Shown: piece after piece, positions 1 to 64,000 of the stretch
How positions within the stretch are numbered: the stretch's first letter is position 1
Layout: each line of letters begins with the position of its first letter
DNA from: an uncultured Ruficoccus sp.
GTDB taxonomy: Bacteria; Verrucomicrobiota; Verrucomicrobiia; Opitutales; Cerasicoccaceae
Assembly (NCBI GenBank): GCA_965140785.1
Contig: OZ223484.1
Span: 95,847 to 159,846, forward strand
Length of the DNA stretch: 64,000 nucleotides
Reading direction: 5' to 3'
The notes under the pieces: generated by a model
Databases searched by the model: none
Told to the model about the DNA's origin: nothing
The model's input: the letters and a program-made list of their open reading frames with translations, nothing else
Position numbers and translations under genes: made by a program

Positions 1-1545
1 ATCGTAGCCGGGCCCCTCCACGACCGCCACCTGCCCGAGTGGGAAATCGCCCATCAGGTCGAGCGCACGCTGGAGCGCATGGAGCTGCCCGCCGACCCGG
101 CCTTTGAGAGCCTCTCGGCCGGGATGCGCCGCCGCGTCCTGCTCGCCCGCGAGCTGGCCCGCGAGCCCGAGCTGCTCCTGCTCGACGAGCCGACCAACCA
201 CCTCGACATCGAGGCGATCACCTGGCTGGAGAATTTCCTCAAAAGCTACCGGGGGGCGGTGCTTTTCGTCACGCACGACCGCGCTTTTGTCCAAGGGGTC
301 GCGACACGTATCCTCGACCTCGACCGCGGCACCCTGACCAGTTGGGACTGCGACTACCGGACCTACCTCCAGCGCAAAGAGGAGTGGCTCGCCGCCGAGG
401 AGCAGAACCGCGCCGCGTTCGACAAAAAACTCGCCCAGGAGGAAGTCTGGATCCGCCAGGGCATCCAAGCCCGCCGCACCCGCAACGAAGGCCGCGTGCG
501 CGCCCTCAAGCGCATGCGCGAGGAGCACCGCGCCCGCCGCGAGCGCAGCGGCTCGGCGCGGTTGCAGTTCGAGCAGGCCGGGGCCACCGGGGTCAAGGTG
601 ATCGAGGCCAAGGACGTGAGCTTCGCCTACGAGGGCCGGCCCATTATCCGGGACTTCAGCGACGTCATTCTGCGCGGCGACAAGATCGGGATCGTCGGCC
701 CCAACGGCGCGGGTAAGTCCACCCTGCTCAAAGTCCTGCTGAGCAAGCTCGCCCCCACCTTCGGCACCGTCCGGCATGGCACCGGGCTCCAGGTGGCCTA
801 CTTTGACCAGACGCGGGAGGCGCTGGTGGAGACCGAGACCGTGCAGGAGGCCGTGGCCCAGGGGAACGACTTCGTCCATATCAACGGGGCGCGTCGCCAC
901 GCCCTCAGCTACTTGCAGGATTTTCTTTTCCCGCCCGACCGGGCCCGCAGCCCGGTCTCGATGCTTTCCGGCGGCGAGCGCAACCGCCTGCTGCTGGCAC
1001 GGCTGTTTACCCAGCCTTTCAATCTGCTCGTGATGGACGAGCCGACCAACGACCTCGACCTGGAAACCCTTGAATTACTCGAAAACCTGCTGGTCGAGTT
1101 CAAGGGCACGCTGCTGCTGGTCAGCCACGACCGGGCCTTTCTCGATAATGTCGCGACGGACCTCTACGTGCTCGAAGGCGACGGGCGCGTCCAGCCCTAC
1201 GTCGGCGGCTATCAGGACTTTTTACAGCAAAAGGCGGCCACCGCCCGCGCCGAATCCGCCCGTCAGGCGGCAGCCAAGCCCAAGACCGGCGGCAAGCCCG
1301 ACAAGCCCCGCAAGTTCCTCAACCGCGAGCGTTGGGAGCTGGAGGCCATTCCCGCCGAGATTGAAAAACTCGAAACCGAGTCCGCCACCCTTTCCGAACG
1401 CCTGTCCGACCCGCAGACCTACGTCAGCGCCGCCGACGAAATCCCGGCCCTCAAGGAACGCCTCCAAGCCATTGAAACCGAGACGGCGGCCAAATTCGCC
1501 CGCTGGGAGGAACTCGAAGCCCTCCGCGAAGAGCTGGAAGGCTAG
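1..1545 (+). CDS. uup: ABC-F family ATPase (Uup-like), 5' truncated by window edge
   Basis: Reading frame open from base 1; two ABC domains (LSAG..LLLLDEPTNHLD; GPNGAGKST, LSGGE, DEPTNDLD), ARRTRNEGRVRAL linker and C-terminal coiled coil typical of Uup. Confidence 0.9.
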   Translation: MVAGPLHDRHLPEWEIAHQVERTLERMELPADPAFESLSAGMRRRVLLARELAREPELLLLDEPTNHLDIEAITWLENFLKSYRGAVLFVTHDRAFVQGVATRILDLDRGTLTSWDCDYRTYLQRKEEWLAAEEQNRAAFDKKLAQEEVWIRQGIQARRTRNEGRVRALKRMREEHRARRERSGSARLQFEQAGATGVKVIEAKDVSFAYEGRPIIRDFSDVILRGDKIGIVGPNGAGKSTLLKVLLSKLAPTFGTVRHGTGLQVAYFDQTREALVETETVQEAVAQGNDFVHINGARRHALSYLQDFLFPPDRARSPVSMLSGGERNRLLLARLFTQPFNLLVMDEPTNDLDLETLELLENLLVEFKGTLLLVSHDRAFLDNVATDLYVLEGDGRVQPYVGGYQDFLQQKAATARAESARQAAAKPKTGGKPDKPRKFLNRERWELEAIPAEIEKLETESATLSERLSDPQTYVSAADEIPALKERLQAIETETAAKFARWEELEALREELEG

Positions 1546-1816
1546 AGCACTTTCGCTTTAATCTGTCGCACTCGGCTGAGCTGATTTTAAGTTCTGGCAA
1601 GGCTCTTTCAAGGGACTTGGGCTGGAAGCCCTGACCCCTTGAAAGGAACGCCGCCAGGTTTAAAATCAGCCAGTCCATTCGGATGGGGTCTGTCTTGCGG
1701 CTCGCGGCGTTGGCTGGGGGACTTACGGGCTTCCAGCCCGCTACGCCCCCAACCGCCTGGCGAGCCTTCAAGACATTTCCCCACTGAGTGCGACGGATTA
1801 AAGCGAAAGTGCTCTA
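1543..1816. mobile_element. MITE-like element, 274 bp, with 31-bp terminal inverted repeats
   Basis: TAGAGCACTTTCGCTTTAATCTGTCGCACTC (1543-1573) matches the reverse complement of 1786-1816 at 30/31 positions; TA at both outer ends; no transposase-sized ORF. Confidence 0.75.
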
Positions 1817-1842
1817 AGCAAACGCTCGGCGTTTGATCCGAC

Positions 1843-1884
1843 TGAGGGGCTTCGCCCCTAGGCCGCCAGAAAGGCGGCTACCCC
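1843..1884 (+). repeat. REP-like two-hairpin dispersed repeat, copy 1
   Basis: AGGGGC-ttc-GCCCCT followed by GCCGCC-agaaa-GGCGGC-TACCCC; related copies at 12304, 61674 and 61895. Confidence 0.75.
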
Positions 1885-1976
1885 AAAGGCCCCTATCCCA
1901 GTGTCGATAGCGAAGACTCGCTCAACTCCAGCCCAAACTGACGGGCCGGAGAGAGCACGATCTTTAAGAATGGTAA

Positions 1977-2711
1977 CTACGCCTTGGCGAGGGCGACGCG
2001 GAGGGCTTCGTCCACGGTGAACTTCTTTTCGTAGAGGGCCTTGCCGACGATGACGCCGTCGAGGTTGGCGTGTTTCTGGGCCATTTCCGAGTACACCACG
2101 AGGTCGTGCAGGTCGCTGACCCCGCCGGAGGCGATGACCTGGATGGGCACGGAGCGGAGCATCTCTTCCTGCCCTTCGAAATTCGGGCCAACCATCATGC
2201 CGTCGGTGCTGATATCAGTGTAAATGATCCGCTGCACGCCGGCCTCGGCCAATTTCTGCGCGAAGCTGATGGCGGGCATGTCGGTGACCTCGACCCAGCC
2301 GCGCACGGCCACCTTGCCCTCGCGGGCGTCGATGCCGATGGCGAGATTTTCGGGCCAGCGCTTGAGCAGCTCCTCGACGAAAGCGATGTCCTTGCAGGCG
2401 CGAGTGCCGACGACGATGCGGCTCACCCCGGCCTCCAGCAGGGTCGAGGCGTCGTTCAGCTCGCGGATGCCGCCGCCGAACTCGACCTTGAGCCCGAGGG
2501 CGGCGATGTCCTTGACCACGTTGAGGTTAGCCGGTTTGCCGTCAAAGGCTCCGTCGAGGTCCACAACGTGGACCCACTCGGCGCCGGCAGCCTTGAACAT
2601 GCGGGCCGGTTCCAGCGGATCGTTAAAATACTCGGTTTCTTGGTCGGCCAGGCCCTGCGTCAGTCGCACGCAGGAGCCGTGTTTGATGTCGATTGCGGGA
2701 TAAATCCTCAT
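1977..2711 (-). CDS. hisA: ProFAR isomerase HisA
   Basis: MRIYPAIDI..G..VRL..G, HVVDLDGA, GGGIR, TDIS.DG...GPN and ASGGV motifs; start trimmed to ATG 2711. Confidence 0.95.
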   Translation of the reverse strand: MRIYPAIDIKHGSCVRLTQGLADQETEYFNDPLEPARMFKAAGAEWVHVVDLDGAFDGKPANLNVVKDIAALGLKVEFGGGIRELNDASTLLEAGVSRIVVGTRACKDIAFVEELLKRWPENLAIGIDAREGKVAVRGWVEVTDMPAISFAQKLAEAGVQRIIYTDISTDGMMVGPNFEGQEEMLRSVPIQVIASGGVSDLHDLVVYSEMAQKHANLDGVIVGKALYEKKFTVDEALRVALAKA

Positions 2712-2812
2712 AGTGTTCCGGGGTAGAGAGATACAGGTATAAGGGGGCGTCGCGTCTTGCCCATCAAAAAAACATTTTGCGAAGAACGGGTTTTCTGACA
2801 TTTTACCCTTCT

Positions 2813-3886
2813 ATGGCCAAAAAACAAACCACCGTCCCATCTTTTCTCCAAGCCCTGCTCGACGCCCGCTCCCCCACCGGAGCCGAAAACGAGGCGCAAG
2901 CCGTCCTCGACAAGTACCTCAAGCCCGCCGCCGACAAGTACGAAAAAGACCGCATGGGCAACCGCCTGGCCACGCTCAACCCCAAGGGCAATCCGACCCT
3001 CATGCTGGCCGGACACATGGACGAACTCGGCCTCATCATCCGCTATATCGACGACAAGGGGTTTGTTTACTTTGACGTGCTCGGTGGGCACGACCGCATC
3101 ATGATCCCCGGTCGCCGGGTGGTTGTGCTCAGCAAAAAAGGCGACGTGACCGGTGTCACCGGGAAGCGTGCCATCCACCTGATGGACCCCGAGGACCGCA
3201 AGAAAGTCCCACAAATCCACGACATGTGGATCGACATCGGCGCCAAGAGCCGGGACGAGGCCATGGAACGGGTCTCCATCGGCGACCCGGTGGTTTACCA
3301 GCACGGCTTCGAGCTGATCCATGGCACCGTCGGTGCCTCCCGCGCCTTTGACAACAAGAGCGGCTGCTACGTGGTCAGCGAAACCCTGCGCCGCCTGTCC
3401 GAGACGAAGAAAAAGCTCACCGCCAAGGTCGTCAGCGTGGCCACCACGCAGGAGGAGATCGGCACCCGCGGGGCCGTCACCTCCAGCTACGCGGTCAAGC
3501 CGGACTTCGGCATCGCCGTGGACGTGGGCCACGCCACCGACCACCCCGACTGCGACCCGAAAAAGTACGGCAAGCAGACACTCGGGGGTGGACCGATCAT
3601 CGGACGCGGGCCGAACATCAACCCCTTTGTCTTCGAACGGCTGGTCGAGTGCGCCGAAAAGGGCAAGATCCCCTACCAGATCGAGTGCGAACCGCGCCCG
3701 ACCGGCACCGACGCGCGCGCCATCCAGATGGCCGGCGAGGGCGTGGCCGCCGCCGTGGTCTCGATCCCGCTGCGCTACATGCACACGCCCAGCGAGGTAG
3801 TGGACCTGGCCGATGTGGAGAACACGGTCAAGCTCATCACCGCCTTTGCCCTGAGCCTGAAGAAAAGCGAACGCGGCATCTGGTAA
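2813..3886 (+). CDS. M42 family metallopeptidase
   Basis: AGHMDELG, FDNK, QEEIG.RGA, IAVDV and LRYMHTPSE metal-binding motifs. Confidence 0.92.
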   Translation: MAKKQTTVPSFLQALLDARSPTGAENEAQAVLDKYLKPAADKYEKDRMGNRLATLNPKGNPTLMLAGHMDELGLIIRYIDDKGFVYFDVLGGHDRIMIPGRRVVVLSKKGDVTGVTGKRAIHLMDPEDRKKVPQIHDMWIDIGAKSRDEAMERVSIGDPVVYQHGFELIHGTVGASRAFDNKSGCYVVSETLRRLSETKKKLTAKVVSVATTQEEIGTRGAVTSSYAVKPDFGIAVDVGHATDHPDCDPKKYGKQTLGGGPIIGRGPNINPFVFERLVECAEKGKIPYQIECEPRPTGTDARAIQMAGEGVAAAVVSIPLRYMHTPSEVVDLADVENTVKLITAFALSLKKSERGIW

Positions 3887-3933
3887 GGCCCTTCGGAGTT
3901 GCCTTTTCGGCAAGATTCGTTATAAATCCAATT

Positions 3934-4845
3934 ATGTTTTCTACTCCCAAAACATGGGGAGCGCAGCTTCTTTTTGCGCTGGTGCCGCTGGCCTCGTCGG
4001 CGATTCAGATCAACAATTTCACGGAACTCGTGAATGACCGTTTCGCGGACAGTGACAACTTCATCGCGAACGCCTACGATCTCTCCGGGATCGGACGCAG
4101 CGCCGACAAAAGTCAGGGCCGTTGGGGCACATTGGTCAGCAGCAATGTTTTTATCAGCGCCAACCACTTCCATCCCGACGCCGGTAACAGCATGACCTTT
4201 TACGCCACCAACGACCCCAACGGCGCCTCGGCGACGCGCACCGTCCAGAGCGGCCAGCGCATCGGTGACAGCGATGTCTGGGTGGGCATCCTGAGTGATC
4301 CGGTTCCCAGCGGTTACGCCACCTATACGTTTGCCTCCGACCCTATTTCGAGCTCTCTGGACTTCCTCTTGTCGGACTACAATGACGCGGATGCCTACCT
4401 GTTCGGACGCTCACCCACAGCCTATGCCACCGAGTTGCTAAACGTCGCCGTCGGGCGCAACCGTATCAGCGACTGGGTGCCGAATGTGACGGTGGGCAGC
4501 ACGACTGACAATGCGCTGCTGGCCCGCAAAGACGAGTCAGGCGACAGTGGTTACGTCCCTTATGAATCCTACCTGCAGGGTGGCGACTCAGGGGGACCGC
4601 TTTTCGTCGATACCGGCTCGGAATTCGTATTCGTGAGCTCCAACTGGTTCATAGCCACGCTGGACGAACCCTCGGCTGGGCTGGTAGGCGACTACAATGG
4701 CTTCACCTATCTGGGTAATTACGCCGATGATATCCAGGCCATTATCGATGCCAACCCCGTCCCCGAAGCCCGGCACTACGCGCTGGCAGTCGGGTTGGTG
4801 CTTGGCGGTCTGCTCACGTTGAGAAACCGCCGATTGAAGTGCTGA
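3934..4845 (+). CDS. Trypsin-like serine protease with PEP-CTERM sorting signal
   Basis: Signal peptide; FISANH, GDSDVW and GDSGGPLF triad motifs; C-terminal PVPE + hydrophobic helix + RNRR. Confidence 0.8.
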   Translation: MFSTPKTWGAQLLFALVPLASSAIQINNFTELVNDRFADSDNFIANAYDLSGIGRSADKSQGRWGTLVSSNVFISANHFHPDAGNSMTFYATNDPNGASATRTVQSGQRIGDSDVWVGILSDPVPSGYATYTFASDPISSSLDFLLSDYNDADAYLFGRSPTAYATELLNVAVGRNRISDWVPNVTVGSTTDNALLARKDESGDSGYVPYESYLQGGDSGGPLFVDTGSEFVFVSSNWFIATLDEPSAGLVGDYNGFTYLGNYADDIQAIIDANPVPEARHYALAVGLVLGGLLTLRNRRLKC

Positions 4846-4866
4846 TCAGAGTCCTTTCGCTTGTGC

Positions 4867-5748
4867 TCAGCTTTCGCCCAGGCCGGTGACCTGGAGAATC
4901 TCATGCCGGTAGGGGGCCAGGTTGACCGAGAGGGTGAGGTTGCCAAAAATCGCCGAGCCGACGATGAGTCCCCCCGTTTCCGGTTTTTTTACCTCCGGCT
5001 GACCGGGTAGCAAACGGCCCACCGTCACGATCACGCCGGTCAGTTGCCAGCCCTCCTCTGTCTCCACAAAAACCGCCCCGCCCGTATCGCGGGAAACCGC
5101 CTGAGCTTCAAAGGGCGTCCGCTGAACAGGATTGGCCGAAAAGTTCGTAACCAGCAGCGCTCCTATCCGCTCGTTCTCGCTCAGGCTCGAGATGCGGTTC
5201 GTCCCCCAGCTCGTGACATCGCCCCCTTTGAGCAGCAGGCCGGCGGCATTGCCCAGCTCGCTGCTCTCCACCGGTGTCCACGTCCATGGCCGGGTCGAGC
5301 GATCGACCTGCCAATAGCTGAGTTGCTCCCGGCACGTCCCGCCGGTCCCAATCATGACGACCGGGGTACCAATCTTCGGCGTGGACGAGGCGATCTTCAG
5401 CGGCGGAAAATCCGGCCACAGCCCCTCCTTGAGGCGAAAGAGTTTAAGCTCGGCCTGTTTGAACGGATGGACCGTCTCGACCGCCTCTTCCTGCCCGCGC
5501 CGTTGCCCCTCCAGGACGACCCATTTCGGGTCGATATGCCGGGCGGTCAAGACCCAGCCATTGCCCAGGTAGATGCCCGTACCCCCGCGAACCTGCATCA
5601 TCCGGCCAAACCCCGGATCGCTCGGTTGACCATCCTGCCCGGTCGGGGCCGTCGTGTTACCGCCGGGATTGCCGATGTTGACCAACGCCTGCGCCGAGCA
5701 CACCGCTACCAGAAGCAAAAGTGAAAGAACCCATTCACGCCGAACCAT
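4867..5748 (-). CDS. Secreted trypsin-fold protein with non-canonical catalytic residues
   Basis: Signal peptide; GIYLGNGWVLTARH, AELKLFRL, WGTNRI, RDTGGAVF. Confidence 0.72.
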   Translation of the reverse strand: MVRREWVLSLLLLVAVCSAQALVNIGNPGGNTTAPTGQDGQPSDPGFGRMMQVRGGTGIYLGNGWVLTARHIDPKWVVLEGQRRGQEEAVETVHPFKQAELKLFRLKEGLWPDFPPLKIASSTPKIGTPVVMIGTGGTCREQLSYWQVDRSTRPWTWTPVESSELGNAAGLLLKGGDVTSWGTNRISSLSENERIGALLVTNFSANPVQRTPFEAQAVSRDTGGAVFVETEEGWQLTGVIVTVGRLLPGQPEVKKPETGGLIVGSAIFGNLTLSVNLAPYRHEILQVTGLGES

Positions 5749-5850
5749 TGTCGCCTGTATAAGCAAGCGTCTGGCTGCGGCAAACCATTAGTTATGGTTT
5801 CCGAAACAATAAGCGCGGGAAATTTATTCCCGCCCCTTTGCATACACAGC

Positions 5851-7161
5851 CTAAGCCGCCGGCTCGTCGGCGTCGGATTCGGATTCAGCCTCCTGGCCGC
5901 GCCGCTTGACCTGGGGCTTGCGGGTGCCGCGGACGACCGGAGCGCTGATGATGACCTCCTCGATCGTGTCGTCCTGCGGGATGTCGTACATGATCTCGAG
6001 CATGATCTGCTCCATGATCGCACGCAGGGCGCGGGCACCGGTTTTGAGCTCGAGCGCCTTCTTGGCGATGGCGCCGATGGCGTCCTTGGTAAAGCGCAGG
6101 CGGACATTCTCCATCGAAAAGAGCTTGGAGAACTGCTTCACGAGCGAGTTGCGCGTGTTCTGCAAAATGTGCTCCAGATCGCCCTGCGTCAACTCGTCGA
6201 GCACGGAGACAACCGGCAGACGGCCGATGAACTCCGGGATCATGCCGTAGCGCACGAGGTCCTCGGGCTGAACTAGGCGCATCAGCTCATCGCGTTTCTC
6301 CACCCGTTCGGTCTCGGCCGCCGGATCGAAGCCGAGCACTTTCTTGCCCGCGCGGTCGGAAATCAGTTTCTCCAGGCCGACAAAGGCCCCGCCACAGATG
6401 AACAGGACGTTGGAGGTGTTGAGCTGGATGTACTCCTGGTTCGGGTGCTTGCGCCCGCCCTGCGGCGGTACGTTGCAAACGGTCCCCTCTAAAATTTTCA
6501 ACAGTGCCTGCTGGACACCCTCGCCGGAAACATCCCGGGTGATGGAGACGTTGTCCGTCTTGCGGCCGATCTTGTCGATCTCGTCGACGTAAATGATGCC
6601 GCACTCGGCCTTGCGCACATCGAAGTTGGCCGACTGAAGCAGGCGCAGGACGATATTTTCCACGTCTTCGCCCACGTAACCGGCCTCGGTCAGCGTGGTG
6701 GCGTCGGCGATGGCGAAGGGCACGTCGAGCAGCTTGGCCAGGGTCCGGGCGAGCAGGGTCTTGCCGCTGCCGGTCGGGCCGATGAGCAGGATGTTGCTCT
6801 TCTCGATCTCGACATCGTCGAACTCGGAACCCGACGGGACCTCCGACTTGCCCATGATGGACTGGAGGCGCTTGTAGTGGTTATAAACGGCGACCGAGAG
6901 CACCTTCTTGGCATGTTCCTGGCCGATGATGAAATCGTCCAGGTGCGACTTGATGTCGATCGGCTTGACCAAGTTGAACTGCTGATCGTTGGCCTCGGGC
7001 TGGGCGCCGCCTTCCTTCAGTTCGCGGTCGATGATGGTCTTGCAGACCGTTACGCACGAGTCGCAAATGTACACCCCCGCCGGGCCCGCAATCATCTTGC
7101 GGACTTCGTTCTGCGATTTGCCGCAGAAGGAGCAGAAGGTCATTTTGGTGGATTTGGCCAT
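5851..7161 (-). CDS. clpX: ATP-dependent Clp protease ATP-binding subunit ClpX
   Basis: CSFCGK zinc finger, [31 protein letters not shown] loop. Confidence 0.98.
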
Positions 7162-7250
7162 GGCAAAAGAGGTCTGCCTAAACAGACGAAAGGGCGATGT
7201 TCAGGAAAATTTCGCGGTGGTGCAACCGCAATAATGAGCCGCCCGGAGGC

Positions 7251-7847
7251 TTACTGCGGGGGCTTGTTTTCGATCACCTTGTCCACAATCCCGTAGTCGC
7301 AGGCTTCCTGCGCGGTCATGTAGAAGTCACGGTCGGAGTCCTTGTTGATCTTGTCCTCGTTCTGGCCGGTGTGCTTGGCCAGGACGCCGTTGATGGTCTG
7401 GCGCCAGCGGAGGATTTCCTTGGCCGCGATCGAGATGTCCGAGGACTGGCCGGTGGCTCCGCCGGTGGGCTGGTGAATCATCACGCGGCTGTTGGGCAGC
7501 GCGTAGCGCTTACCCTCCGTACCCGCGGCCAGCAGGACGGTGCCCATGCTGGCAGCCATGCCCACGCAGTAGGTGACCACGTCGCAGTGCAGGAAGTTCA
7601 TCGTGTCGTAGATGGCCATGCCGGCCGTGACACTGCCGCCGGGCGAGTTGATGTAGATGTGGATGTCCTTCTTGGGATCATCCATCTGCAAAAACAGAAG
7701 CTGGGCGACCACGGCGTTGGCCACCTCGTCGTAAATCGGCGTGCCGATAAAGACGATGCGGTCCCGCAGCAGGCGGCTGTACACATCCCACTGACGTTCG
7801 GTGCGCCCGTCGCGCTCAACTATGGTTGGAACTGGATAATAACTCAT
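7251..7847 (-). CDS. clpP: ATP-dependent Clp protease proteolytic subunit
   Basis: [28 protein letters not shown] motifs. Confidence 0.98.
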
Positions 7848-7878
7848 GCCCTATATTCGGATGCTGCCCCGGAGCGGA

Positions 7879-9216
7879 TCAATGCGAGTGCGAATGAGCC
7901 TCTTCGGGTTCGGTTTCCGTAACGGTAGCCTCGTTCACCAGGAAATCAAGCGCCTTGTTAATAAGGATATTCCGCTGCATCTCCACAACGCGCTGGCGGT
8001 CCTTCTGAAGTTCCTTGACCAGTTCGTCCGGTTTCATGCGGTTGGACATGGCCTCCATGTAAATGGCGCGGTTGAGGTCCTCGTTCTCGACCTTGAGGTC
8101 TTCCTTCTTGGCGACCTCGGAGAGCAGGAGCTGGGCCTTGACGCGGGCGCGGGCGGCTTCCTGGGCACCGTTGTAGAGCTCTTCCTTGCGCTCCTCGAAC
8201 TGCTCCTGGGTCGCGCCCTGGGCCATGCTGCGCTGCATGAAGTCGCGCAGGAGGCTCTGGGTTTCGCTCTCCATCAGGCTCTCGGGCAGCGGGAAGTCCA
8301 CCTTCTCGGACAGCTTGTCGGCGGCCTGCTGGCGCTTCTGCTGCTCGGCCGACTGCTCCTTCTGCGACTTAATGTCGTCGCGGATGCGGTTGTTAAATTC
8401 TTCCTCCGTCTCGACCTGGAAGGTCTTGAGGAACTCTTCGTTGATTTCGGGCAGGATCTTTTCGCGCACTTCGTGCACTTCGAGGTGGTAGGTCACGGTC
8501 TTGCCCTTGAGAGGTTCGAGCTCGTAGTCCTCGGGGAAGGTCTCGTCCTCGTCCTTCACATCCCCGGCCTTCATGCCAATGATGCCCTCGACGACGGCCT
8601 TGACGCCCGGACCGTGCTCGGCGCCAGCTTCCTCCCAGGTGTTCTTCTGGGTGCCGAAGATGGGCTGGTCGGGCACGAGTTCAGCCACCGGCTGGTCGCC
8701 GATCTTGCCCTCGTAGGAAACTTTGACGTAGTCGCCCTTCTTGGCGGGCTTTTCGACGACGTTGTACTCGGCGCGCTGGTTGAGGATGTGCTCCTTGGCG
8801 TGCTCAAGCTCGTGGTCGGTCACCTCGGACTTGGGCACGGAAATTTCCAGCCCCTTGTACTCGGGCAGCTCGAACTCGGGCTTGATGTCAAAAGTGAACT
8901 TGAGCTCGGTGTCGGCGTCCTCGAGGAACTCCGGGTCGGCCAGATCGACGAGGTTCAGCACGGTAAAGCCGCCGTCCTCGATGGCCTTCGAATAGGCTTC
9001 GCTGACGAGCTTCTGGCGGACCTCCTGCTGGATCTCCTTGCCATAGCGCTTCTTGACCATGTCCTTGGGAGCCTTACCGGGACGGAACCCGGGCAGGCGC
9101 GCCTGCTTAGTGAAGTCGCCCAAGAGGCTGACTTCCTTTTCGGCGATTTCGTCGCGGGTCACAGTGACCTTTACGAGCTTGCGGGTGTCGTTAATATCTT
9201 CGACTTGTATATTCAC
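7879..9216 (-). CDS. tig: Trigger factor
   Basis: GFRPGKAP ribosome-binding motif, FKBP-like middle domain, tig-clpP-clpX synteny; GTG start. Confidence 0.96.
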   Translation of the reverse strand: MNIQVEDINDTRKLVKVTVTRDEIAEKEVSLLGDFTKQARLPGFRPGKAPKDMVKKRYGKEIQQEVRQKLVSEAYSKAIEDGGFTVLNLVDLADPEFLEDADTELKFTFDIKPEFELPEYKGLEISVPKSEVTDHELEHAKEHILNQRAEYNVVEKPAKKGDYVKVSYEGKIGDQPVAELVPDQPIFGTQKNTWEEAGAEHGPGVKAVVEGIIGMKAGDVKDEDETFPEDYELEPLKGKTVTYHLEVHEVREKILPEINEEFLKTFQVETEEEFNNRIRDDIKSQKEQSAEQQKRQQAADKLSEKVDFPLPESLMESETQSLLRDFMQRSMAQGATQEQFEERKEELYNGAQEAARARVKAQLLLSEVAKKEDLKVENEDLNRAIYMEAMSNRMKPDELVKELQKDRQRVVEMQRNILINKALDFLVNEATVTETEPEEAHSHSH

Positions 9217-9319
9217 GGGATTTGCGGATCGTTGAGCAAAAGATGCCGGATATTGCCCAGCTTTGCCTCCGGGTCAAGGCCCGAGTACGATCCACCGCCC
9301 GCCAAATAATCCCACCACC

Positions 9320-10288
9320 ATGACACTATCCCATAAGCAGTTGAGCGCGTGGTACCTGCAACTGGGCCAGATGCTGGAAGCGGGCATGACCCTCAGCGCC
9401 GCCCTGGAGACCGCCGCCGGTCCCCCGGCCCGCGACCGGCAGGCCATGGCCGCCCGCCTGAGCGCCGGCCAGAGCGTGGCCGACACCCTCCAGCACGCCC
9501 CCGACTGGCTCCCGAAGGCGGACCGGCTTTTTCTCCAGGCCGCCTCCCTCACCGGCCAGCTCCCCCAGACTCTCGTCAACCTATCCGAGCGCCACAAGCG
9601 CATCGGCGGCACCCAGATGAAGTGCCTGCTGGCCTGCCTCTACCCGCTGGCCGTGCTCCACTTCGGCATCCTCGCCCGCGCCATCCTCAAGCTGGTCGAT
9701 GCCCACACCGGGCTCCAGTTCGACGCCCCGCTTTTCCTGAAAAACCTGCTCCTGCCGCTGGGCGTGCTGTGGGCGGTTATTTTCTTCGTGGTCTTTCTGG
9801 TCAAAACCGAGAGCCCGGTCATCGGCTTCGTGATGAAGTTTCTGCCCGGCCTGCGCGGCTACGGGCAGGGCCAGCGGCTGGCCGACCTGGCCTACGCGCT
9901 GAAAAGCTTCATCGAAACGGGCCTGCCCATCGGCGAAAGCTGGGCCGCCGCCGGTGCCATCACCGGTAATAAGCAACTGCGCCGCGCCGCCGAGGCCATC
10001 CGCGCGGCGATCAACCGCGGCGAGGCCCCCAGCCGCCACCTGGCCCGGCAGGGGTGTTTTCCGGCGGACTTCATCGCCCTGTACACCAGCGGCGAACAGA
10101 GCGGCCAGCTCGACAGCAGCCTTGCCGTCATCGGTCGCCGCTACCAGGACAAGGCCAACCTCGGCCTCGGCGTGGCCATGGTCATTTACCCGATGCTGCT
10201 TTTCCTCGTCATGGCGGTGGTCATCGCCACGCAGATCATCGGCTTCTACAGCGGCTACTTCGACCGGATCAACGAGATCATGCCGTAA
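9320..10288 (+). CDS. Type II secretion system F / PilC family protein
   Basis: Two T2SSF repeats (QMLEAGM..; GEQSGQLD..L) with transmembrane helices. Confidence 0.8.
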   Translation: MTLSHKQLSAWYLQLGQMLEAGMTLSAALETAAGPPARDRQAMAARLSAGQSVADTLQHAPDWLPKADRLFLQAASLTGQLPQTLVNLSERHKRIGGTQMKCLLACLYPLAVLHFGILARAILKLVDAHTGLQFDAPLFLKNLLLPLGVLWAVIFFVVFLVKTESPVIGFVMKFLPGLRGYGQGQRLADLAYALKSFIETGLPIGESWAAAGAITGNKQLRRAAEAIRAAINRGEAPSRHLARQGCFPADFIALYTSGEQSGQLDSSLAVIGRRYQDKANLGLGVAMVIYPMLLFLVMAVVIATQIIGFYSGYFDRINEIMP

Positions 10289-10400
10289 GGGCCGTCATTG
10301 CCGTACCGCCGCCCAGACTAACGTGGTATTAGTGCATAGCTCCCAGCACCACTCTGTGTTCTCGGTACCCTCTGTGGTTATCCCATTTATTCCAAAGGTC

Positions 10401-11390
10401 CTAAAAGGTCGGCTCGGGCGCGGGTTTGGTCCCGGCGAGGGTGTCGATCCGCTCCATGACGTCGTCCGTGAGCAACGCCACGTCGTCCATCGCCTTGAGG
10501 TTTTCCTCCAGTTGAGGAACCTTGGACGCACCCATGATGGCCGTGCTTACGTGGGGGTTCTTCAAGCACCAGGCCAGAGCCATACGCGGCAGGGTGATGC
10601 CCAGCTCCCCGGCCAGATTCGCCAGGTCGGCCACCACCTTCGACTTTTCTTCAAAGCCTTCGTTCATGAGGCGCTCCTTGAGCCACTCCATCCCCTCCAG
10701 TGAAATCCGGGTGTCGCCGGGATCGCCTTCGAGGTACTTGCCCGAGAGCAGGCCCGAGGCCAGGGGCGACCAAATCGTGGTGCCCAGGCCGGGGCCCTCG
10801 TAAAGCGGCCCGTAATCGACCTCGACCCGTTCGCGGTGAAAAATATTGTACTGCGGCTGCTCCATCACCGGGGCATAGAGGCCGTGTTCGCGGGCGGCGG
10901 TATGGGCCAGCGCGATATCGCGGGCGCTCCACTCGGACGTGCCCCAGTAGAGCACCTTGCCCTGGCGGATGAGGTCCGTCATCGCCGCCACCGTCTCGGC
11001 AATCGGCGTTTCGGCGTCCGGGCGGTGGCAGAAATACAGGTCCAGATAGTCCACCCGCAGCCGCTTGAGGGCGGCGTGGCAGGCCTCGGTCACGTGCTTG
11101 CGGGAGAGACCGCGCAGGGTGGGTTTTTCGCCACCCCAGAAAACCTTGCTGGAGACGCAGAAGCTTTCCCGCGCGAAGCCCAACTCGGCCAGCACCTTGC
11201 CCATGACCAGTTCGGCCTTGCCTCCGGCGTAGGCCTCGGCGTTGTCGAAGAAATTCACGCCGCCGTCGTAGGCGGTCTTGAGCAGCGCCTTGGCTGTCCC
11301 ATCGTCGATCTGCTGCCCAAAGGTCACCCAGGCCCCATAGGACAGCGCGCTCACTTTCAACCCCGTTTTTCCCAGTCGGCGATATTCCAT
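10401..11390 (-). CDS. Aldo/keto reductase (Kv-beta-like)
   Basis: MEYRRLGKTGLKVS, FFDNAEAY, YFCHRPD, YWGTSEW, WSPLASG. Confidence 0.93.
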   Translation of the reverse strand: MEYRRLGKTGLKVSALSYGAWVTFGQQIDDGTAKALLKTAYDGGVNFFDNAEAYAGGKAELVMGKVLAELGFARESFCVSSKVFWGGEKPTLRGLSRKHVTEACHAALKRLRVDYLDLYFCHRPDAETPIAETVAAMTDLIRQGKVLYWGTSEWSARDIALAHTAAREHGLYAPVMEQPQYNIFHRERVEVDYGPLYEGPGLGTTIWSPLASGLLSGKYLEGDPGDTRISLEGMEWLKERLMNEGFEEKSKVVADLANLAGELGITLPRMALAWCLKNPHVSTAIMGASKVPQLEENLKAMDDVALLTDDVMERIDTLAGTKPAPEPTF

Positions 11391-11491
11391 GCCTTTACCT
11401 TAGTAAAGGCGTGTCACGCAGGCCAGAAATAAAAGATGGCCTTACGATACTAAATGGTTTACCTGAATAGATCACTAAAGGGGAAAACCCT

Positions 11492-11938
11492 ATGGAAGAT
11501 ATCCGCCTGCAACTGGCCTGCTGGGAGCGTGACCGCCTACACATCGAGGCGATTCGGTTCGCCGTTTACATGGCGGAAAAAGGGGACCCCGCCAGCCTGG
11601 CCGCAGACTACGAGGATACCCACTGCCGCCACGCCCTCGCCAGTGACCCCGAGGGGCGCCATGTCGCCACCGGTCGGCTGGAGCGCAACGGCAAGCTGAG
11701 CCGCGTCGTCGTCCTGCCCGAGTACCGCCAGCAACGCCTCGGGGACGCCGTCATCCAGTTCCTCATCGCCCAGGCCCGCGAGATCGGGCTGGGTTCCGTT
11801 TACCTCCACAGCGAGGAGAGACATGTCCCCTTCCTCCACCGCCTGGGCTTTATGAAGACGGGTTCGCTCACCCCCACCGGCGACAAGCGCTGGCACAAGC
11901 TACAACTCGACCTCGCCCCTCAGCCGCCGAAGTCGTAA
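11492..11938 (+). CDS. GNAT family N-acetyltransferase
   Basis: ATGRL..GKLSRVVVLPEYRQQRLG acetyl-CoA-binding motif. Confidence 0.85.
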   Translation: MEDIRLQLACWERDRLHIEAIRFAVYMAEKGDPASLAADYEDTHCRHALASDPEGRHVATGRLERNGKLSRVVVLPEYRQQRLGDAVIQFLIAQAREIGLGSVYLHSEERHVPFLHRLGFMKTGSLTPTGDKRWHKLQLDLAPQPPKS

Positions 11939-12219
11939 ACGACGAAGCGCTTGGCCACGCTGCCGATACAGGATTTGAGAAAGTCCACGTGCAGGGGATG
12001 GGTCTGGTAAGCCTCGGCGTCGGCCTCTGACTCGAAATCCATCGAAATCGCCACGGTAAAGCTGTCGTCAGCCGCGCCGCGGGGATTCTCGACCGCCGGG
12101 CCGCAGCGGAAATTCTTCACACCGGGGATACCCGCCAGCGGTTCGAGCTTCTCCAGCAGCTTCTGGCGGTTCTCCTCCGCCGGCTGATCCGTCCAGAAAA
12201 TAACAACGTGCGTAATCAT
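11920..12219 (-). CDS. Dabb family (stress-responsive alpha/beta barrel) protein
   Basis: MITHVVIFW, IPGV, F.S.....AYQTHPLH pattern. Confidence 0.85.
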   Translation of the reverse strand: MITHVVIFWTDQPAEENRQKLLEKLEPLAGIPGVKNFRCGPAVENPRGAADDSFTVAISMDFESEADAEAYQTHPLHVDFLKSCIGSVAKRFVVYDFGG

Positions 12220-12257
12220 GCCCGCAGCAAAACCCGCTCCCCCTCCCCTGGCAAGCC

Positions 12258-12300
12258 CCGGCTGGAGCAGGTCCGCCTGGACTAGGTCCGGCTGGACCAG
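12258..12300. repeat. Imperfect 15-bp tandem repeat, about 3 units
   Basis: ccggctggagcaggt / ccgcctggactaggt / ccggctggaccag. Confidence 0.55.
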
Positions 12301-12303
12301 CAA

Positions 12304-12346
12304 TCAGGGGCTGCGCCCCCTGCGCCGCCAGAAAGGCGGCTACCCC
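12304..12346 (+). repeat. REP-like two-hairpin dispersed repeat, copy 2
   Basis: AGGGGCTGCGCCCCCT-GC-GCCGCC-agaaa-GGCGGC-TACCCC. Confidence 0.75.
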
Positions 12347-12562
12347 GAGAGGAGTTAGCAGTTTGAGGTTTAATTAAGAGTCCCCAGATAGCGAATCCGT
12401 GAGCGATGAGGCATTGCCCAATAAAAATCGCCCGGAGACTCCCGCTCTGATAGGTGCGCACCCACCTATCACCCAAACTCATAACGCCCATCAGATTATT
12501 TCATAAATCCTTGACCCGTGGCCGGGCTTGCGGCATGCACTGATCCAGCCGCTTTGCGATGA

Positions 12563-12882
12563 TTGATACCCCCCGATCCCCACTCGCCGCGCGCGCGCCA
12601 ACAGGCGCTGCTGCGGACCTACTGGCATAAAAACCTGCTGCTGATGGGCGGCTGTCTGACCGTCTGGGCTCTGGCCGGACTGGGCTGCGGCGTACTCTGG
12701 GCCGACTGGCTCAATCGCTGGAACCTCCCCGGCACCGGTTACCCGCTGGGCTTCTGGTTCGCCCACCAGGGGGCGATCATCATCTTTGTCCTGACGATCC
12801 TGGTCTATGCGCTGACCATGAACCGCCTCGACCGCCGCCACCACGAGGAGCTGGCCCGGCTCGCCACGGAAGGAGGCCCGCA

Positions 12883-12886
<4 letters not shown>
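12563..12886 (+). CDS. DUF4212-like small membrane partner of sodium:solute symporter
   Basis: YW..N, GYPLGFWFAHQGA, M.RLD motifs; ATGA overlap with the symporter; start uncertain. Confidence 0.85.
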
Positions 12887-14772
<1,886 letters not shown>

Positions 14773-14786
14773 GCGGAGAGGAATAC

Positions 14787-14982
14787 GGCCACGAAGAGCA
14801 CGAAGAAGACACAAAGTGCACAAAGCGAAAAAGCTTGAGTGATGGGCACAGATGGACCTGAAATAGTCTGCATCTATCTGTGGATTTGTGGATAAAAACA
14901 AATTCACATAAGGCTACGGTCCATAAGAACCGGTCGAAAAAAACTTCGTGCCCTTCGTGTCTTCTTGGTGTCCTTCGTGACC
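14787..14982. repeat. Inverted pair of 39-bp CACGAAG-rich intergenic repeats
   Basis: 14787-14825 resembles the reverse complement of 14944-14982; third copy at 26721-26759. Confidence 0.7.
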
Positions 14983-14990
14983 TCTCCTCC

Positions 14991-17900
14991 TCAGGCCAAC
15001 AGCCAGTGCCAGACTTTCACCGACAGGTCCTTGATGTCCTCAAGAATCAGGTAGAGCGCCGGCACCAGCAACAGCGTGATGAAGGTGGCGAAGATGATCC
15101 CGAAGCTCAGCGAAACCGCCATCGGAATCAGGAACTGCGCCTGCAGGCTCTTTTCCAAAAGGATCGGCGTCAGGCCGACGAAGGTCGTCAGAGAAGTCAA
15201 CAGGATGGGCCGGAAACGCGCCGCGCCCGCTTCGCGGACGGCATCCCGCAGGGGCACGCCACGGCGGCGCTGTTGATTGATGTAGTCCACGAGCACGAGC
15301 GAGTCGTTCACCACCACGCCGGCCAGCGCCAGCATGCCGAAGAGCGACAGGCGGCTGATCGGCATCCCGCCGTCCCGGAACAATCCCATAAAGACGTGGC
15401 CGCCGACCGCCCCACACAGACCGAAGGGAATCACGCTCATCACGATCAAAGGCTGGAGGTAGCTTTTAAAGGGGATGGCCAACAGCGCGTAGATGGCGAA
15501 GAGCACGAGCACGGCGTTGCTCAGCAACACGGCGTTGGACTCGCGCACCTCGCGCGCCTCGCCCTCGAAGCTCGCCCGCAGCGTCGGGTACTTTTTTAAA
15601 AGCTCGGGCACGATCTCCTCCTGCAGTTCGCGGTTAACCGCCTCCAGGTCGATGCGCTCCTTGTCGGCGTCCGCATAGATGTTGACCACCCGCTCACGGT
15701 CCACCCGGGTGATGGCCGCATAGCCGCGCCCGAGTTCGGCCTCGGCCACCTCGGAGAAGGGCACCTCGCGCCCGTCAGGCGTGCGGATGCGCATGTCCTC
15801 CAGGTCGCCCAGCGAACGCCGCTCCTGCTCCGGGTAGCGCACCATCACGCGCACATCGTCGCGCCCGCGCTGGATGCGCTGCGCCTCCGCCCCGAAGAAA
15901 GCCTGCCGCACCTGGTTGCCCAGCTCGCCGCGCGAAAGACCGATCATCTCCGCGCTGGGTTTGATGTCCAACTTGATCTCCTTTTGCGAGTCGGCCAGGT
16001 TGTCGCGGATATCGTAAATCCCGTCGTAACGCGCCAGGATGTCCTTAAGGTCATTGGCGAAAGCCCGCAGGTCGGCCAGCGAACCGCCCGAGACCTGCAC
16101 GTCGATGGGCATGCCCTGCCCGCCCGCGGCCACGGCGTTGAAGGTCAGCTCCCGCACGCCAGGAATCACACCGACGGCTTCGCGCCAGCGGTTGGCCAGC
16201 TCCAGCGCCGAGTCATCCGGCGGGCGGTCTTCGGACTTGCGCAGCTCGATAATAACCTCGCCGATGTTGCTGGAGACCGCGCTGCTCATGCCCCCGGCCG
16301 GTCCACCTGAAAAACTCGTCTGCCCGAGCGTGACCTTGATGTTCTCGACGGGATTCTCGCGGCCCGCCTGCTCACTCTGAGCCATCGTCTGGCGTAGTGC
16401 TTCGCGGATACGGTCCAGTGCCGCCTCCGTACTTTTGGCCGCCGCGCCGTCCGGCAGCACGACCTTGACGGCGATATAGTCCGAGGGCACCGCCGGGAAC
16501 TCCACCCGTTTGACCCAGCCCGCGATCATCAGCGCGATGGTCAGGATGAACAGCGCCAGAAAGGAGGACAGCGTCAGGTAGCGGTTCTTCAGGCACCAGC
16601 GAAGCACGGGGCGGTAATGAATGTCGATGTGCCGTTCCAGCCCGTCCGAGACTGTCCGCTGCATCCGCTGGAACCAGTTAATATTCTCGCGGTGGCGGTC
16701 GCCCACCTTACACAGCGACAAGTGGTAGGGCAGGATGAGTTTCGACTCCACCAGCGAAAACAGCAGCGTTGGAATGATGACCATGGGGATCGCGTACACG
16801 AACTTCCCCAGAAACCCCGGCAGGTCCAGCAGCGGCGTAAAAGCCACCGCCGTAGTCAGCACGGCGAAGGTCACCGGCACGCTCACCGCCTGGGTGCCGC
16901 GCACGGCGGACTCCACCCCCGGCCCCTCCCGCTGAAAGGTCGTAAACACGCTCTCGCCCACCACGATGGCATCATCCACCACGATCCCCAGCACGAGGAT
17001 GAACCCGAAGAGCGAGATCAGGTTGAGCGAAACATCCAGCCACGGCATGACCAGAAACGTCCCCAAAAACGAAATCGGAATCCCCAGCGTGACCCATACC
17101 GCCAGCGACGGGCGCAAAAACAACGTCAGTACCACCAGCACCAGCACGAGCCCGATGATGCCGTTCTCGATCAGCATGTTCAGCCGCCCCCACAGGTAGA
17201 ACGAGCTGTCGCGCCAGTAGTCGATGTGCATGCCCGCCGGCAGCCGCTCCTGCTTGTCCTTCACGTAGCGCTGGACCTGGTCGGAAATCTCCAGCGGGCT
17301 CTGCGCGCCGACCTCGTACACCATCAGCATGACCGCGGGCTGGTCGTTAAAAACCGTGAACAGGTCGGTATCCTCAAAACCGTCCACCACCGTGGCCACA
17401 TCGCCGAGGCGGATGTGCGTGCCGTCGGGCGCGGTCAACAGGACAAGGTTCTCGAACTCCTCGCCCACATAGGCCTGGCCCATCGTGCGCAGGAGGATCT
17501 CGCCCCCGCCGGTTTTGATGCTGCCGCCGGGCAGGTCGAGCGAGGAGCGCCGCACCGCCTGCACCACGTCCTCGAAGGTCAGCCCGTAGCGGCGTAGCGC
17601 ATCCTCGGACACCTCGATCGCGATCTCGTAATCGCGGATACCGGAAATCTCCACCTGCGTGATACCGGGCAGCATGAGCAGTTCGTCGCGCACCTCCTCG
17701 CCCAGGCGCTTGAGGTCCGCCTCGCCCGCCTGGCCATAAACCGCCACCGCAACCACTTCGCGCTTGATCAGCATCTCCTCGACCACGGGCTTCTCTGTCT
17801 CCTCCGGGAAGGTGTCGATGGCATCGACGCGGACCTTGATGTCGTCGAGCAGCTTGCGGGCGTCGTAGTCGGTATCGACCTCCACATAAACCAAGCCCTG

Positions 17901-18158
17901 TCCCTCGATGGCGGACGAAGTGATCTTCTTGATCCCTTCCAGGTCCTGTATCCGTTCTTCGATACGTTTGACCACATTGGTCTCCACCTCCTCCGGCGCG
18001 GCTCCGCGGAAGGGCACCCGGATTGTAATCGTATCCAGCGAGAACTGCGGAAAGAGCTCGACCTTGGTCGAGAAAAACATCGAGGCCAGCCCGCCCACGC
18101 AGATGATGAGCATCAGCAGGTTGGCAGCAACACCGTTTCTGGCAAACCAGTTGATCAT
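14991..18158 (-). CDS. RND efflux transporter permease subunit
   Basis: 1055 aa; MINWFARN.VAANLLM, GIVVDDAIVVGE, GVVVNDSLVLVD, RFRPILLTS. Confidence 0.95.
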   Translation of the reverse strand: MINWFARNGVAANLLMLIICVGGLASMFFSTKVELFPQFSLDTITIRVPFRGAAPEEVETNVVKRIEERIQDLEGIKKITSSAIEGQGLVYVEVDTDYDARKLLDDIKVRVDAIDTFPEETEKPVVEEMLIKREVVAVAVYGQAGEADLKRLGEEVRDELLMLPGITQVEISGIRDYEIAIEVSEDALRRYGLTFEDVVQAVRRSSLDLPGGSIKTGGGEILLRTMGQAYVGEEFENLVLLTAPDGTHIRLGDVATVVDGFEDTDLFTVFNDQPAVMLMVYEVGAQSPLEISDQVQRYVKDKQERLPAGMHIDYWRDSSFYLWGRLNMLIENGIIGLVLVLVVLTLFLRPSLAVWVTLGIPISFLGTFLVMPWLDVSLNLISLFGFILVLGIVVDDAIVVGESVFTTFQREGPGVESAVRGTQAVSVPVTFAVLTTAVAFTPLLDLPGFLGKFVYAIPMVIIPTLLFSLVESKLILPYHLSLCKVGDRHRENINWFQRMQRTVSDGLERHIDIHYRPVLRWCLKNRYLTLSSFLALFILTIALMIAGWVKRVEFPAVPSDYIAVKVVLPDGAAAKSTEAALDRIREALRQTMAQSEQAGRENPVENIKVTLGQTSFSGGPAGGMSSAVSSNIGEVIIELRKSEDRPPDDSALELANRWREAVGVIPGVRELTFNAVAAGGQGMPIDVQVSGGSLADLRAFANDLKDILARYDGIYDIRDNLADSQKEIKLDIKPSAEMIGLSRGELGNQVRQAFFGAEAQRIQRGRDDVRVMVRYPEQERRSLGDLEDMRIRTPDGREVPFSEVAEAELGRGYAAITRVDRERVVNIYADADKERIDLEAVNRELQEEIVPELLKKYPTLRASFEGEAREVRESNAVLLSNAVLVLFAIYALLAIPFKSYLQPLIVMSVIPFGLCGAVGGHVFMGLFRDGGMPISRLSLFGMLALAGVVVNDSLVLVDYINQQRRRGVPLRDAVREAGAARFRPILLTSLTTFVGLTPILLEKSLQAQFLIPMAVSLSFGIIFATFITLLLVPALYLILEDIKDLSVKVWHWLLA

Positions 18159-18165
18159 GGGTTTG

Positions 18166-19392
18166 TCATTGGTTATTGGTCATTGGCTTCCCACTTGCCA
18201 CGGGAACCTCGTTCTTTTCCCCGGCTATATTCAGCGGCATCTTTTCAACGACATATTGTAGTGGTGTAATCACTACGCGCTCGCCCGGCTCCAGACCGCC
18301 GGTAATTATCGCGTGCGTACGGTCGCGCCAGGCGACTTGGACCGGGCGGCGTTCGAGTCGGTTGTCGGGGTTGGCGAGGAGGACGGTTTCGTTATCGACC
18401 AGAGCCGTGCGGGGGAGGCGGTAAACATTTTCCAGCGTGCGCCCCGCGATCTCGGCCTCGGTGAACATGCCCACCTTGAGCGGCGGGCGGTCCGGATGGG
18501 CGGGGTCGCGGCGGTAGGGCTCGTCCACCTGCGCGACCACATAGAGCAGGCGGCTGCGTGTATCCGCCGTCCCCTCGGAGCGGACAATGCGGCCCTTCCA
18601 GGCGTAATCCTGCCCGCCGAACTCCGCCGTCAGCACCACAGGCGGCCCCTCGGCCCCGGCCCCGTCGCGGAAAGCGAAGGGCAGGTCGAGGAACACCATC
18701 TCGTCGTCGCTGACGGGCAGGCGCACCTCGGCGGTATCGGTGCCGTAAACGCTGCCCACGACCGTGCCGGGGTTGCCGGTGACATGGCCACCCACGTCCA
18801 CTCGCTGCTCGAGCACGCGCCCGTCGTAGGGAGCGCGGATCTGCGTGCGATCGAGGTCGCGCTGAGCGCGTTCGAGCGCCGCCTGCGCACTGAGGATGGC
18901 GGCCTTGGCCCGCTCGACCTGCGGCAGGTTCAGCGCCAGGTCGGTCGGCTCGCCGCGCCCGAGTTCCTCCCAGTCGAGCTTGGCCTGCTCGGCCAGCGCC
19001 TCTTCCTGAGCAAGGTTGACTTTGGCCTGGGCGAGATTGGCCGTGGCCTGGGCGAGGTTGGCCTCGTAGTCGGAGGGATCGATGGTGACGAGCACCTCGT
19101 CTTTTTCGACAAATCCGCCGGGACGGAAGTTGGGCGAAATCTCCAGAATGCGCCCCGAGACCTCGGCGGTGAGCGCCGTTTGGGTGGTCGCCTGCACCGT
19201 TCCCTGGGTGCGAATGGTCAGCGGAACCTCGCCCGGCTGCACCTCGATTACCTCGACCGTGGGCACGACCGGATCGGGCTTGCTGGTAACCGGCTCGGGC
19301 TTAAAATAGATCAGCAACTCCGCCACCACGAGGCTGATGACCAGCACGGCGATGGGCAGGATGACGGCGAAAAAAAGGCGGCGGGCTTTCAT
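18166..19392 (-). CDS. RND efflux periplasmic adaptor (MFP)
   Basis: N-terminal TM, AEVSGRI, IRAPYDGRV lipoyl halves, coiled coil. Confidence 0.93.
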   Translation of the reverse strand: MKARRLFFAVILPIAVLVISLVVAELLIYFKPEPVTSKPDPVVPTVEVIEVQPGEVPLTIRTQGTVQATTQTALTAEVSGRILEISPNFRPGGFVEKDEVLVTIDPSDYEANLAQATANLAQAKVNLAQEEALAEQAKLDWEELGRGEPTDLALNLPQVERAKAAILSAQAALERAQRDLDRTQIRAPYDGRVLEQRVDVGGHVTGNPGTVVGSVYGTDTAEVRLPVSDDEMVFLDLPFAFRDGAGAEGPPVVLTAEFGGQDYAWKGRIVRSEGTADTRSRLLYVVAQVDEPYRRDPAHPDRPPLKVGMFTEAEIAGRTLENVYRLPRTALVDNETVLLANPDNRLERRPVQVAWRDRTHAIITGGLEPGERVVITPLQYVVEKMPLNIAGEKNEVPVASGKPMTNNQ

Positions 19393-20921
19393 GGTGTCTG
19401 CGAAAGGTAGGGCTCCTCGGCAAGCGGGAGCGGCTGCGGCCCCATGGGCGTGATGACTTCGGCCTCGGGCGCGGGCGCCGTGTCGAAGTCGCCCCCGAGG
19501 GCGAGGTAGAGATTGATGCGGTTTTGTAGGCGTTGGTTGCGGGTGCTCAGCAAGTCGCTCTTGGAGGTGAAGGCACGCCGCTGCGACTCAAGCACGGTGA
19601 TGATGTCGGTCAATCCACGCTGGTAGCTGGACCAAGCGGAGTTCTCCGCGCCGGTGTTTTCCTTCGAGGCCACTTCCAGGGCCTCGACCTGGCGCACGAG
19701 ATAGGCTTCGGACTGGAGAGCGTTCTCGACCTCGGCGAAGGCCTCCAACGCCGTCTGTCCGTACTCGGCCAGGCGCTGCACTGCGATGGCCTTAGTCCGC
19801 TCGATGTTGGCGGAAATCTTGCGCCCCTGAAAAATCGGCTGCACGGCGTTACCCGCCAGCGACCAGACCGAGAAGCTGCCCGAGAGCAGTTCGCCCAGTT
19901 GGGCCGAGGAGTAGCCGTAGCTGCCGGTCAGGCTGATCGAGGGGAGCATCGCCTTGCGGGCCTCGCTGATGCGCTTGCCGGAGGCGGCGAGCTGCCGTTC
20001 GGCCACGATCAGGTCCGGGCGGCGCTCCAGCAGCTCGGAGGGCAGTCCGGCGGGGACCGACGCATAAACGACCGGCAGGCTCTCGGCCAGTTTAAGCTCA
20101 TTGGAGGGATAGCGGCCCAAAAGGACTTCGAGATTGCGCACGGCGATGTCGCGGGCCTGGAGGCGGAACTCCAGGTTGGCCCCGGCGGAGGCGGCCTGGG
20201 CGCGGGCCAGGCGCAGGTCCAGTGCCGGGCTGACGCCGCGCTCGAAGCGCCGCTGGATCACCTCGGCGGTGTCGGAAAAGCTGTCGTAGGTCTCCTGCGC
20301 GAGGTTGACCTGGAGCTGCGCCTCCACGGCGTTAAACCACGCCTTGGCCGTCTGCCCGGCCAGCGACAGACGCGCCCCCTGGTAGGTGGCGGCAGCCGCC
20401 TGGGCATCGGCCAGGGCGGCGGAGGCCCCGTCGCGGACCTTGCCCCAGATGTCCAGCTCCCAGGAGAGATCGAATCCGAGGTTGTAGTTGTTGCTGTGAT
20501 AGGACTGGGTGCCCAGCCCTCCCACGCCGCTCGACCCAATGCCCGAGCCGCTGAAATTATTCTTCTGACGGCTGCCGCCGAAGCCGGCGTTGATCTGAGG
20601 CCAGGCGTTGGCTCCGGCCATGGCGGCGTCGGCCTCGGCCAACTGGAGCCGGGCGGCGGTGGCCTGAAGGTCGAAGTTGCTCGTGACCGCCTCCTCCACG
20701 AGCGCGGTCAGCACCGGATCGTCGAGATCGGCCAGCCACCCGTCCGCGAACAGCCGACGACCCGCCGGACCCGGTTCGGCCTCGGGCGTGCCCAATCCCT
20801 CGTACTCGGCGGTCCAGGTCGCCGCCACCGGGGCGGGCATTTGGTCCACCTCGCTCTCGGGCGGAGTCGCGCAACCGCCCAGGACGAGCGCGCACACGGT
20901 AAAGGCGGGCCAGCGTTTCAC
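19389..20921 (-). CDS. Efflux outer membrane factor lipoprotein
   Basis: Lipobox LVLGGC, SWELDIWG, PSELLERRPD, LYLALGG; GTG start overlapping the TetR stop (GTGA). Confidence 0.92.
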   Translation of the reverse strand: MKRWPAFTVCALVLGGCATPPESEVDQMPAPVAATWTAEYEGLGTPEAEPGPAGRRLFADGWLADLDDPVLTALVEEAVTSNFDLQATAARLQLAEADAAMAGANAWPQINAGFGGSRQKNNFSGSGIGSSGVGGLGTQSYHSNNYNLGFDLSWELDIWGKVRDGASAALADAQAAAATYQGARLSLAGQTAKAWFNAVEAQLQVNLAQETYDSFSDTAEVIQRRFERGVSPALDLRLARAQAASAGANLEFRLQARDIAVRNLEVLLGRYPSNELKLAESLPVVYASVPAGLPSELLERRPDLIVAERQLAASGKRISEARKAMLPSISLTGSYGYSSAQLGELLSGSFSVWSLAGNAVQPIFQGRKISANIERTKAIAVQRLAEYGQTALEAFAEVENALQSEAYLVRQVEALEVASKENTGAENSAWSSYQRGLTDIITVLESQRRAFTSKSDLLSTRNQRLQNRINLYLALGGDFDTAPAPEAEVITPMGPQPLPLAEEPYLSQTP

Positions 20922-21574
20922 GCGCCACCCTCCTCTGGCTGGGACAGATTTCCCCGGCATCCCGCACAGATAAAATCACGCAGCCGCTCGATCAGACCGC
21001 CCATGTCGCGGATATCGAACCCCGCGCATAAGCCCCGGTCAAGCCGGTGGTACTGCGCGAGCGAACCCAGGGTGGTGGAAATGGCGAAGTGGAAGCGCAG
21101 CCGAAGCTCCGCCGGGGGCAGCTCCGGCAACGCCCGGGCCAGCTCCGCCTGAAAGGCTTCCGCCACGTCCTTGAAAAACGTGTCCATGATCGCGTGGTAA
21201 AACTCGTCCGACTCGCCCATGAAGCGCCCGATCATCCGCAGAAAAACCGGGTTGGGCTGGCCGTTGAGGGAGGCGAGCCGCCCCACTGGGAGCAGGAAGG
21301 CATCGAAAATGGCTTCCAGGGTCAAGACGCCCCCGCCCGCCGCCTGCCGGGCACGCTCCAGCCGCTCCATCCGCTCGCGGTTAAGCGGCTCGATGATGCT
21401 CCGGCTCATTTCCATCAGCAGCTCACGCTTGGAGCCGAAGTGATAGTTGACCGCCGCCAGGTTCACACCCGCGGCCGCCGTCAGCGCCCGCAGAGACGTG
21501 CCGTCGAACCCGCTCTGCGCATAGCACTGCTGAGCGGCTTCGAGGAGGCGGTCTTTGGTCGAAGCGGGAAGCAT
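20918..21574 (-). CDS. TetR family regulator (PsrA-like)
   Basis: TKDRLLEAA..GFDGTSLR..AGVNLAAVNYHFGSK. Confidence 0.92.
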   Translation of the reverse strand: MLPASTKDRLLEAAQQCYAQSGFDGTSLRALTAAAGVNLAAVNYHFGSKRELLMEMSRSIIEPLNRERMERLERARQAAGGGVLTLEAIFDAFLLPVGRLASLNGQPNPVFLRMIGRFMGESDEFYHAIMDTFFKDVAEAFQAELARALPELPPAELRLRFHFAISTTLGSLAQYHRLDRGLCAGFDIRDMGGLIERLRDFICAGCRGNLSQPEEGGA

Positions 21575-21619
21575 AAACAATCGTATGAAACATACGTTTG
21601 AATTAGGGCCGTCTGTCAA
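21574..21619 (-). promoter_or_regulatory. Putative TetR operator(s) and -35 box of the efflux operon
   Basis: GAAAC-ATAC-GTTTG (21587-21600) next to a degenerate copy (21574-21587); CGTATG-aaa-CATACG palindrome; TTGACA on the minus strand at 21614-21619. Confidence 0.6.
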
Positions 21620-21766
21620 GCCCCTTTCGGGCACTCACAGAAAACAAAGATATCTCGGCGCCGGCTCATATCTCACGTCCGCGATTAAGAAAGAAAGGCG
21701 TTCTGCCGATAGGGGCGCGACGACATTTGATTTGAAGATTTTGATTCTTAACCTATGTATAAAGCT

Positions 21767-22249
21767 ATGAATACGTTCCGGAACCGTCTCCTCACTCTCT
21801 GTTTTCTCGCCGGCGGTCTTTTTCTGACTGCCTGTCAGCCTCCCCAGGTCCAGTATTACCCGCTGAACAACCCGACCGGCTCCGGCTCGTCTTCTGCTCC
21901 GGCCACCGCCGCAGCCCCCGTTGATCCAGCCGACGTGGTCATCTACGTGGCCAAGCAGCCCTCCCAGCCTTACCACGAAATGGGCATCCTGGCCTTCACC
22001 AGCGCCTCCAACCAGCCCAACGAGGCCGCCATCTATCAGAAGTTCCGCGAAAAGGCCGCCGAGATCGGTGCCGACGCCGTCATCATCCTGCCTTCGCGCG
22101 AGCAGAACGAAAGCTTCTGGCAGACGACTGGCTACCCGTATGACTGGTACTACGGCTACGGTTACGGCGGTGTGGGCTACAGCTCCGGCTACTCCACGGA
22201 CTACACGACCTTCCGTGGGCTCGCCGTCCAGTTCACTCACAACAAGTAG
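21767..22249 (+). CDS. Hypothetical lipoprotein
   Basis: Lipobox LFLTAC; KAAEIGADAVII (YbjQ-like) segment; Tyr/Gly-rich C-terminus. Confidence 0.75.
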   Translation: MNTFRNRLLTLCFLAGGLFLTACQPPQVQYYPLNNPTGSGSSSAPATAAAPVDPADVVIYVAKQPSQPYHEMGILAFTSASNQPNEAAIYQKFREKAAEIGADAVIILPSREQNESFWQTTGYPYDWYYGYGYGGVGYSSGYSTDYTTFRGLAVQFTHNK

Positions 22250-22325
22250 GCCCCCTTCAGGCGGCCCGCCCCTCCGGCGGAGGGAACTTTTGAAAGGCGT
22301 GGGCGTCTGAGCCGACAGACCTGAT

Positions 22326-24429
22326 ATGCGTTGTTTTGCCATTATCGCCCTGAGCCTTCTGCTCCTGCCGACGGCTTGGGGCTTCAAGCGCCCCGCCGAG
22401 TCTCAGCACACCCGGATCGAACTGGTCTCGGAGACCAACAGCCTCGCCCCCGGCTCGACCGGCTGGCTGGCGCTCCGCATGGAGATGGACCCAGGCTGGC
22501 ACACCTACTGGATCAATCCGGGCGAATTCGGCGAAACGACCAAGATCACCTGGCACCACCTGCCCGCGGGGGTCGAGATCGGCCCCATCCGCTGGCCGGC
22601 CCCGCACCTGTACGAACAGAGCGGGATCATCAACTATGTCTTCGAGGATGAGGCCTTCCTGCTCATGCCCATCACGCTGGGCAAAGACTTTCAGGGCGCG
22701 GCCCTCGCGCTCACTGGCGACGTAACCTGGCTCGAGTGCGACGAAAACCAGTGCGTCCCCGGTAAGGGCACCGTCTCTCTCACCCTGCCAGCACGCGCCG
22801 GTGCACCTGCCCCCTCGAAGTGGGTGCCCGCTCTCGAGCAGGCTCGCCAGCACTGGCCACAGGACCTCTCCGCCCAATGGAGCATTTCCGCCCACGGGAC
22901 CGACGCGGGCTTCGTGCTGACGTTAACCCCCGCTCGAAGGGGCCAACCCCGCGCCCGAGGGGGTGTATTTCTTTTCGCGCCAGCCGGTCGTTGCCCCGGC
23001 TCAGCCGCAGGTGTTTAAACAGACCGACGCGGGCACCTTCACCCTCGAACTCGTCCGCAGCGAATACGCCCCGGACAGTGTGACCACCCTGAACGGTGTC
23101 CTCCGCGCCAAAAACGGCTGGCTCTCCGACGGCGGACCCACCGCCATGGCCGTCCAGGTCAAGCTGAGCGCAGAAGGGGCAGCGGGTGCGAAAGCCGCCC
23201 CGGCAGGCGACGGCACCACCTCCGCGCAAACACCGCTGGGCGTGTTGATCGGCTTCGCCTTCCTGGGCGGACTCATCCTGAATCTGATGCCCTGCGTCTT
23301 CCCGGTGCTGGGGCTGAAGATCATGGGCTTCGTCAAGCAGGGGGGCGAAAGCCGGGGCCGGATTTTCGCCCACGGGCTGGTTTACACCCTCGGCGTGCTG
23401 ATCAGCTTCTGGGCGCTGGCCGCGGTTCTGCTCATTCTGCGGGCCGGGGGCGAACAGCTCGGCTGGGGCTTCCAACTCCAGTCCACCGGCTTCGTGCTGG
23501 CCATGACGGTCGTGCTGCTGGCCTTTGGCCTGAACATGAGCGGCATCTTCGAGGTCGGCATGTCCGCGGTCGGCGTCGGCAGCTCCCTCACGGCCAAGTC
23601 CGGCCTGGGCGGATCGTTCTTCTCCGGCATACTGGCCACGCTGGTGGCCACCCCCTGCGCGGCCCCGTTTCTGGCCCCGGCGCTGGGCGCCGCACTGGCC
23701 CTGCCCGCCACCCAGTCGGTGCTGCTCTTTACCGTGATCGGGCTCGGCCTGAGCTTTCCGTATTTGTTTTTCAGCCTCGTCCCCCGGCTGGCCAAAGCCC
23801 TCCCCCGCCCCGGCGCGTGGATGGACACGTTTAAGAAATGGCTGTCGTTCCTGCTCTATGCCACGGTCGCCTACCTGGTGTGGATTCTGGCCGGACTGGT
23901 CGAGCCGGAGCGCTTCCTCAACCTGCTTTTCGCGCTGGTCGGCGTGGCGCTGGCCTGCTGGCTCTACGGCCACTATGGCGCGCTCAGCAGCAAGCGCCGC
24001 GGCCTCGGCATCGCCGGAGCGCTAATCGTGCTGGCCGCTTCGCTCGGGCTGGGTTTCTACTCGCCCTCGAAGGACATCGTCTGGCAAAAGTGGTCGCCCG
24101 AGCTGGTGGAAAAACTCCAGGCCGAGGACCGGATCGTTTACGTGGACTTCACTGCCCGCTGGTGCGCCACCTGCCAGGTCAACAAGCGCGTGGTCTTCGG
24201 CTCGGACGCGGTGCTGGCCGCGATGAAAAAGGACGACGTCGCCCTGCTCAAGGCCGACTGGACCGCGCAGGACCCGGCCATCACCGCCGCGTTGGCCAGC
24301 TTCGGCAAGTCCGCTGTTCCCTTTAATGTCATTTACTCGCCCCACCTGAAGGAGCCTCTGGAGCTGCCCTCCCTGCTCACGCCCGACATCGTCCTGAAAG
24401 CGCTCGATGAGGCCGCGGGCAGGGACTGA
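22326..24429 (+). pseudogene. dsbD: Protein-disulfide reductase DsbD family, split by a frameshift
   Basis: N-part GWHTYWINPG and WLECDENQCVP; C-part LNLMPCVFPVL, ATPCAAP and FTARWCATC; the frames join if one C is removed from the C5 run at 22927-22931. Confidence 0.85.
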
Positions 24430-24554
24430 CCCTTTTTCAGAACAGGAAAAAGCAGCCGCCCGTGCTGCTCCACGCCGGGTGTCACTACGATTTAACAGCG
24501 GGGGGCGCATTTCGGGATGGCGTGCGCAGGCGAAAGGCTTTTAATCCGTCGGCG

Positions 24555-26702
24555 ATGGCAATGGCTAACAACGCCGATCACGCGGGTCCGGCGACTGAGA
24601 GCGACCTTCCCAGTCTGGCAGGTCATCGTCACGCCATCGCCGGAACCCTCGCCCTGGAGGCCGTCCAGCAGGAGTTCACCAAGCACCGGTTCAAGTTCAT
24701 CGCGGTGACGGAAAACGGCCGGGCCATCGGACTGTGCTCGCGGGACAAGATCAATGAAAAGCTCGGCTCGCGCTTCGGCTTCTCCATCTACTCGAAGCGC
24801 CCGGTACGCGACCACATGCTGGCCCACCCGGAGATTGTCACCGTCTCGACCGACATTCACACCGTGCTCAAGAAGGTTTTCTCCCGCCCCACCGAGCGTC
24901 TCTATGAGGACATCCTCGTGGTGGACAAGGAGCAGCGACTGGTCGGGCTGATCGCGGTGGACACGCTGATTCAGCTCCAAAACCGCCTGCTGGCCGACAA
25001 AATCCGCCTGCTGGAGCAGAACCAGCTCACCCTGCACGAGCAGAAGGCCAAGCTCGAATCCCTCACCGACCAGCTCGAAGCGGCCAACACCGAGCTTTCC
25101 CTCGCCCGCGACGACGCCCTCGAAGGTACCCGGCTCAAGTCCGAGTTTCTCGCCAACATGAGCCACGAGATCCGCACCCCGATGAACGGCATCGTCGGCA
25201 TGATCAGCCTGCTCATGGAGACCGGGCTGAACGAGGAACAGGAGCACTTCGCCACCACCGTGCAAAAGAGCGCCGATGCCCTGCTCAGCATCATCAACGA
25301 CATTCTGGACTTTTCCAAGATCGAGGCCGGCAAGCTCGAGATCAACCCCGAGGACACGCCCATCCGTGAATTGATCGAGGAGATCGTGCACATCCTGGCC
25401 GAGTCCGCCGCCCACAAACGGCTTGAGTTCATCCTCGACATCGACCCCGATGTGCCCGAGTGGCTGCGGACCGATTCGCTGCGCTACCGCCAGGTGCTGA
25501 TCAACCTGCTGGGCAACGCGATCAAGTTCACCGAGAAGGGCGAAGTCGTGGTCAAGGTCCGCATCGAGCGCGACGCCTACCGCGGTCTTTTCCTGCGCAC
25601 CGAGGTTCACGACTCGGGCATCGGCATCTCCCGGCCCAGTCAGGACCGGCTGTTTCAGGCCTTTATCCAGGGCGACGGCTCCACCAACCGCAGGTACGGC
25701 GGCACCGGTCTGGGGCTGGCCATCTCTCGCAAGCTGGTCACGCTGATGGAGGGATTCATGGGCTGCGAAAGCGCCAAGGGGCAGGGCGCGACCTTCTGGT
25801 TCGACCTGCCGCTGGGCGGCAGCGGCCCCACCGAAGCGCGTCCCATCCACTACACCCTGCCCGCGGGTCTGCGGACGCTGGTGGTGGACGACCATGCGGT
25901 GGCCCGCGACATTCTCTGCCGCCAGCTCGCCCTACTCGGCCTCACGGCTCAGAGCGCCGAGAGCGGAGCCGCCGGGCTGCGCACCATCCGCGAGGCCTAC
26001 CAGCGCGGGGAACCCTTCGACTATGTGCTGCTCGATCTGGACATGCCTGAGATGGACGGCCTTGAGGTGTGCCGGCACATTTCCCAGGACCCCGATCTGG
26101 ACGAGTTGCGCGTCATCCTGCTGACCACCGTCGGCCAGAGCTCGAACCGGCGTAAGTTCAGCGAATTCGGCATCAACAAGACCCTTTATAAGCCCGTCTG
26201 CCCGTCCGACCTGGAACAGGTCCTGCACAGCCTTAAGCCCGAACAGGCGGCCAGCGCGCGGCAGCCCCGGCCCGGAAATGAGCCACCCGCCCCAGCCTCT
26301 CTCCCCCGGCTTGCGCCCATGCGCATCCTTCTGGCCGAGGACAGCGAAGCCAACCAGGAGGTCGCCATCCGCATCCTGGAAAAGCTCGGCTGCGAGGTCT
26401 TTCTGGCGGTGGACGGCAACCAGGCGCTCGACCTGCTGCGGGCGGGCGAGTTCGACTGCATTTTAATGGATTGTCAGATGCCCCGGCTCGACGGCTACGC
26501 GGCCACCCGCGCCATCCGCGAGGGCTACCACGGCATCCTGCAAAAGGACATTCACATCATCGCCATGACCGCGCACGCCATGCAGGGCGATAAACAGAAA
26601 TGCCTCCAGGCCGGTATGAACGACTACCTGAGCAAGCCCGTTACCCTCCAGCGCGTGGCCGAGACTCTCAGCCACTTCCAGCACAACCGGCAGAAGCGGT
26701 AG
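24555..26702 (+). CDS. Hybrid sensor histidine kinase with N-terminal CBS-like domains and two receiver domains
   Basis: FLANMSHEIRTPMNG, NLLGNAIKFT, DSGIG, GGTGLGLAI; two REC domains (LLDLDMP, LMDCQMP); no TM segment. Confidence 0.9.
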   Translation: MAMANNADHAGPATESDLPSLAGHRHAIAGTLALEAVQQEFTKHRFKFIAVTENGRAIGLCSRDKINEKLGSRFGFSIYSKRPVRDHMLAHPEIVTVSTDIHTVLKKVFSRPTERLYEDILVVDKEQRLVGLIAVDTLIQLQNRLLADKIRLLEQNQLTLHEQKAKLESLTDQLEAANTELSLARDDALEGTRLKSEFLANMSHEIRTPMNGIVGMISLLMETGLNEEQEHFATTVQKSADALLSIINDILDFSKIEAGKLEINPEDTPIRELIEEIVHILAESAAHKRLEFILDIDPDVPEWLRTDSLRYRQVLINLLGNAIKFTEKGEVVVKVRIERDAYRGLFLRTEVHDSGIGISRPSQDRLFQAFIQGDGSTNRRYGGTGLGLAISRKLVTLMEGFMGCESAKGQGATFWFDLPLGGSGPTEARPIHYTLPAGLRTLVVDDHAVARDILCRQLALLGLTAQSAESGAAGLRTIREAYQRGEPFDYVLLDLDMPEMDGLEVCRHISQDPDLDELRVILLTTVGQSSNRRKFSEFGINKTLYKPVCPSDLEQVLHSLKPEQAASARQPRPGNEPPAPASLPRLAPMRILLAEDSEANQEVAIRILEKLGCEVFLAVDGNQALDLLRAGEFDCILMDCQMPRLDGYAATRAIREGYHGILQKDIHIIAMTAHAMQGDKQKCLQAGMNDYLSKPVTLQRVAETLSHFQHNRQKR

Positions 26703-26720
26703 CGTAATTTAAATAAGAGC

Positions 26721-26759
26721 GGTCACGAAGAGCACAAAGAAGGCACGGAGGGCACGAAG
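26721..26759 (+). repeat. 39-bp CACGAAG-rich repeat, third copy
   Basis: ggtcacgaagagcacaaagaaggcacggagggcacgaag. Confidence 0.65.
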
Positions 26760-26989
26760 TAGCAGGACAGAGTCCTGCACCTGTGATGCTTCCGCATCAC
26801 TGATGCCGCCGCCAACGCGGCTGCATGGGCAACCCGTGATTGACGCCGGCTCAAACGAACTTCGCCAAGCACCACCTGCGGGAGGCGCGAAACCTGAAGG
26901 CAAATTGGTATTGACTACAAGTATTTCCCGGTAGAGCCCGGGTGGCTTCGTTTAAACCGCTTAAAAAAACGCTGAGGCCATTCACCCCG

Positions 26990-27361
26990 CTACCGCAGGA
27001 AGACAACGCTGACCACGAGGTTGACCATCATGCCCATGCGGATGGCCCCCTCCAGCGTCATGATGACCAGCGCCCATCGCAGCCCGGCCATCCGCCGCAG
27101 GCCCATGGCGAGAACCGTCACGGTCAGCATGATCATGCCTTGCAGGCCGCCCCAGGGGCTGAACATCAGCGCCGCCAGATACACCCACAGCGCCAGCCGA
27201 AACGCCAGCCACAGCGCGGACACCCACTCGGGCGGTCGCCGTTCGCTCTCCAGCGGATGCGTCCCGCTGCGAATCTGCCGGATGCCGATGTAGCGCTCCA
27301 CCAGGACAAGCTGCACCAGCTCGAACAGGATGAAGACCGGCGCCAGCATGACGATAAACAT
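26990..27361 (-). CDS. Hypothetical membrane protein
   Basis: 123 aa with about four hydrophobic segments. Confidence 0.65.
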   Translation of the reverse strand: MFIVMLAPVFILFELVQLVLVERYIGIRQIRSGTHPLESERRPPEWVSALWLAFRLALWVYLAALMFSPWGGLQGMIMLTVTVLAMGLRRMAGLRWALVIMTLEGAIRMGMMVNLVVSVVFLR

Positions 27362-27525
27362 GACCCCTTACCCTTAGCCGGATTCGCCCCACGCGGCAAG
27401 GCCACGCGCCGGAAACTTCGCGAAGGGCTCCGGCACCCTTTTCAACTCCGGCTTGACCTCGGCGGCGGTTCGGCCTCAATTTACCCGTTTCCCAACAACC
27501 GATTTTCAACCACGAAGTAACCACC

Positions 27526-29400
27526 ATGTCCACCCAAGCACCCGAAACCCACGAATTCCAGGCCGAGGTCAAACAGGTCCTCGATATCGTCGTCCACTCC
27601 CTCTACACGGACAAGGACATCTTCGTCCGCGAACTTGTCTCCAACGCCTCCGACGCGCTGGAAAAGCTGCGCCACACGCAGTTGACCGAGCAGGACATCC
27701 TCGATGACAACCTCGGGCTGGAGATTAACATCACCACCGACGACAAGGCCAACACGATCACCATCCAGGACTTCGGCATCGGCATGACCCGCGACGAGCT
27801 GGTGGAGAACCTCGGCACCATCGCCCACTCCGGCTCGAAGGCGTTCCTCAATGCGATCAAGGAAAACGGCGGCATGAACGAGAACCTGATCGGCCAGTTC
27901 GGCGTCGGCTTCTACAGCGTTTTCATGGTGGCCAAAGAGGTGAAGGTCTATACCCGCTCCTGGAAAAAAGACAGCGAGGGCTTCCTGTGGACTTCCGACG
28001 GTTCGGGCAAATACACCCTCGAACCGGCCGAGGGCCAGCGCCGCGGGACGAAGATCGTCATCGCCCTTCAGGACGAGTACAAGGAGTTCGCCCAGGAAAG
28101 CCGCGTCAAGGACATCCTCGAGCGCTACTCCAGCTTCATCGAGTTCCCGGTCAACCTCAATGGCGAGAAAGTCAACACGACCCAGGCCGTCTGGCTCAAG
28201 AACAAGAACGATGTATCCGAAGATGAATACAAGGAGTTCTACAAGTTCCAGGCCAAGGCGTTCGACGAGCCGATGGACTGGATGCACTTCTCCGCCGACG
28301 CGCCGCTGGCGGTCAACGCGTTGATCTACGTCCCCGGCTCGAATCCCGAGCTGCTGGGCTTCGGGCGTACCGAGCCCGCCGTGGCCCTGCACTGCCGCAA
28401 GATTCTCATCGACCCCGAGCCGCCGGAGCTGCTACCCGAGTGGCTGCGCTTCCTCAAGGGCGTGGTCGATTCGGCCGACTTGCCGCTGAATATTTCGCGC
28501 GAGTCGATGCAGGACAGCTCGCTGGTCAAGCGCCTGGGCGAAGTCATCAGCAAGCGCTTCATCAAGCACCTGGCCGAGGTTTCGCGCAAGGACGCCGAGA
28601 AGTTTGAAAAGATCTGGCGCACCTTCGGCGTGTTCCTCAAGGAAGGCGTGGCCACGGACTTCACCCACCGCGAAAAGCTCTCCGAGCTGCTGCGCTTCGA
28701 GTCCTCCGAGACCGAGCCGGGTAAGCTGACCAGCCTCCAGGCCTACGTGGACCGCATGAAGGAGGACCAGAAGGCGATCTACTTCCTCGCCGGTCCCAGC
28801 CGCAAGGCCATCGAATCCGGCCCCTACCTGGAGGCCTTCAAGGCCCGCTCGCTGGAGGTGATCTACTGCCTGGAGCCGATCGACGACTTCGTCATGCAGC
28901 ACCTGCGCCAGTTCAAGGAAAAGGAGCTGACCAGCGCCGATCAGGACGAGCTCGACCTGGGCGACGCCACGAAGGAGGCCGAAGGTGAAGAACTGCCCCA
29001 GGAGCAGCTCGACGCCCTCTGCGCCTGGCTGAAGGAAACGCTCGGCGAGGACCGCGTGAAGGACGTCAGCGCCGGTAAGCGCCTGGTGGACAGCCCTGCG
29101 CTCGCGCTCAACGCCGACAAGATGATGACCTCCCACATGCGCCGCATGATGAAGGCCATGGCCCAGGCCCGCGGGGAAGACGCCGACAAGGACATGCCCA
29201 CCCTCGTTAACCTTGAGCTCAACCCGCGCCACGGCCTGATCAAGCACCTCTGCGAACTCAAGGACAAGGACGCCGACACCGCGAAGCTCGTGGCCGAGCA
29301 GGTTTACGACAACGCGCTCATCTCCGCCGGAATGCTGGAGGACCCCCGCGCCATGATCAACCGCCTGTACCAGTTACTGGAAAAGGTCGGACCGGCCTGA
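27526..29400 (+). CDS. htpG: Molecular chaperone HtpG (Hsp90)
   Basis: FQAEV, RELVSNASDA, NLGTIAHSG, IGQFGVGFYS, DLPLNISRE. Confidence 0.98.
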   Translation: MSTQAPETHEFQAEVKQVLDIVVHSLYTDKDIFVRELVSNASDALEKLRHTQLTEQDILDDNLGLEINITTDDKANTITIQDFGIGMTRDELVENLGTIAHSGSKAFLNAIKENGGMNENLIGQFGVGFYSVFMVAKEVKVYTRSWKKDSEGFLWTSDGSGKYTLEPAEGQRRGTKIVIALQDEYKEFAQESRVKDILERYSSFIEFPVNLNGEKVNTTQAVWLKNKNDVSEDEYKEFYKFQAKAFDEPMDWMHFSADAPLAVNALIYVPGSNPELLGFGRTEPAVALHCRKILIDPEPPELLPEWLRFLKGVVDSADLPLNISRESMQDSSLVKRLGEVISKRFIKHLAEVSRKDAEKFEKIWRTFGVFLKEGVATDFTHREKLSELLRFESSETEPGKLTSLQAYVDRMKEDQKAIYFLAGPSRKAIESGPYLEAFKARSLEVIYCLEPIDDFVMQHLRQFKEKELTSADQDELDLGDATKEAEGEELPQEQLDALCAWLKETLGEDRVKDVSAGKRLVDSPALALNADKMMTSHMRRMMKAMAQARGEDADKDMPTLVNLELNPRHGLIKHLCELKDKDADTAKLVAEQVYDNALISAGMLEDPRAMINRLYQLLEKVGPA

Positions 29401-29428
29401 GCCAGCGTTTAGAGATTCAGTTTTACCC

Positions 29429-29458
29429 AAAGCCCGCGACTTAGCTCGCGGGCTTTTT
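29429..29458 (+). terminator. Intrinsic terminator after htpG
   Basis: AAAGCCCGCGA-cttagc-TCGCGGGC-TTTTT. Confidence 0.85.
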
Positions 29459-29601
29459 CATGGACTCCGCACAATGGATGCGGAGGCCTATGGGGAGATA
29501 GCCGGCGGGAGCATCCGTTGTTATTCTGGGTGGGCGGCGCGAGGAAATCTCCGGCCCCGCTTCGGGCTTTCCATGCGGGCGGATTCCGTTAAGCTGAGGA
29601 A

Positions 29602-30081
29602 ATGAGATACGCCCCTCTTACCGCCATCGCCCTCCTCGTTCTGCTCAGCCTGACCGGAGCCTCCCAGGCCCGGGGAGACACCAGCACGCCTTCCAACCAG
29701 CTATCCCTCAAGCAACTTCCCGAGCCTCTCAGCCAGAGCGTCTCCGCCTACCTGCGCGGCGGCAACAGCTCGGCGGTGACCACGCTTCTCAATAACTACC
29801 CGCTCGCGCGCAGCCGCGCGGGCTTCGCCAACAAGGTGCGGCAGGCTTTCGCTCAGGCCGAAAGCGATCTGAGCGTGCTGCTTCAGGTCGAGCCGATCTT
29901 TGTGCGCAGGATCACCGAGAGCTACCGCCAGTACTACCTGCTGTACTGCTACCGCGACGGGGTGCTCTTCGCCCGCTTCGACTTCTACCGCTCCGGGAAC
30001 AATGACTACGTGGTCGATTGCGAGTTCTCGCGCGACCCGGATAAAATCCTCCCTCCGCTGAGCGAAAACGTGGAGTACTGA
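29602..30081 (+). CDS. Hypothetical secreted protein
   Basis: Signal peptide; 159-aa ORF with host-like codon usage. Confidence 0.7.
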   Translation: MRYAPLTAIALLVLLSLTGASQARGDTSTPSNQLSLKQLPEPLSQSVSAYLRGGNSSAVTTLLNNYPLARSRAGFANKVRQAFAQAESDLSVLLQVEPIFVRRITESYRQYYLLYCYRDGVLFARFDFYRSGNNDYVVDCEFSRDPDKILPPLSENVEY

Positions 30082-30118
30082 ACGCGATAGTCTGGCGTCA
30101 GATCATATCTTTCTCATC

Positions 30119-30496
30119 ATGAAACCCCAGTCACTTATGCTCAGTCTCCTTCTCTTGCTGCCGCTCAGCGGCTGCACGGAGAAGAAAACCGATACCCCTT
30201 CTGCCCCTCCACCTTCGGCGCTACCCTACAGCGCCCATCTGGAGCTGCAGCTCGGACAGCCGGTGATTCTACAATTCAGGCGCGACGCCCTTGGAGTCGC
30301 AACCCAAAACGGCATCAGCCCGGACACCGACATCTACAATGGTGCCCGAATGTCGATCAAAGGGGTGTTGAAAGCCGTCGAAGCCCACGGGGTCATTGTA
30401 AAAACTCACCCCAAAGCACAAACCTGTTGGGTGCCCTGGGAGGCGGTCTTGCTCATTCGCACTGACGACAAGTCTTCCGCAAGTGCGCCACAATAA
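30119..30496 (+). CDS. Hypothetical lipoprotein
   Basis: Lipobox LPLSGC. Confidence 0.7.
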   Translation: MKPQSLMLSLLLLLPLSGCTEKKTDTPSAPPPSALPYSAHLELQLGQPVILQFRRDALGVATQNGISPDTDIYNGARMSIKGVLKAVEAHGVIVKTHPKAQTCWVPWEAVLLIRTDDKSSASAPQ

Positions 30497-30537
30497 AACG
30501 CGGCACGCATTACCTGCAATAAGAGAGCACAAGCCCC

Positions 30538-31539
30538 CTACTCCGCCACTTCCGCAAACACCGTCAGATACCGCCGGGCGATGGCCTCGGCGGTGTGGCG
30601 GGCGAGGTGTTCGGGGGCGTTGGCCAGGAGGGTCTGGCAGCGGGCGTCGTTGCCGAGGAGGGCGCGCAGTTCGCCGCGCAGGCTGCCGGCGTTGTTGTTG
30701 GGGAAGGTGACGCCGCACGGGCCGATGGCGTCGGGCAGGCCGCCGCCGACCGAGACGACCGGCACGCAGCCGCAGGCGATCCCCTCCAACGCGACGATCC
30801 CGAAGGGCTCGTTCCAGCGCGAGGGCACGGCAAGGACTTTATGGCGGTTGAGCAGCGCGACCAGCGCGGGGCCGGACTGGGCGCCGGTGAAAACAATGTC
30901 GCGGTCTTTGGCGCGGGCCTCCAGCCCGGCACGGTCGGGACCGTCCCCGATGATGGTACAGGAGGCCGGTTGGCCGTCAGGCGTGCTCAGCCCGTCGAGC
31001 GCGTCGATGAGCAGGTCCGCCCCCTTGTCCGAAACGAGCCGCCCGAGAAAGGCCACGTCGCGGTCCTTCGGGATCGCGGCGTCGCGGCGGAAAAGCTCGT
31101 CGCGGTACGGGTTGCCGATGATGACGGGCTGGCCGGGGAGAGCCTCGCCGATGGCACGGGAGATGGCGACATTGCGCACGCGCGAGGAGGCGAGTTTTTT
31201 TAAAAGATCCTGCCAGCCGGTGCGCCCGTCGGGGCGCATGAGCCAGGTCTGGTGCGTGACCACGGTGGGGGTGCCCTTGAGCAGGGCGGGGCCGAGCGTT
31301 TTCAGGCTGATATTGTTCTGCCAAAAAACCTCGCACCAGCCCAAGAGGGACTTGAGCTCGCCGCCGCCGGGCTGACGGTGGACGGCGCAGGGAAATGTAT
31401 CGGGCTCGCCGGCGGGGGTCTGCGTGACCACCTGCACCTCGTGCCCGAGCCGGACGAACGTCTCCGCCAGCATGGCCGAGACCGTCTCAATCCCTCCCAC
31501 ACTGGGGTGAAAAACATGGGACCCAACGAGGATTCGCAT
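30538..31539 (-). CDS. Glycosyltransferase family 4
   Basis: GGIET, FLGRLVSDKG, PSRWNEPFGIVALEG. Confidence 0.92.
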   Translation of the reverse strand: MRILVGSHVFHPSVGGIETVSAMLAETFVRLGHEVQVVTQTPAGEPDTFPCAVHRQPGGGELKSLLGWCEVFWQNNISLKTLGPALLKGTPTVVTHQTWLMRPDGRTGWQDLLKKLASSRVRNVAISRAIGEALPGQPVIIGNPYRDELFRRDAAIPKDRDVAFLGRLVSDKGADLLIDALDGLSTPDGQPASCTIIGDGPDRAGLEARAKDRDIVFTGAQSGPALVALLNRHKVLAVPSRWNEPFGIVALEGIACGCVPVVSVGGGLPDAIGPCGVTFPNNNAGSLRGELRALLGNDARCQTLLANAPEHLARHTAEAIARRYLTVFAEVAE

Positions 31540-31659
31540 TGCGGTTAAATTGCCTCATGCGCAAGACTGGGAGTCAACCCGCATTTAGCCGAATTTCGAG
31601 AATCCCCCGCCAGCGGGCGACTCGCAACGCGCATTAATCACCCCCAACCGATTTCTCTC

Positions 31660-33027
31660 ATGGCCCTGCAAACCGTCAACCCCGCCACCGGCGAACTTAT
31701 ACGCGAGTACCCGGAGATGGAACTGCCGGAAATCCTCTCCATCCTCGACAAGGTGCAGGCGGACTTCGAACTGTGGCGCGAGCGCCCGGTGGCCAAGCGC
31801 GCCGCGATGTTCCAGCGCCTGGCCGAGATCCTGCGCACGGAAAAGGAAACCCACGCCGCGGTCATGACGAAGGAAATGGGCAAGCCGCACAAGGAGGCCG
31901 TCTCCGAGGTCGAGAAATGTGCCTGGGTCTGCGAATACTACGCCGAGCACGGCGCGGACTTCCTGTCCGACCAGCCGATCGAGACGGAGGCGAGCGAGAG
32001 CTTCGTCACCTTTCAGCCGCTGGGGATTGTGCTCGCGGTCATGCCGTGGAATTTCCCCTTCTGGCAGGTCTTCCGCGCCGCGGTCCCGGCTCTGGTGGCG
32101 GGCAACGCCGTCGTCCTCAAGCACGCCTCCAACGTGCCCGAGTGCGCACTGACCATTGAGGCGATTTTTCACCGGGCGGGGTTCCCCCTGAACATTTTCC
32201 GCACCCTCATGGTGACCTCGGCCCATGCGTCCATCGCGGTGGCGCATCCCTTCGTGCAGGGCGTCACGCTGACCGGTTCCGAGGAGGCGGGCAAAAAAAT
32301 CGCCGCCCAGGCCGGCACGCAGTTGAAAAAAACCGTGCTCGAACTCGGCGGTTCCGACGCCTACCTCGTGCTGGCGGACGCCGACATCGAGACCGCGGCC
32401 AAGACCTGCGTCACCTCGCGCATGATCAACGGCGGCCAGAGCTGCATCGCCGCCAAGCGCTTCATCGTGGTCGAGGAGGTGCGGGAGGAATTCGAACAAG
32501 CCGTCGTCGCCGCCATGCGGGAATACCCGATGGCCGACCCGGCGGAAAAAGACACCCGGCTCGGCCCCATGGCCCGCGCCGACCTGCGCGACGAGCTGCA
32601 CGGCCAGGTCCGCCGCTGCGTGGCCGAGGGCGCGGAGCTCCTGCTCGGGGGCGAGGTTCCGCAAAAATCCGGCGCCTGGTACCCGGCCACCGTCCTGACT
32701 GCCGTCAAGCCCGGCATGCCCGCCTACTCGGACGAGCTGTTTGGCCCGGTGGCAGCCATCATCCCGGTCAGGGACGAGGCCGAGGGCATCGCCGTGGCCA
32801 ACGACACGCGCTTCGGCCTGGGCGGGGCGGTCTTCACCCAAAACGTGGACAAGGGCCGCAAGCTGGCGCGCGAAGAGCTTCACAGCGGCACGGTCGCGGT
32901 TAACGACTTCGTCCGCAGCGACCCGCGCCTGCCCTTCGGCGGCATCCGCCAGAGCGGCTACGGACGCGAACTGGCGAGCTTTGGCATCCGCGAGTTTGTC
33001 AATATCAAGACCGTGGTGATAAAGTAA
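31660..33027 (+). CDS. NAD-dependent succinate-semialdehyde dehydrogenase family ALDH
   Basis: MPWNFPFWQ, LELGGSD, GQSCIAAKR, ELFGPV, GYGREL. Confidence 0.92.
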   Translation: MALQTVNPATGELIREYPEMELPEILSILDKVQADFELWRERPVAKRAAMFQRLAEILRTEKETHAAVMTKEMGKPHKEAVSEVEKCAWVCEYYAEHGADFLSDQPIETEASESFVTFQPLGIVLAVMPWNFPFWQVFRAAVPALVAGNAVVLKHASNVPECALTIEAIFHRAGFPLNIFRTLMVTSAHASIAVAHPFVQGVTLTGSEEAGKKIAAQAGTQLKKTVLELGGSDAYLVLADADIETAAKTCVTSRMINGGQSCIAAKRFIVVEEVREEFEQAVVAAMREYPMADPAEKDTRLGPMARADLRDELHGQVRRCVAEGAELLLGGEVPQKSGAWYPATVLTAVKPGMPAYSDELFGPVAAIIPVRDEAEGIAVANDTRFGLGGAVFTQNVDKGRKLAREELHSGTVAVNDFVRSDPRLPFGGIRQSGYGRELASFGIREFVNIKTVVIK

Positions 33028-33050
33028 ACCCCAGCCTCCCTATCCCCATC

Positions 33051-33269
33051 ATGGGCCCCAACCATCCTTCCGTAAAACTCCTCAAGCGGGCGAGTTTAGC
33101 GCCCATTCCCCTGGCACTGCTGGTCATGATTCCCATCGGCTTTAAACCTGACGATGTGACGCTGGCACACGGCCAGGCTATGTTCTGCAGTGCGCTTGCC
33201 GCCTTGCTCGTTTCCGTCATAAACTACAGCTACTTCAATAAGGCGATCCGCGACACCACCGGAAAATGA
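33051..33269 (+). CDS. Small hypothetical membrane protein
   Basis: 72 aa with two hydrophobic segments, co-oriented with neighbours. Confidence 0.45.
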   Translation: MGPNHPSVKLLKRASLAPIPLALLVMIPIGFKPDDVTLAHGQAMFCSALAALLVSVINYSYFNKAIRDTTGK

Positions 33270-33414
33270 CCGACGATTTCCCCATGAGGCATTTTGTTTT
33301 CACCCGCGAAGCCACGCGAAATGACGCGAAGAAAAACGACATTAGTGAACTTCGCGCTGCTTTGCGTGTCTTCGCGGGCAGGTCTTTTATCCGGACAATT
33401 TGACAGGACTCACC

Positions 33415-33774
33415 ATGGACGAAAATTTCCAGCAGCACTATTCCGAGGACCGCTTTTGGGACAAGTTGAACCGCTTCGGTCGCCGGCTCGGACGCGAGGT
33501 GCTGGAGAAGGCGCTCGTGCTCTACTACACCGGTATCGACGAAAAAACGCCGAAATGGGCCAAGACGGTCTTGTTCACCGCGCTTGGGTATCTCATTCTT
33601 CCCCTCGACGCGATTCCCGACCTGACACCGGGCATGGGCTTCGCCGACGACACCGCCGCGCTCCTGGCCGCCGCCGCAAGCGTGGCCAGCTGCATTTCCG
33701 AAAAACACCGCCAGTTGGCGAAACAGAAAATCAAAACCTGGTTCAAAGATTCTGCCGACTCCGATAAAAATTAA
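33415..33774 (+). CDS. YkvA/DUF1232 family protein
   Basis: YSEDRFWDKL, ALGYLILPLDAIPD..PGMGFADD. Confidence 0.88.
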   Translation: MDENFQQHYSEDRFWDKLNRFGRRLGREVLEKALVLYYTGIDEKTPKWAKTVLFTALGYLILPLDAIPDLTPGMGFADDTAALLAAAASVASCISEKHRQLAKQKIKTWFKDSADSDKN

Positions 33775-33803
33775 AAAAAGCTTCCGACTAGCACTCCTGA
33801 CCG

Positions 33804-35996
33804 ATGGCCGACCCGACTCCTCCTCGCAAACGTCCCGCCCGCGCCCGCAAAACTCCCGCCGCCCCCAAGGCCCCCCGCACGCCCAAGGGCAAGCACAAGT
33901 ACCCGTACTTTAACCGGGAGCTGAGCTGGCTGGCCTTTAACCGCCGTGTGCTCGACCTGGCCGCCTCACAGGCGCAGCCGCTGCTGGAGAGGCTGAAGTT
34001 CCTCTCCATCGTCAGCTCGAACCTGGATGAGTTTTTCGAGATCCGCGTGGCCGGTCTCGTCCAGCAGGTCGAGAGCGGCGTGATCGAGGTCGGGCTCGAC
34101 GGCCTGGGGCCGAAGGAGCAACTGCGGCGCATTCACAGCATCACATCCAGCCTCGTGGCCGACCAGTACGCCTGCTGGCACCAGCGGCTCGTGCCCGAGA
34201 TGAAAAAGGAGGGCATCGTCTTCAAGACCCGCGACGAGCTCACGCCGAAGGAAAAGCGCTGGCTCTCGAAGTACTTCGAGCAGGAGGTGTACCCGGTGCT
34301 TACGCCGATGGCGATCGACCCGGCTCATCCCTTCCCGCAACTGGTCAACAAGTCCCTCAACATCCTCGTCAGCCTGAAGGAACCGCGCACACGTCGCCAC
34401 CCGCCGAAGATGGCCATCATCCCGGTGCCGCGCATTCTGCCGCGCGTGGTCCACATTGATCCGGGCGAGAAAGGGCCGCAGACCTACATCTTTCTCAGCG
34501 ACGTGATCAAGCTCTACTACGACCAGCTTTTTCCGGGCTTCAAGGTGCTCGGGGCATGGGCCTTTCGCATCACGCGCAACAGCGACCTGTACATCGACGA
34601 GGAAGAAGTCGAGAACCTGCTCAAGCAGATCGAGGAGGAGCTGCACAAGCTGCGCAAGGGCGACCCGGTCCGCCTGGAAATCGAGGACGAGGTGGACGAC
34701 GTCATGCTCCAGCATCTGACCAAGGCCATCGACCTGCCCTCGGAATTTGTCATGCGCATCGACGGGCCGATCAACCTCCTGCGCCTGATGAGCGTGTACG
34801 GCATGATCGAGCGACCCGACCTGAAGGACACGCCCTTCCAGCCCAACCTGCCGGCCGAGCTGGCCGTCCCCGCCAAGCTTTTCCAGAACATCCGCCAGGA
34901 CGACTTTTTACTGCACCACCCCTACGACTCGTTTAACCCGGTGGTGGACTTCCTGCGCGAGGCCGGGCGGGATCCGCAGGTCTTCGCTATCAAGCAAACC
35001 CTCTACCGCACCAGCGGGGACTCACCCATCATCCAAGCGCTCAAGCAAGCCTCCGAGAATGGCAAGCAGGTCACCGCTCTGGTCGAGCTCAAGGCGCGCT
35101 TCGACGAGGCGAACAATATCCAGTGGGCCCGCGAACTGGAGGAGGTCGGCGTACACGTGGTGTACGGACTGGTCGGCCTGAAGACGCACTGTAAGTGCTG
35201 CCTGGTCGTCCGTCGCGAGGCCGACGGGCTGCGCCGCTACGTCCACCTGGGCACCGGCAACTACAATCCCAAGACCGCCCGCCTCTACACGGACCTGAGC
35301 CTTTTCACCGCCCGCGAGGAGATCACCACCGAGGTGGCCGACCTGTTCAACACGCTGACCGGCTTCTCGCGCTCGCCCAACTTCAAGAACCTGATGGTCG
35401 CGCCCTTCAACCTGCACTCGCGCATGCAGACGCTGATCCAGCGCGAGACCCGCAACGCCAAAGCCGGCAAGCCCGCCCGCATCATTGCCAAGACCAACAG
35501 CCTGATCGAAAAGGAAACCATCGACAACCTCTACGCCGCCTCCCAGGCCGGGGTAAAGGTCGAGCTGATCGTGCGCGGTATCTGTGGGCTGGTACCCGGC
35601 GTCAAAGGCTTGAGCGAAAACATCACCGTGCGCAGCATCCTCGGTCGCTACCTGGAGCACAGCCGCATCTATTACTTTGAAAACGCCGGAGGCGAGTCGG
35701 ACATCTACCTGGGCAGCGCGGACTGGATGCCCCGGAACTTTTTCCGCCGCATCGAGTGCGTCTTTCCGGTGGTGGACACCGACCTCAAGCGGGAGATCAC
35801 CGAGAACATTCTCCCGGCCTTTCTCAAGGACAGCACCGCCACCCTCCTCCAGCCCAACGGCGCCTACCGCCCTGCACCCGGAGCCAAGAGCGAGACGATC
35901 TTCTCCGCCCAGAGTGCCTTCATGGACGAGGCCGACGCGCAGCGCCGCCGCAATGAAACGACCCTGCGCGAGAACGACCAGAACCAACGGGACTAA
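33804..35996 (+). CDS. ppk1: Polyphosphate kinase 1
   Basis: [49 protein letters not shown]. Confidence 0.98.
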
Positions 35997-36742
35997 TCCC
36001 CGCGCTTGGAGTCGGGCAGCTCGAAAAAGAAGCTCAGGATCCCGGCGTTGACATCGGCTTCGAGCACGCGGGTAACGGATATCACGGTGTCGTCGTAACT
36101 GTTCTCGATCTGGAAAGGGATGGTGAAGCCCTCCACGACGCGGAAGTCGCTGAAGCTCGTGACCAGCGGCAGTACGTCCTCGTTCGGGCGAAAAAAGCGC
36201 CGTACCTCCAAATAGGAATCGCTATCGAGGAACACGTCCATCAGCCCTCCCCCTTGCCCACCGTGCAGTTGGATATGATAAACGGGATTGGCATAGTCGG
36301 GCAGCCGAACAGCCCCCTTGTACTCCATATTGAATCCCCGCGCGGATGCGCTCAAAAGCGGCCCCTCGAAGAACGCCTCCTGCTTCAGAAGCAGATCCTG
36401 GGTCCCGCTGGCCACCTCGGCCGGACGATCCGGCTCATCGGGAGACCAGAAATAGCCGTTTTTGCCGTCGTAGATGATCACAAAGTTACGATCCTTATAG
36501 GCGATTTCGTAGCGGAGGGAATCGGGCGATTTTTTGAACAGCGTAAACGTATAGGTCTTTCCCTGCTGGGTGGTTTCGCCCTTGAGCCGAAGCGTATCGG
36601 CACCGTACAGCTTGGTAATGTCCGCCTGCGCGCGCCGGTGCTTGCGCAGGATGGATGTGAGGCTGGGGTCTTCCGCGCTGGAGAGCAGGGGGTACAGGAG
36701 CAGCACGGATAAAAATAACAGGGGGGTAATTCGGGTAGGCAT
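35993..36742 (-). CDS. Hypothetical secreted protein (possibly LolA-like fold)
   Basis: Signal peptide; [12 protein letters not shown]-terminal pattern. Confidence 0.65.
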
Positions 36743-36846
36743 GAACAGACCGGTAATCGTAACCGCCTGGCAGCTGGCCGCCAAGCGTGTTTTCATACCC
36801 GTCACATAAATTTAGGCTTCTCTCCCCCACTATCCCGGCCTAGTTT

Positions 36847-37854
36847 ATGCTGTCGATGGTCCCCATGCGTCACTTTCGGTCTGCCGTGCTCATGCCCCTG
36901 GTGGCTGCTTTGCTCGTTTTTCTGGCAAGCGCCGGATCGGCTTCGGCTTTCCGCAATCTGTCCCGTGAGAGCTTGGATCCGCTTCCGAGCTGGAAGAACA
37001 ACGCGACCAAGACCTTGATTTTAACCTTTCTCAAGAACGCAGACAATCCGACTAACCCGGGCTACATTCCGAAGGCGGACCGCATCGCAGCCCTCGACCT
37101 GGACGGCACCCTGATGGTCGAGAAACCGCAGTTCGCCCAACTCCAACTCGCCCTCAAGCGCCTGCGCGAACAGGCTCAGGAGGACCCTTCGCTCAAAGAA
37201 AAACAGCCGTGGAAGGCCGCGTTGGAGGACGATGAAACCTATATCCGCGAAAATACTTCGGAGATCCTGCTCAAGGCGGTCGAAGGGCTGAGCCTCAACG
37301 ATTACCGCACCGCCAGCGAACAGTTCCTGCGCAGCGAACGTCATCCACGCTTCGGCGTTCCTTACCAGGACACGCTCTACAAGCCGATGCTGGAGCTGAT
37401 CGATGCGCTGCGCGAACGCGGGTTCATGATTTATCTGGTCTCGGGGACGCAAACGGAGTTCATGCGCGCGCTCCAGGCGCAGAAACTGCACAGTATTTAT
37501 CCGCACGAGATTATCGGCAGCCGCGTGGCGGTCGAATTCGAGAGCGAGGGCCCGCTGTTCATCCAGGGCACGTACTTCCGCGAGCCGGACAACTGGCTCA
37601 CCGGCAAGGCGGAGAACATCCGCGAACACCTGGGCAAGGGTCCGGTCTTCGTCGTCGGCAACTCCATGGCCGACTATGAGATGCTGACCTACGCCGACCA
37701 CAATCCCTATAAGAGCCTTTGCCTCATCATCAATCACGACGATGAGTCCCGCGAGTATGCCTATGCCGACGACGAACTCCTCGCCATGGCCAAGAAGCGC
37801 GGGTGGAAGGTCGTCAGCATCAAAGACGACTGGACGAGCATCCTCGGGGAATAA
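36847..37854 (+). CDS. Secreted HAD family hydrolase
   Basis: LPSW, DLDGTL, VSG, GNS..D motifs; signal peptide; exact start uncertain. Confidence 0.88.
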   Translation: MLSMVPMRHFRSAVLMPLVAALLVFLASAGSASAFRNLSRESLDPLPSWKNNATKTLILTFLKNADNPTNPGYIPKADRIAALDLDGTLMVEKPQFAQLQLALKRLREQAQEDPSLKEKQPWKAALEDDETYIRENTSEILLKAVEGLSLNDYRTASEQFLRSERHPRFGVPYQDTLYKPMLELIDALRERGFMIYLVSGTQTEFMRALQAQKLHSIYPHEIIGSRVAVEFESEGPLFIQGTYFREPDNWLTGKAENIREHLGKGPVFVVGNSMADYEMLTYADHNPYKSLCLIINHDDESREYAYADDELLAMAKKRGWKVVSIKDDWTSILGE

Positions 37855-37912
37855 GCAGAAAAAAAACGCGTCCGTTCCTTTACTCCGGGGCACTCGGCGG
37901 ATAAGTTTGCGC

Positions 37913-38527
37913 ATGAGCACTGTTAATCCTGAGCGCGTTGCCCACACCGATCACCCCGTCCTGGATGTCATCCAGGAGCGTTACAGCCCCTATGTCTTCA
38001 GCGGAGACCCGGTGGAAAAGGACAAGCTGATGGCCTGCCTGGAAGCCGCCCGCTGGGCCGCTTCCAGCTTCAACGAGCAACCTTGGCGCTACATCATCGC
38101 CGATCGTGGCGACAGCGAAACGTGGAAAAAAGCTCTCTCCTGCCTCGTTGAAGCCAATCAGGCCTGGGCGAAAAACGCCGGCGTCCTCATCCTGGCCTGT
38201 ACGAAGAAAACTTTTAGCCAGAACGGCAATCCCAACCCGGTTCACCAGCACGACCTGGGCATGGCCGGATGCAGCCTCACCCTTCAGGCCCAGGCGCTCG
38301 GCCTGCACGTCCACATGATGGCGGGCATCGACGCCGAGGCGATCCGCAAGCGCTACGAGGTCCCGAGCGACTATGAGCCGCAGACCGCCATCGCTATCGG
38401 CTACGCGGACAAGCCAGAAAACGGCGACCCCGAGCTGGCCGAACGCGACCAGGGCGCCCGCCAGCGCAAGCCCATGGAGGAATGGGTCTTCGGCGTCACC
38501 TGGGGGCAGAGCTCAGCTCTGCTGTAG
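37913..38527 (+). CDS. Nitroreductase family protein
   Basis: RYSPYVF, AARWAASSFNEQPWR, HDLG, HMMAG. Confidence 0.92.
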   Translation: MSTVNPERVAHTDHPVLDVIQERYSPYVFSGDPVEKDKLMACLEAARWAASSFNEQPWRYIIADRGDSETWKKALSCLVEANQAWAKNAGVLILACTKKTFSQNGNPNPVHQHDLGMAGCSLTLQAQALGLHVHMMAGIDAEAIRKRYEVPSDYEPQTAIAIGYADKPENGDPELAERDQGARQRKPMEEWVFGVTWGQSSALL

Positions 38528-38649
38528 CCGTCGCCACACCGGAAGAGCGCCTTACGCCTGGCCAACTATTCCCTCCCGCTTCCGACAGGACGCGGGAAGG
38601 GTTATAGGTCCGGGCAGAACATTTTAAGGGTTTACGCGGTCGGGCATAG

Positions 38650-40209
38650 ATGCAAATAACTAATTCTATGTCTTGCTTAAAATCCCGACTACTTATCCTG
38701 CTAACGCTTGCCTCCGCCGCGCTCACCGCGCAGGCGGATGTCACTGTGCCCGCGCTATTCGGCGACCACATGGTCTTCCAACGGGAACAGTCCAACCCGG
38801 TCTGGGGGAAGGCCAGCCCCGGTGAAGCCGTCACCGTCTCGGTCGACTCTCAGTCGAAAACCGCCACTGCCGACGATCAGGGCAACTGGAAGGTCGAGCT
38901 GGACCCGCTGCCCGTCGGCGGCCCCTACACGCTCACGATCAAGGGCAACAACACCCTGACCTTTACCGACGTGCTCAGCGGCGAGGTCTGGATCTGCTCC
39001 GGCCAGTCCAATATGGGTTGGCCGGTCAAAAGGGAGAACTTCGGTCAACTGGAAATGGCGTCGGCCAACTATCCACAGATCCGGCTCATCTCCGTGCCGG
39101 CTAAGGGCACGCAGGAGCCGCAGTTCACCTTTAAGGGACAGTGGGAAGTCTGCTCGCCCGAAACCGTGGGCAACTTCTCGGCCGTCGGCTACCTCTTCGG
39201 CAAGCGCCTCTACAATACCCTGGATGTGCCGATCGGCCTGATCGACAATGCCTGGGGCGGCTCCTCCGTGGAGGCTTGGCTTCCCCGGGAAAAGTTCGAT
39301 GTGGACGAGTATCATGCCAAGCTCCTCAAGGACTGGGACACCCGCATGGCCAGCTACACCGACGAAACCTTTAAGCAGGAAATCGCCGACTGGGAAGCCA
39401 AGACAGCCGAGTGGAAAGCCAACGGCTCCAAGGGCCGTGCCCCCCGCAAACCCCGTGATCCGCGCATCGAGCGCCACCGCCCGGCCAATATCTACAATGG
39501 CGAACTCGTCTCCACCATCGGCTACGGCATCCGCGGCGTCATCTGGTATCAGGGCGAATCCAACGCCGGACGCGCCTACTACTATGGCACCTCCTTTCCC
39601 CTCATGATCGAGACCTGGCGCGAAGAGTGGGACCAGGGAGACTTCCCCTTCTACTGGGTCCAGCTGGCCGACTTCCAGGCCGAGAAGGACGAGCCCGGCG
39701 ACAGCTCCTGGGCCGAACTGCGCGAAGCCCAGAGCAAGGCGCTCGCACTGCCCAACACCGGCCAGGCCGTCATCATCGACGTGGGCGAAGGCCGCGACAT
39801 CCACCCGCGCAACAAGCAGGTCGTGGCCAACCGCCTGGCCCTGCTCGCCCTCGCCAACGACTACGGCTATGATTTCGCCGCTCAGAGCCCGACCTATGAG
39901 TCGATGGACGTCGAAGACGGCAAGGTCACGCTCACCTTCGATAACATCGACCAGGGTCTCTACACCTTCGATGTGGACGAGCCTATCGGCTTCAGTATCG
40001 CCGGCGAGGACCAGAAGTTCGTCTGGGCCAAGGCCAAGGTCACCGGCAAGAACACCATCGAGGTCTGGAGCGACGAAGTCTCCGACCCCGTCGCCGTGCG
40101 CTACGCCTGGGCCACCAACCCCGTAGCCAACGTCCAGGACCGCAATGGGCTGCCGCTGACTCCCTTCCGCACCGACGACTGGAAGCTCTCTACCCAAAAG
40201 GACGACTAA
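38650..40209 (+). CDS. Sialate O-acetylesterase family (SGNH) protein
   Basis: GEVWICSGQSNM, WYQGESN, DIHPRNK, VRYAW. Confidence 0.92.
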   Translation: MQITNSMSCLKSRLLILLTLASAALTAQADVTVPALFGDHMVFQREQSNPVWGKASPGEAVTVSVDSQSKTATADDQGNWKVELDPLPVGGPYTLTIKGNNTLTFTDVLSGEVWICSGQSNMGWPVKRENFGQLEMASANYPQIRLISVPAKGTQEPQFTFKGQWEVCSPETVGNFSAVGYLFGKRLYNTLDVPIGLIDNAWGGSSVEAWLPREKFDVDEYHAKLLKDWDTRMASYTDETFKQEIADWEAKTAEWKANGSKGRAPRKPRDPRIERHRPANIYNGELVSTIGYGIRGVIWYQGESNAGRAYYYGTSFPLMIETWREEWDQGDFPFYWVQLADFQAEKDEPGDSSWAELREAQSKALALPNTGQAVIIDVGEGRDIHPRNKQVVANRLALLALANDYGYDFAAQSPTYESMDVEDGKVTLTFDNIDQGLYTFDVDEPIGFSIAGEDQKFVWAKAKVTGKNTIEVWSDEVSDPVAVRYAWATNPVANVQDRNGLPLTPFRTDDWKLSTQKDD

Positions 40210-40236
40210 GCGAAGCTTTCCTCACATTTTTTGACC

Positions 40237-40267
40237 AAGGCCGGGCTACGATGCCCGGCCTTTTTTT
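40237..40267 (+). terminator. Intrinsic terminator
   Basis: AAGGCCGGGC-tacgat-GCCCGGCC-TTTTTTT. Confidence 0.85.
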
Positions 40268-40326
40268 GGCTCCAATCACCTCATATGGTGATATACTAAG
40301 CTTAGCAACAGTCAGAAATCCATACG

Positions 40327-40659
40327 ATGTTTGCCCTGCTCTTCAGCTTCTCTCTTCTGCTTTCACTGGCACTCTCAGTTGTCAGTTGTTTCCGGTCCTG
40401 CAGCAGACGTGGAGCCTGGCGTGGTCCGCTCGTATTGCTACTCGGCTTGCATGTTGGCGCGTTTTTCATCGGATTATTAGCTGTCACACGTTTCCCGATC
40501 TGGGCTGGCCCCGTGGATTTGTACGGCTACACGCCGGATCAAAGCTTTCTCGTGTCTCTCCAGTATGCGGGGATGGTGTTGCTGGGGCTATTCCCTTGCT
40601 GGCTCTGCTACGTGGCCTGGGTACGTTCCTTGCGCCATTACCAAGGCTTGAATGCCTGA
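40327..40659 (+). CDS. Hypothetical membrane protein
   Basis: 110 aa with three hydrophobic segments; lower GC. Confidence 0.5.
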   Translation: MFALLFSFSLLLSLALSVVSCFRSCSRRGAWRGPLVLLLGLHVGAFFIGLLAVTRFPIWAGPVDLYGYTPDQSFLVSLQYAGMVLLGLFPCWLCYVAWVRSLRHYQGLNA

Positions 40660-40685
40660 CTCTAAGGGTACCTCTGATTAGCCTG

Positions 40686-41411
40686 CTAACCTGCAGCGTC
40701 CATCACGCTGAGGGCGTAGAGGGCGGCGGTCTCGGCGCGCAGGACGTGGCGGGCGAGCGAAACGGGCCGGTAGCCGGCCTCGCGCAGGAGGGCGTACTCG
40801 TCCGGTGAAAAATCCCCCTCCGGGCCGATGGCGATTTCCCACGGGCTGGAAACACCATCCCGGTCCAGGGCCTGGGCCAGCGGCACAGTCCCCTGCTCCA
40901 GCGAGGCGACGAGGCGCTGCCCGGCCGGGAGCTTGACCGCCTCCGCAAGCGGCAACGGGTCAGTAATTTGCGGAAGTCGCAAGTTGCCGGACTGCTTGCA
41001 GGCCTCCACCGCCACCGCGTGCCAGTGTTCGAGCTTGGAAGCGGCGCGGGAGCCGTCGAGTTTGACCTCGCAGTGGGCCGTGGACACGGGGCGGATGGCT
41101 GCAACCCCGATCTGGGTGGCCTGCCGGATGATGTCGTCGAAAGCCTTGCCCTTGACCAGTGCCATGGTCAGCACCAGCGGGCATTCGGGGGCGGCAACCG
41201 GCTCGCGGTCATGGACTTGCGCCACCGCCCGACGAGACTCGACGCGCTCCAGTGTGGCCTGCCAAGCCTGTCCCTCCCCATCGAAGAGCGTCACGGCGTC
41301 GCCCACCCGCGCCCGCAAGACCCGCACGAGGTGGTGGGCCTCGGCGGCGGGCAGCTCGACCGACCCCTTGTCCGGGGCACCGTCCGGCAGATAGACGCGA
41401 AATCCGCTCAT
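40686..41411 (-). CDS. rsmE: 16S rRNA m3U1498 methyltransferase RsmE
   Basis: HHLVRVLR, EACKQSG, IGPEGDF, VLRAETA. Confidence 0.92.
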   Translation of the reverse strand: MSGFRVYLPDGAPDKGSVELPAAEAHHLVRVLRARVGDAVTLFDGEGQAWQATLERVESRRAVAQVHDREPVAAPECPLVLTMALVKGKAFDDIIRQATQIGVAAIRPVSTAHCEVKLDGSRAASKLEHWHAVAVEACKQSGNLRLPQITDPLPLAEAVKLPAGQRLVASLEQGTVPLAQALDRDGVSSPWEIAIGPEGDFSPDEYALLREAGYRPVSLARHVLRAETAALYALSVMDAAG

Positions 41412-41665
41412 GCCCCCCAGAAAAACCGCCCCGAAGCCGCTTGGCAAACCTGCTTGCGCCGTATCGGGGCGAAATTCGGGCAAAAAGAAACACCGCCCAG
41501 CCGGACGGTGCCTCTTTAACCTAAATGCAAACTACAAACTAGACTGAAACTATACGCTGCAACTTCAAATCTTGAGGGGTTGCATTAATTAAGACGGGGC
41601 TAAACCGGATTTCGTTCAAAAAAAAGGGACTTTTTTCTAACAAATCCGTAAATCGCTGACATTCA

Positions 41666-42643
41666 TCAAAATATACCATTGGAAAGCGCACCGGCGGCGG
41701 AGCCGACGCTGCCCCCGCTGAATTGTTCGACGGCGTCGTCCACGTCCTTGAGCGTATCCTGGGTCTGCATATAGAGCTCGTCGCTCCCGAGGATACGGCC
41801 CAGGGTGTTATTCGGGTCGTTGAGTTTGATGGTGAAGGACTCGATGTTGTCAAAGGAGGTGCGGACCTTGGCCCCGAGGGTGTCGTCATAGATCATGGCG
41901 CCCATGGCGGTGTCGGTGGACTGAAGCTGCTGGAGGAAGGAATTGGCCTGCTCGGCGGCGGCGGTGAGGTTATCGGTGGCGACCAGGAGGCGGTCGTAGG
42001 CCTCGCCGTCCTGGATGAGCTTGCCCAGCGTCCCCTCGGAGCGGGTCAGGTCGGTGCTGAGCTTTTCCAGGTTGGCGATGGTGGTGTTCAGCCGCTCGCG
42101 GTTGTCCGAGAGCAAGTGGTTGAGGTTGACGAAAAGCGAGTCCTGCCCCTCCTCGCCGGAGAAAACGCTCAGCGACTCGCTCAACTGGCTGAAAGCCTGG
42201 TCCATCTGCTCGCCCATCTGGCCCATTTCGGAAATGACCTGGGCGAAGCCCGGCGTCTCATAGGTGGCGATATCGCTGTCCTGTGCGAGCATTTCGGAGG
42301 CGTCCCCGTAGGTGATGCTGACGTAGTTGGTGCCGATGATGCCCGTGGTCAGGATGGTGGCCACGGAGTTGGCGGGGACGGGGAACTTCTTGCGCACGGC
42401 GAGGACGGCGACGGCCTTGCCATCGATCAGGTCGGTCTCGATCACGCTGCCCACGCGGACACCGGACATGCGAACCTCGTCGGAGACCTTGAGCTCGCGC
42501 AGGTCGTCGAAGACCGCTGTGATACGGTAGCCGTCGTCGCTGCGTACCTTGGGATCGGAGAGGGTGGCGTACATCAGCCAAAGCAGGGCGAGGCCGAAGA
42601 GGAAAAAGAGCCCGACACGGATGGATTGCGAAGTTTGGTTCAT
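41666..42643 (-). CDS. mlaD: MlaD/MCE family protein
   Basis: N-terminal TM, VRMSGVRVGSV MCE motif, helical C-terminus. Confidence 0.88.
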   Translation of the reverse strand: MNQTSQSIRVGLFFLFGLALLWLMYATLSDPKVRSDDGYRITAVFDDLRELKVSDEVRMSGVRVGSVIETDLIDGKAVAVLAVRKKFPVPANSVATILTTGIIGTNYVSITYGDASEMLAQDSDIATYETPGFAQVISEMGQMGEQMDQAFSQLSESLSVFSGEEGQDSLFVNLNHLLSDNRERLNTTIANLEKLSTDLTRSEGTLGKLIQDGEAYDRLLVATDNLTAAAEQANSFLQQLQSTDTAMGAMIYDDTLGAKVRTSFDNIESFTIKLNDPNNTLGRILGSDELYMQTQDTLKDVDDAVEQFSGGSVGSAAGALSNGIF

Positions 42644-42677
42644 GGCTGGATATTGAAGGGTTGAAGATGGCCGCCGC

Positions 42678-43493
42678 TCACAGGGGCGAGCGCGGGCTGC
42701 CAGCGGCTTGGCGGAAGCGCGGTTGCAGGCAGTCGATGGTGGGTTGGAGAAATTCCTTCACAACGGGGTTCTGCGAGGCGCACAAGCCCTTGGGCGTGTC
42801 GATGGTGACGACCCGCCCGCTCTCCATCAGCGCGACACGCTCGCCGATGCTCATGGCCAGTTCCCGGTCGTGGGAAACGACGATACTGGTCACGTCAAAC
42901 TCCTCTTTGAGCGTGCCGATGACCTCCGAAATGTTGGCCGCCGAGATCGGGTCCAGCTCGGAGGTGGGCTCATCGTAGAGCAGCAGCCGGGGCTCGATCA
43001 GCAGGGAGCGGGCAATGGCGACGCGCTTGCGCATGCCGCCGGAGAGCTCCGCCGGGTACTTGTCCGCACAACCCTCCAGGTGGAGGATTTGCAGCGTGTA
43101 GTGGACCTTGTCGTGGAGGGTCTTCTTGTCGTAGAGCCGGTGCTCGCGGGGGTAAAAGGCGAGGTTGTCGTAAACGGTGAGCGAGTTGAACAGGCCTCCG
43201 GCCTGGAAGACGATGGCAGTGTGCATGCGCACGTGCGTCTGCTGCCGGAAGGCCGACTCGCCATTGATCAGGATCTCTCCGGAGTCCACCCCTTCAAGAT
43301 TGACGATGGCGCGCATCAGGGTGCTTTTGCCCGCGCCGCTGGGCCCCATGAGGACAAAGATTTCGCCCGGCTCGATGGTGAAGTGCACATCGTCGAGGAC
43401 CACCTGCTGGTCAAAGCGTTTGTTCACGTGCTGGATGTCCACGCCGACCGCGCGGCGGGCATCGGTCATGATTGGCTGGAGTTTCTTGGACAT
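42678..43493 (-). CDS. mlaF: MlaF-like ABC transporter ATP-binding protein
   Basis: GPSGAGKST, ELSGGMRKRVAIAR, YDEPTSELDP. Confidence 0.9.
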   Translation of the reverse strand: MSKKLQPIMTDARRAVGVDIQHVNKRFDQQVVLDDVHFTIEPGEIFVLMGPSGAGKSTLMRAIVNLEGVDSGEILINGESAFRQQTHVRMHTAIVFQAGGLFNSLTVYDNLAFYPREHRLYDKKTLHDKVHYTLQILHLEGCADKYPAELSGGMRKRVAIARSLLIEPRLLLYDEPTSELDPISAANISEVIGTLKEEFDVTSIVVSHDRELAMSIGERVALMESGRVVTIDTPKGLCASQNPVVKEFLQPTIDCLQPRFRQAAGSPRSPL

Positions 43494-43579
43494 GGATTAC
43501 GTGCTTGGTGCTTTGTTCTTAGTGCTTGGTGCTCATCCCAACAGTCAACAATTAACAATTTAACAATCAGCCATTCTCC

Positions 43580-44338
43580 TTACATCAGCAGCAGCGTTAA
43601 CACAAAATCGAGAAAGAGGATGATGACCATCGAGGCCACCACCGCCGAGGTCACGGACATCCCGATCTCGCGCGGACCGCCACGGGTCAGCAGGCCGCGG
43701 GTGCAGGCGACCAGGATGACGGCCAGGCCGAAAACCATGCCCTTGATCTGCCCGTCGATGATGTCCTGAAAGCTGACCACGTCCTTCAGGTTCGTCCAGT
43801 ACATCTCCATGCTCAGGTTGATGAACGGAACCTTGGTCGCGGCGAGCGCCCCGCCGTACCAGCCGACGAAAATCCCCATCGTCACCATGATCGGCATCAT
43901 CAGCACGATCGCCACCAGGCGCGGCATGACCAGCAGGCGCTCCGGCGGCACGTTCATGGTCTTGAGCGCGTCCACCTCGTGGTACACCTTCATCGAGGCG
44001 ATCTCCGCCGTGGTGGAGGAGCCCACGCGCCCGGCCAGCAGCAGGGCCGTGATCAGCGGTGCCAGCTCCCGGGACATACCCTGCCCCGAGATGGAGCCCT
44101 GGTACACGTTCATGCCCGGAATGTCCTGCAGGCTGTAGCCGGTCTGCAGGGCCAGGACCGCGCCGAGAAAGAACGTCATGATCAGCACCATCGGCATCGT
44201 TCGGTAGCCGATGTGAAAGCAGTGGTAAATCACCCGGTCGAACTGCCGGGGCACCGTCGGCAGGTAGTACACCGACCGGAAGAACATCAGCAGGCATTCG
44301 CCGATAAAGCCCAGAAATTCATGAATCGCCTGCTTCAT
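43580..44338 (-). CDS. mlaE: MlaE family ABC permease
   Basis: RELAPLITALLLAGRVGS..AEIASMKV..EVDAL. Confidence 0.92.
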   Translation of the reverse strand: MKQAIHEFLGFIGECLLMFFRSVYYLPTVPRQFDRVIYHCFHIGYRTMPMVLIMTFFLGAVLALQTGYSLQDIPGMNVYQGSISGQGMSRELAPLITALLLAGRVGSSTTAEIASMKVYHEVDALKTMNVPPERLLVMPRLVAIVLMMPIMVTMGIFVGWYGGALAATKVPFINLSMEMYWTNLKDVVSFQDIIDGQIKGMVFGLAVILVACTRGLLTRGGPREIGMSVTSAVVASMVIILFLDFVLTLLLM

Positions 44339-44515
44339 AAGCTAACAGGAGCGAGGGCCGGGGCCGTGTCGGGTACGGGTGTCATGGGTGAGAGAGGACG
44401 CCGCGAGAGCGAAATACGATAGCCCCAGCATGAGGCAGGAAGCCGGACTGAGGCAAGCGAATCATCCCGACGATTTTTTCGGCACAAATAACCGCTCATT
44501 AACGAAAAATCCGGA

Positions 44516-45964
44516 TTAATCGATGGTGAACCACAGCAGTTTGAAAGCATAATCGCCGTCCTTTTTCTCCACCCCGAGCAGGCCGCTGAGCAGTTCGAAC
44601 TTCGCCCGGCCCGGGCCGACATCGTGCTCGAGCAGCGGACCAACCGTGAAGCGGGTGCTGTCCTCGGTTTTGGTTTCGTGCACAAAATCCCAGAGCACGC
44701 CCTGTTCGGTCACGCCGGTGTTGGCGTTGCGCTCCATGCGGAAGAGCGCGAAGAGGGGTGAATAGAGCTTTTTGACCGGCTCGCTGTTTGGGAAAAAAAC
44801 TGCGAACGGACTGAACAACTGCGCCTGCGTAATCCCGTGCCCGTCGTGGTACTCCGTATAAAAGGGCCACAGGTGCACCAGGCGCGAGGGCTCGGCCTCC
44901 GGCTCGGAGAGGTTGTACACGGTTTTGTCCCAGTACAGGATGTAGAGGAACTGCCGGCGCTCAAAGGCGAACTCATCGTCCCGCCCCTCCGAGTAGGCCA
45001 CCAGCGGCCACATGTACCAGTTGTCGCGGCGCTTGGGGGTGCGCTCATCCAGGTAAAAGGGCAGCCAGCGCTCGGTCGTTTCCTCCGGCCCGCGCCCCTG
45101 CATCCACAGCGGCCAGAAGTAGCGCGTCTCGGTGTAGCCGGTGTCGTACTCTTCGCGCCACCCGCCGAAAGGCCAGCCGATGGAGACATCCTCGAGTTCA
45201 CTGGAGCGGTCGATGGCGTAAAAAGGCAGAAATCCCTCCCGCACGTGCGGGACGGGCTGGTCCAGTCCGTCCACAGAACGGTAGATGAAGGGCCAGAAGT
45301 AGTACTGGTGGTCGTACTTGCCCTCGGCGTAGAAGTGCCCGCCCAGCGGCCAGAATGACCCGCCTCCAGCCTCCGGCCCTTCCTGCCACTGCAAGAAAGG
45401 CCAGGGGGCGCCGTAGCGCTCGCCCTCGGGCCGGTGCATATTGACGTAAAAGGGGAAAAGCACAAACGACACGTCCCCAAAAACCAGGCTGTGGTTGATC
45501 GTGCCGTAGAGGGGAAAGACCGCGAAGGCGTCCTCGTTGGGATTGACCGTGTCCCGGTCGCGAAAAACAAAGGGAAAGACCGAGAAGGTCGTCTCCTCCA
45601 CTTCACCGTCGCGGCGCTCTTCGGTGCCGGAAATGAATCCGAACAGCCGCCAGGTCGTCGAGTCCGGGGTGTCGTGCCAGAGAAAAACCGGCGGCAGAAA
45701 ATACGAATCAACCGTCTCGGTCTCCGTGTCGGTGAACTTGATCGACATTGGGCGGAAGGCCTCCCAGCGCTTGCCGTCGAGCTCCTGACTCTCCAAAACC
45801 GGTCCAAGCATCTGCACGCGGCGCGCGCCTTCGTCGGAGATGCTATCCCGCCACAGGGGTGCCAGATCGGTTCCTTCCGTATCGGCGGCGGCCGGGCCGA
45901 TGACCCCACTCAGGGCCACTGCCGCCACGAGCATCCGGCATGCGTTGTGTATTCTTAAAAACAA
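44516..45964 (-). CDS. Hypothetical exported protein with repeated aromatic (F/W-P-F) motifs
   Basis: Signal-peptide-like N-terminus; many FWP/LFP/WPF motifs; co-oriented upstream of mlaEFD; start may be 45934. Confidence 0.75.
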   Translation of the reverse strand: MFLRIHNACRMLVAAVALSGVIGPAAADTEGTDLAPLWRDSISDEGARRVQMLGPVLESQELDGKRWEAFRPMSIKFTDTETETVDSYFLPPVFLWHDTPDSTTWRLFGFISGTEERRDGEVEETTFSVFPFVFRDRDTVNPNEDAFAVFPLYGTINHSLVFGDVSFVLFPFYVNMHRPEGERYGAPWPFLQWQEGPEAGGGSFWPLGGHFYAEGKYDHQYYFWPFIYRSVDGLDQPVPHVREGFLPFYAIDRSSELEDVSIGWPFGGWREEYDTGYTETRYFWPLWMQGRGPEETTERWLPFYLDERTPKRRDNWYMWPLVAYSEGRDDEFAFERRQFLYILYWDKTVYNLSEPEAEPSRLVHLWPFYTEYHDGHGITQAQLFSPFAVFFPNSEPVKKLYSPLFALFRMERNANTGVTEQGVLWDFVHETKTEDSTRFTVGPLLEHDVGPGRAKFELLSGLLGVEKKDGDYAFKLLWFTID

Positions 45965-46108
45965 GCCCCTACCCTTTCTGACACATCGCCGCCGAAGGCG
46001 AGGCTATTTTCCCTGCCCCCCGCCGCCATCTGACCGGCATTGACACCGCCGCTTCCGGCTGGCTGGATAATTGAGCCCCCGCCCTGCCGCTTAACCTCCT
46101 CTTTACCC

Positions 46109-47389
46109 ATGAAATCCGCCCTCCCCCTACTGTTCGCCGCCTCCCTGGCGTTGAGTTCCCTCACCTCCGCTCAAGATAGCACGACAGACAACCCGCTCAT
46201 GCTTGAGCGCATCCTCTACAACGCGGACGGCGAGCTCGTTCCCACCCGTGTCTCCGTCGTGGATTATGCCGAGGCGACCGCGCTGTACGGCGAAGGCAGC
46301 AAGCGCTACCGCCATGGGAAGGGCAATGCCGCCACCTGGGAAGACGCTTTCGCCTACTTTCTGAAAGCGGCCCAATCCGGCCATGCCGAAGCGGCGTTCT
46401 ATGTCGGGCGGATGTATTTCTTCGGTCACGGGACCGAGCAGAACTACGACCTGGCCGAGCACTGGTACCAACTAGCCGGGCGCAACGGCTCCTACCGCGC
46501 CTACAACAATCTCGGCTACATGGAGGATACCGGCAGGGGCCGGGAAAAAAACCCCCTCAAGGCGATCGAGTATTATGAAAAATCGTCCGAGATGGGCTTC
46601 GCCATGGCCAGCTCCAACCTCGCGCAGTGTTACCACAGTGGAGACAAGGGCGTGCCGGCTGACCCCGAGAAGGCTTTCGCCTACCTGCGCCTGGCTCTGC
46701 TGCAGTGGGATTACTGGGACACGGATGTCCCCAACGATATGGCGGACTGGGTGCTGGAAAAACCCGACGAACAAGACCCGGTCGCCGTGGAACTGGCCCT
46801 GCGCCTGCTGGAACTCATGGTCAAAAAAGGCGACCGGCACGCCGCCCGCACCCTTGCCTACTACTACAACCGCCAGGATGACGAGTTTTCGCGTCAGGAG
46901 GCCTACCGCTACTTTCTCTTTCTGGCCAAGCGGACGGATGTGGACGGGATGGTCCACGTGGCCGCCAAGCTCGACAAGGGCGACGGGGTCGAACGCGACG
47001 CCGAGGCTTCCCTCAACTGGTACCGCCTCGTCCTGGGAAAAGCTCCCCTCAACAAATACGCCAACTGCATGATCGGACTGGCCTACTACAAAGGGGAGGC
47101 CGTCGAACAGGACTACCCCGCCGCGCTCAAGTACCTGCGTACCGGATTGGAACAGGGCAACACCGGAGCCGCCGAATACCTCGGCTGGCTTCACCGCAAG
47201 GGCTGGGGCTGCGTGCAGGACGATGTCCAGGCCTACGCCTACTACCTGCTCGCCGGAGAGGACAACACCGGGCCGAGCGAGGATACCATGGCCAATATAG
47301 CCGCCGAGCTCAGCCCCGAGCAGCTGCAAAAAGCCGAGCAGCTCGCCCGCGACTTCCGCCTCCAGTATTGGGACGAAGAGGAGGATTGA
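46109..47389 (+). CDS. Sel1-like repeat protein
   Basis: Signal peptide; repeated A...G.MY..G.G...N...A..WY..A pattern. Confidence 0.88.
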   Translation: MKSALPLLFAASLALSSLTSAQDSTTDNPLMLERILYNADGELVPTRVSVVDYAEATALYGEGSKRYRHGKGNAATWEDAFAYFLKAAQSGHAEAAFYVGRMYFFGHGTEQNYDLAEHWYQLAGRNGSYRAYNNLGYMEDTGRGREKNPLKAIEYYEKSSEMGFAMASSNLAQCYHSGDKGVPADPEKAFAYLRLALLQWDYWDTDVPNDMADWVLEKPDEQDPVAVELALRLLELMVKKGDRHAARTLAYYYNRQDDEFSRQEAYRYFLFLAKRTDVDGMVHVAAKLDKGDGVERDAEASLNWYRLVLGKAPLNKYANCMIGLAYYKGEAVEQDYPAALKYLRTGLEQGNTGAAEYLGWLHRKGWGCVQDDVQAYAYYLLAGEDNTGPSEDTMANIAAELSPEQLQKAEQLARDFRLQYWDEEED

Positions 47390-47423
47390 AACTACCGTCC
47401 CGGCGGTGTTTGCTGCCTGCATC

Positions 47424-47996
47424 ATGCGCATCACCGGCGGTCAGGCGCGGGGCATCCCGCTGAAAACTCCCAAGCAGGGCGAAATCCGCCCCGCCACCGA
47501 CTACTTGCGGCAAGCGGTCTTCTCTTCGCTGGCGGCCTTCGTCCCGGAGACGCGGGTGCTCGACCTGTTCGCCGGGAGCGGAGCCTACGGGCTGGAGGCC
47601 CTCAGTCGCGGCGCGGCCAGCGTGGTTTTTGTGGAAAAAGACCGCGCCTGCCTCGCCTGCCTGAAGACCAACCTCACCGCCACCGCCAAGTCCCTCCGCC
47701 TTTCCGAAGATGTCGCCCGCATCGAGAGCCGGGACGTGCTGCGCTGGAGCGCCACGGAAGCCTACGACCTGATTTTCGCCGACCCCCCTTACGCCCTGTG
47801 GAAAGAGCACACTGCCGCCATGGCCACCCTCCTCGGGCAACTCGCGCAGCTCAACCCGCAGGCCCATTTCGTCCTCGAAGCCCCCGGGGCCGAAGAACCC
47901 ACCCCCGGTCCCGGCTTCGAACTGGTCAAGCGCATCGGCAAGGGCGCCACCCAACCGGCGGCGTGGGTCTTCGCGTTTAACGCGAAGACAGTTTGA
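47424..47996 (+). CDS. rsmD: RsmD family methyltransferase
   Basis: MRITGG, IRP.TD, LDLFAGSG..GLEALSRGA, DPPY. Confidence 0.9.
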   Translation: MRITGGQARGIPLKTPKQGEIRPATDYLRQAVFSSLAAFVPETRVLDLFAGSGAYGLEALSRGAASVVFVEKDRACLACLKTNLTATAKSLRLSEDVARIESRDVLRWSATEAYDLIFADPPYALWKEHTAAMATLLGQLAQLNPQAHFVLEAPGAEEPTPGPGFELVKRIGKGATQPAAWVFAFNAKTV

Positions 47997-48125
47997 AAGT
48001 TTGAGGGTTTACTGTTTGAGAGTTCAGCAGGCCGGAACGGAGAAAACTGTCGTTGTATAACCCTATTCAAGTCGTATCGCTAAAGAGATGGCCCGCGAAT
48101 TCCGGAAGCGGCTCCGCTTCCCGGA

Positions 48126-48896
48126 TCAGTCCTCGCCCATGTAGGGCTGGTCGAGCGCACCGAGGGCCGCCAGCGCGAGGGTCGCACCCGCCACCACGGC
48201 GGTTTCCGTACGCAGCACACGCTCGCCCAGATGGACGAGCTCAAAATCCGCCGCCCGCAGCACCGCCCGTTCGGCGGGGGACCAGCCGCGCTCGGAGCCG
48301 ATGGCCAGTGCCAGGCAGGGAGCGCCCCGGCCCGGCGAACGCAAATCGACCAGATGGATACTCGCCAGAGGAGAAGTAGCCTCGTATACATCCAGCGCGT
48401 AGCGGAAGCGGACCACCGTATCCATTTTTTCGATACACTCCTCCAGGCTGGCGGCCTGCCTCACCTCAGGGATGAGCGTGCTGAAGGCCTGCTCGGCGCC
48501 CTCGCGCAGCCGTTGCTGCCATTCGTCCGTCTGCCACAGGCGGCTTTCGCCGTAGGAGGGCTCGCCCTTTTGTGAGCGGAAAAAATGCACCGTGCGCACC
48601 CCCAGCGCCGCCGCATCGTGCAGGATGCGGCGCGCGGTCTGCGGCCGGGGCAAGCCGACCAATAGCTCCAGCGGCTGAGCCACGGGCGCGGAGGGCTCCC
48701 ACTTGACATCGAGCCGGAGTCCGTCCTCGCCCTCGTCGGCCAGGATTTTAGCCCGGCCCCGCGGCCCGTTGGGCAGGCCGACATAAAAGGTATCCCCGGC
48801 CCCCATTCGCAGGACTTCCCGCACATGACGGGCGCGCGGGTCGTCTCCGGGCAGCCGGACGGATTCTTCCCGCGAATGAAGCAGGATCAGGTTCAA
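48126..48896 (-). CDS. RsmE family RNA methyltransferase (second paralog)
   Basis: HVREVLR, GAEQA, AIGSERGWS, LGERVLRTETA; TTG start overlapping the upstream stop. Confidence 0.85.
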   Translation of the reverse strand: MNLILLHSREESVRLPGDDPRARHVREVLRMGAGDTFYVGLPNGPRGRAKILADEGEDGLRLDVKWEPSAPVAQPLELLVGLPRPQTARRILHDAAALGVRTVHFFRSQKGEPSYGESRLWQTDEWQQRLREGAEQAFSTLIPEVRQAASLEECIEKMDTVVRFRYALDVYEATSPLASIHLVDLRSPGRGAPCLALAIGSERGWSPAERAVLRAADFELVHLGERVLRTETAVVAGATLALAALGALDQPYMGED

Positions 48897-49588
48897 AAGT
48901 TTTTCTCCCACTTCCGCAAGCCGGGAACCTCGATCACAATGCGCTGCAGATCGACCTCCCCGCTCGGCAGCGGAGCGCCGTCTTTGGTGAACATGCGAAA
49001 CGGGATCTGCATGGTCACGCCGGGCTCGACCCGCTCGTTCCACTCGCACACATAGCCGTCTTCGAGATGAATTTTTATCGAGGGCCAGGCCTCGTTATTG
49101 TGATTGGTGATGAAAAAGATCCGTCCGCTGCGGGCGAGAGTCGCATCGACGCTGGGCTCGGGGGCCTCGCCCAGATCCTCGACCACGGACAGACGCTTGA
49201 TCATTTCCTCCCGGTCAACCAGCGTGCGCTGCTGGCTCTCCTTGTCTTTGACCGGTTCGGGCATGAAGTAATAAACCACCCCGGCGATAACGACCAGCAA
49301 CAGCCCCAACTGGAGAAAGAAGCCGAGCCGGGATTTCGGCAGGCTGAGGTCGGCCCGTTCTTCCGGCGTCATGACCGGCGCGGGATCGAGCAAAATCCAG
49401 GGCGGGTTCTGCTCCTCGGCCTGGGAAACGTGGAGGAGTTGCACCATCTGGTCCGGATTGTCCGCCGCGTAGTTGACCGCCTGGGTCAGGGAAACGGGCT
49501 CCTCGCCGGTTTCCTCGTCCACGCTCAGCCACCAGGCGTCCTTGGCGGATTCCTCCAACATCCACAGGCGTACTTCCCTCTCGGTCAT
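48893..49588 (-). CDS. Hypothetical single-pass membrane protein
   Basis: 231 aa with one central hydrophobic helix. Confidence 0.7.
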   Translation of the reverse strand: MTEREVRLWMLEESAKDAWWLSVDEETGEEPVSLTQAVNYAADNPDQMVQLLHVSQAEEQNPPWILLDPAPVMTPEERADLSLPKSRLGFFLQLGLLLVVIAGVVYYFMPEPVKDKESQQRTLVDREEMIKRLSVVEDLGEAPEPSVDATLARSGRIFFITNHNNEAWPSIKIHLEDGYVCEWNERVEPGVTMQIPFRMFTKDGAPLPSGEVDLQRIVIEVPGLRKWEKNF

Positions 49589-49632
49589 GCGGATAAACTC
49601 AGCGGCTCAGGGAGGTCCCCGAACCGATACGC

Positions 49633-50628
49633 TTAATCGGGTTGTTTTTCGAGCAGCTCCTGGTCGGAGCGAACCATGAGTGCGGCCAGGTCTTTCATGC
49701 GGGTGCGCGGCTCCCAGCCCAGCTTCTGCTTGGCTTTGGAGTAGTCACCGATCAACAGGTCCACCTCGGCCGGGCGCAGCAGGCGCTCGTCGAATTCCAC
49801 AAAATCCTTCCAGTCCAGGTCCACGCAGGAGAACGACGCCTCCAGGAAGTCCTTGATGCTGTGGGTCTCGTTGGTGGCGACCACGTAATCATCGGGTTCG
49901 TCCTGCTGAAGCATCAGCCACATGGCCTCGACGTACTCCTTGGCGTAGCCCCAGTCGCGGCGCGCGTCGAGATTGCCCAGATAGAGCTTGTCCTGGCGTC
50001 CGGCCTTGATCCGGGCCACCGCGCGCGTGATCTTGCGCGTGACAAAGTTCTCCCCCCGGCGCGGCGACTCGTGATTGAAGAGGATGCCGCTGCAGGCGTA
50101 AAGGTTGTACGATTCGCGGTAATTGATCGTCAGGTAGTGGGCCATGACTTTCGCGCAGGCGTAGGGCGAGCGCGGATACAGCGGGGTCTTTTCGGTCTGG
50201 GGAACCTCCTGGACCTTGCCGAACATCTCCGAGGAAGAAGCCTGGTAATAGCGCACGTGCTTGCCCAGCCCGGCCTCGCGAATGGCCTCCAGGATGCGAA
50301 CCGCTCCCGTACCGGTGGTGTCGATGGTGTACTCGGGAATGTCGAAACTCACCCGCACATGGCTCTGAGCGGCCAGATTGTAAACCTCGTCCGGCTGGAT
50401 CTGGTAGAGCAGCTTGACCAGGGCAACGGAGTCGCCCAGGTCCCCGTAATGCAGGAACAGGCGCTGTTTCTCGCCCTGTTCGAAGGCACGCAGATGATCG
50501 ATACGCCCCCGGTTCATTGAACTGGAGCGGCGGACGATGCCATGGACCTCGTAGCCCTTTTCCAGCAGAAGCTCCGCCAGATAAGACCCGTCCTGACCGG
50601 TGATGCCGGTGATGAGTGCTTTTTTCAT
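49633..50628 (-). CDS. gmd: GDP-mannose 4,6-dehydratase
   Basis: [47 protein letters not shown]. Confidence 0.96.
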
Positions 50629-50661
50629 ACTAATTTAAAATCTGTGAAACGCCCTATAGAA

Positions 50662-51639
50662 CTACTTCAGCCGGTCCAGGCAACAGGTAACTAGCCGGTC
50701 CATGATTTCTTCCATCGGAACCGTGTTCTTCCAGCCCAGCAGACGGCGGGCCTTGGAAGCGTTGCCGCAGGGGGCGTAGGGTTCGACCGCGGTAACCAGC
50801 TCCGGGTCGTATTTGACATAATCGCGCCAGTTGAGGTCCACGCTACTGAAGGCGGCCGCGACCAGTTCCTCCACCGTGTGAATGACCCCGGTGGCCAACA
50901 CAAAATCATCGACCGGTTGGCTCTGAAGCATCATCCACATCCCTTCGACATAATCGGGGGCCCACCCCCAGTCGCGCTTTCCGGCCAGGCTGCCCAGCGT
51001 CAACTCCTGCGCCTGCCCCAGCTTGATCAGGGCCACGGCCTGGGCGACCTTCATCGTGACAAAGTTCGTGCGACGGCGCGGGGACTCGTGGTTGTAGAGG
51101 ATGGCGGCGCAGGTGGGCAGCTTGTATGCGGTGCGGTAGATGCGGCACATCTCCTGCGAGAGCATCTTGGCCGCACCATACGGGGTCGTCGGACGCAGCG
51201 GGGTGGACTCATCCTGGGGCGAGTGAGCGGGCGAGCCGAAGACCTCCGCGCTGGAGGCATAGAGAAATTTCGGCGGCGTATCCATGTCACGAATTATCTC
51301 CAGCAGCCGCAGGGTCGCCATCCCGATACTGTCAACAGTGGTTTCCGGCAGCTCCAGGCTCAGGCGCGGGCTGGATTGCCCGGCCAGATGGTAAAACTCG
51401 TCCGGGCAGGCTTTGTTGATGATGCGCCGCAGGTGGGTGGCGTCTTCAAAGGCGCCATTATGGAGGAAGAGCCGCTTGCCCCAGATGTCATCCTCCTTAA
51501 TAAGGTGGCCTATGTTACTGGAGCCCAGCGTGTCCGGGCGGTGAACCAGTCCATGGACCATGTACCCCTTCTCTAGAAGAAGTTCACATAGATAGGATCC
51601 GTCCTGACCCGTAATCCCAGTAATAAAGGCAACCGGCAT
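50662..51639 (-). CDS. GDP-mannose 4,6-dehydratase paralog
   Basis: [38 protein letters not shown]; diverged from the adjacent gmd. Confidence 0.88.
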   Translation of the reverse strand: MPVAFITGITGQDGSYLCELLLEKGYMVHGLVHRPDTLGSSNIGHLIKEDDIWGKRLFLHNGAFEDATHLRRIINKACPDEFYHLAGQSSPRLSLELPETTVDSIGMATLRLLEIIRDMDTPPKFLYASSAEVFGSPAHSPQDESTPLRPTTPYGAAKMLSQEMCRIYRTAYKLPTCAAILYNHESPRRRTNFVTMKVAQAVALIKLGQAQELTLGSLAGKRDWGWAPDYVEGMWMMLQSQPVDDFVLATGVIHTVEELVAAAFSSVDLNWRDYVKYDPELVTAVEPYAPCGNASKARRLLGWKNTVPMEEIMDRLVTCCLDRLK

Positions 51640-51892
51640 ACCCTAGTCAACGCGACTCAGGGGCGTTTATTCAACCCAAAAAGCGCCGGTTGGTGCGATG
51701 CCTCCGCCTCCACAGCCCCGCCTAGCCTTCCTGTTCGGAGGGCTCGCTTCGGATTTTAGCCACCGTCTCGCACTGGGCCCGCTGGCAGCGTTGCGCAAAG
51801 GCTTCGCATCCATTCGCATCAAGAAATAGCCACATGCCCCCAGACTGACCGTCCCGACACGTACACAAACTTGAGCCAGGCCACAGAGGGAC

Positions 51893-51939
51893 TTGGTGCG
51901 GGCGGACGGAATCGAACCGACATCATCAGTTTGGAAGAC
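51893..51939. repeat. att site (displaced 3' part of tRNA-Gly)
   Basis: TTGGTGCGGGCGGACGGAATCGAACCGACATCATCAGTTTGGAAGAC identical to 60296-60342. Confidence 0.95.
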
Positions 51940-52013
51940 AAAACGTCCCCCTCATAAATACAGGGATAGAGGCCCAATCATGCCAGTATTCATTGACATG
52001 ACCGCAAAAATAC

Positions 52014-53219
52014 ATGGCAAAATTTCAGAAGGTAAAAGTCACGCGCCGGACTCTCCAGAAGGGCTCCTACCGATGGAAGACCTGGTATGTCGAAGGGTTT
52101 GACCACCTGGGCCACCGCATCCGCATCCAGCGCCAGAATAAAGGGGAAGCCTACGCCATCGCCAATGAGCTGGATATCAAGCTCCTCAACAGCGACCTGG
52201 AAGTGCGCCCACTGGCTACCCGCCTTAGCAAAGACCAGCTCAAGCAGGCCGAATACGCCTTTCACCGCCTCAATGGCCGGTGGACTCTGGAACATGTCTT
52301 GGATTTCTTCATCAAGAATCACTATGAGCCCGTAGAGATAGTCACGTTGGACAAGGCACGGGAGGCTTTCATCGAGCATAAGGAACAGCAGGGAGTGAAG
52401 ACCCGGCAATTAGCCTGCGTTACTCGCCGCCTGGCTAAAGCCATCGATCCCGACCGCTCCGTTCATGACGTGAACCAGTTGGATTGTGAGGAATTCCTCA
52501 CGGCAATATCCAGCCACCCGCAAACCCGCAACAACTACCGCTCGGACCTGCATAACTTCTTTAATTTCTGCCTGGGGCGCAAATGGATCGCACAAAATCC
52601 CGTTTCAGGAATCCCGCCGATGAAGGTTGCCCGTCGCCGCCCGACGATACTATCCGCGAAACGTACAGAAGCCTTCCTGCGCCACCTGGAGGGCCTTAAA
52701 GAGGGTCAATTGGTCCGGTACTATGCCTTGCTCCTATTCGCGGGGATACGACCAGGGGCAGACGGGGAAATTTTCAAACTCGATCAGGCCATTCGAAAAC
52801 ATGGGGAAGGTAGGTATCTGGATTTCGGGAACCGCGTGGTTCACTTGGAGCCCGAGCTTACCAAGACCGGCCACTACCGGCGCATCACAATCCGGCCCAA
52901 CCTGGCCGCCTGGCTGCAAGCCTACCCTGGCCCAATCATACCGCCCAATCTGTCCAATGATGTACGCCCATTAAGAAAGACTTTTGGCCTCACCCATGAC
53001 GTTTGCCGCCATACCTTCATTTCCATGCACGTAGCAAAATTCGGGTCGATTGGCAGGGCGGCTATTGAGGCCGGGAACAGCGAATCAGTTGTTAAAAAGC
53101 ATTACCATGAACAGGTTAGCAAAAACGAAGCTAAAGCGTTCTGGAGCATTTCGCCCGCGAGTAGGCCGTCGCAAGTGGAACATTCCGAGCGCTCGGAATG
53201 TTCCACGTTGGCCCCATAG
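52014..53219 (+). CDS. Tyrosine recombinase / integrase
   Basis: Catalytic set AGIRP (R), TKTG (K), HDVCRH (H..R), KHY (Y); TRNNYR core-binding region; 74 bp from att. Confidence 0.92.
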   Translation: MAKFQKVKVTRRTLQKGSYRWKTWYVEGFDHLGHRIRIQRQNKGEAYAIANELDIKLLNSDLEVRPLATRLSKDQLKQAEYAFHRLNGRWTLEHVLDFFIKNHYEPVEIVTLDKAREAFIEHKEQQGVKTRQLACVTRRLAKAIDPDRSVHDVNQLDCEEFLTAISSHPQTRNNYRSDLHNFFNFCLGRKWIAQNPVSGIPPMKVARRRPTILSAKRTEAFLRHLEGLKEGQLVRYYALLLFAGIRPGADGEIFKLDQAIRKHGEGRYLDFGNRVVHLEPELTKTGHYRRITIRPNLAAWLQAYPGPIIPPNLSNDVRPLRKTFGLTHDVCRHTFISMHVAKFGSIGRAAIEAGNSESVVKKHYHEQVSKNEAKAFWSISPASRPSQVEHSERSECSTLAP

Positions 53220-53362
53220 CCACCGGCATATTTTGGAACAAACGGTATGTACCGTTTGTTCCAATCTGGCCCAATAGGGGTGTTCGTATGTGGAACATAA
53301 AAGCCGATTTGGTGGAGTGATCTAAGCGCTTCCGACAGCGCGGTTGACATGGCGCTCATGGT

Positions 53363-53590
53363 ATGAGCGAAAAAATCAATACGCAACTTATAAACGCACA
53401 AGAACTACGCGAATGCGGTATCTGGAGCCCAGCTTGTGCTCCTGCTGTTACCACCATTCGCCGCCAGGCCCTTGAAGGGACACTACCATGCGTGAAGTTG
53501 GGAGGGCGCATCTATTTTGATGAGTCCGCCGTCCGAGAGCACATCGGCCAACGGCTAACCCGTCGTACGACTGCCGTCCCGAGCACGTAA
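53363..53590 (+). CDS. Excisionase/AlpA-like small DNA-binding protein
   Basis: 75 aa; TTIRRQALEGTLPCVKLGGRIYFD resembles Xis/MerR-type winged HTH; follows the integrase. Confidence 0.72.
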   Translation: MSEKINTQLINAQELRECGIWSPACAPAVTTIRRQALEGTLPCVKLGGRIYFDESAVREHIGQRLTRRTTAVPST

Positions 53591-53608
53591 CCCCAACCCG
53601 GCCCACGC

Positions 53609-54070
53609 ATGCTCGACCAACCTTCAACGCCCCATGGCTCTATCGATATGGAACATTCGGCCCGGGTCGAATGTTCCACTCCTTTACCTGAGGAAATATT
53701 CACGGCTTGGGGAAACGGCAACAGACCAACTCCGGCCTATTATCGCCATCCCTGCGACGACATAGACCCACCGCCTCCCGATCTGGCGAAGATTGAGGCG
53801 GTGCGCAGGGACGCACAGGAAGAGGCTCTCCAATGGTTCCGCAGGCTGATCCACCCCGAGCTTCCCGAACCCCATACAGCCCGCGAGAGGCAAGCCTACG
53901 CAAATGCTCAGGCCCGCCGTCTGGCTGTGATCGCCTTTCGCCTCGATGGCGGACCTGAAGCCGGCCTCCGATTGGGCGACTATGCTCGCGCCCTGGGGGT
54001 CAGTCCCAGCCGCTTGAGCGAGATCAATAAAGAAATCACCCCTCTCCTACCGGACACCATTCACTTCTAA
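53609..54070 (+). CDS. Hypothetical protein with C-terminal HTH
   Basis: LGDYARALGVSPSRLSEI HTH-like motif; start uncertain. Confidence 0.6.
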   Translation: MLDQPSTPHGSIDMEHSARVECSTPLPEEIFTAWGNGNRPTPAYYRHPCDDIDPPPPDLAKIEAVRRDAQEEALQWFRRLIHPELPEPHTARERQAYANAQARRLAVIAFRLDGGPEAGLRLGDYARALGVSPSRLSEINKEITPLLPDTIHF

Positions 54071-54120
54071 GTGGAACATAATATCCGGGCACTATGTTCC
54101 ACAAAATAAAATCATAAAAC

Positions 54121-54627
54121 ATGAAAAAAAATCCATATATATTTATAAATGAGAATCTTACTATCGAAGCCATAACGACTAGCTTCAACATCAAGCAGTC
54201 TGATGCAGTGCGGGAGGTAAAACGTACCTTATGCGCCTTTTATGGGCTTTCAAAACTCAAGAAATTTGCCCCTTTTCAGTGGGAAATTTTGGAAAAACTG
54301 CTCGATCCGAGCAAATTTTCCGCCCCTTGCGCTCGAAAGGAGCATACTTTTCTGACCTGGTTTCTCGCCTCAACCCTCAGAAAGCAGGGTGAAGGCCCTA
54401 CCAATGACGCTCTCACGGTCCGTGAACTATACCCGGTGTATGTTCGGTCATGTATTTTTTTCGGCACTCAACCGGAAAAAATTGAGGATTTTTCAACTTT
54501 TTTGGAGCAATATTTGCCCCTTTTTACCGGCCTAAAACTGGTCAAGATCAAGGGTTCCAGGTCTCCCAAAAAGCAGTTCATCCAAGACGGTGAGGTCAAT
54601 CCACATTCACCTTTTATTGTCAGCTAG
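54121..54627 (+). CDS. Hypothetical protein resembling the C-terminal winged-helix domain of D5/P4-type primases
   Basis: WFL....TVRELYPVYVRSC..G..P....F..FL pattern; AT-rich. Confidence 0.5.
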   Translation: MKKNPYIFINENLTIEAITTSFNIKQSDAVREVKRTLCAFYGLSKLKKFAPFQWEILEKLLDPSKFSAPCARKEHTFLTWFLASTLRKQGEGPTNDALTVRELYPVYVRSCIFFGTQPEKIEDFSTFLEQYLPLFTGLKLVKIKGSRSPKKQFIQDGEVNPHSPFIVS

Positions 54628-54742
54628 TCAGCTGTACTTCAACGACTTCCACTCATGGTACACCTACTCGACCGAGCCGCCCGCCCTTGCCCTGCCTTTG
54701 GCTTTTCGATCCTCCCGTCTTTCAATAAACCAGTAAAAGAAA

Positions 54743-54840
54743 CGGGAAAGTCGGGAGGGTTACGTTTTACCCTTGCGTATGCGCATAGGCGCAGGCGCAT
54801 AAGGGGGGGGTATGAAGGTCGTACCTTCCCAACCTTCCCG
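54743..54840. promoter_or_regulatory. Long imperfect palindrome, putative replication origin
   Basis: CGGGAAAGTCGGGAGGGTTACG ... CGTACCTTCCCAACCTTCCCG around inner TATGCGC/GCGCATA and CCCTT/AAGGG arms. Confidence 0.5.
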
Positions 54841-55256
54841 CCAGAATCGTCATGTTTCCCCGGAGGAAATGTCGCTGCTCCAGCGTACCCCCCGGTAAGG
54901 AATCTCTTTTCGCGGATCGTCTTCAAGGGTTTGGCGACTGATGTCGTTTTTCTCCGCGTGCGGTGTCGTAACTTACTGTCGTGTCGCTGCGCGGTGTCGT
55001 ATGGGTGCGGATCGCTTTCCGTGACCCGCAAATGCCATGTCAGCGCTCGCCTGGTCAACGGGAGAATCGGGACTGGGAAACGAAAAGCGAAGCGCGGGCA
55101 AGCCGCACGCCGTTCAAACTTGAGAAAAGGAGTTTGGAAGAAATCGAGCGCATAACGTCCTCTGCACCAATTCAATGTAAAATCACCCTGAAAGTGGAGC
55201 CCCTATAGGTGAGAACAGTTCAACTCCACTCAAACCCATCAGTAAAGGAAAACAAT

Positions 55257-55688
55257 ATGCCGCTTATTTACGCCAAAGACGCCGCCTTGGATAAAGCCGC
55301 CGTCAGAATGCGCCCCGCCTTCATAAAGGCCTTGGAAGCCCTAAACCTTACACCAGAGCAAGTCTGGGACAATGAAAACGCCATCACGGATGCCATCTCT
55401 AAGGCCGCTAAGCCGTCTCACGAGAACGAAAGCAAGGTGACTATCGAAAACGCCGCGATGCGTGAGGGCCTGTCCGCTGCCGGGATCAAGCTGCCGGAAA
55501 GCTGTGATAAGGCTGCGGTCGAGGCCGCTATCAAAAGACGCATTTCAATCGGTGCCAGTGAACAGCTTGCCGAGACCGGCGTAGCGATGCCCGTCGAAAT
55601 GAATCCGGAGATCGACCCCACTCAACCCGCTCGCAAGAGCTCCGACAAGACCGGCCTGGCCCGTATCAAGGGGTCTCTGAGCCAGTAA
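55257..55688 (+). CDS. Hypothetical protein, putative capsid scaffold
   Basis: AAAGGAA RBS; Ala/Glu/Lys-rich helical protein directly upstream of the capsid gene. Confidence 0.6.
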   Translation: MPLIYAKDAALDKAAVRMRPAFIKALEALNLTPEQVWDNENAITDAISKAAKPSHENESKVTIENAAMREGLSAAGIKLPESCDKAAVEAAIKRRISIGASEQLAETGVAMPVEMNPEIDPTQPARKSSDKTGLARIKGSLSQ

Positions 55689-55727
55689 TCGTAGGGCCGT
55701 CTCTTTAACCTCAAAACAATACGTAGA

Positions 55728-56642
55728 ATGTCAGAAAGAGCTTCCATGATCGACCTCGTCGCGCTCAATGCCGATCAATTCGGCCTGGGCGTCATTGAGG
55801 AAAGTCTCCAATCCGCACCGGAACTGAACGTGGCTCATGCTACTGTGATCAAGGGTACGAGTTATTTTAGTACGGTTCGCTTCGGACTGCCCCCTACGGG
55901 CTTCCGTGCTGCTAATGAAGGTATCAGCGCAGGAAAAAGCCGCTTCACCCAACGCCTGGTCCAATGCTTCATCTTCGACAGCCGCATCGAGTGCGACAAG
56001 GCCGTCGCGGATGCTTATGTAAGTGGCCCGGATATGTACAAGGCGCTTGAGAGTGTCGGCGTCATGGAAAGCGGACTCCGCTCCGTCGGTAATCAATTTT
56101 ATTATGGACCGGCGGGCACGGCCAGCAATGCCAACCGAGGATTCCCGGGTCTGATTGATCTCTACGATGCCGATAATATGGAAATCGATGCGGAGGGCGA
56201 AGCGGATAAGACTTCCGTGTGGGCTGTCCGGTTCGGCGAGCAGGATGTTCATTTTGTCCTGGGCAACAACGGCCCGCGCCTCCCAGGCCTGGAAGATTGG
56301 CGCGTGGAGACATTGCGGGATGAGGAGAATAAAGCCTACGACGGCTATGTCAGCAGCGCCGCCATGTGGATCGGTCTCGCCTGCCACAAAATCAACGCTG
56401 TCGCCCGCGTTAAGAACATCGGTAGCGCCGAAGGAAAAACGCTCACCTTTGACCATTTGTATCGGATGTTGGAGACCTTCCCTAGTGGGATGCCGCCGAC
56501 ACATATCTTTGCGAATAAGCGGTCGCTTCGCCAACTCCGCGAATCGAGGCGAACCGATTTAAATCCGACGCCTGAGACCCCAACGAACGTTGATGGCATT
56601 CCGATTGTCCCGACGGACTCCATTATTAACGCCGAGGCCTAA
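55728..56642 (+). CDS. Major capsid protein, epsilon15 gp7/BPP-1-like (HK97 fold)
   Basis: STVRFGLP..GFR.ANEG...KS, ECDKAVAD, YYG...F.GL..Y, IDA.G...TSVWAV.FG and GIPIVPTDSIINAEA C-terminus match my recollection of this family. Confidence 0.85.
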   Translation: MSERASMIDLVALNADQFGLGVIEESLQSAPELNVAHATVIKGTSYFSTVRFGLPPTGFRAANEGISAGKSRFTQRLVQCFIFDSRIECDKAVADAYVSGPDMYKALESVGVMESGLRSVGNQFYYGPAGTASNANRGFPGLIDLYDADNMEIDAEGEADKTSVWAVRFGEQDVHFVLGNNGPRLPGLEDWRVETLRDEENKAYDGYVSSAAMWIGLACHKINAVARVKNIGSAEGKTLTFDHLYRMLETFPSGMPPTHIFANKRSLRQLRESRRTDLNPTPETPTNVDGIPIVPTDSIINAEA

Positions 56643-56685
56643 ACACCTTTGTCGCACGAGCATGCGATAAGTGGCTGATAATATC

Positions 56686-56709
56686 GGGGGTGGCCATTTG
56701 GCCGCCCCC
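56686..56709 (+). other. GC-rich hairpin after the capsid gene
   Basis: GGGGGTGGCCA-tt-TGGCCGCCCCC; no clear U-tract. Confidence 0.45.
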
Positions 56710-56722
56710 TCCCCTTTCCCCA

Positions 56723-56866
56723 ATGATCAGGAGCTTATACATTATCATCAAAGGCTTGCTTTACTTGCCTGCCGCTATGCGGGTCCAGGCCAAAAATGAG
56801 AAAGCCATGATGAAACGCTTCAAGGCCGTCCAAGATGAACAGCACAAAAAGATAGGGTCAAACTGA
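56723..56866 (+). CDS. 47-aa small ORF coupled to the tape-measure gene
   Basis: MIRSLYIIIKGLLYLPAAMRVQAKNEKAMMKRFKAVQDEQHKKIGSN; its TGA overlaps the next ATG (TGATG). Confidence 0.55.
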   Translation: MIRSLYIIIKGLLYLPAAMRVQAKNEKAMMKRFKAVQDEQHKKIGSN

Positions 56867-58530
56867 TGTTCGGCATGGAGTCACTCACCGCCCGCCTGGG
56901 CCTCGATACCAAAGGCTACGAAAAAGACCTCAAAAGGGCCGAGGGGATCACCGGACGTGCTGCAAAAAAGATGGCTGGCATGTTCGCTGGCTTTCTCACC
57001 GTCTCGGGCCTCGTGGCCCTCGGCAAGCAAGCGATGGAAACCGCCGACCGTATCGGCAATATGGCGGACCGGCTCGGGCTGACCACGGATGAACTGCAAG
57101 ACTTCCTTAATGCCGCCCAGGCTGCCGGTATCGGCATCGACACCGCAGGCATGGCCCTTCAGCGTTGGACCCGTCGCCTGGCTGAAGCTCAACAAGGGAA
57201 GGGTGAGTTGGTAGGAATTTTAGAGCAGTACAACATTGAGTTGAGGGATGCCAGTGGCAATGCCCGCTCAGCCTCTGATGTGCTCAGGGACTATGCCAAT
57301 GCCGTCAAGCATGCTGAAAGCGAACAGGAACAGCTCCGCATGGCCTTCAAGGCTTTCGATTCCGAAGGAGCCGACTTGGTCCGCATTCTCAAAGGGGGCA
57401 CAGAGGCGTTGGATGAATTCACGAGAGTAGGGAATGAAAAGTTTGGAAAATTCTCCGATGACGTGACGCGCGAGCTTCAGGAATCCAAGCTCGAAATCGA
57501 AGCCTTCCAGAATCGCCTCACCGTCGGTTTCGGTAATATCCTGGTGGACTTCAAATCCAAGGAGGGCCTCACAAAGCTCGGTTACGGCCTACTGGAGCAG
57601 GGTGCGAAATTCGCCGGGATGCTTGCTGACGCAATCTACCAAGGAGCTGCTATCATCGGGGCGGTTTTCCCTCCCGCCATGCAGACGATTTGGGAGCTTA
57701 TCAAAGCCGGATTTGGGTATGTTAAAGATGTGGGCGAGGCCAGCTTTACCTATCTCTTTGATGTCGTTGGCTCACAATGGAAAACGATTGCACTCGGGAT
57801 AAAGACCTCCCTTCTAGACGCCGCTGATACGTTCCTGCGAAAGATTGAAGATGTGCCTTGGATCGGAAAGAAAGCCGTCGAGGCCAGAAAGTCCATCCAG
57901 TCAGAACTCAAGCTACTGGAATCCCAGCGCCCTGATGAAGTTAAGTCATTCAGCGAACGTCTCAGTAAGGTTGATGGTATTCCTGCCAGGATGGTAGCTG
58001 CCTACGATGAGATTTCCGATAAAATCGCCAAGAATCTAGCCCTCACCCGGGAAACGCATTTCTCGGAAGAATGGAGTAAGCCTTTCAGGGAGGGTAAAGA
58101 GGAAATGGATCGTATCCTTAATTCTTCGCTGTATAAGAAACCCCCTGTGCCACCGCCTAGTCCACAGTCGGATGCGGACTCTAGCGCCCCTGATAAGCCC
58201 GATCAAAAGCCTGTGTCCCAGAGCAAGCCTTCCGGGCCCTCGGGCTTGAAACCGGTCACCGTGCACCGGGGTATCTCCGGGGAGATTATCAACTGGGATG
58301 CCCTCACTCCCGAGCAAAAGGCCGCGCTCGCCAACACTCGCTATGCCACTGACCCTCGCCGCTCCGCTCGTGTCGCTGCGCTGCAAGGGGAGCCCACGGT
58401 TGCCGGCCTGCCCGCCGGCGCACCCCAGCAAAAAAACCAGGCCGCACAAATGGCGAAAGATATTGCAGAGCTGAAAAAGGCTACTCAGTCCATTGAATCT
58501 GACTTCAAGAAGGTACTGGGCCAGCCATAA
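56866..58530 (+). CDS. Tail tape-measure-like protein (554 aa)
   Basis: SLTARLGLDTKGY N-terminus; hydrophobic stretch; ADRIGNMADRLGLTTDELQ...AAQAAG TMP-type motif; Ala/Gly-rich helical body; Pro-rich tail. Confidence 0.75.
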   Translation: MFGMESLTARLGLDTKGYEKDLKRAEGITGRAAKKMAGMFAGFLTVSGLVALGKQAMETADRIGNMADRLGLTTDELQDFLNAAQAAGIGIDTAGMALQRWTRRLAEAQQGKGELVGILEQYNIELRDASGNARSASDVLRDYANAVKHAESEQEQLRMAFKAFDSEGADLVRILKGGTEALDEFTRVGNEKFGKFSDDVTRELQESKLEIEAFQNRLTVGFGNILVDFKSKEGLTKLGYGLLEQGAKFAGMLADAIYQGAAIIGAVFPPAMQTIWELIKAGFGYVKDVGEASFTYLFDVVGSQWKTIALGIKTSLLDAADTFLRKIEDVPWIGKKAVEARKSIQSELKLLESQRPDEVKSFSERLSKVDGIPARMVAAYDEISDKIAKNLALTRETHFSEEWSKPFREGKEEMDRILNSSLYKKPPVPPPSPQSDADSSAPDKPDQKPVSQSKPSGPSGLKPVTVHRGISGEIINWDALTPEQKAALANTRYATDPRRSARVAALQGEPTVAGLPAGAPQQKNQAAQMAKDIAELKKATQSIESDFKKVLGQP

Positions 58531-58541
58531 GGCCTTTTAGA

Positions 58542-58569
58542 TTGACGGCAGGGCTCCACGGTCTAGGCT
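58542..58569 (+). promoter_or_regulatory. Putative sigma70 promoter
   Basis: TTGACG-N16-TAGGCT upstream of the C4-like RNA. Confidence 0.5.
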
Positions 58570-58615
58570 TCTCTACATGGCCGTAGGAAGCCTACTTACA
58601 GTAACGATTGACTTT

Positions 58616-58680
58616 GCACCCGCGTGGCAGCCGGAGAGGGTATTACTGTACCCAATTCCTACCTCCGGCGGCGCGGGTGC
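58616..58680 (+). ncRNA. C4-like antisense RNA
   Basis: Stems GCACCCGCG/CGCGGGTGC, GCCGGAG/CTCCGGC and GGGTA/TACCC; exposed TTACTG loop and TTCCTAC bulge are complementary to upstream TACAGTAA (58597-58604) and GTAGGAA (58583-58589). Confidence 0.72.
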
Positions 58681-58696
58681 TCTGTATCAATAAACC

Positions 58697-59083
58697 ATGA
58701 ATATTACGTTCTCTGAAGATACAACCCAGCGGCTAAATCACATCGCCTATGCGCTAGGGATTAGAACAGAAACCATCGTCAAGGCAGTCTTTGATGGTGA
58801 GGCCATCGAAGGTTTTCTTGACCCTGCAGAAGTGCTAAATGCCTTCAATGGCTCAGATCATGAGCTTGGTTGTCTCGTCACTCTGCTGAACGATTTCCGT
58901 TCCCTGACCTGCGAGGAGCGCCAATCATTTTTCGCTGCTGCCGAAGCTTGCGGGGAGATTCCATATCAATATGCTATGCAATGTATTAGCATTCATGCCA
59001 ACAAAACTACCACTGAAAGCAAGCCTGGAGGAGTCTTCGAAAGAGACTTCTTCAGGAAATTGACTTTGCCAAAACTGAACTAA
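58697..59083 (+). CDS. Hypothetical protein downstream of the C4-like RNA
   Basis: 128-aa ORF; N-terminus MNITFSEDTTQRLNHIAYALG is ribbon-helix-helix-like. Confidence 0.6.
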   Translation: MNITFSEDTTQRLNHIAYALGIRTETIVKAVFDGEAIEGFLDPAEVLNAFNGSDHELGCLVTLLNDFRSLTCEERQSFFAAAEACGEIPYQYAMQCISIHANKTTTESKPGGVFERDFFRKLTLPKLN

Positions 59084-59127
59084 CTAAGAGGGCTGGAATT
59101 CCAGCCCACCATGTTTACGGTATACTC

Positions 59128-59433
59128 ATGTCAGAAAAACTGCCATATCCAACCCCCGGAGAAATCCTGAAGGAAATTCTTGAGGAGATGAAGATATCGC
59201 AGGCGCGACTTTCACGCCGGGCCGGAATTCCGGCCCGGCGTGTCAGCCAGATCATCAATGGCAAGCGCCCGATCACCGCCGAAGATTCCCTCAGACTGGG
59301 ATACCTGTTCGGCCAGTCAGACCCCTTCTGGCTCAACATGCAGCACGCCTACGACCTGCGCCAGGCCCGAGAAAAAATGGGCTCGCAAATCGAAAAAGAG
59401 ATCCAACCGCTCAACATCGAAAGCCAAGGCTGA
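59128..59433 (+). CDS. higA: HigA family antitoxin (XRE HTH)
   Basis: PTPGEILKE, SQARL, RVSQIINGKRPITAE..LRL..FG....FWLNMQ..YDL. Confidence 0.88.
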   Translation: MSEKLPYPTPGEILKEILEEMKISQARLSRRAGIPARRVSQIINGKRPITAEDSLRLGYLFGQSDPFWLNMQHAYDLRQAREKMGSQIEKEIQPLNIESQG

Positions 59434-60131
59434 TGCCTGCGAAGAAGCCATCGGATAAAAGTCTCCCGGCTGTCCAGGTCACATCAGTCCTTACACCTGA
59501 ACGGGGGCAACTCGGTGCAAACTTTCTCCGATTGGCTGATGACATCACGGACGGCGATATTAAGAACGTCGTTATTGGCCTACGCCACATCTATCGTTCA
59601 CATTTGTGGTGGATTGGGGATATCATTAGTGAAGTGGCTCGCTTACGTCCACAAACAGATGCACATGGTAAGGCGATCTCGGATGCTCACCCTCTCAAAA
59701 ACGAACGTGTCTGTATGATCGCAGATAGCTTTGGGATCGGCACTGAAGAGAGAATCCGACAAATTTGGCGAGTCTGCTTTCATATTCCCCCTGATAAACG
59801 CATTCAGGGTGCATCATTTACCCATCATGAAACCGCCCTGCGCGAAGCCTCGGGAGATATCAAGCTAGCCATAAAGTGGGTACGCCTCGCCGCTGATGAA
59901 GGGCTCAGCGTATCTAAAATGCGTGCTGAGCTGCGTCAGGATATGGCAAAGCCCATCGAAAGATGTGAGCCTGAAACGGACCCGGATCGCGAAGTCTCTA
60001 TACGATTCTCAGAATTTTACAGAATCAAGCGAATCGTATCTCAGATTGATATCAAAGATATGACCAAAGATGACCGACAAACACTTAAGTCAGACATGAA
60101 AGAGGTCGTTGATTTCCTGAATAGGCTATGA
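59433..60131 (+). CDS. Hypothetical DNA-binding protein, LmbU-like
   Basis: WWIGD, RV...P...R...SFTHH, W...A...GLSV..MR pattern; TGATG coupling to higA. Confidence 0.55.
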   Translation: MPAKKPSDKSLPAVQVTSVLTPERGQLGANFLRLADDITDGDIKNVVIGLRHIYRSHLWWIGDIISEVARLRPQTDAHGKAISDAHPLKNERVCMIADSFGIGTEERIRQIWRVCFHIPPDKRIQGASFTHHETALREASGDIKLAIKWVRLAADEGLSVSKMRAELRQDMAKPIERCEPETDPDREVSIRFSEFYRIKRIVSQIDIKDMTKDDRQTLKSDMKEVVDFLNRL

Positions 60132-60296
60132 CCTTCTTGTCATGTCGGAGTCATGTCAAAAACACGGTTTTTTTCGCGCTTTTTGATCGTTTTTCGATCA
60201 TTTTGTGATTTGACCGTGAGCAAACTTCAGGAGTAGTATTGATCACATAAGCCGCTAACCGTCACGATAATGGCATCTTAGCCGAATCCTCAAAAT

Positions 60297-60370
60297 TGGT
60301 GCGGGCGGACGGAATCGAACCGACATCATCAGTTTGGAAGACTGAGGTTTTACCACTAAACTACGCCCGC
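60297..60370 (-). tRNA. tRNA-Gly (TCC)
   Basis: Reverse complement GCGGGCGTAGTTTAGTGGTAAAACCTCAGTCTTCCAAACTGATGATGTCGGTTCGATTCCGTCCGCCCGCACCA: cloverleaf, TCC anticodon, GTTCGA T-loop, CCA end. Confidence 0.97.
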
Positions 60371-60491
60371 GCAATGAAGTAGGGCAGGAGACTTGACCCG
60401 GAAGGGCTTAACGGTCAAGCTAATACCATCAATCAACCTCGATTCCGGGTTGCTTTAGCTAGCGTTTAACCCCACATCCCAGGCAGAGCCC

Positions 60492-61652
60492 ATGGCCATG
60501 TTATCACAGAGCGCAACCGCCAGTACGGCGGCTGGCAGGAAGAAAAAGCTGACCTTTGCCGAGAAGCAACGCCTGGCCAAACTGCGCTCTTATGAGAAAC
60601 AGGCTCGCCGCAAGAAGATCAAACTTGCGGATTTGACGGTCTTCACGCAGCAGATTGCCTCCATGCTTGAGGCCGGGTTGCCCCTGGTTTCCGCTCTGGA
60701 TGCCCTCCAGGAACAGACGGAAAACCCCGTCTTTCGAATCATCATCCGGGATGTGCGCAACGATATTTCCAGTGGCACGCCGTTCTCGGACGCCGTTCGC
60801 AAGTTCCCCCGGGCCTTTCCCAACCTCTTTGTCAGCATGGTGGAAGCCGGGGAAGCTTCCGGTGCGCTTGCCGATATCCTGGCCAAGGTAGCCGTGTACT
60901 TCGAGGAGTCGCTGGCGCTGTCCAAGAAGGTCAAAAGCGCCATGACCTACCCGGTCGCCGTCATCCTGCTCGCCGTGGGCCTGGTCAGCGTGCTGCTGAT
61001 CAAGGTTATCCCGGTCTTCGCCGGGATGTTTAACGACTTTGGAGCCCCGTTGCCCAAGCCGACTCAGATGCTGATCGATCTGAGCGAATTTCTCCAGAGC
61101 TATATCCTCTTCATCATCGCGGGTGTGATTGGCCTGATCTTTCTCTACAAGAAAATCACCCAGACCCCGGGCGGACGTGAAGCCCGGGACACCGTGCAAA
61201 ATAAGCTCCCGATCATGGGCAACCTGACCCGAAAGATCAACGTTTCGCGCTTCTGCCGCACCTATTCCATCCTACTGCGCAGCGGCGTACCCATCCTCCG
61301 GGCTCTGGAAATCTGCTCCAGTGCCTCGGACAATGTTTTTATCGAAAAGGCCTGCACCAACATCAGTCGCCACATCAGCCAGGGGGGACAGCTCTCCGAT
61401 GTCGTCGCCACCACCCCGTACTTTCCTCCCATGGTCAAGCACATGGCCCGGGCCGGCGAGCAGACCGGTAACGTGGACGGCATGATGAACAAGATTTCGG
61501 ATTTCTACGACACCGAGGTGGAGAACATCGTGGAGTCGCTCACCTCTCTGATGGAGCCGATCCTGATCTGCGTGCTGGGCGTCATCATCGGCGGCATCGT
61601 CATGGCCATGTTCCTGCCGATCTTCCAGCTCTCCTCCGTCATCAAGGCCTAG
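60492..61652 (+). CDS. pilC: Type IV pilus assembly / T2SS F protein PilC
   Basis: FTQQIASMLEAGLPL, AGEASGAL, KVKSAMTYP, AGEQTGNV, MEPILI, AMFLPIF. Confidence 0.9.
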   Translation: MAMLSQSATASTAAGRKKKLTFAEKQRLAKLRSYEKQARRKKIKLADLTVFTQQIASMLEAGLPLVSALDALQEQTENPVFRIIIRDVRNDISSGTPFSDAVRKFPRAFPNLFVSMVEAGEASGALADILAKVAVYFEESLALSKKVKSAMTYPVAVILLAVGLVSVLLIKVIPVFAGMFNDFGAPLPKPTQMLIDLSEFLQSYILFIIAGVIGLIFLYKKITQTPGGREARDTVQNKLPIMGNLTRKINVSRFCRTYSILLRSGVPILRALEICSSASDNVFIEKACTNISRHISQGGQLSDVVATTPYFPPMVKHMARAGEQTGNVDGMMNKISDFYDTEVENIVESLTSLMEPILICVLGVIIGGIVMAMFLPIFQLSSVIKA

Positions 61653-61673
61653 GCAGGTTACACCTGCTGGTAT

Positions 61674-61716
61674 TGAGGGGGCAAGCCCCCTACGGAGCCA
61701 GAAAGGCTCCTACCCC
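61674..61716 (+). repeat. REP-like two-hairpin dispersed repeat, copy 3
   Basis: AGGGGGC-aa-GCCCCCT-AC-GGAGCC-agaaa-GGCTCC-TACCCC. Confidence 0.72.
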
Positions 61717-61894
61717 GGCAACGGACAAGGCGGTTTATGGTGGCTACCCGGTTTGCACTGAGTTCATGAGGATCGGAGCTGAAGATTGGGCACAGCCCCC
61801 ATGCATGCTGGGCACATCAGCCGAAGAAAGCGCTGGGCCCCATTAGCCACAAAACCGCTCGCCGGCGAAGTACCTCAGAAGCCAATCCCTCCCG

Positions 61895-61974
61895 AGGTAG
61901 CCGCCTTTCTGGCGGCGTAGGGGCAGAGCCCCTGAGTGTCGTGTGCGGCCACGCACCGTAGGGGCAGAGCCCCT
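61895..61974 (-). repeat. REP-like two-hairpin dispersed repeat, copy 4, plus a duplicated half copy
   Basis: Reverse complement AGGGGCTCTGCCCCTAC-GCCGCC-agaaa-GGCGGC-TACC at 61895-61934; CGTAGGGGCAGAGCCCCT repeated at 61957-61974. Confidence 0.72.
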
Positions 61975-62000
61975 CAATGCCAGCGGAGGTACTCCGCCGC

Positions 62001-62579
62001 CTACCAGCCGACGGAGTTGCGTCCGCCTTGCTTGGTGATCTCGACCTGGTCTTCCCACACGGCCAGGCCGCTGGAAATTTCCGTCAGCGAGAGCTGGAAG
62101 ACGTAGGTGACCTGCTTGGTGTTCCCGGCGCGGGCGTTGACCTCGAGGATCTTGCCCGAAAGGCTGAAGAAGGGCGTGGGCGAGGCGTTGGTGTTAACAT
62201 AGGCGGCCAGCGGATCTTCCGGGGGGGCCAGCACGTCAATGGTCGTGGTGGTCATGGCCTTGCCGGAGCGGTTGAGGGCGATGCGGATGCGCTTGGTCAG
62301 CAGGTCGGTATCGACATGGGTGCGGGTGTCGTTGATCACCCGGCTGACAGCGAGTACTGCCGGTTGCGAGGGCGCCCGCTCCAGCACGTTCGAGGAAAGC
62401 AGCGAGTCAATCATCTGGTCGGAGGCATTGGACCAGTCCTGGATGTTGATTTCATCAACCGAGACGATGGTCCGCGGTCCGGCGGAATCGACGTACTTGG
62501 CGTCACCGCCGGAGTTACAACCGGAGAATCCCAGCGTGGCAGCCAGGACGAGAGAGAAGGTGATCAGCGTCTGTTTCAT
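62001..62579 (-). CDS. lpoB: Penicillin-binding protein activator LpoB family lipoprotein
   Basis: Lipobox LGFSGC; V.N.T..HVDT, LSGKI, FQLSL....GLAVW; follows a ycfL-like gene. Confidence 0.8.
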   Translation of the reverse strand: MKQTLITFSLVLAATLGFSGCNSGGDAKYVDSAGPRTIVSVDEINIQDWSNASDQMIDSLLSSNVLERAPSQPAVLAVSRVINDTRTHVDTDLLTKRIRIALNRSGKAMTTTTIDVLAPPEDPLAAYVNTNASPTPFFSLSGKILEVNARAGNTKQVTYVFQLSLTEISSGLAVWEDQVEITKQGGRNSVGW

Positions 62580-62606
62580 AGCGAATAAAAGGAAATAAAA
62601 GAAAGG

Positions 62607-63065
62607 TTATTTACCCGGGGCGCGAGCCTTGGGATTGCTGGAGCCGCTTTCGTCCTTCGGGCCCATCGAGTCGAGCAGTTGGAGCCGGAAGTCCGCCGCG
62701 TCCGGGCTGGGTGAGACGCCGGAGACGTAAACGGTTTGGCGGCCCTCGACCTGGCTGGTGCGCCAGGGTGGCGCCGAACGGGTCACCTGCATGCCGTCCT
62801 TGTCGAACCACTGGAAGCGGTAGAGGAAGCGATGATACTCGTTGGTCTTGTTTTTCAACTCCACCTGAATCTTGAGCAGGTTGCCGCTGACGGTGCTCTG
62901 GATCACATCCTCGATCGAGACAATATCGGCCAGGCCGGGGTCGGTGACAACCTTCTTGGTGGCGATGTAGTCGGGCGTCATTTCGGGCTCGGCCCGCTCG
63001 ACAGTGTTGACGGTGGAGCAGCCCGCCAGCGCGAGCGCAAAAAGAGGAAGAAGGAATTTTTTCAT
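62607..63065 (-). CDS. YcfL (DUF1425) family lipoprotein
   Basis: Lipobox LALAGC; YRFQWFD..G, SP...A.DFRL. Confidence 0.82.
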   Translation of the reverse strand: MKKFLLPLFALALAGCSTVNTVERAEPEMTPDYIATKKVVTDPGLADIVSIEDVIQSTVSGNLLKIQVELKNKTNEYHRFLYRFQWFDKDGMQVTRSAPPWRTSQVEGRQTVYVSGVSPSPDAADFRLQLLDSMGPKDESGSSNPKARAPGK

Positions 63066-64000
63066 AGTGAGAGGGCTCCCTGGTCCGGCATCGGATAATC
63101 GCTTTTTTTCATGACGAACTGCTGTACGGACACCGAGGCGCTGGGAGAGTTGCTTTTAACATAAATGACATTAACCTGTCCGTCCAAAAGGTCAACGGTA
63201 AGCCGCTGGGCGCCGCGTAACTGAATCTCCACCTGGCGGCTCTCCGGGGTCGGAAAACGGCAGTAGGAGAACTCCTTGGGCAGGGTCAGCCAGGTGCGCA
63301 GGTCGGCCTGGTTGGTAGCCGCCGAGTAGATCGAGGTGCCGATCATGGCCAGGGCGTTGATGGTGCCGTTGCTCTTGGTGGCCTCATAGACGCCGTACTG
63401 GATGCCGGCCTTGACCCCGGCGGAAATCAGCGTGCGGGTGATGATAACCGGCAGCTGGTTCTGAAAATCCTGGGCCACCACCGAGTCCATGTCGCTGACC
63501 GTGGCGGTCTCGTAGCCGACCCCTTCGGCTGTGGCGGTCAGGCTGGGCACGTAGTAGTCGTTGAACTGTAACTGCGGGAAAGCCACCCCGACATAAGGAA
63601 CCTGCCGGGTGACCAGAAACAGCGGGATGTCGATGCGCTGCTCGGTCCGGGCGGGGGCCATGCCGGTTTCGAAGATCACGTACGTCAGGTGCGGCAGGGG
63701 CTGGCCGTTGAGGCGGGCCTGAACCGTTTCCAGGTCGCGGCGCAGGTAGTCGTTGCTGGGGAGCATGCTGCGGACCCGTTCGAACGCCTGCCGCGAACGG
63801 TCCAGGTCGGAGGCACCGGAGGCGTTGCACATGAAGTAGAGCCCTTCCAGAAAGACCGTGAACGGGTTCACGTAGTCGGCGTACGCGCTGTAGCTGTGCA
63901 GGTAATCGTAGGCCGAGCTGATCTGCCGCTGAAAGGCCGGATCGCGCTGGGCCTGCTCGACATTGTAGCCGTCGTCCTCGTCGGACTCGGCCCTGTCCGT
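63062..64000 (-). CDS. COG3014-like protein, 5' truncated by window edge
   Basis: Frame open to the window end; Y.NPF..FL.GL, FETG.AP, ADLRTW.TLP; upstream of ycfL-lpoB. Confidence 0.78.
   Translation of the reverse strand, partial: TDRAESDEDDGYNVEQAQRDPAFQRQISSAYDYLHSYSAYADYVNPFTVFLEGLYFMCNASGASDLDRSRQAFERVRSMLPSNDYLRRDLETVQARLNGQPLPHLTYVIFETGMAPARTEQRIDIPLFLVTRQVPYVGVAFPQLQFNDYYVPSLTATAEGVGYETATVSDMDSVVAQDFQNQLPVIITRTLISAGVKAGIQYGVYEATKSNGTINALAMIGTSIYSAATNQADLRTWLTLPKEFSYCRFPTPESRQVEIQLRGAQRLTVDLLDGQVNVIYVKSNSPSASVSVQQFVMKKSDYPMPDQGALSL

Follow-up and report, generated by a model that had tools for sequence, protein, structure and literature searches.

A stretch of DNA from an uncultured Ruficoccus sp., analysed over its full length of 64,000 nucleotides (hereafter the window), contains a discrete 8,403-bp integrated element that encodes both a complete major capsid protein (MCP) of the BPP-1/epsilon15 type and a homologue of phage tape-measure proteins (TMPs), and lacks genes for terminase, portal, connector, tail tube, tail tip and lysis. 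We consider it reasonably likely that this element represents an integrative satellite of phages, either still functional or inactivated not long ago. It is unlikely to be a mere leftover of a prophage; four further small integrase elements of the order encode a relative of its TMP, and siblings of its structural proteins with about 75% identity exist elsewhere.

Insertion site and gene content

The element is delimited by 47-nt direct repeats that are 100% identical and spaced 8,403 bp apart, so that the excised unit has the size given in the first-pass annotation. The left copy (attL, 51893–51939) duplicates the 3′-terminal 46–47 nt of a tRNA-Gly(TCC) gene, whereas the right copy (attR, 60296–60342) lies inside that gene and forms its 3′ part (60297–60370, reverse strand; ARAGORN; Rfam tRNA, 72 bits). 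This gene, the sole tRNA within the window, is the target into whose 3′ end the element has been integrated by a tyrosine integrase. In 500-base windows, GC content is 0.43–0.62 across the element (52000–60499; 15 of the 17 windows are between 0.50 and 0.58) as opposed to 0.58–0.67 in 11 windows of the flank (46000–51499). Moreover, a congener (G004) has an empty attB, with tRNA-Gly placed directly between the same flanking genes and no insert. Given the perfect repeats, the empty site and the compositional contrast, the element is a discrete, precise and recent insertion. In two other congeners the site is occupied by a 21.6-kb defense-type island (G001) and a 2.5-kb insert (G003). A full prophage at this site, of which the element could be a deletion remnant as the first-pass annotation had envisaged, was found in none of the four congeners (G001–G004), among which the state of the site is clear in all but G002.

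All 11 main ORFs of the element are on the forward strand, in agreement with the one-directional order originally described. The calls of an integrase and an xis-like gene likewise stand: the first ORF encodes a 401-aa tyrosine integrase (52014–53219; phrog_1, 3.3e-18, with weak XerC/D-like matches) that is 82% identical to the integrase of the G001 island and 30% identical to that of a sister element (L071, see below), and the second encodes a 75-aa excisionase/AlpA-like HTH_17 protein (53363–53590; PF12728, 5.4e-6, 27 bits at a cut-off of 27) that is 37% identical to the matching ORF in L071. The next gene, orf153 (53609–54070), with a C-terminal HTH (weak HTH_31 match, E 0.022) and with viral or Verrucomicrobiota hypothetical proteins as its closest Atlas clusters, is possibly a regulator. 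This early region harbors a cluster of GTGGAACAT-armed palindromes (53175–54102; inverted repeats I4, I5 and I10), located at 53175–53206, 53649–53680 and 54071–54102, with a half-site at 53290; all six matches to GTGGAACAT in the window fall within this interval, versus 0.24 expected, and the palindromes might be operators or terminators. For orf168 (54121–54627), there is no family match in Pfam, PHROGs or NCBIfam, and among 1.84 billion representatives we detected a single 168-aa sibling (P0108, 53% identity), which marks it as a real gene, and two weak matches, one of which (P0109) is a repeat protein; the description of its product as primase-domain-like finds no support. The following 581 bp (54628–55208), which had been taken for a palindromic non-coding region, are indeed devoid of a credible gene and of Rfam matches, but contain only short direct repeats, such as an 11-mer in two copies 31 nt apart, the strong palindromes being those upstream; this gap is a candidate ori/pac region.

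At the attR end, a forward-strand intergenic stretch behind the TMP gene (58531–58696) is predicted to fold stably (MFE −66.4 kcal/mol, z −3.65; 0 of 200 shuffles equally stable); nevertheless, the proposal of a C4-like RNA finds no Rfam match at E ≤ 1. It is followed by orf128 (58697–59083), which has no match in family searches including Pfam, PHROGs, NCBIfam and PADLOC, by a 101-aa HigA-family antitoxin or HTH regulator (59128–59433; TIGR02607, 86.6 bits against 47.7; phrog_1381, 1.5e-21), in accord with the original higA call, and by the phage-associated orf232 (59433–60131), whose Atlas neighbors are viral or Verrucomicrobiota hypothetical proteins. The suggestion that orf232 is LmbU-like finds no support, with the LmbU model scoring 21 bits versus a cut-off of 125.

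The structural proteins

The 304-aa product of the gene at 55728–56642 is a major capsid protein with the HK97 fold of the epsilon15 gp7/BPP-1 type, as the first-pass annotation had surmised in calling it a capsid protein. It matches the NCBIfam equivalog NF045672 (MCP_gp7_epsi_15) with 148 bits versus a cut-off of 75, over model positions 3–308 of 309, as well as PF20911 (74 bits versus 27) and phrog_212. Its AF2 model (pLDDT 83) folds like the capsid proteins of BPP-1, Carin1 and epsilon15 (3j4u and 3j40 being the best matches; for BPP-1 3j4u, E 1.4e-19, TM 0.73), and the capsid of the cf-PICI EcCI2 (9gyi) ranks 26th among the fold matches. Directly upstream is orf159 (55209–55688), which probably starts at the ATG at 55257 and then encodes 143 aa. 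Its assignment as a scaffold could not be confirmed by relatives, none of which were found; it is a candidate protease-less scaffold, a role suggested by its position and by a C-terminal ...GLAR-x4-L... motif, a likeness of about 9 residues to the C-terminal GLARFAAGI of the protease-scaffold proteins whose genes precede those for related MCPs. In relatives, the MCP gene is followed by an ORF of 132–150 aa; here a putative gene for 58 aa or fewer, without family matches, comes next (56690–56866), and its stop overlaps the start of the TMP gene (TGATG, 56864–56868), which bears out at this one junction the translational coupling that had been noted.

The identification of the 554-aa protein encoded at 56866–58530 as TMP-like was likewise upheld. 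It matches 24 PHROG families, 19 of them in the tail category and 17 named tape measure; the best match (2e-22) covers residues 33–194, and phrog_2854 aligns with residues 18–504. The model is almost entirely helical, with a confident domain at 55–200 and a proline-rich linker at 420–476, and its named BFVD matches are mostly TMPs. It is nevertheless conceivable that only the N-terminal domain of TMPs is shared and that the protein has another role, for example, in DNA entry or membrane insertion. In line with this possibility, the matches to tape-measure families involve the N-terminal 200 residues and conservation with phage TMPs is limited to residues of about 30–230, the scores are just below the cut-offs for PF10145 (32.6 versus 33.2) and TIGR01760 (27.1 versus 28.8), the rest of the model is of low confidence (mean pLDDT 50), and the gene is not accompanied by one for a chaperone. 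We consider this very improbable in view of the extent of the phrog_2854 alignment, the match of a homologue in another small element (L212) to phrog_9483 at 9e-91, and the 850-aa protein of a sister element (G012), which shares 47% identity, across 831 residues, with the 857-aa TMP of a true prophage tail module from a congener, where Dit, a tail protein and a J-like fiber come next.

Both structural proteins have full-length siblings, known as proteins without contigs: P0045 is 74% identical to the MCP, and P0002 is 76% identical to the TMP along its entire 554 aa and hardly differs from it in a C-terminal block. Together with the 53% identity between orf168 and P0108, this conservation indicates that the capsid, TMP and orf168 genes have been maintained by selection. 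Beyond the capsid and TMP genes, comparison of the 11 ORFs with Pfam, PHROGs and NCBIfam (E ≤ 0.1) revealed no terminase, portal, connector, tail-tube, chaperone or lysis families, so the originally reported lack of packaging, tail and lysis genes holds; only the integrase and the TMP exceed 304 aa. No replication, TerS or pac/cos functions were recognized in the element, nor were a tail assembly chaperone, a prohead protease or a cement protein, which related phages keep beside these genes.

Related elements, potential helpers and known satellites

A search for the TMP across the order yielded matches in 15 of 401 genomes, and five of the 15 are small integrase elements, including the present one, with the contexts of several matches judged from rough ORF calls and from BLAST against hand-chosen reference proteins rather than from profiles. 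Other genera harbor related small elements, each with an integrase and a relative of this tape measure; the first-pass annotation would have taken the absence of independent elements as a refutation. Three of the four others are flanked by tRNA-derived repeats: L071 (9,653 bp, tRNA-Pro, 25-bp repeat), L073 (9,823 bp, tRNA-Lys, 57-bp repeat) and L211 (13,347 bp, tRNA-Thr, perfect 47-bp repeat), which also encodes a Toprim/AAA_25 primase-helicase. The fourth, L212, carries within 7.3 kb genes for an integrase, HTH_17, DUF5906 and, in one row, TerS (Terminase_4), MCP (PF05065), Peptidase_S78 protease and a TMP that runs past the contig end. As the first three elements compared have only int, xis and TMP in common, at 25–40% identity, this apparent family seems to reflect a common architecture and not close kinship. 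Furthermore, among 49 IMG/VR loci that have a relative of the MCP and 98 loci that have one of the TMP, not a single locus carries both. Because the two lineages never co-occur in these 147 phage loci, the MCP-TMP pair appears to be of mosaic origin.

Both the genus and the order include phages with the same capsid family plus portal and terminase. Infection of the genus by phages of this capsid type is attested by a prophage in G004 and by a truncated relative on contig C4 of the host genome, so this phage lineage is a candidate helper class. The host genome, 90.9% complete, yielded no helper phage, no second MCP homologue and no head genes of the G001-type prophage, and the element shows no DNA similarity to candidate helper-type prophages. 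When the ORFs of 26 phage and prophage loci were compared with the whole genome by tblastn, a single 5-kb bin of the element was matched, the one holding the MCP gene; it attracted 13 matches, and among the matches listed all four are to the MCP. The prophage on contig C4 of this genome is clearly truncated and adjoins an IS, and the TMP of this remnant is related to TMPs of the phage lineage with the same capsid family.

The first-pass annotation proposed that the element may be a satellite of an undescribed type. The discrete element with capsid and TMP genes and without packaging or tail genes stands; the novelty of the type does not. EPIPs, 11-kb satellites of the Mycolicibacterium aichiense prophage HerbertWM, encode a scaffold, an MCP and a TMP and form particles whose heads are smaller and whose tails are changed in length (Qian et al., bioRxiv Dec 2025, PMC12822802). 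In the EPIP genome OR387110 ('Alyssa1'), a 156-aa ORF (6891–7361), the MCP (7458–8282) and the TMP (8355–10310) adjoin, so that the two elements share a very small genome, a contiguous series of an approximately 150-aa ORF (the scaffold in EPIPs), MCP and TMP, and the lack of portal, large terminase, tail-tube and lysis genes. However, EPIPs come from another phylum and possess a serine integrase, a small terminase, a head-to-tail adaptor and a stopper, whereas the present element has a tyrosine integrase and no recognized counterparts of the others; EPIP tails are longer than those of the helper, whereas the TMP described here is shorter than resident phage-type TMPs; and no match with E below 0.1 was found between OR387110 and the 11 proteins by tblastn. 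PLEs of Vibrio cholerae, of about 18 kb, remodel the helper capsid via a scaffold and lack an MCP of their own, unlike the present element, in which, conversely, no chaperone or hub is recognized. According to Mathur, Boyd et al. (Nature 2026, PMC12987554), PLEs encode their own TMP, a tail assembly chaperone and, in some cases, a baseplate hub; the TMP, about 20% identical to that of the helper, takes its place in chimeric tails and enters satellite virions, which have contractile tails 10 nm shorter. The length of the tail follows that of the TMP, and PLE-like elements and some cf-PICIs also have putative tmp genes. The likeness to PLEs lies in a satellite-encoded TMP.

The cf-PICIs are integrative satellites with heads built from their own HK97-fold MCP and tails from the helper, as is proposed for the present element, and they also have genes of their own for portal, terminases, protease and connectors; by comparison, the ORFs of the element other than int and TMP encode at most 304 aa and match none of the portal, terminase, protease and connector families. 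With BPP-1 of Bordetella and epsilon15 of Salmonella, the element shares the MCP family (NF045672 above cut-off). The T=7 heads of those phages are stabilized by a cement or staple protein distinct from the MCP, alongside a scaffold or protease; the element has no gene at the position of the 132–150-aa ORF that comes after the MCP in relatives. Finally, the minimal satellites of marine bacteria and Vibrio (VEIMEs and PICMIs) are comparable in size range, tRNA integration and minimal gene set but differ from the element, which has a TMP; VEIMEs have been found integrated in Verrucomicrobia, among other taxa (PMC9618062).

Satellite, remnant or interference island

The principal alternative history is that of a temperate siphophage integrated at tRNA-Gly that lost three blocks (terminase-portal-protease, connectors-tube-chaperones and tail tip-lysis), leaving int, xis, a few early genes, the MCP and a functionless TMP. 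The gene order of the element is indeed colinear with that of temperate siphophages, for example, the G052 prophage (TerL, portal, protease, MCP, six small genes, TMP); the truncated prophage on C4 demonstrates that decay occurs in this genome; no helper, replication or packaging functions were recognized; and the contigs of two runs show no junction indicative of excision. Yet all retained ORFs are intact with no detectable fragment of a neighboring phage gene, the att repeats are perfect even on the unselected side, and the MCP-TMP junction is tidy, down to the overlapping stop and start. Moreover, the 74–76% identical full-length siblings imply long maintenance of both ORFs, a TMP within an integrase element of no more than 13 kb recurs at four other sites, the succession of MCP and TMP recurs in L212 and EPIPs, and the MCP and TMP lineages are absent together from all 147 phage loci. 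On balance, decay is an unlikely explanation.

We regard as distinctly improbable a defense or interference island that is not transferred in particles and in which a dominant-negative MCP and TMP are cargo that poisons how invading phages assemble their capsids and tails. This idea draws on the G001 island, which combines the 82% identical integrase and the same site with defense-type cargo (AAA_15 and UvrD helicase, a type III restriction subunit and a PD-(D/E)XK nuclease), and on the HigA-like gene and unassigned ORFs near attR. Published reports further document satellite interference with tail assembly by Rta of PLE11 (PMC12987554) and tail-assembly interference systems in PICIs and prophages (PMC12987554; PMC11364771). 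Against it, PADLOC detected no defense family among the 11 ORFs apart from weak HTH matches, and the full-length, fold-complete MCP and the wholly conserved TMP resemble working virion parts; in known cases, furthermore, piracy and interference are coupled, so that interference would be a facet of the satellite lifestyle.

Under the favored interpretation as a satellite, a helper siphophage would infect the cell or be induced, and the integrase and the HTH_17 excisionase would release an 8.4-kb circle. The MCP would assemble on the helper portal, with the 143–159-aa protein encoded upstream probably acting as a protease-less scaffold, into heads either sized for about 8 kb or filled with concatemers, and the helper terminase would package the element. 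The 554-aa TMP would displace the longer TMP of the helper in helper-built tails, as PLE TMPs do, to yield chimeric tails roughly 80 nm long, and the helper's own assembly may be spoiled simultaneously. The original rationale, in which the element contributes no more than the two virion parts that determine size, for a small head and a shorter tail, is doubtful as a general one because the G012 TMP is of prophage length and three of the five small elements encode a TMP without a recognizable MCP. Satellites that encode both a capsid and a tape-measure protein have been described just recently, in other bacteria, and the present element likely adds a case from Verrucomicrobiota.

Insertion at tRNA-Gly and gene content

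The element is an integrated unit at positions 51893-60342 of the window, which is G000:C13:95847-159846 in a genome of 4.36 Mb (50 contigs, 90.9% complete), and is bounded by a 47-nt direct repeat whose two copies (51893-51939 and 60296-60342) are identical and spaced 8,403 bp apart. The right copy constitutes the 3' part of a tRNA-Gly(TCC) gene on the minus strand (60297-60370; 72 bits in Rfam), the sole tRNA of the window. The GC content of 500-base windows across the element (52000-60499) is 0.43-0.62, with 15 of the 17 at 0.50-0.58, and that of the DNA to its left is 0.58-0.67 (11 windows of 500 bases, 46000-51499). In the congener G004, two GDP-mannose-dehydratase-like genes, the tRNA and a gspF-like gene are contiguous and the site is empty, so the 8.4 kb of the element are an insertion into an otherwise conserved site. 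As for the flanks themselves, the left one (49633-51639) encodes two tandem GDP-mannose-4,6-dehydratase-like paralogues of 331 and 325 aa, a pair kept in G004, and nested G+C-rich inverted repeats with 41- and 38-nt arms lie directly downstream of the gspF-like gene (61652-61998).

All eleven ORFs between the repeats are on the plus strand, and all were searched against Pfam, PHROGs, NCBIfam and PADLOC. The integrase (52014-53219) matches tyrosine-recombinase families (phrog_1, 3.3e-18; XerC/D) and is followed by an HTH_17 excisionase-like gene (53363-53590), by orf153 with a weak C-terminal HTH, by orf168, which has no family, and by a gap of 581 bp. Upstream of the gene for the major capsid protein (MCP; 55728-56642) lies orf159, also without a family and 143 aa long in the public gene call; between the MCP gene and that of the 554-aa tape-measure-like protein (TMP; 56866-58530) there is a 58-aa ORF without a family match whose stop overlaps the TMP start. 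A structured spacer of 166 nt directly follows the TMP gene, and then come orf128, HigA (TIGR02607, 86.6 bits) and orf232. None of the 11 ORFs has a family match to a terminase, portal, protease, connector, tube, chaperone, tip or lysis protein in Pfam, PHROGs or NCBIfam, or to a primase or helicase in Pfam or PHROGs. Moreover, no ORF other than those of the integrase and the TMP exceeds 304 aa, which is enough to rule out a large terminase or portal.

The first-pass annotation stands with respect to the attachment repeats, integrase, capsid protein and tape measure, but three of its labels do not. The orf168 product, which it called primase-like, has one sibling (P0108, 53% identical) and otherwise nothing real among 1.84 billion representatives; a weak match to a 684-aa protein concerns a repeat protein, and the primase assignment is rejected. 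The spacer 3' of the TMP gene (58528-58698) folds far better than shuffled sequences (z -3.65), but 58531-58696 yields no Rfam match at E <= 1 that would bear out a C4-like RNA, and orf232, taken to be LmbU-like, reaches 21 bits where the cut-off is 125. Look-ups of orf153 and orf232 in the Atlas returned unnamed viral or Verrucomicrobiota clusters only. The sequence GTGGAACAT occurs six times in the window against 0.24 expected, all within 53175-54102, in three palindromes and one half-site. One palindrome falls within the coding sequence for the integrase C-terminus and one within that for the orf153 N-terminus, and a further perfect hairpin is found in the spacer between the integrase and excisionase-like genes (~53232-53265). 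These palindromes and the hairpin could be operators or terminators.

Capsid and tape-measure proteins

The MCP matches the equivalog model NF045672 (MCP_gp7_epsi_15) with 148.1 bits (cut-off 75) over model positions 3-308 of 309, and PF20911 with 74.2 bits (cut-off 27). Its AF2 model, built from a 35-row alignment, has a pLDDT of 83, and the best solved-structure matches are the capsid proteins of BPP-1 (3j4u, E 1.4e-19, TM 0.73), Carin1 (8cjz) and epsilon15 (3j40, E 7e-11). By profile and predicted structure, the assignment to the epsilon15 gp7/BPP-1 family with an HK97-like fold is secure. Relatives of the MCP are present in 13 of the 401 genomes of the order and, as judged by PHROG annotation or BLAST with in-house reference proteins, nine of them (in G052, G004, G019, G007, G149, G081, G343, G344 and G242) lie 1-3 kb downstream of a portal homologue, mostly with a large terminase as well. 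Therefore, the usual context of this MCP runs from a portal through a 314-450-aa protease-scaffold, the MCP and a ~135-150-aa ORF onward to a TMP. The relatives in G062, G063 and G189 have no portal or terminase match in the flank examined by BLAST with reference proteins. That of G062 (L230:9202-10520, G062:C120), at 45% the closest genomic relative, directly adjoins a tRNA-Asp close to the end of its contig, has upstream of it only ORFs of 91-132 aa, and may belong to another capsid-bearing mini-element; in G189 (L237:8385-10694, G189:C3), an isolated 402-aa MCP-like ORF (28% identity) is flanked by tRNA-Met/tRNA-Gly on one side and tRNA-Phe on the other.

The C-terminus of the orf159 product reads ...GLAR-x4-L..., and that of the protease-scaffolds which precede related MCPs reads ...GLARFAAGI(K)LP...; this motif of ~9 residues, which is without statistical support, suggests that orf159 is a candidate scaffold in which the protease has been lost and the tail that binds the capsid retained. 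Scored against an HMM built from 14 such preceding proteins, orf159 reached no meaningful value (1.8 bits), and complex prediction with the MCP alignment and orf159 returned a score of 0.00, 'no answer' in either direction. The PDB title of 3j4u describes the BPP-1 chainmail as 'secured by jellyroll'. A chaperone, a protease and a cement protein are all absent from the element, and a helper would have to supply them.

Of the 24 PHROG families that the TMP matches, 19 belong to the category tail and 17 bear the name tape measure; the best match (2e-22) covers residues 33-194 and that to phrog_2854 extends over residues 18-504, while the scores against PF10145 and TIGR01760 are each ~1 bit short of the cut-off. 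Its AF2 model (mean pLDDT 50) is nearly all helical, with 20 helices over most of the 554 residues and a disordered Pro-rich stretch at 420-476, but is confident only at 55-200. In BFVD, this model has 69 matches at E <= 0.001, of which the named ones are mostly tape measures, with TM-scores of ~0.3, a result weakened by the low confidence of the model. Taken together, the profiles and the model make the tape-measure prediction, which draws mainly on the N-terminal domain, a good one. Among the 401 genomes of the order, 15 contain relatives of this domain, which are also present in 381 IMG/VR stretches and in 18 genome contigs, most of the latter alphaproteobacterial prophages. A search of genomes at the family level, which comprises 16 genomes only, added nothing, and a metagenome scan with a two-sequence TMP alignment recovered six loci, all N-terminal-only at 44-51%, and no sibling element.

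In five of these 15 genomes, the source genome included, the TMP relative lies within a small integrase element, and tRNA-derived direct repeats bound three of the four sister elements. One (L071:7527-17204, in G012) is inserted at tRNA-Pro between 25-bp repeats 9,653 bp apart and encodes a repressor, an excisionase, small ORFs, an 850-aa TMP, a DnaD/HTH_36 replication-initiator-like protein and an integrase; another (L073:4920-14799, in G008), at tRNA-Lys between 57-bp repeats that are 96% identical and 9,823 bp apart, encodes an integrase, a 631-aa TMP, an excisionase and HigB-HigA; a third (L211:4607-18000, in G152), at tRNA-Thr between perfect 47-bp repeats 13,347 bp apart, encodes an integrase, a Toprim/AAA_25 primase-helicase and a 543-aa TMP. 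The fourth (L212:2566-11125, in G233) has, within 7.3 kb, an integrase, HTH_17, DUF5906, a small terminase (TerS; Terminase_4), a 211-aa ORF, an MCP (PF05065), Peptidase_S78 and a TMP (phrog_9483, 9e-91) that runs off the contig end. The first three of the five elements, beginning with the present one, have only the integrase, excisionase and TMP in common, at 25-40% identity. Over 831 residues, the TMP of the tRNA-Pro element shares 47% identity with an 857-aa TMP from a true tail module of the congener G011, one that also encodes Dit, a tail protein and a J-like fibre; thus, these small elements carry real, full-length tape measures.

With respect to function, tail length follows the TMP at ~0.15 nm per residue as a rule of thumb. 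At that rule, the 554-aa protein would specify a tail of ~83 nm, whereas the TMPs of the resident phage type, at 740-754 aa, would correspond to ~111-113 nm. For PLE11, a TMP with 95 fewer residues leads to tails that are shorter by 10 nm (PMC12987554). Because the TMP of the tRNA-Pro element equals its phage counterpart in length, replacement of the TMP may matter more than its length; such replacement could serve compatibility, escape from interference, or poisoning of helper tails.

Satellite, remnant or island

We consider the element to be probably a phage satellite. It has its own integration functions (the att repeats, the integrase, the HTH_17 excisionase-like gene and the empty site in G004), and by family searches its 11 ORFs lack the genes for a whole virion and hence would depend on a helper, both generic features of satellites. 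A decayed prophage, of which the capsid and tape-measure genes would be the residue, could likewise have so few phage genes, and a tail-only prophage remnant does exist elsewhere in this genome. Nevertheless, we regard this explanation as unlikely. Relics of other phage genes were not found: tblastn of ORFs from 26 phage or prophage loci, run on the whole genome, matched the element in one 5-kb bin only, that of the MCP, and all four matches listed, of 13, are to the MCP. The origin of the element appears mosaic, since relatives of the two proteins do not co-occur, either in the 49 IMG/VR loci that contain one of the MCP or in the 98 loci that contain one of the TMP, and in IMG/VR no other element protein is common to the 49 MCP-relative and 80 TMP-relative loci. 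Moreover, siblings exist of the MCP (P0045, 74%) and of the TMP (P0002, 76% identical over the full length, with a nearly invariant C-terminal block), as well as of orf168, and no full prophage was seen at the tRNA-Gly site in the congeners G001, G003 and G004. Together with the contexts of the relatives, these observations speak for an element that is reduced and maintained rather than for random decay, although they do not prove mobility.

The tRNA-Gly attachment site is a hot spot among congeners. In G001 it holds a 21.6-kb island (L190/L191, G001:C1:1455800-1479800) bounded by copies of the element's att sequence (an exact 31-nt stretch present twice; a second copy of 61 nt by DNA search), with an integrase 82% identical to that of the element, and in G003 a 2.5-kb insert with a 31-34-bp att copy. 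The G001 island carries an AAA_15 and a UvrD helicase gene, a pair which we take to be Gabija-like, a type III restriction subunit (ResIII/endonuclease protein), DUF4062-HATPase_c_4, a PD-(D/E)XK nuclease, DUF932 and an 837-aa family-B DNA polymerase (DNA_pol_B_2); structural genes are absent. That the element is an interference island is quite improbable in our estimate; PADLOC returned only weak HTH matches for its 11 ORFs. A gene transfer agent or encapsulin was dropped as a candidate, given the att sites, the integrase and an MCP that is an equivalog of a viral MCP family, and the remaining probability falls to other readings. As regards excision, no contig connecting attL with attR or bypassing the element was found in the Logan contigs of two runs of one study that contain it, X1 (probably the source run) and X2. 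Word depth in Logan contigs is 8.4-9.1 for those of the element and 6.8 and 5.6 for the flanks; these figures permit no ranking, the GC of element and flanks differs, and we base no conclusion on them.

If the element is a satellite, phages of the capsid lineage of its MCP are a candidate helper class. The source genome (90.9% complete) has no second MCP homologue. Its contig C4 (L069:7800-17700, G000:C4:92800-102700) contains the tail-only prophage remnant, which adjoins an IS, with an rve transposase just upstream, and encodes a 754-aa TMP followed by a Fic-domain ORF, a hub (BR0599 and phiJL001-gp84 domains), NlpC/P60 and Rcc01698_C. These proteins are 87-95% identical to the tail half of a complete-looking G001 prophage (L174/L175) with TerS, TerL and portal, whose head genes were not found in the source genome. 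The remnant TMP is related to TMPs of phages with BPP-1-type MCPs; therefore, phages of that lineage infect the genus. A comparison of the element's DNA with nine prophage loci and with the remainder of the source genome revealed no similarity that could represent a common cos or pac site.

Relation to known satellites and implications

A close parallel in gene order is offered by EPIPs, satellites of 11 kb in which TerS, an adaptor and a stopper occur with a serine integrase, a scaffold, an MCP and a TMP (PMC12822802). In the EPIP record OR387110 (6891-10310), a 156-aa ORF, the MCP and the TMP are adjacent, and the element likewise has a scaffold-MCP-TMP block at 55209-58530 (orf159 as candidate scaffold, MCP, the 58-aa ORF and TMP). 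In contrast, its integrase is of the tyrosine type; a small terminase, head-to-tail adaptor and stopper have no family match, with remote homologues possible among orf153, orf168, orf128 and orf232; and for none of the 11 element proteins did tblastn find anything in OR387110 at E below 0.1. On these sequence comparisons, the element falls outside EPIPs by integrase type, TerS, adaptors and homology. Capsid-forming PICIs encode their own portal, large and small terminases, protease and connectors beside the MCP; none of these was detected in the element, which has no ORF of sufficient size. P4-like satellites rely on a primase-helicase (alpha), Sid/Psu/Delta and the helper's cos site, whereas the element has no primase or helicase match and no DNA in common with the candidate helpers.

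PLEs incorporate their own TMP, and the same study notes putative tmp genes in PLE-like elements and some cf-PICIs (PMC12987554). The element resembles PLEs in encoding its TMP itself and differs from them in that no recognised tail assembly chaperone stands beside it, only the 58-aa ORF. Thus, the element would act as EPIPs do and, as far as the tail is concerned, as PLEs do. The first-pass interpretation therefore holds in part: a satellite remains the preferred reading, but one set apart from all known types does not. VEIMEs are found integrated in Verrucomicrobia and are without capsid genes (PMC9618062), and our literature search found no prior account of a Verrucomicrobiota satellite carrying structural genes.

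We put forward one joint reading, tentatively and as something short of probable. Verrucomicrobiota, at the level of this order, would harbor a loose family of 8-13-kb, tRNA-integrating, tail-centred mini-satellites whose recurrent piracy gene is the TMP, with capsid modules added independently: a BPP-1-type MCP with a protease-less scaffold here, and an HK97-type MCP with protease and TerS in G233. At 8.4 kb, the element would be the smallest known to specify its own head shell and tail ruler, with portal, terminase, tube and tip taken from a helper.

The first demonstration of tape measures encoded by satellites, in PLEs, dates only from 2025-2026, and the scaffold-MCP-TMP satellite, the EPIP, is known from one actinobacterial host. 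If the joint reading is true, the same solution would have arisen independently in an unrelated and poorly studied phylum, from proteins of no common origin and with still fewer genes, and alongside it there would be sister elements in which the tape measure alone is kept. Candidate satellites with structural genes would then be added from Verrucomicrobiota, the element would offer a natural system of minimal size in which to ask how an MCP and a TMP of foreign origin fit into a helper's portal and tail, and manipulation of tails would count as a general dimension of satellite biology.
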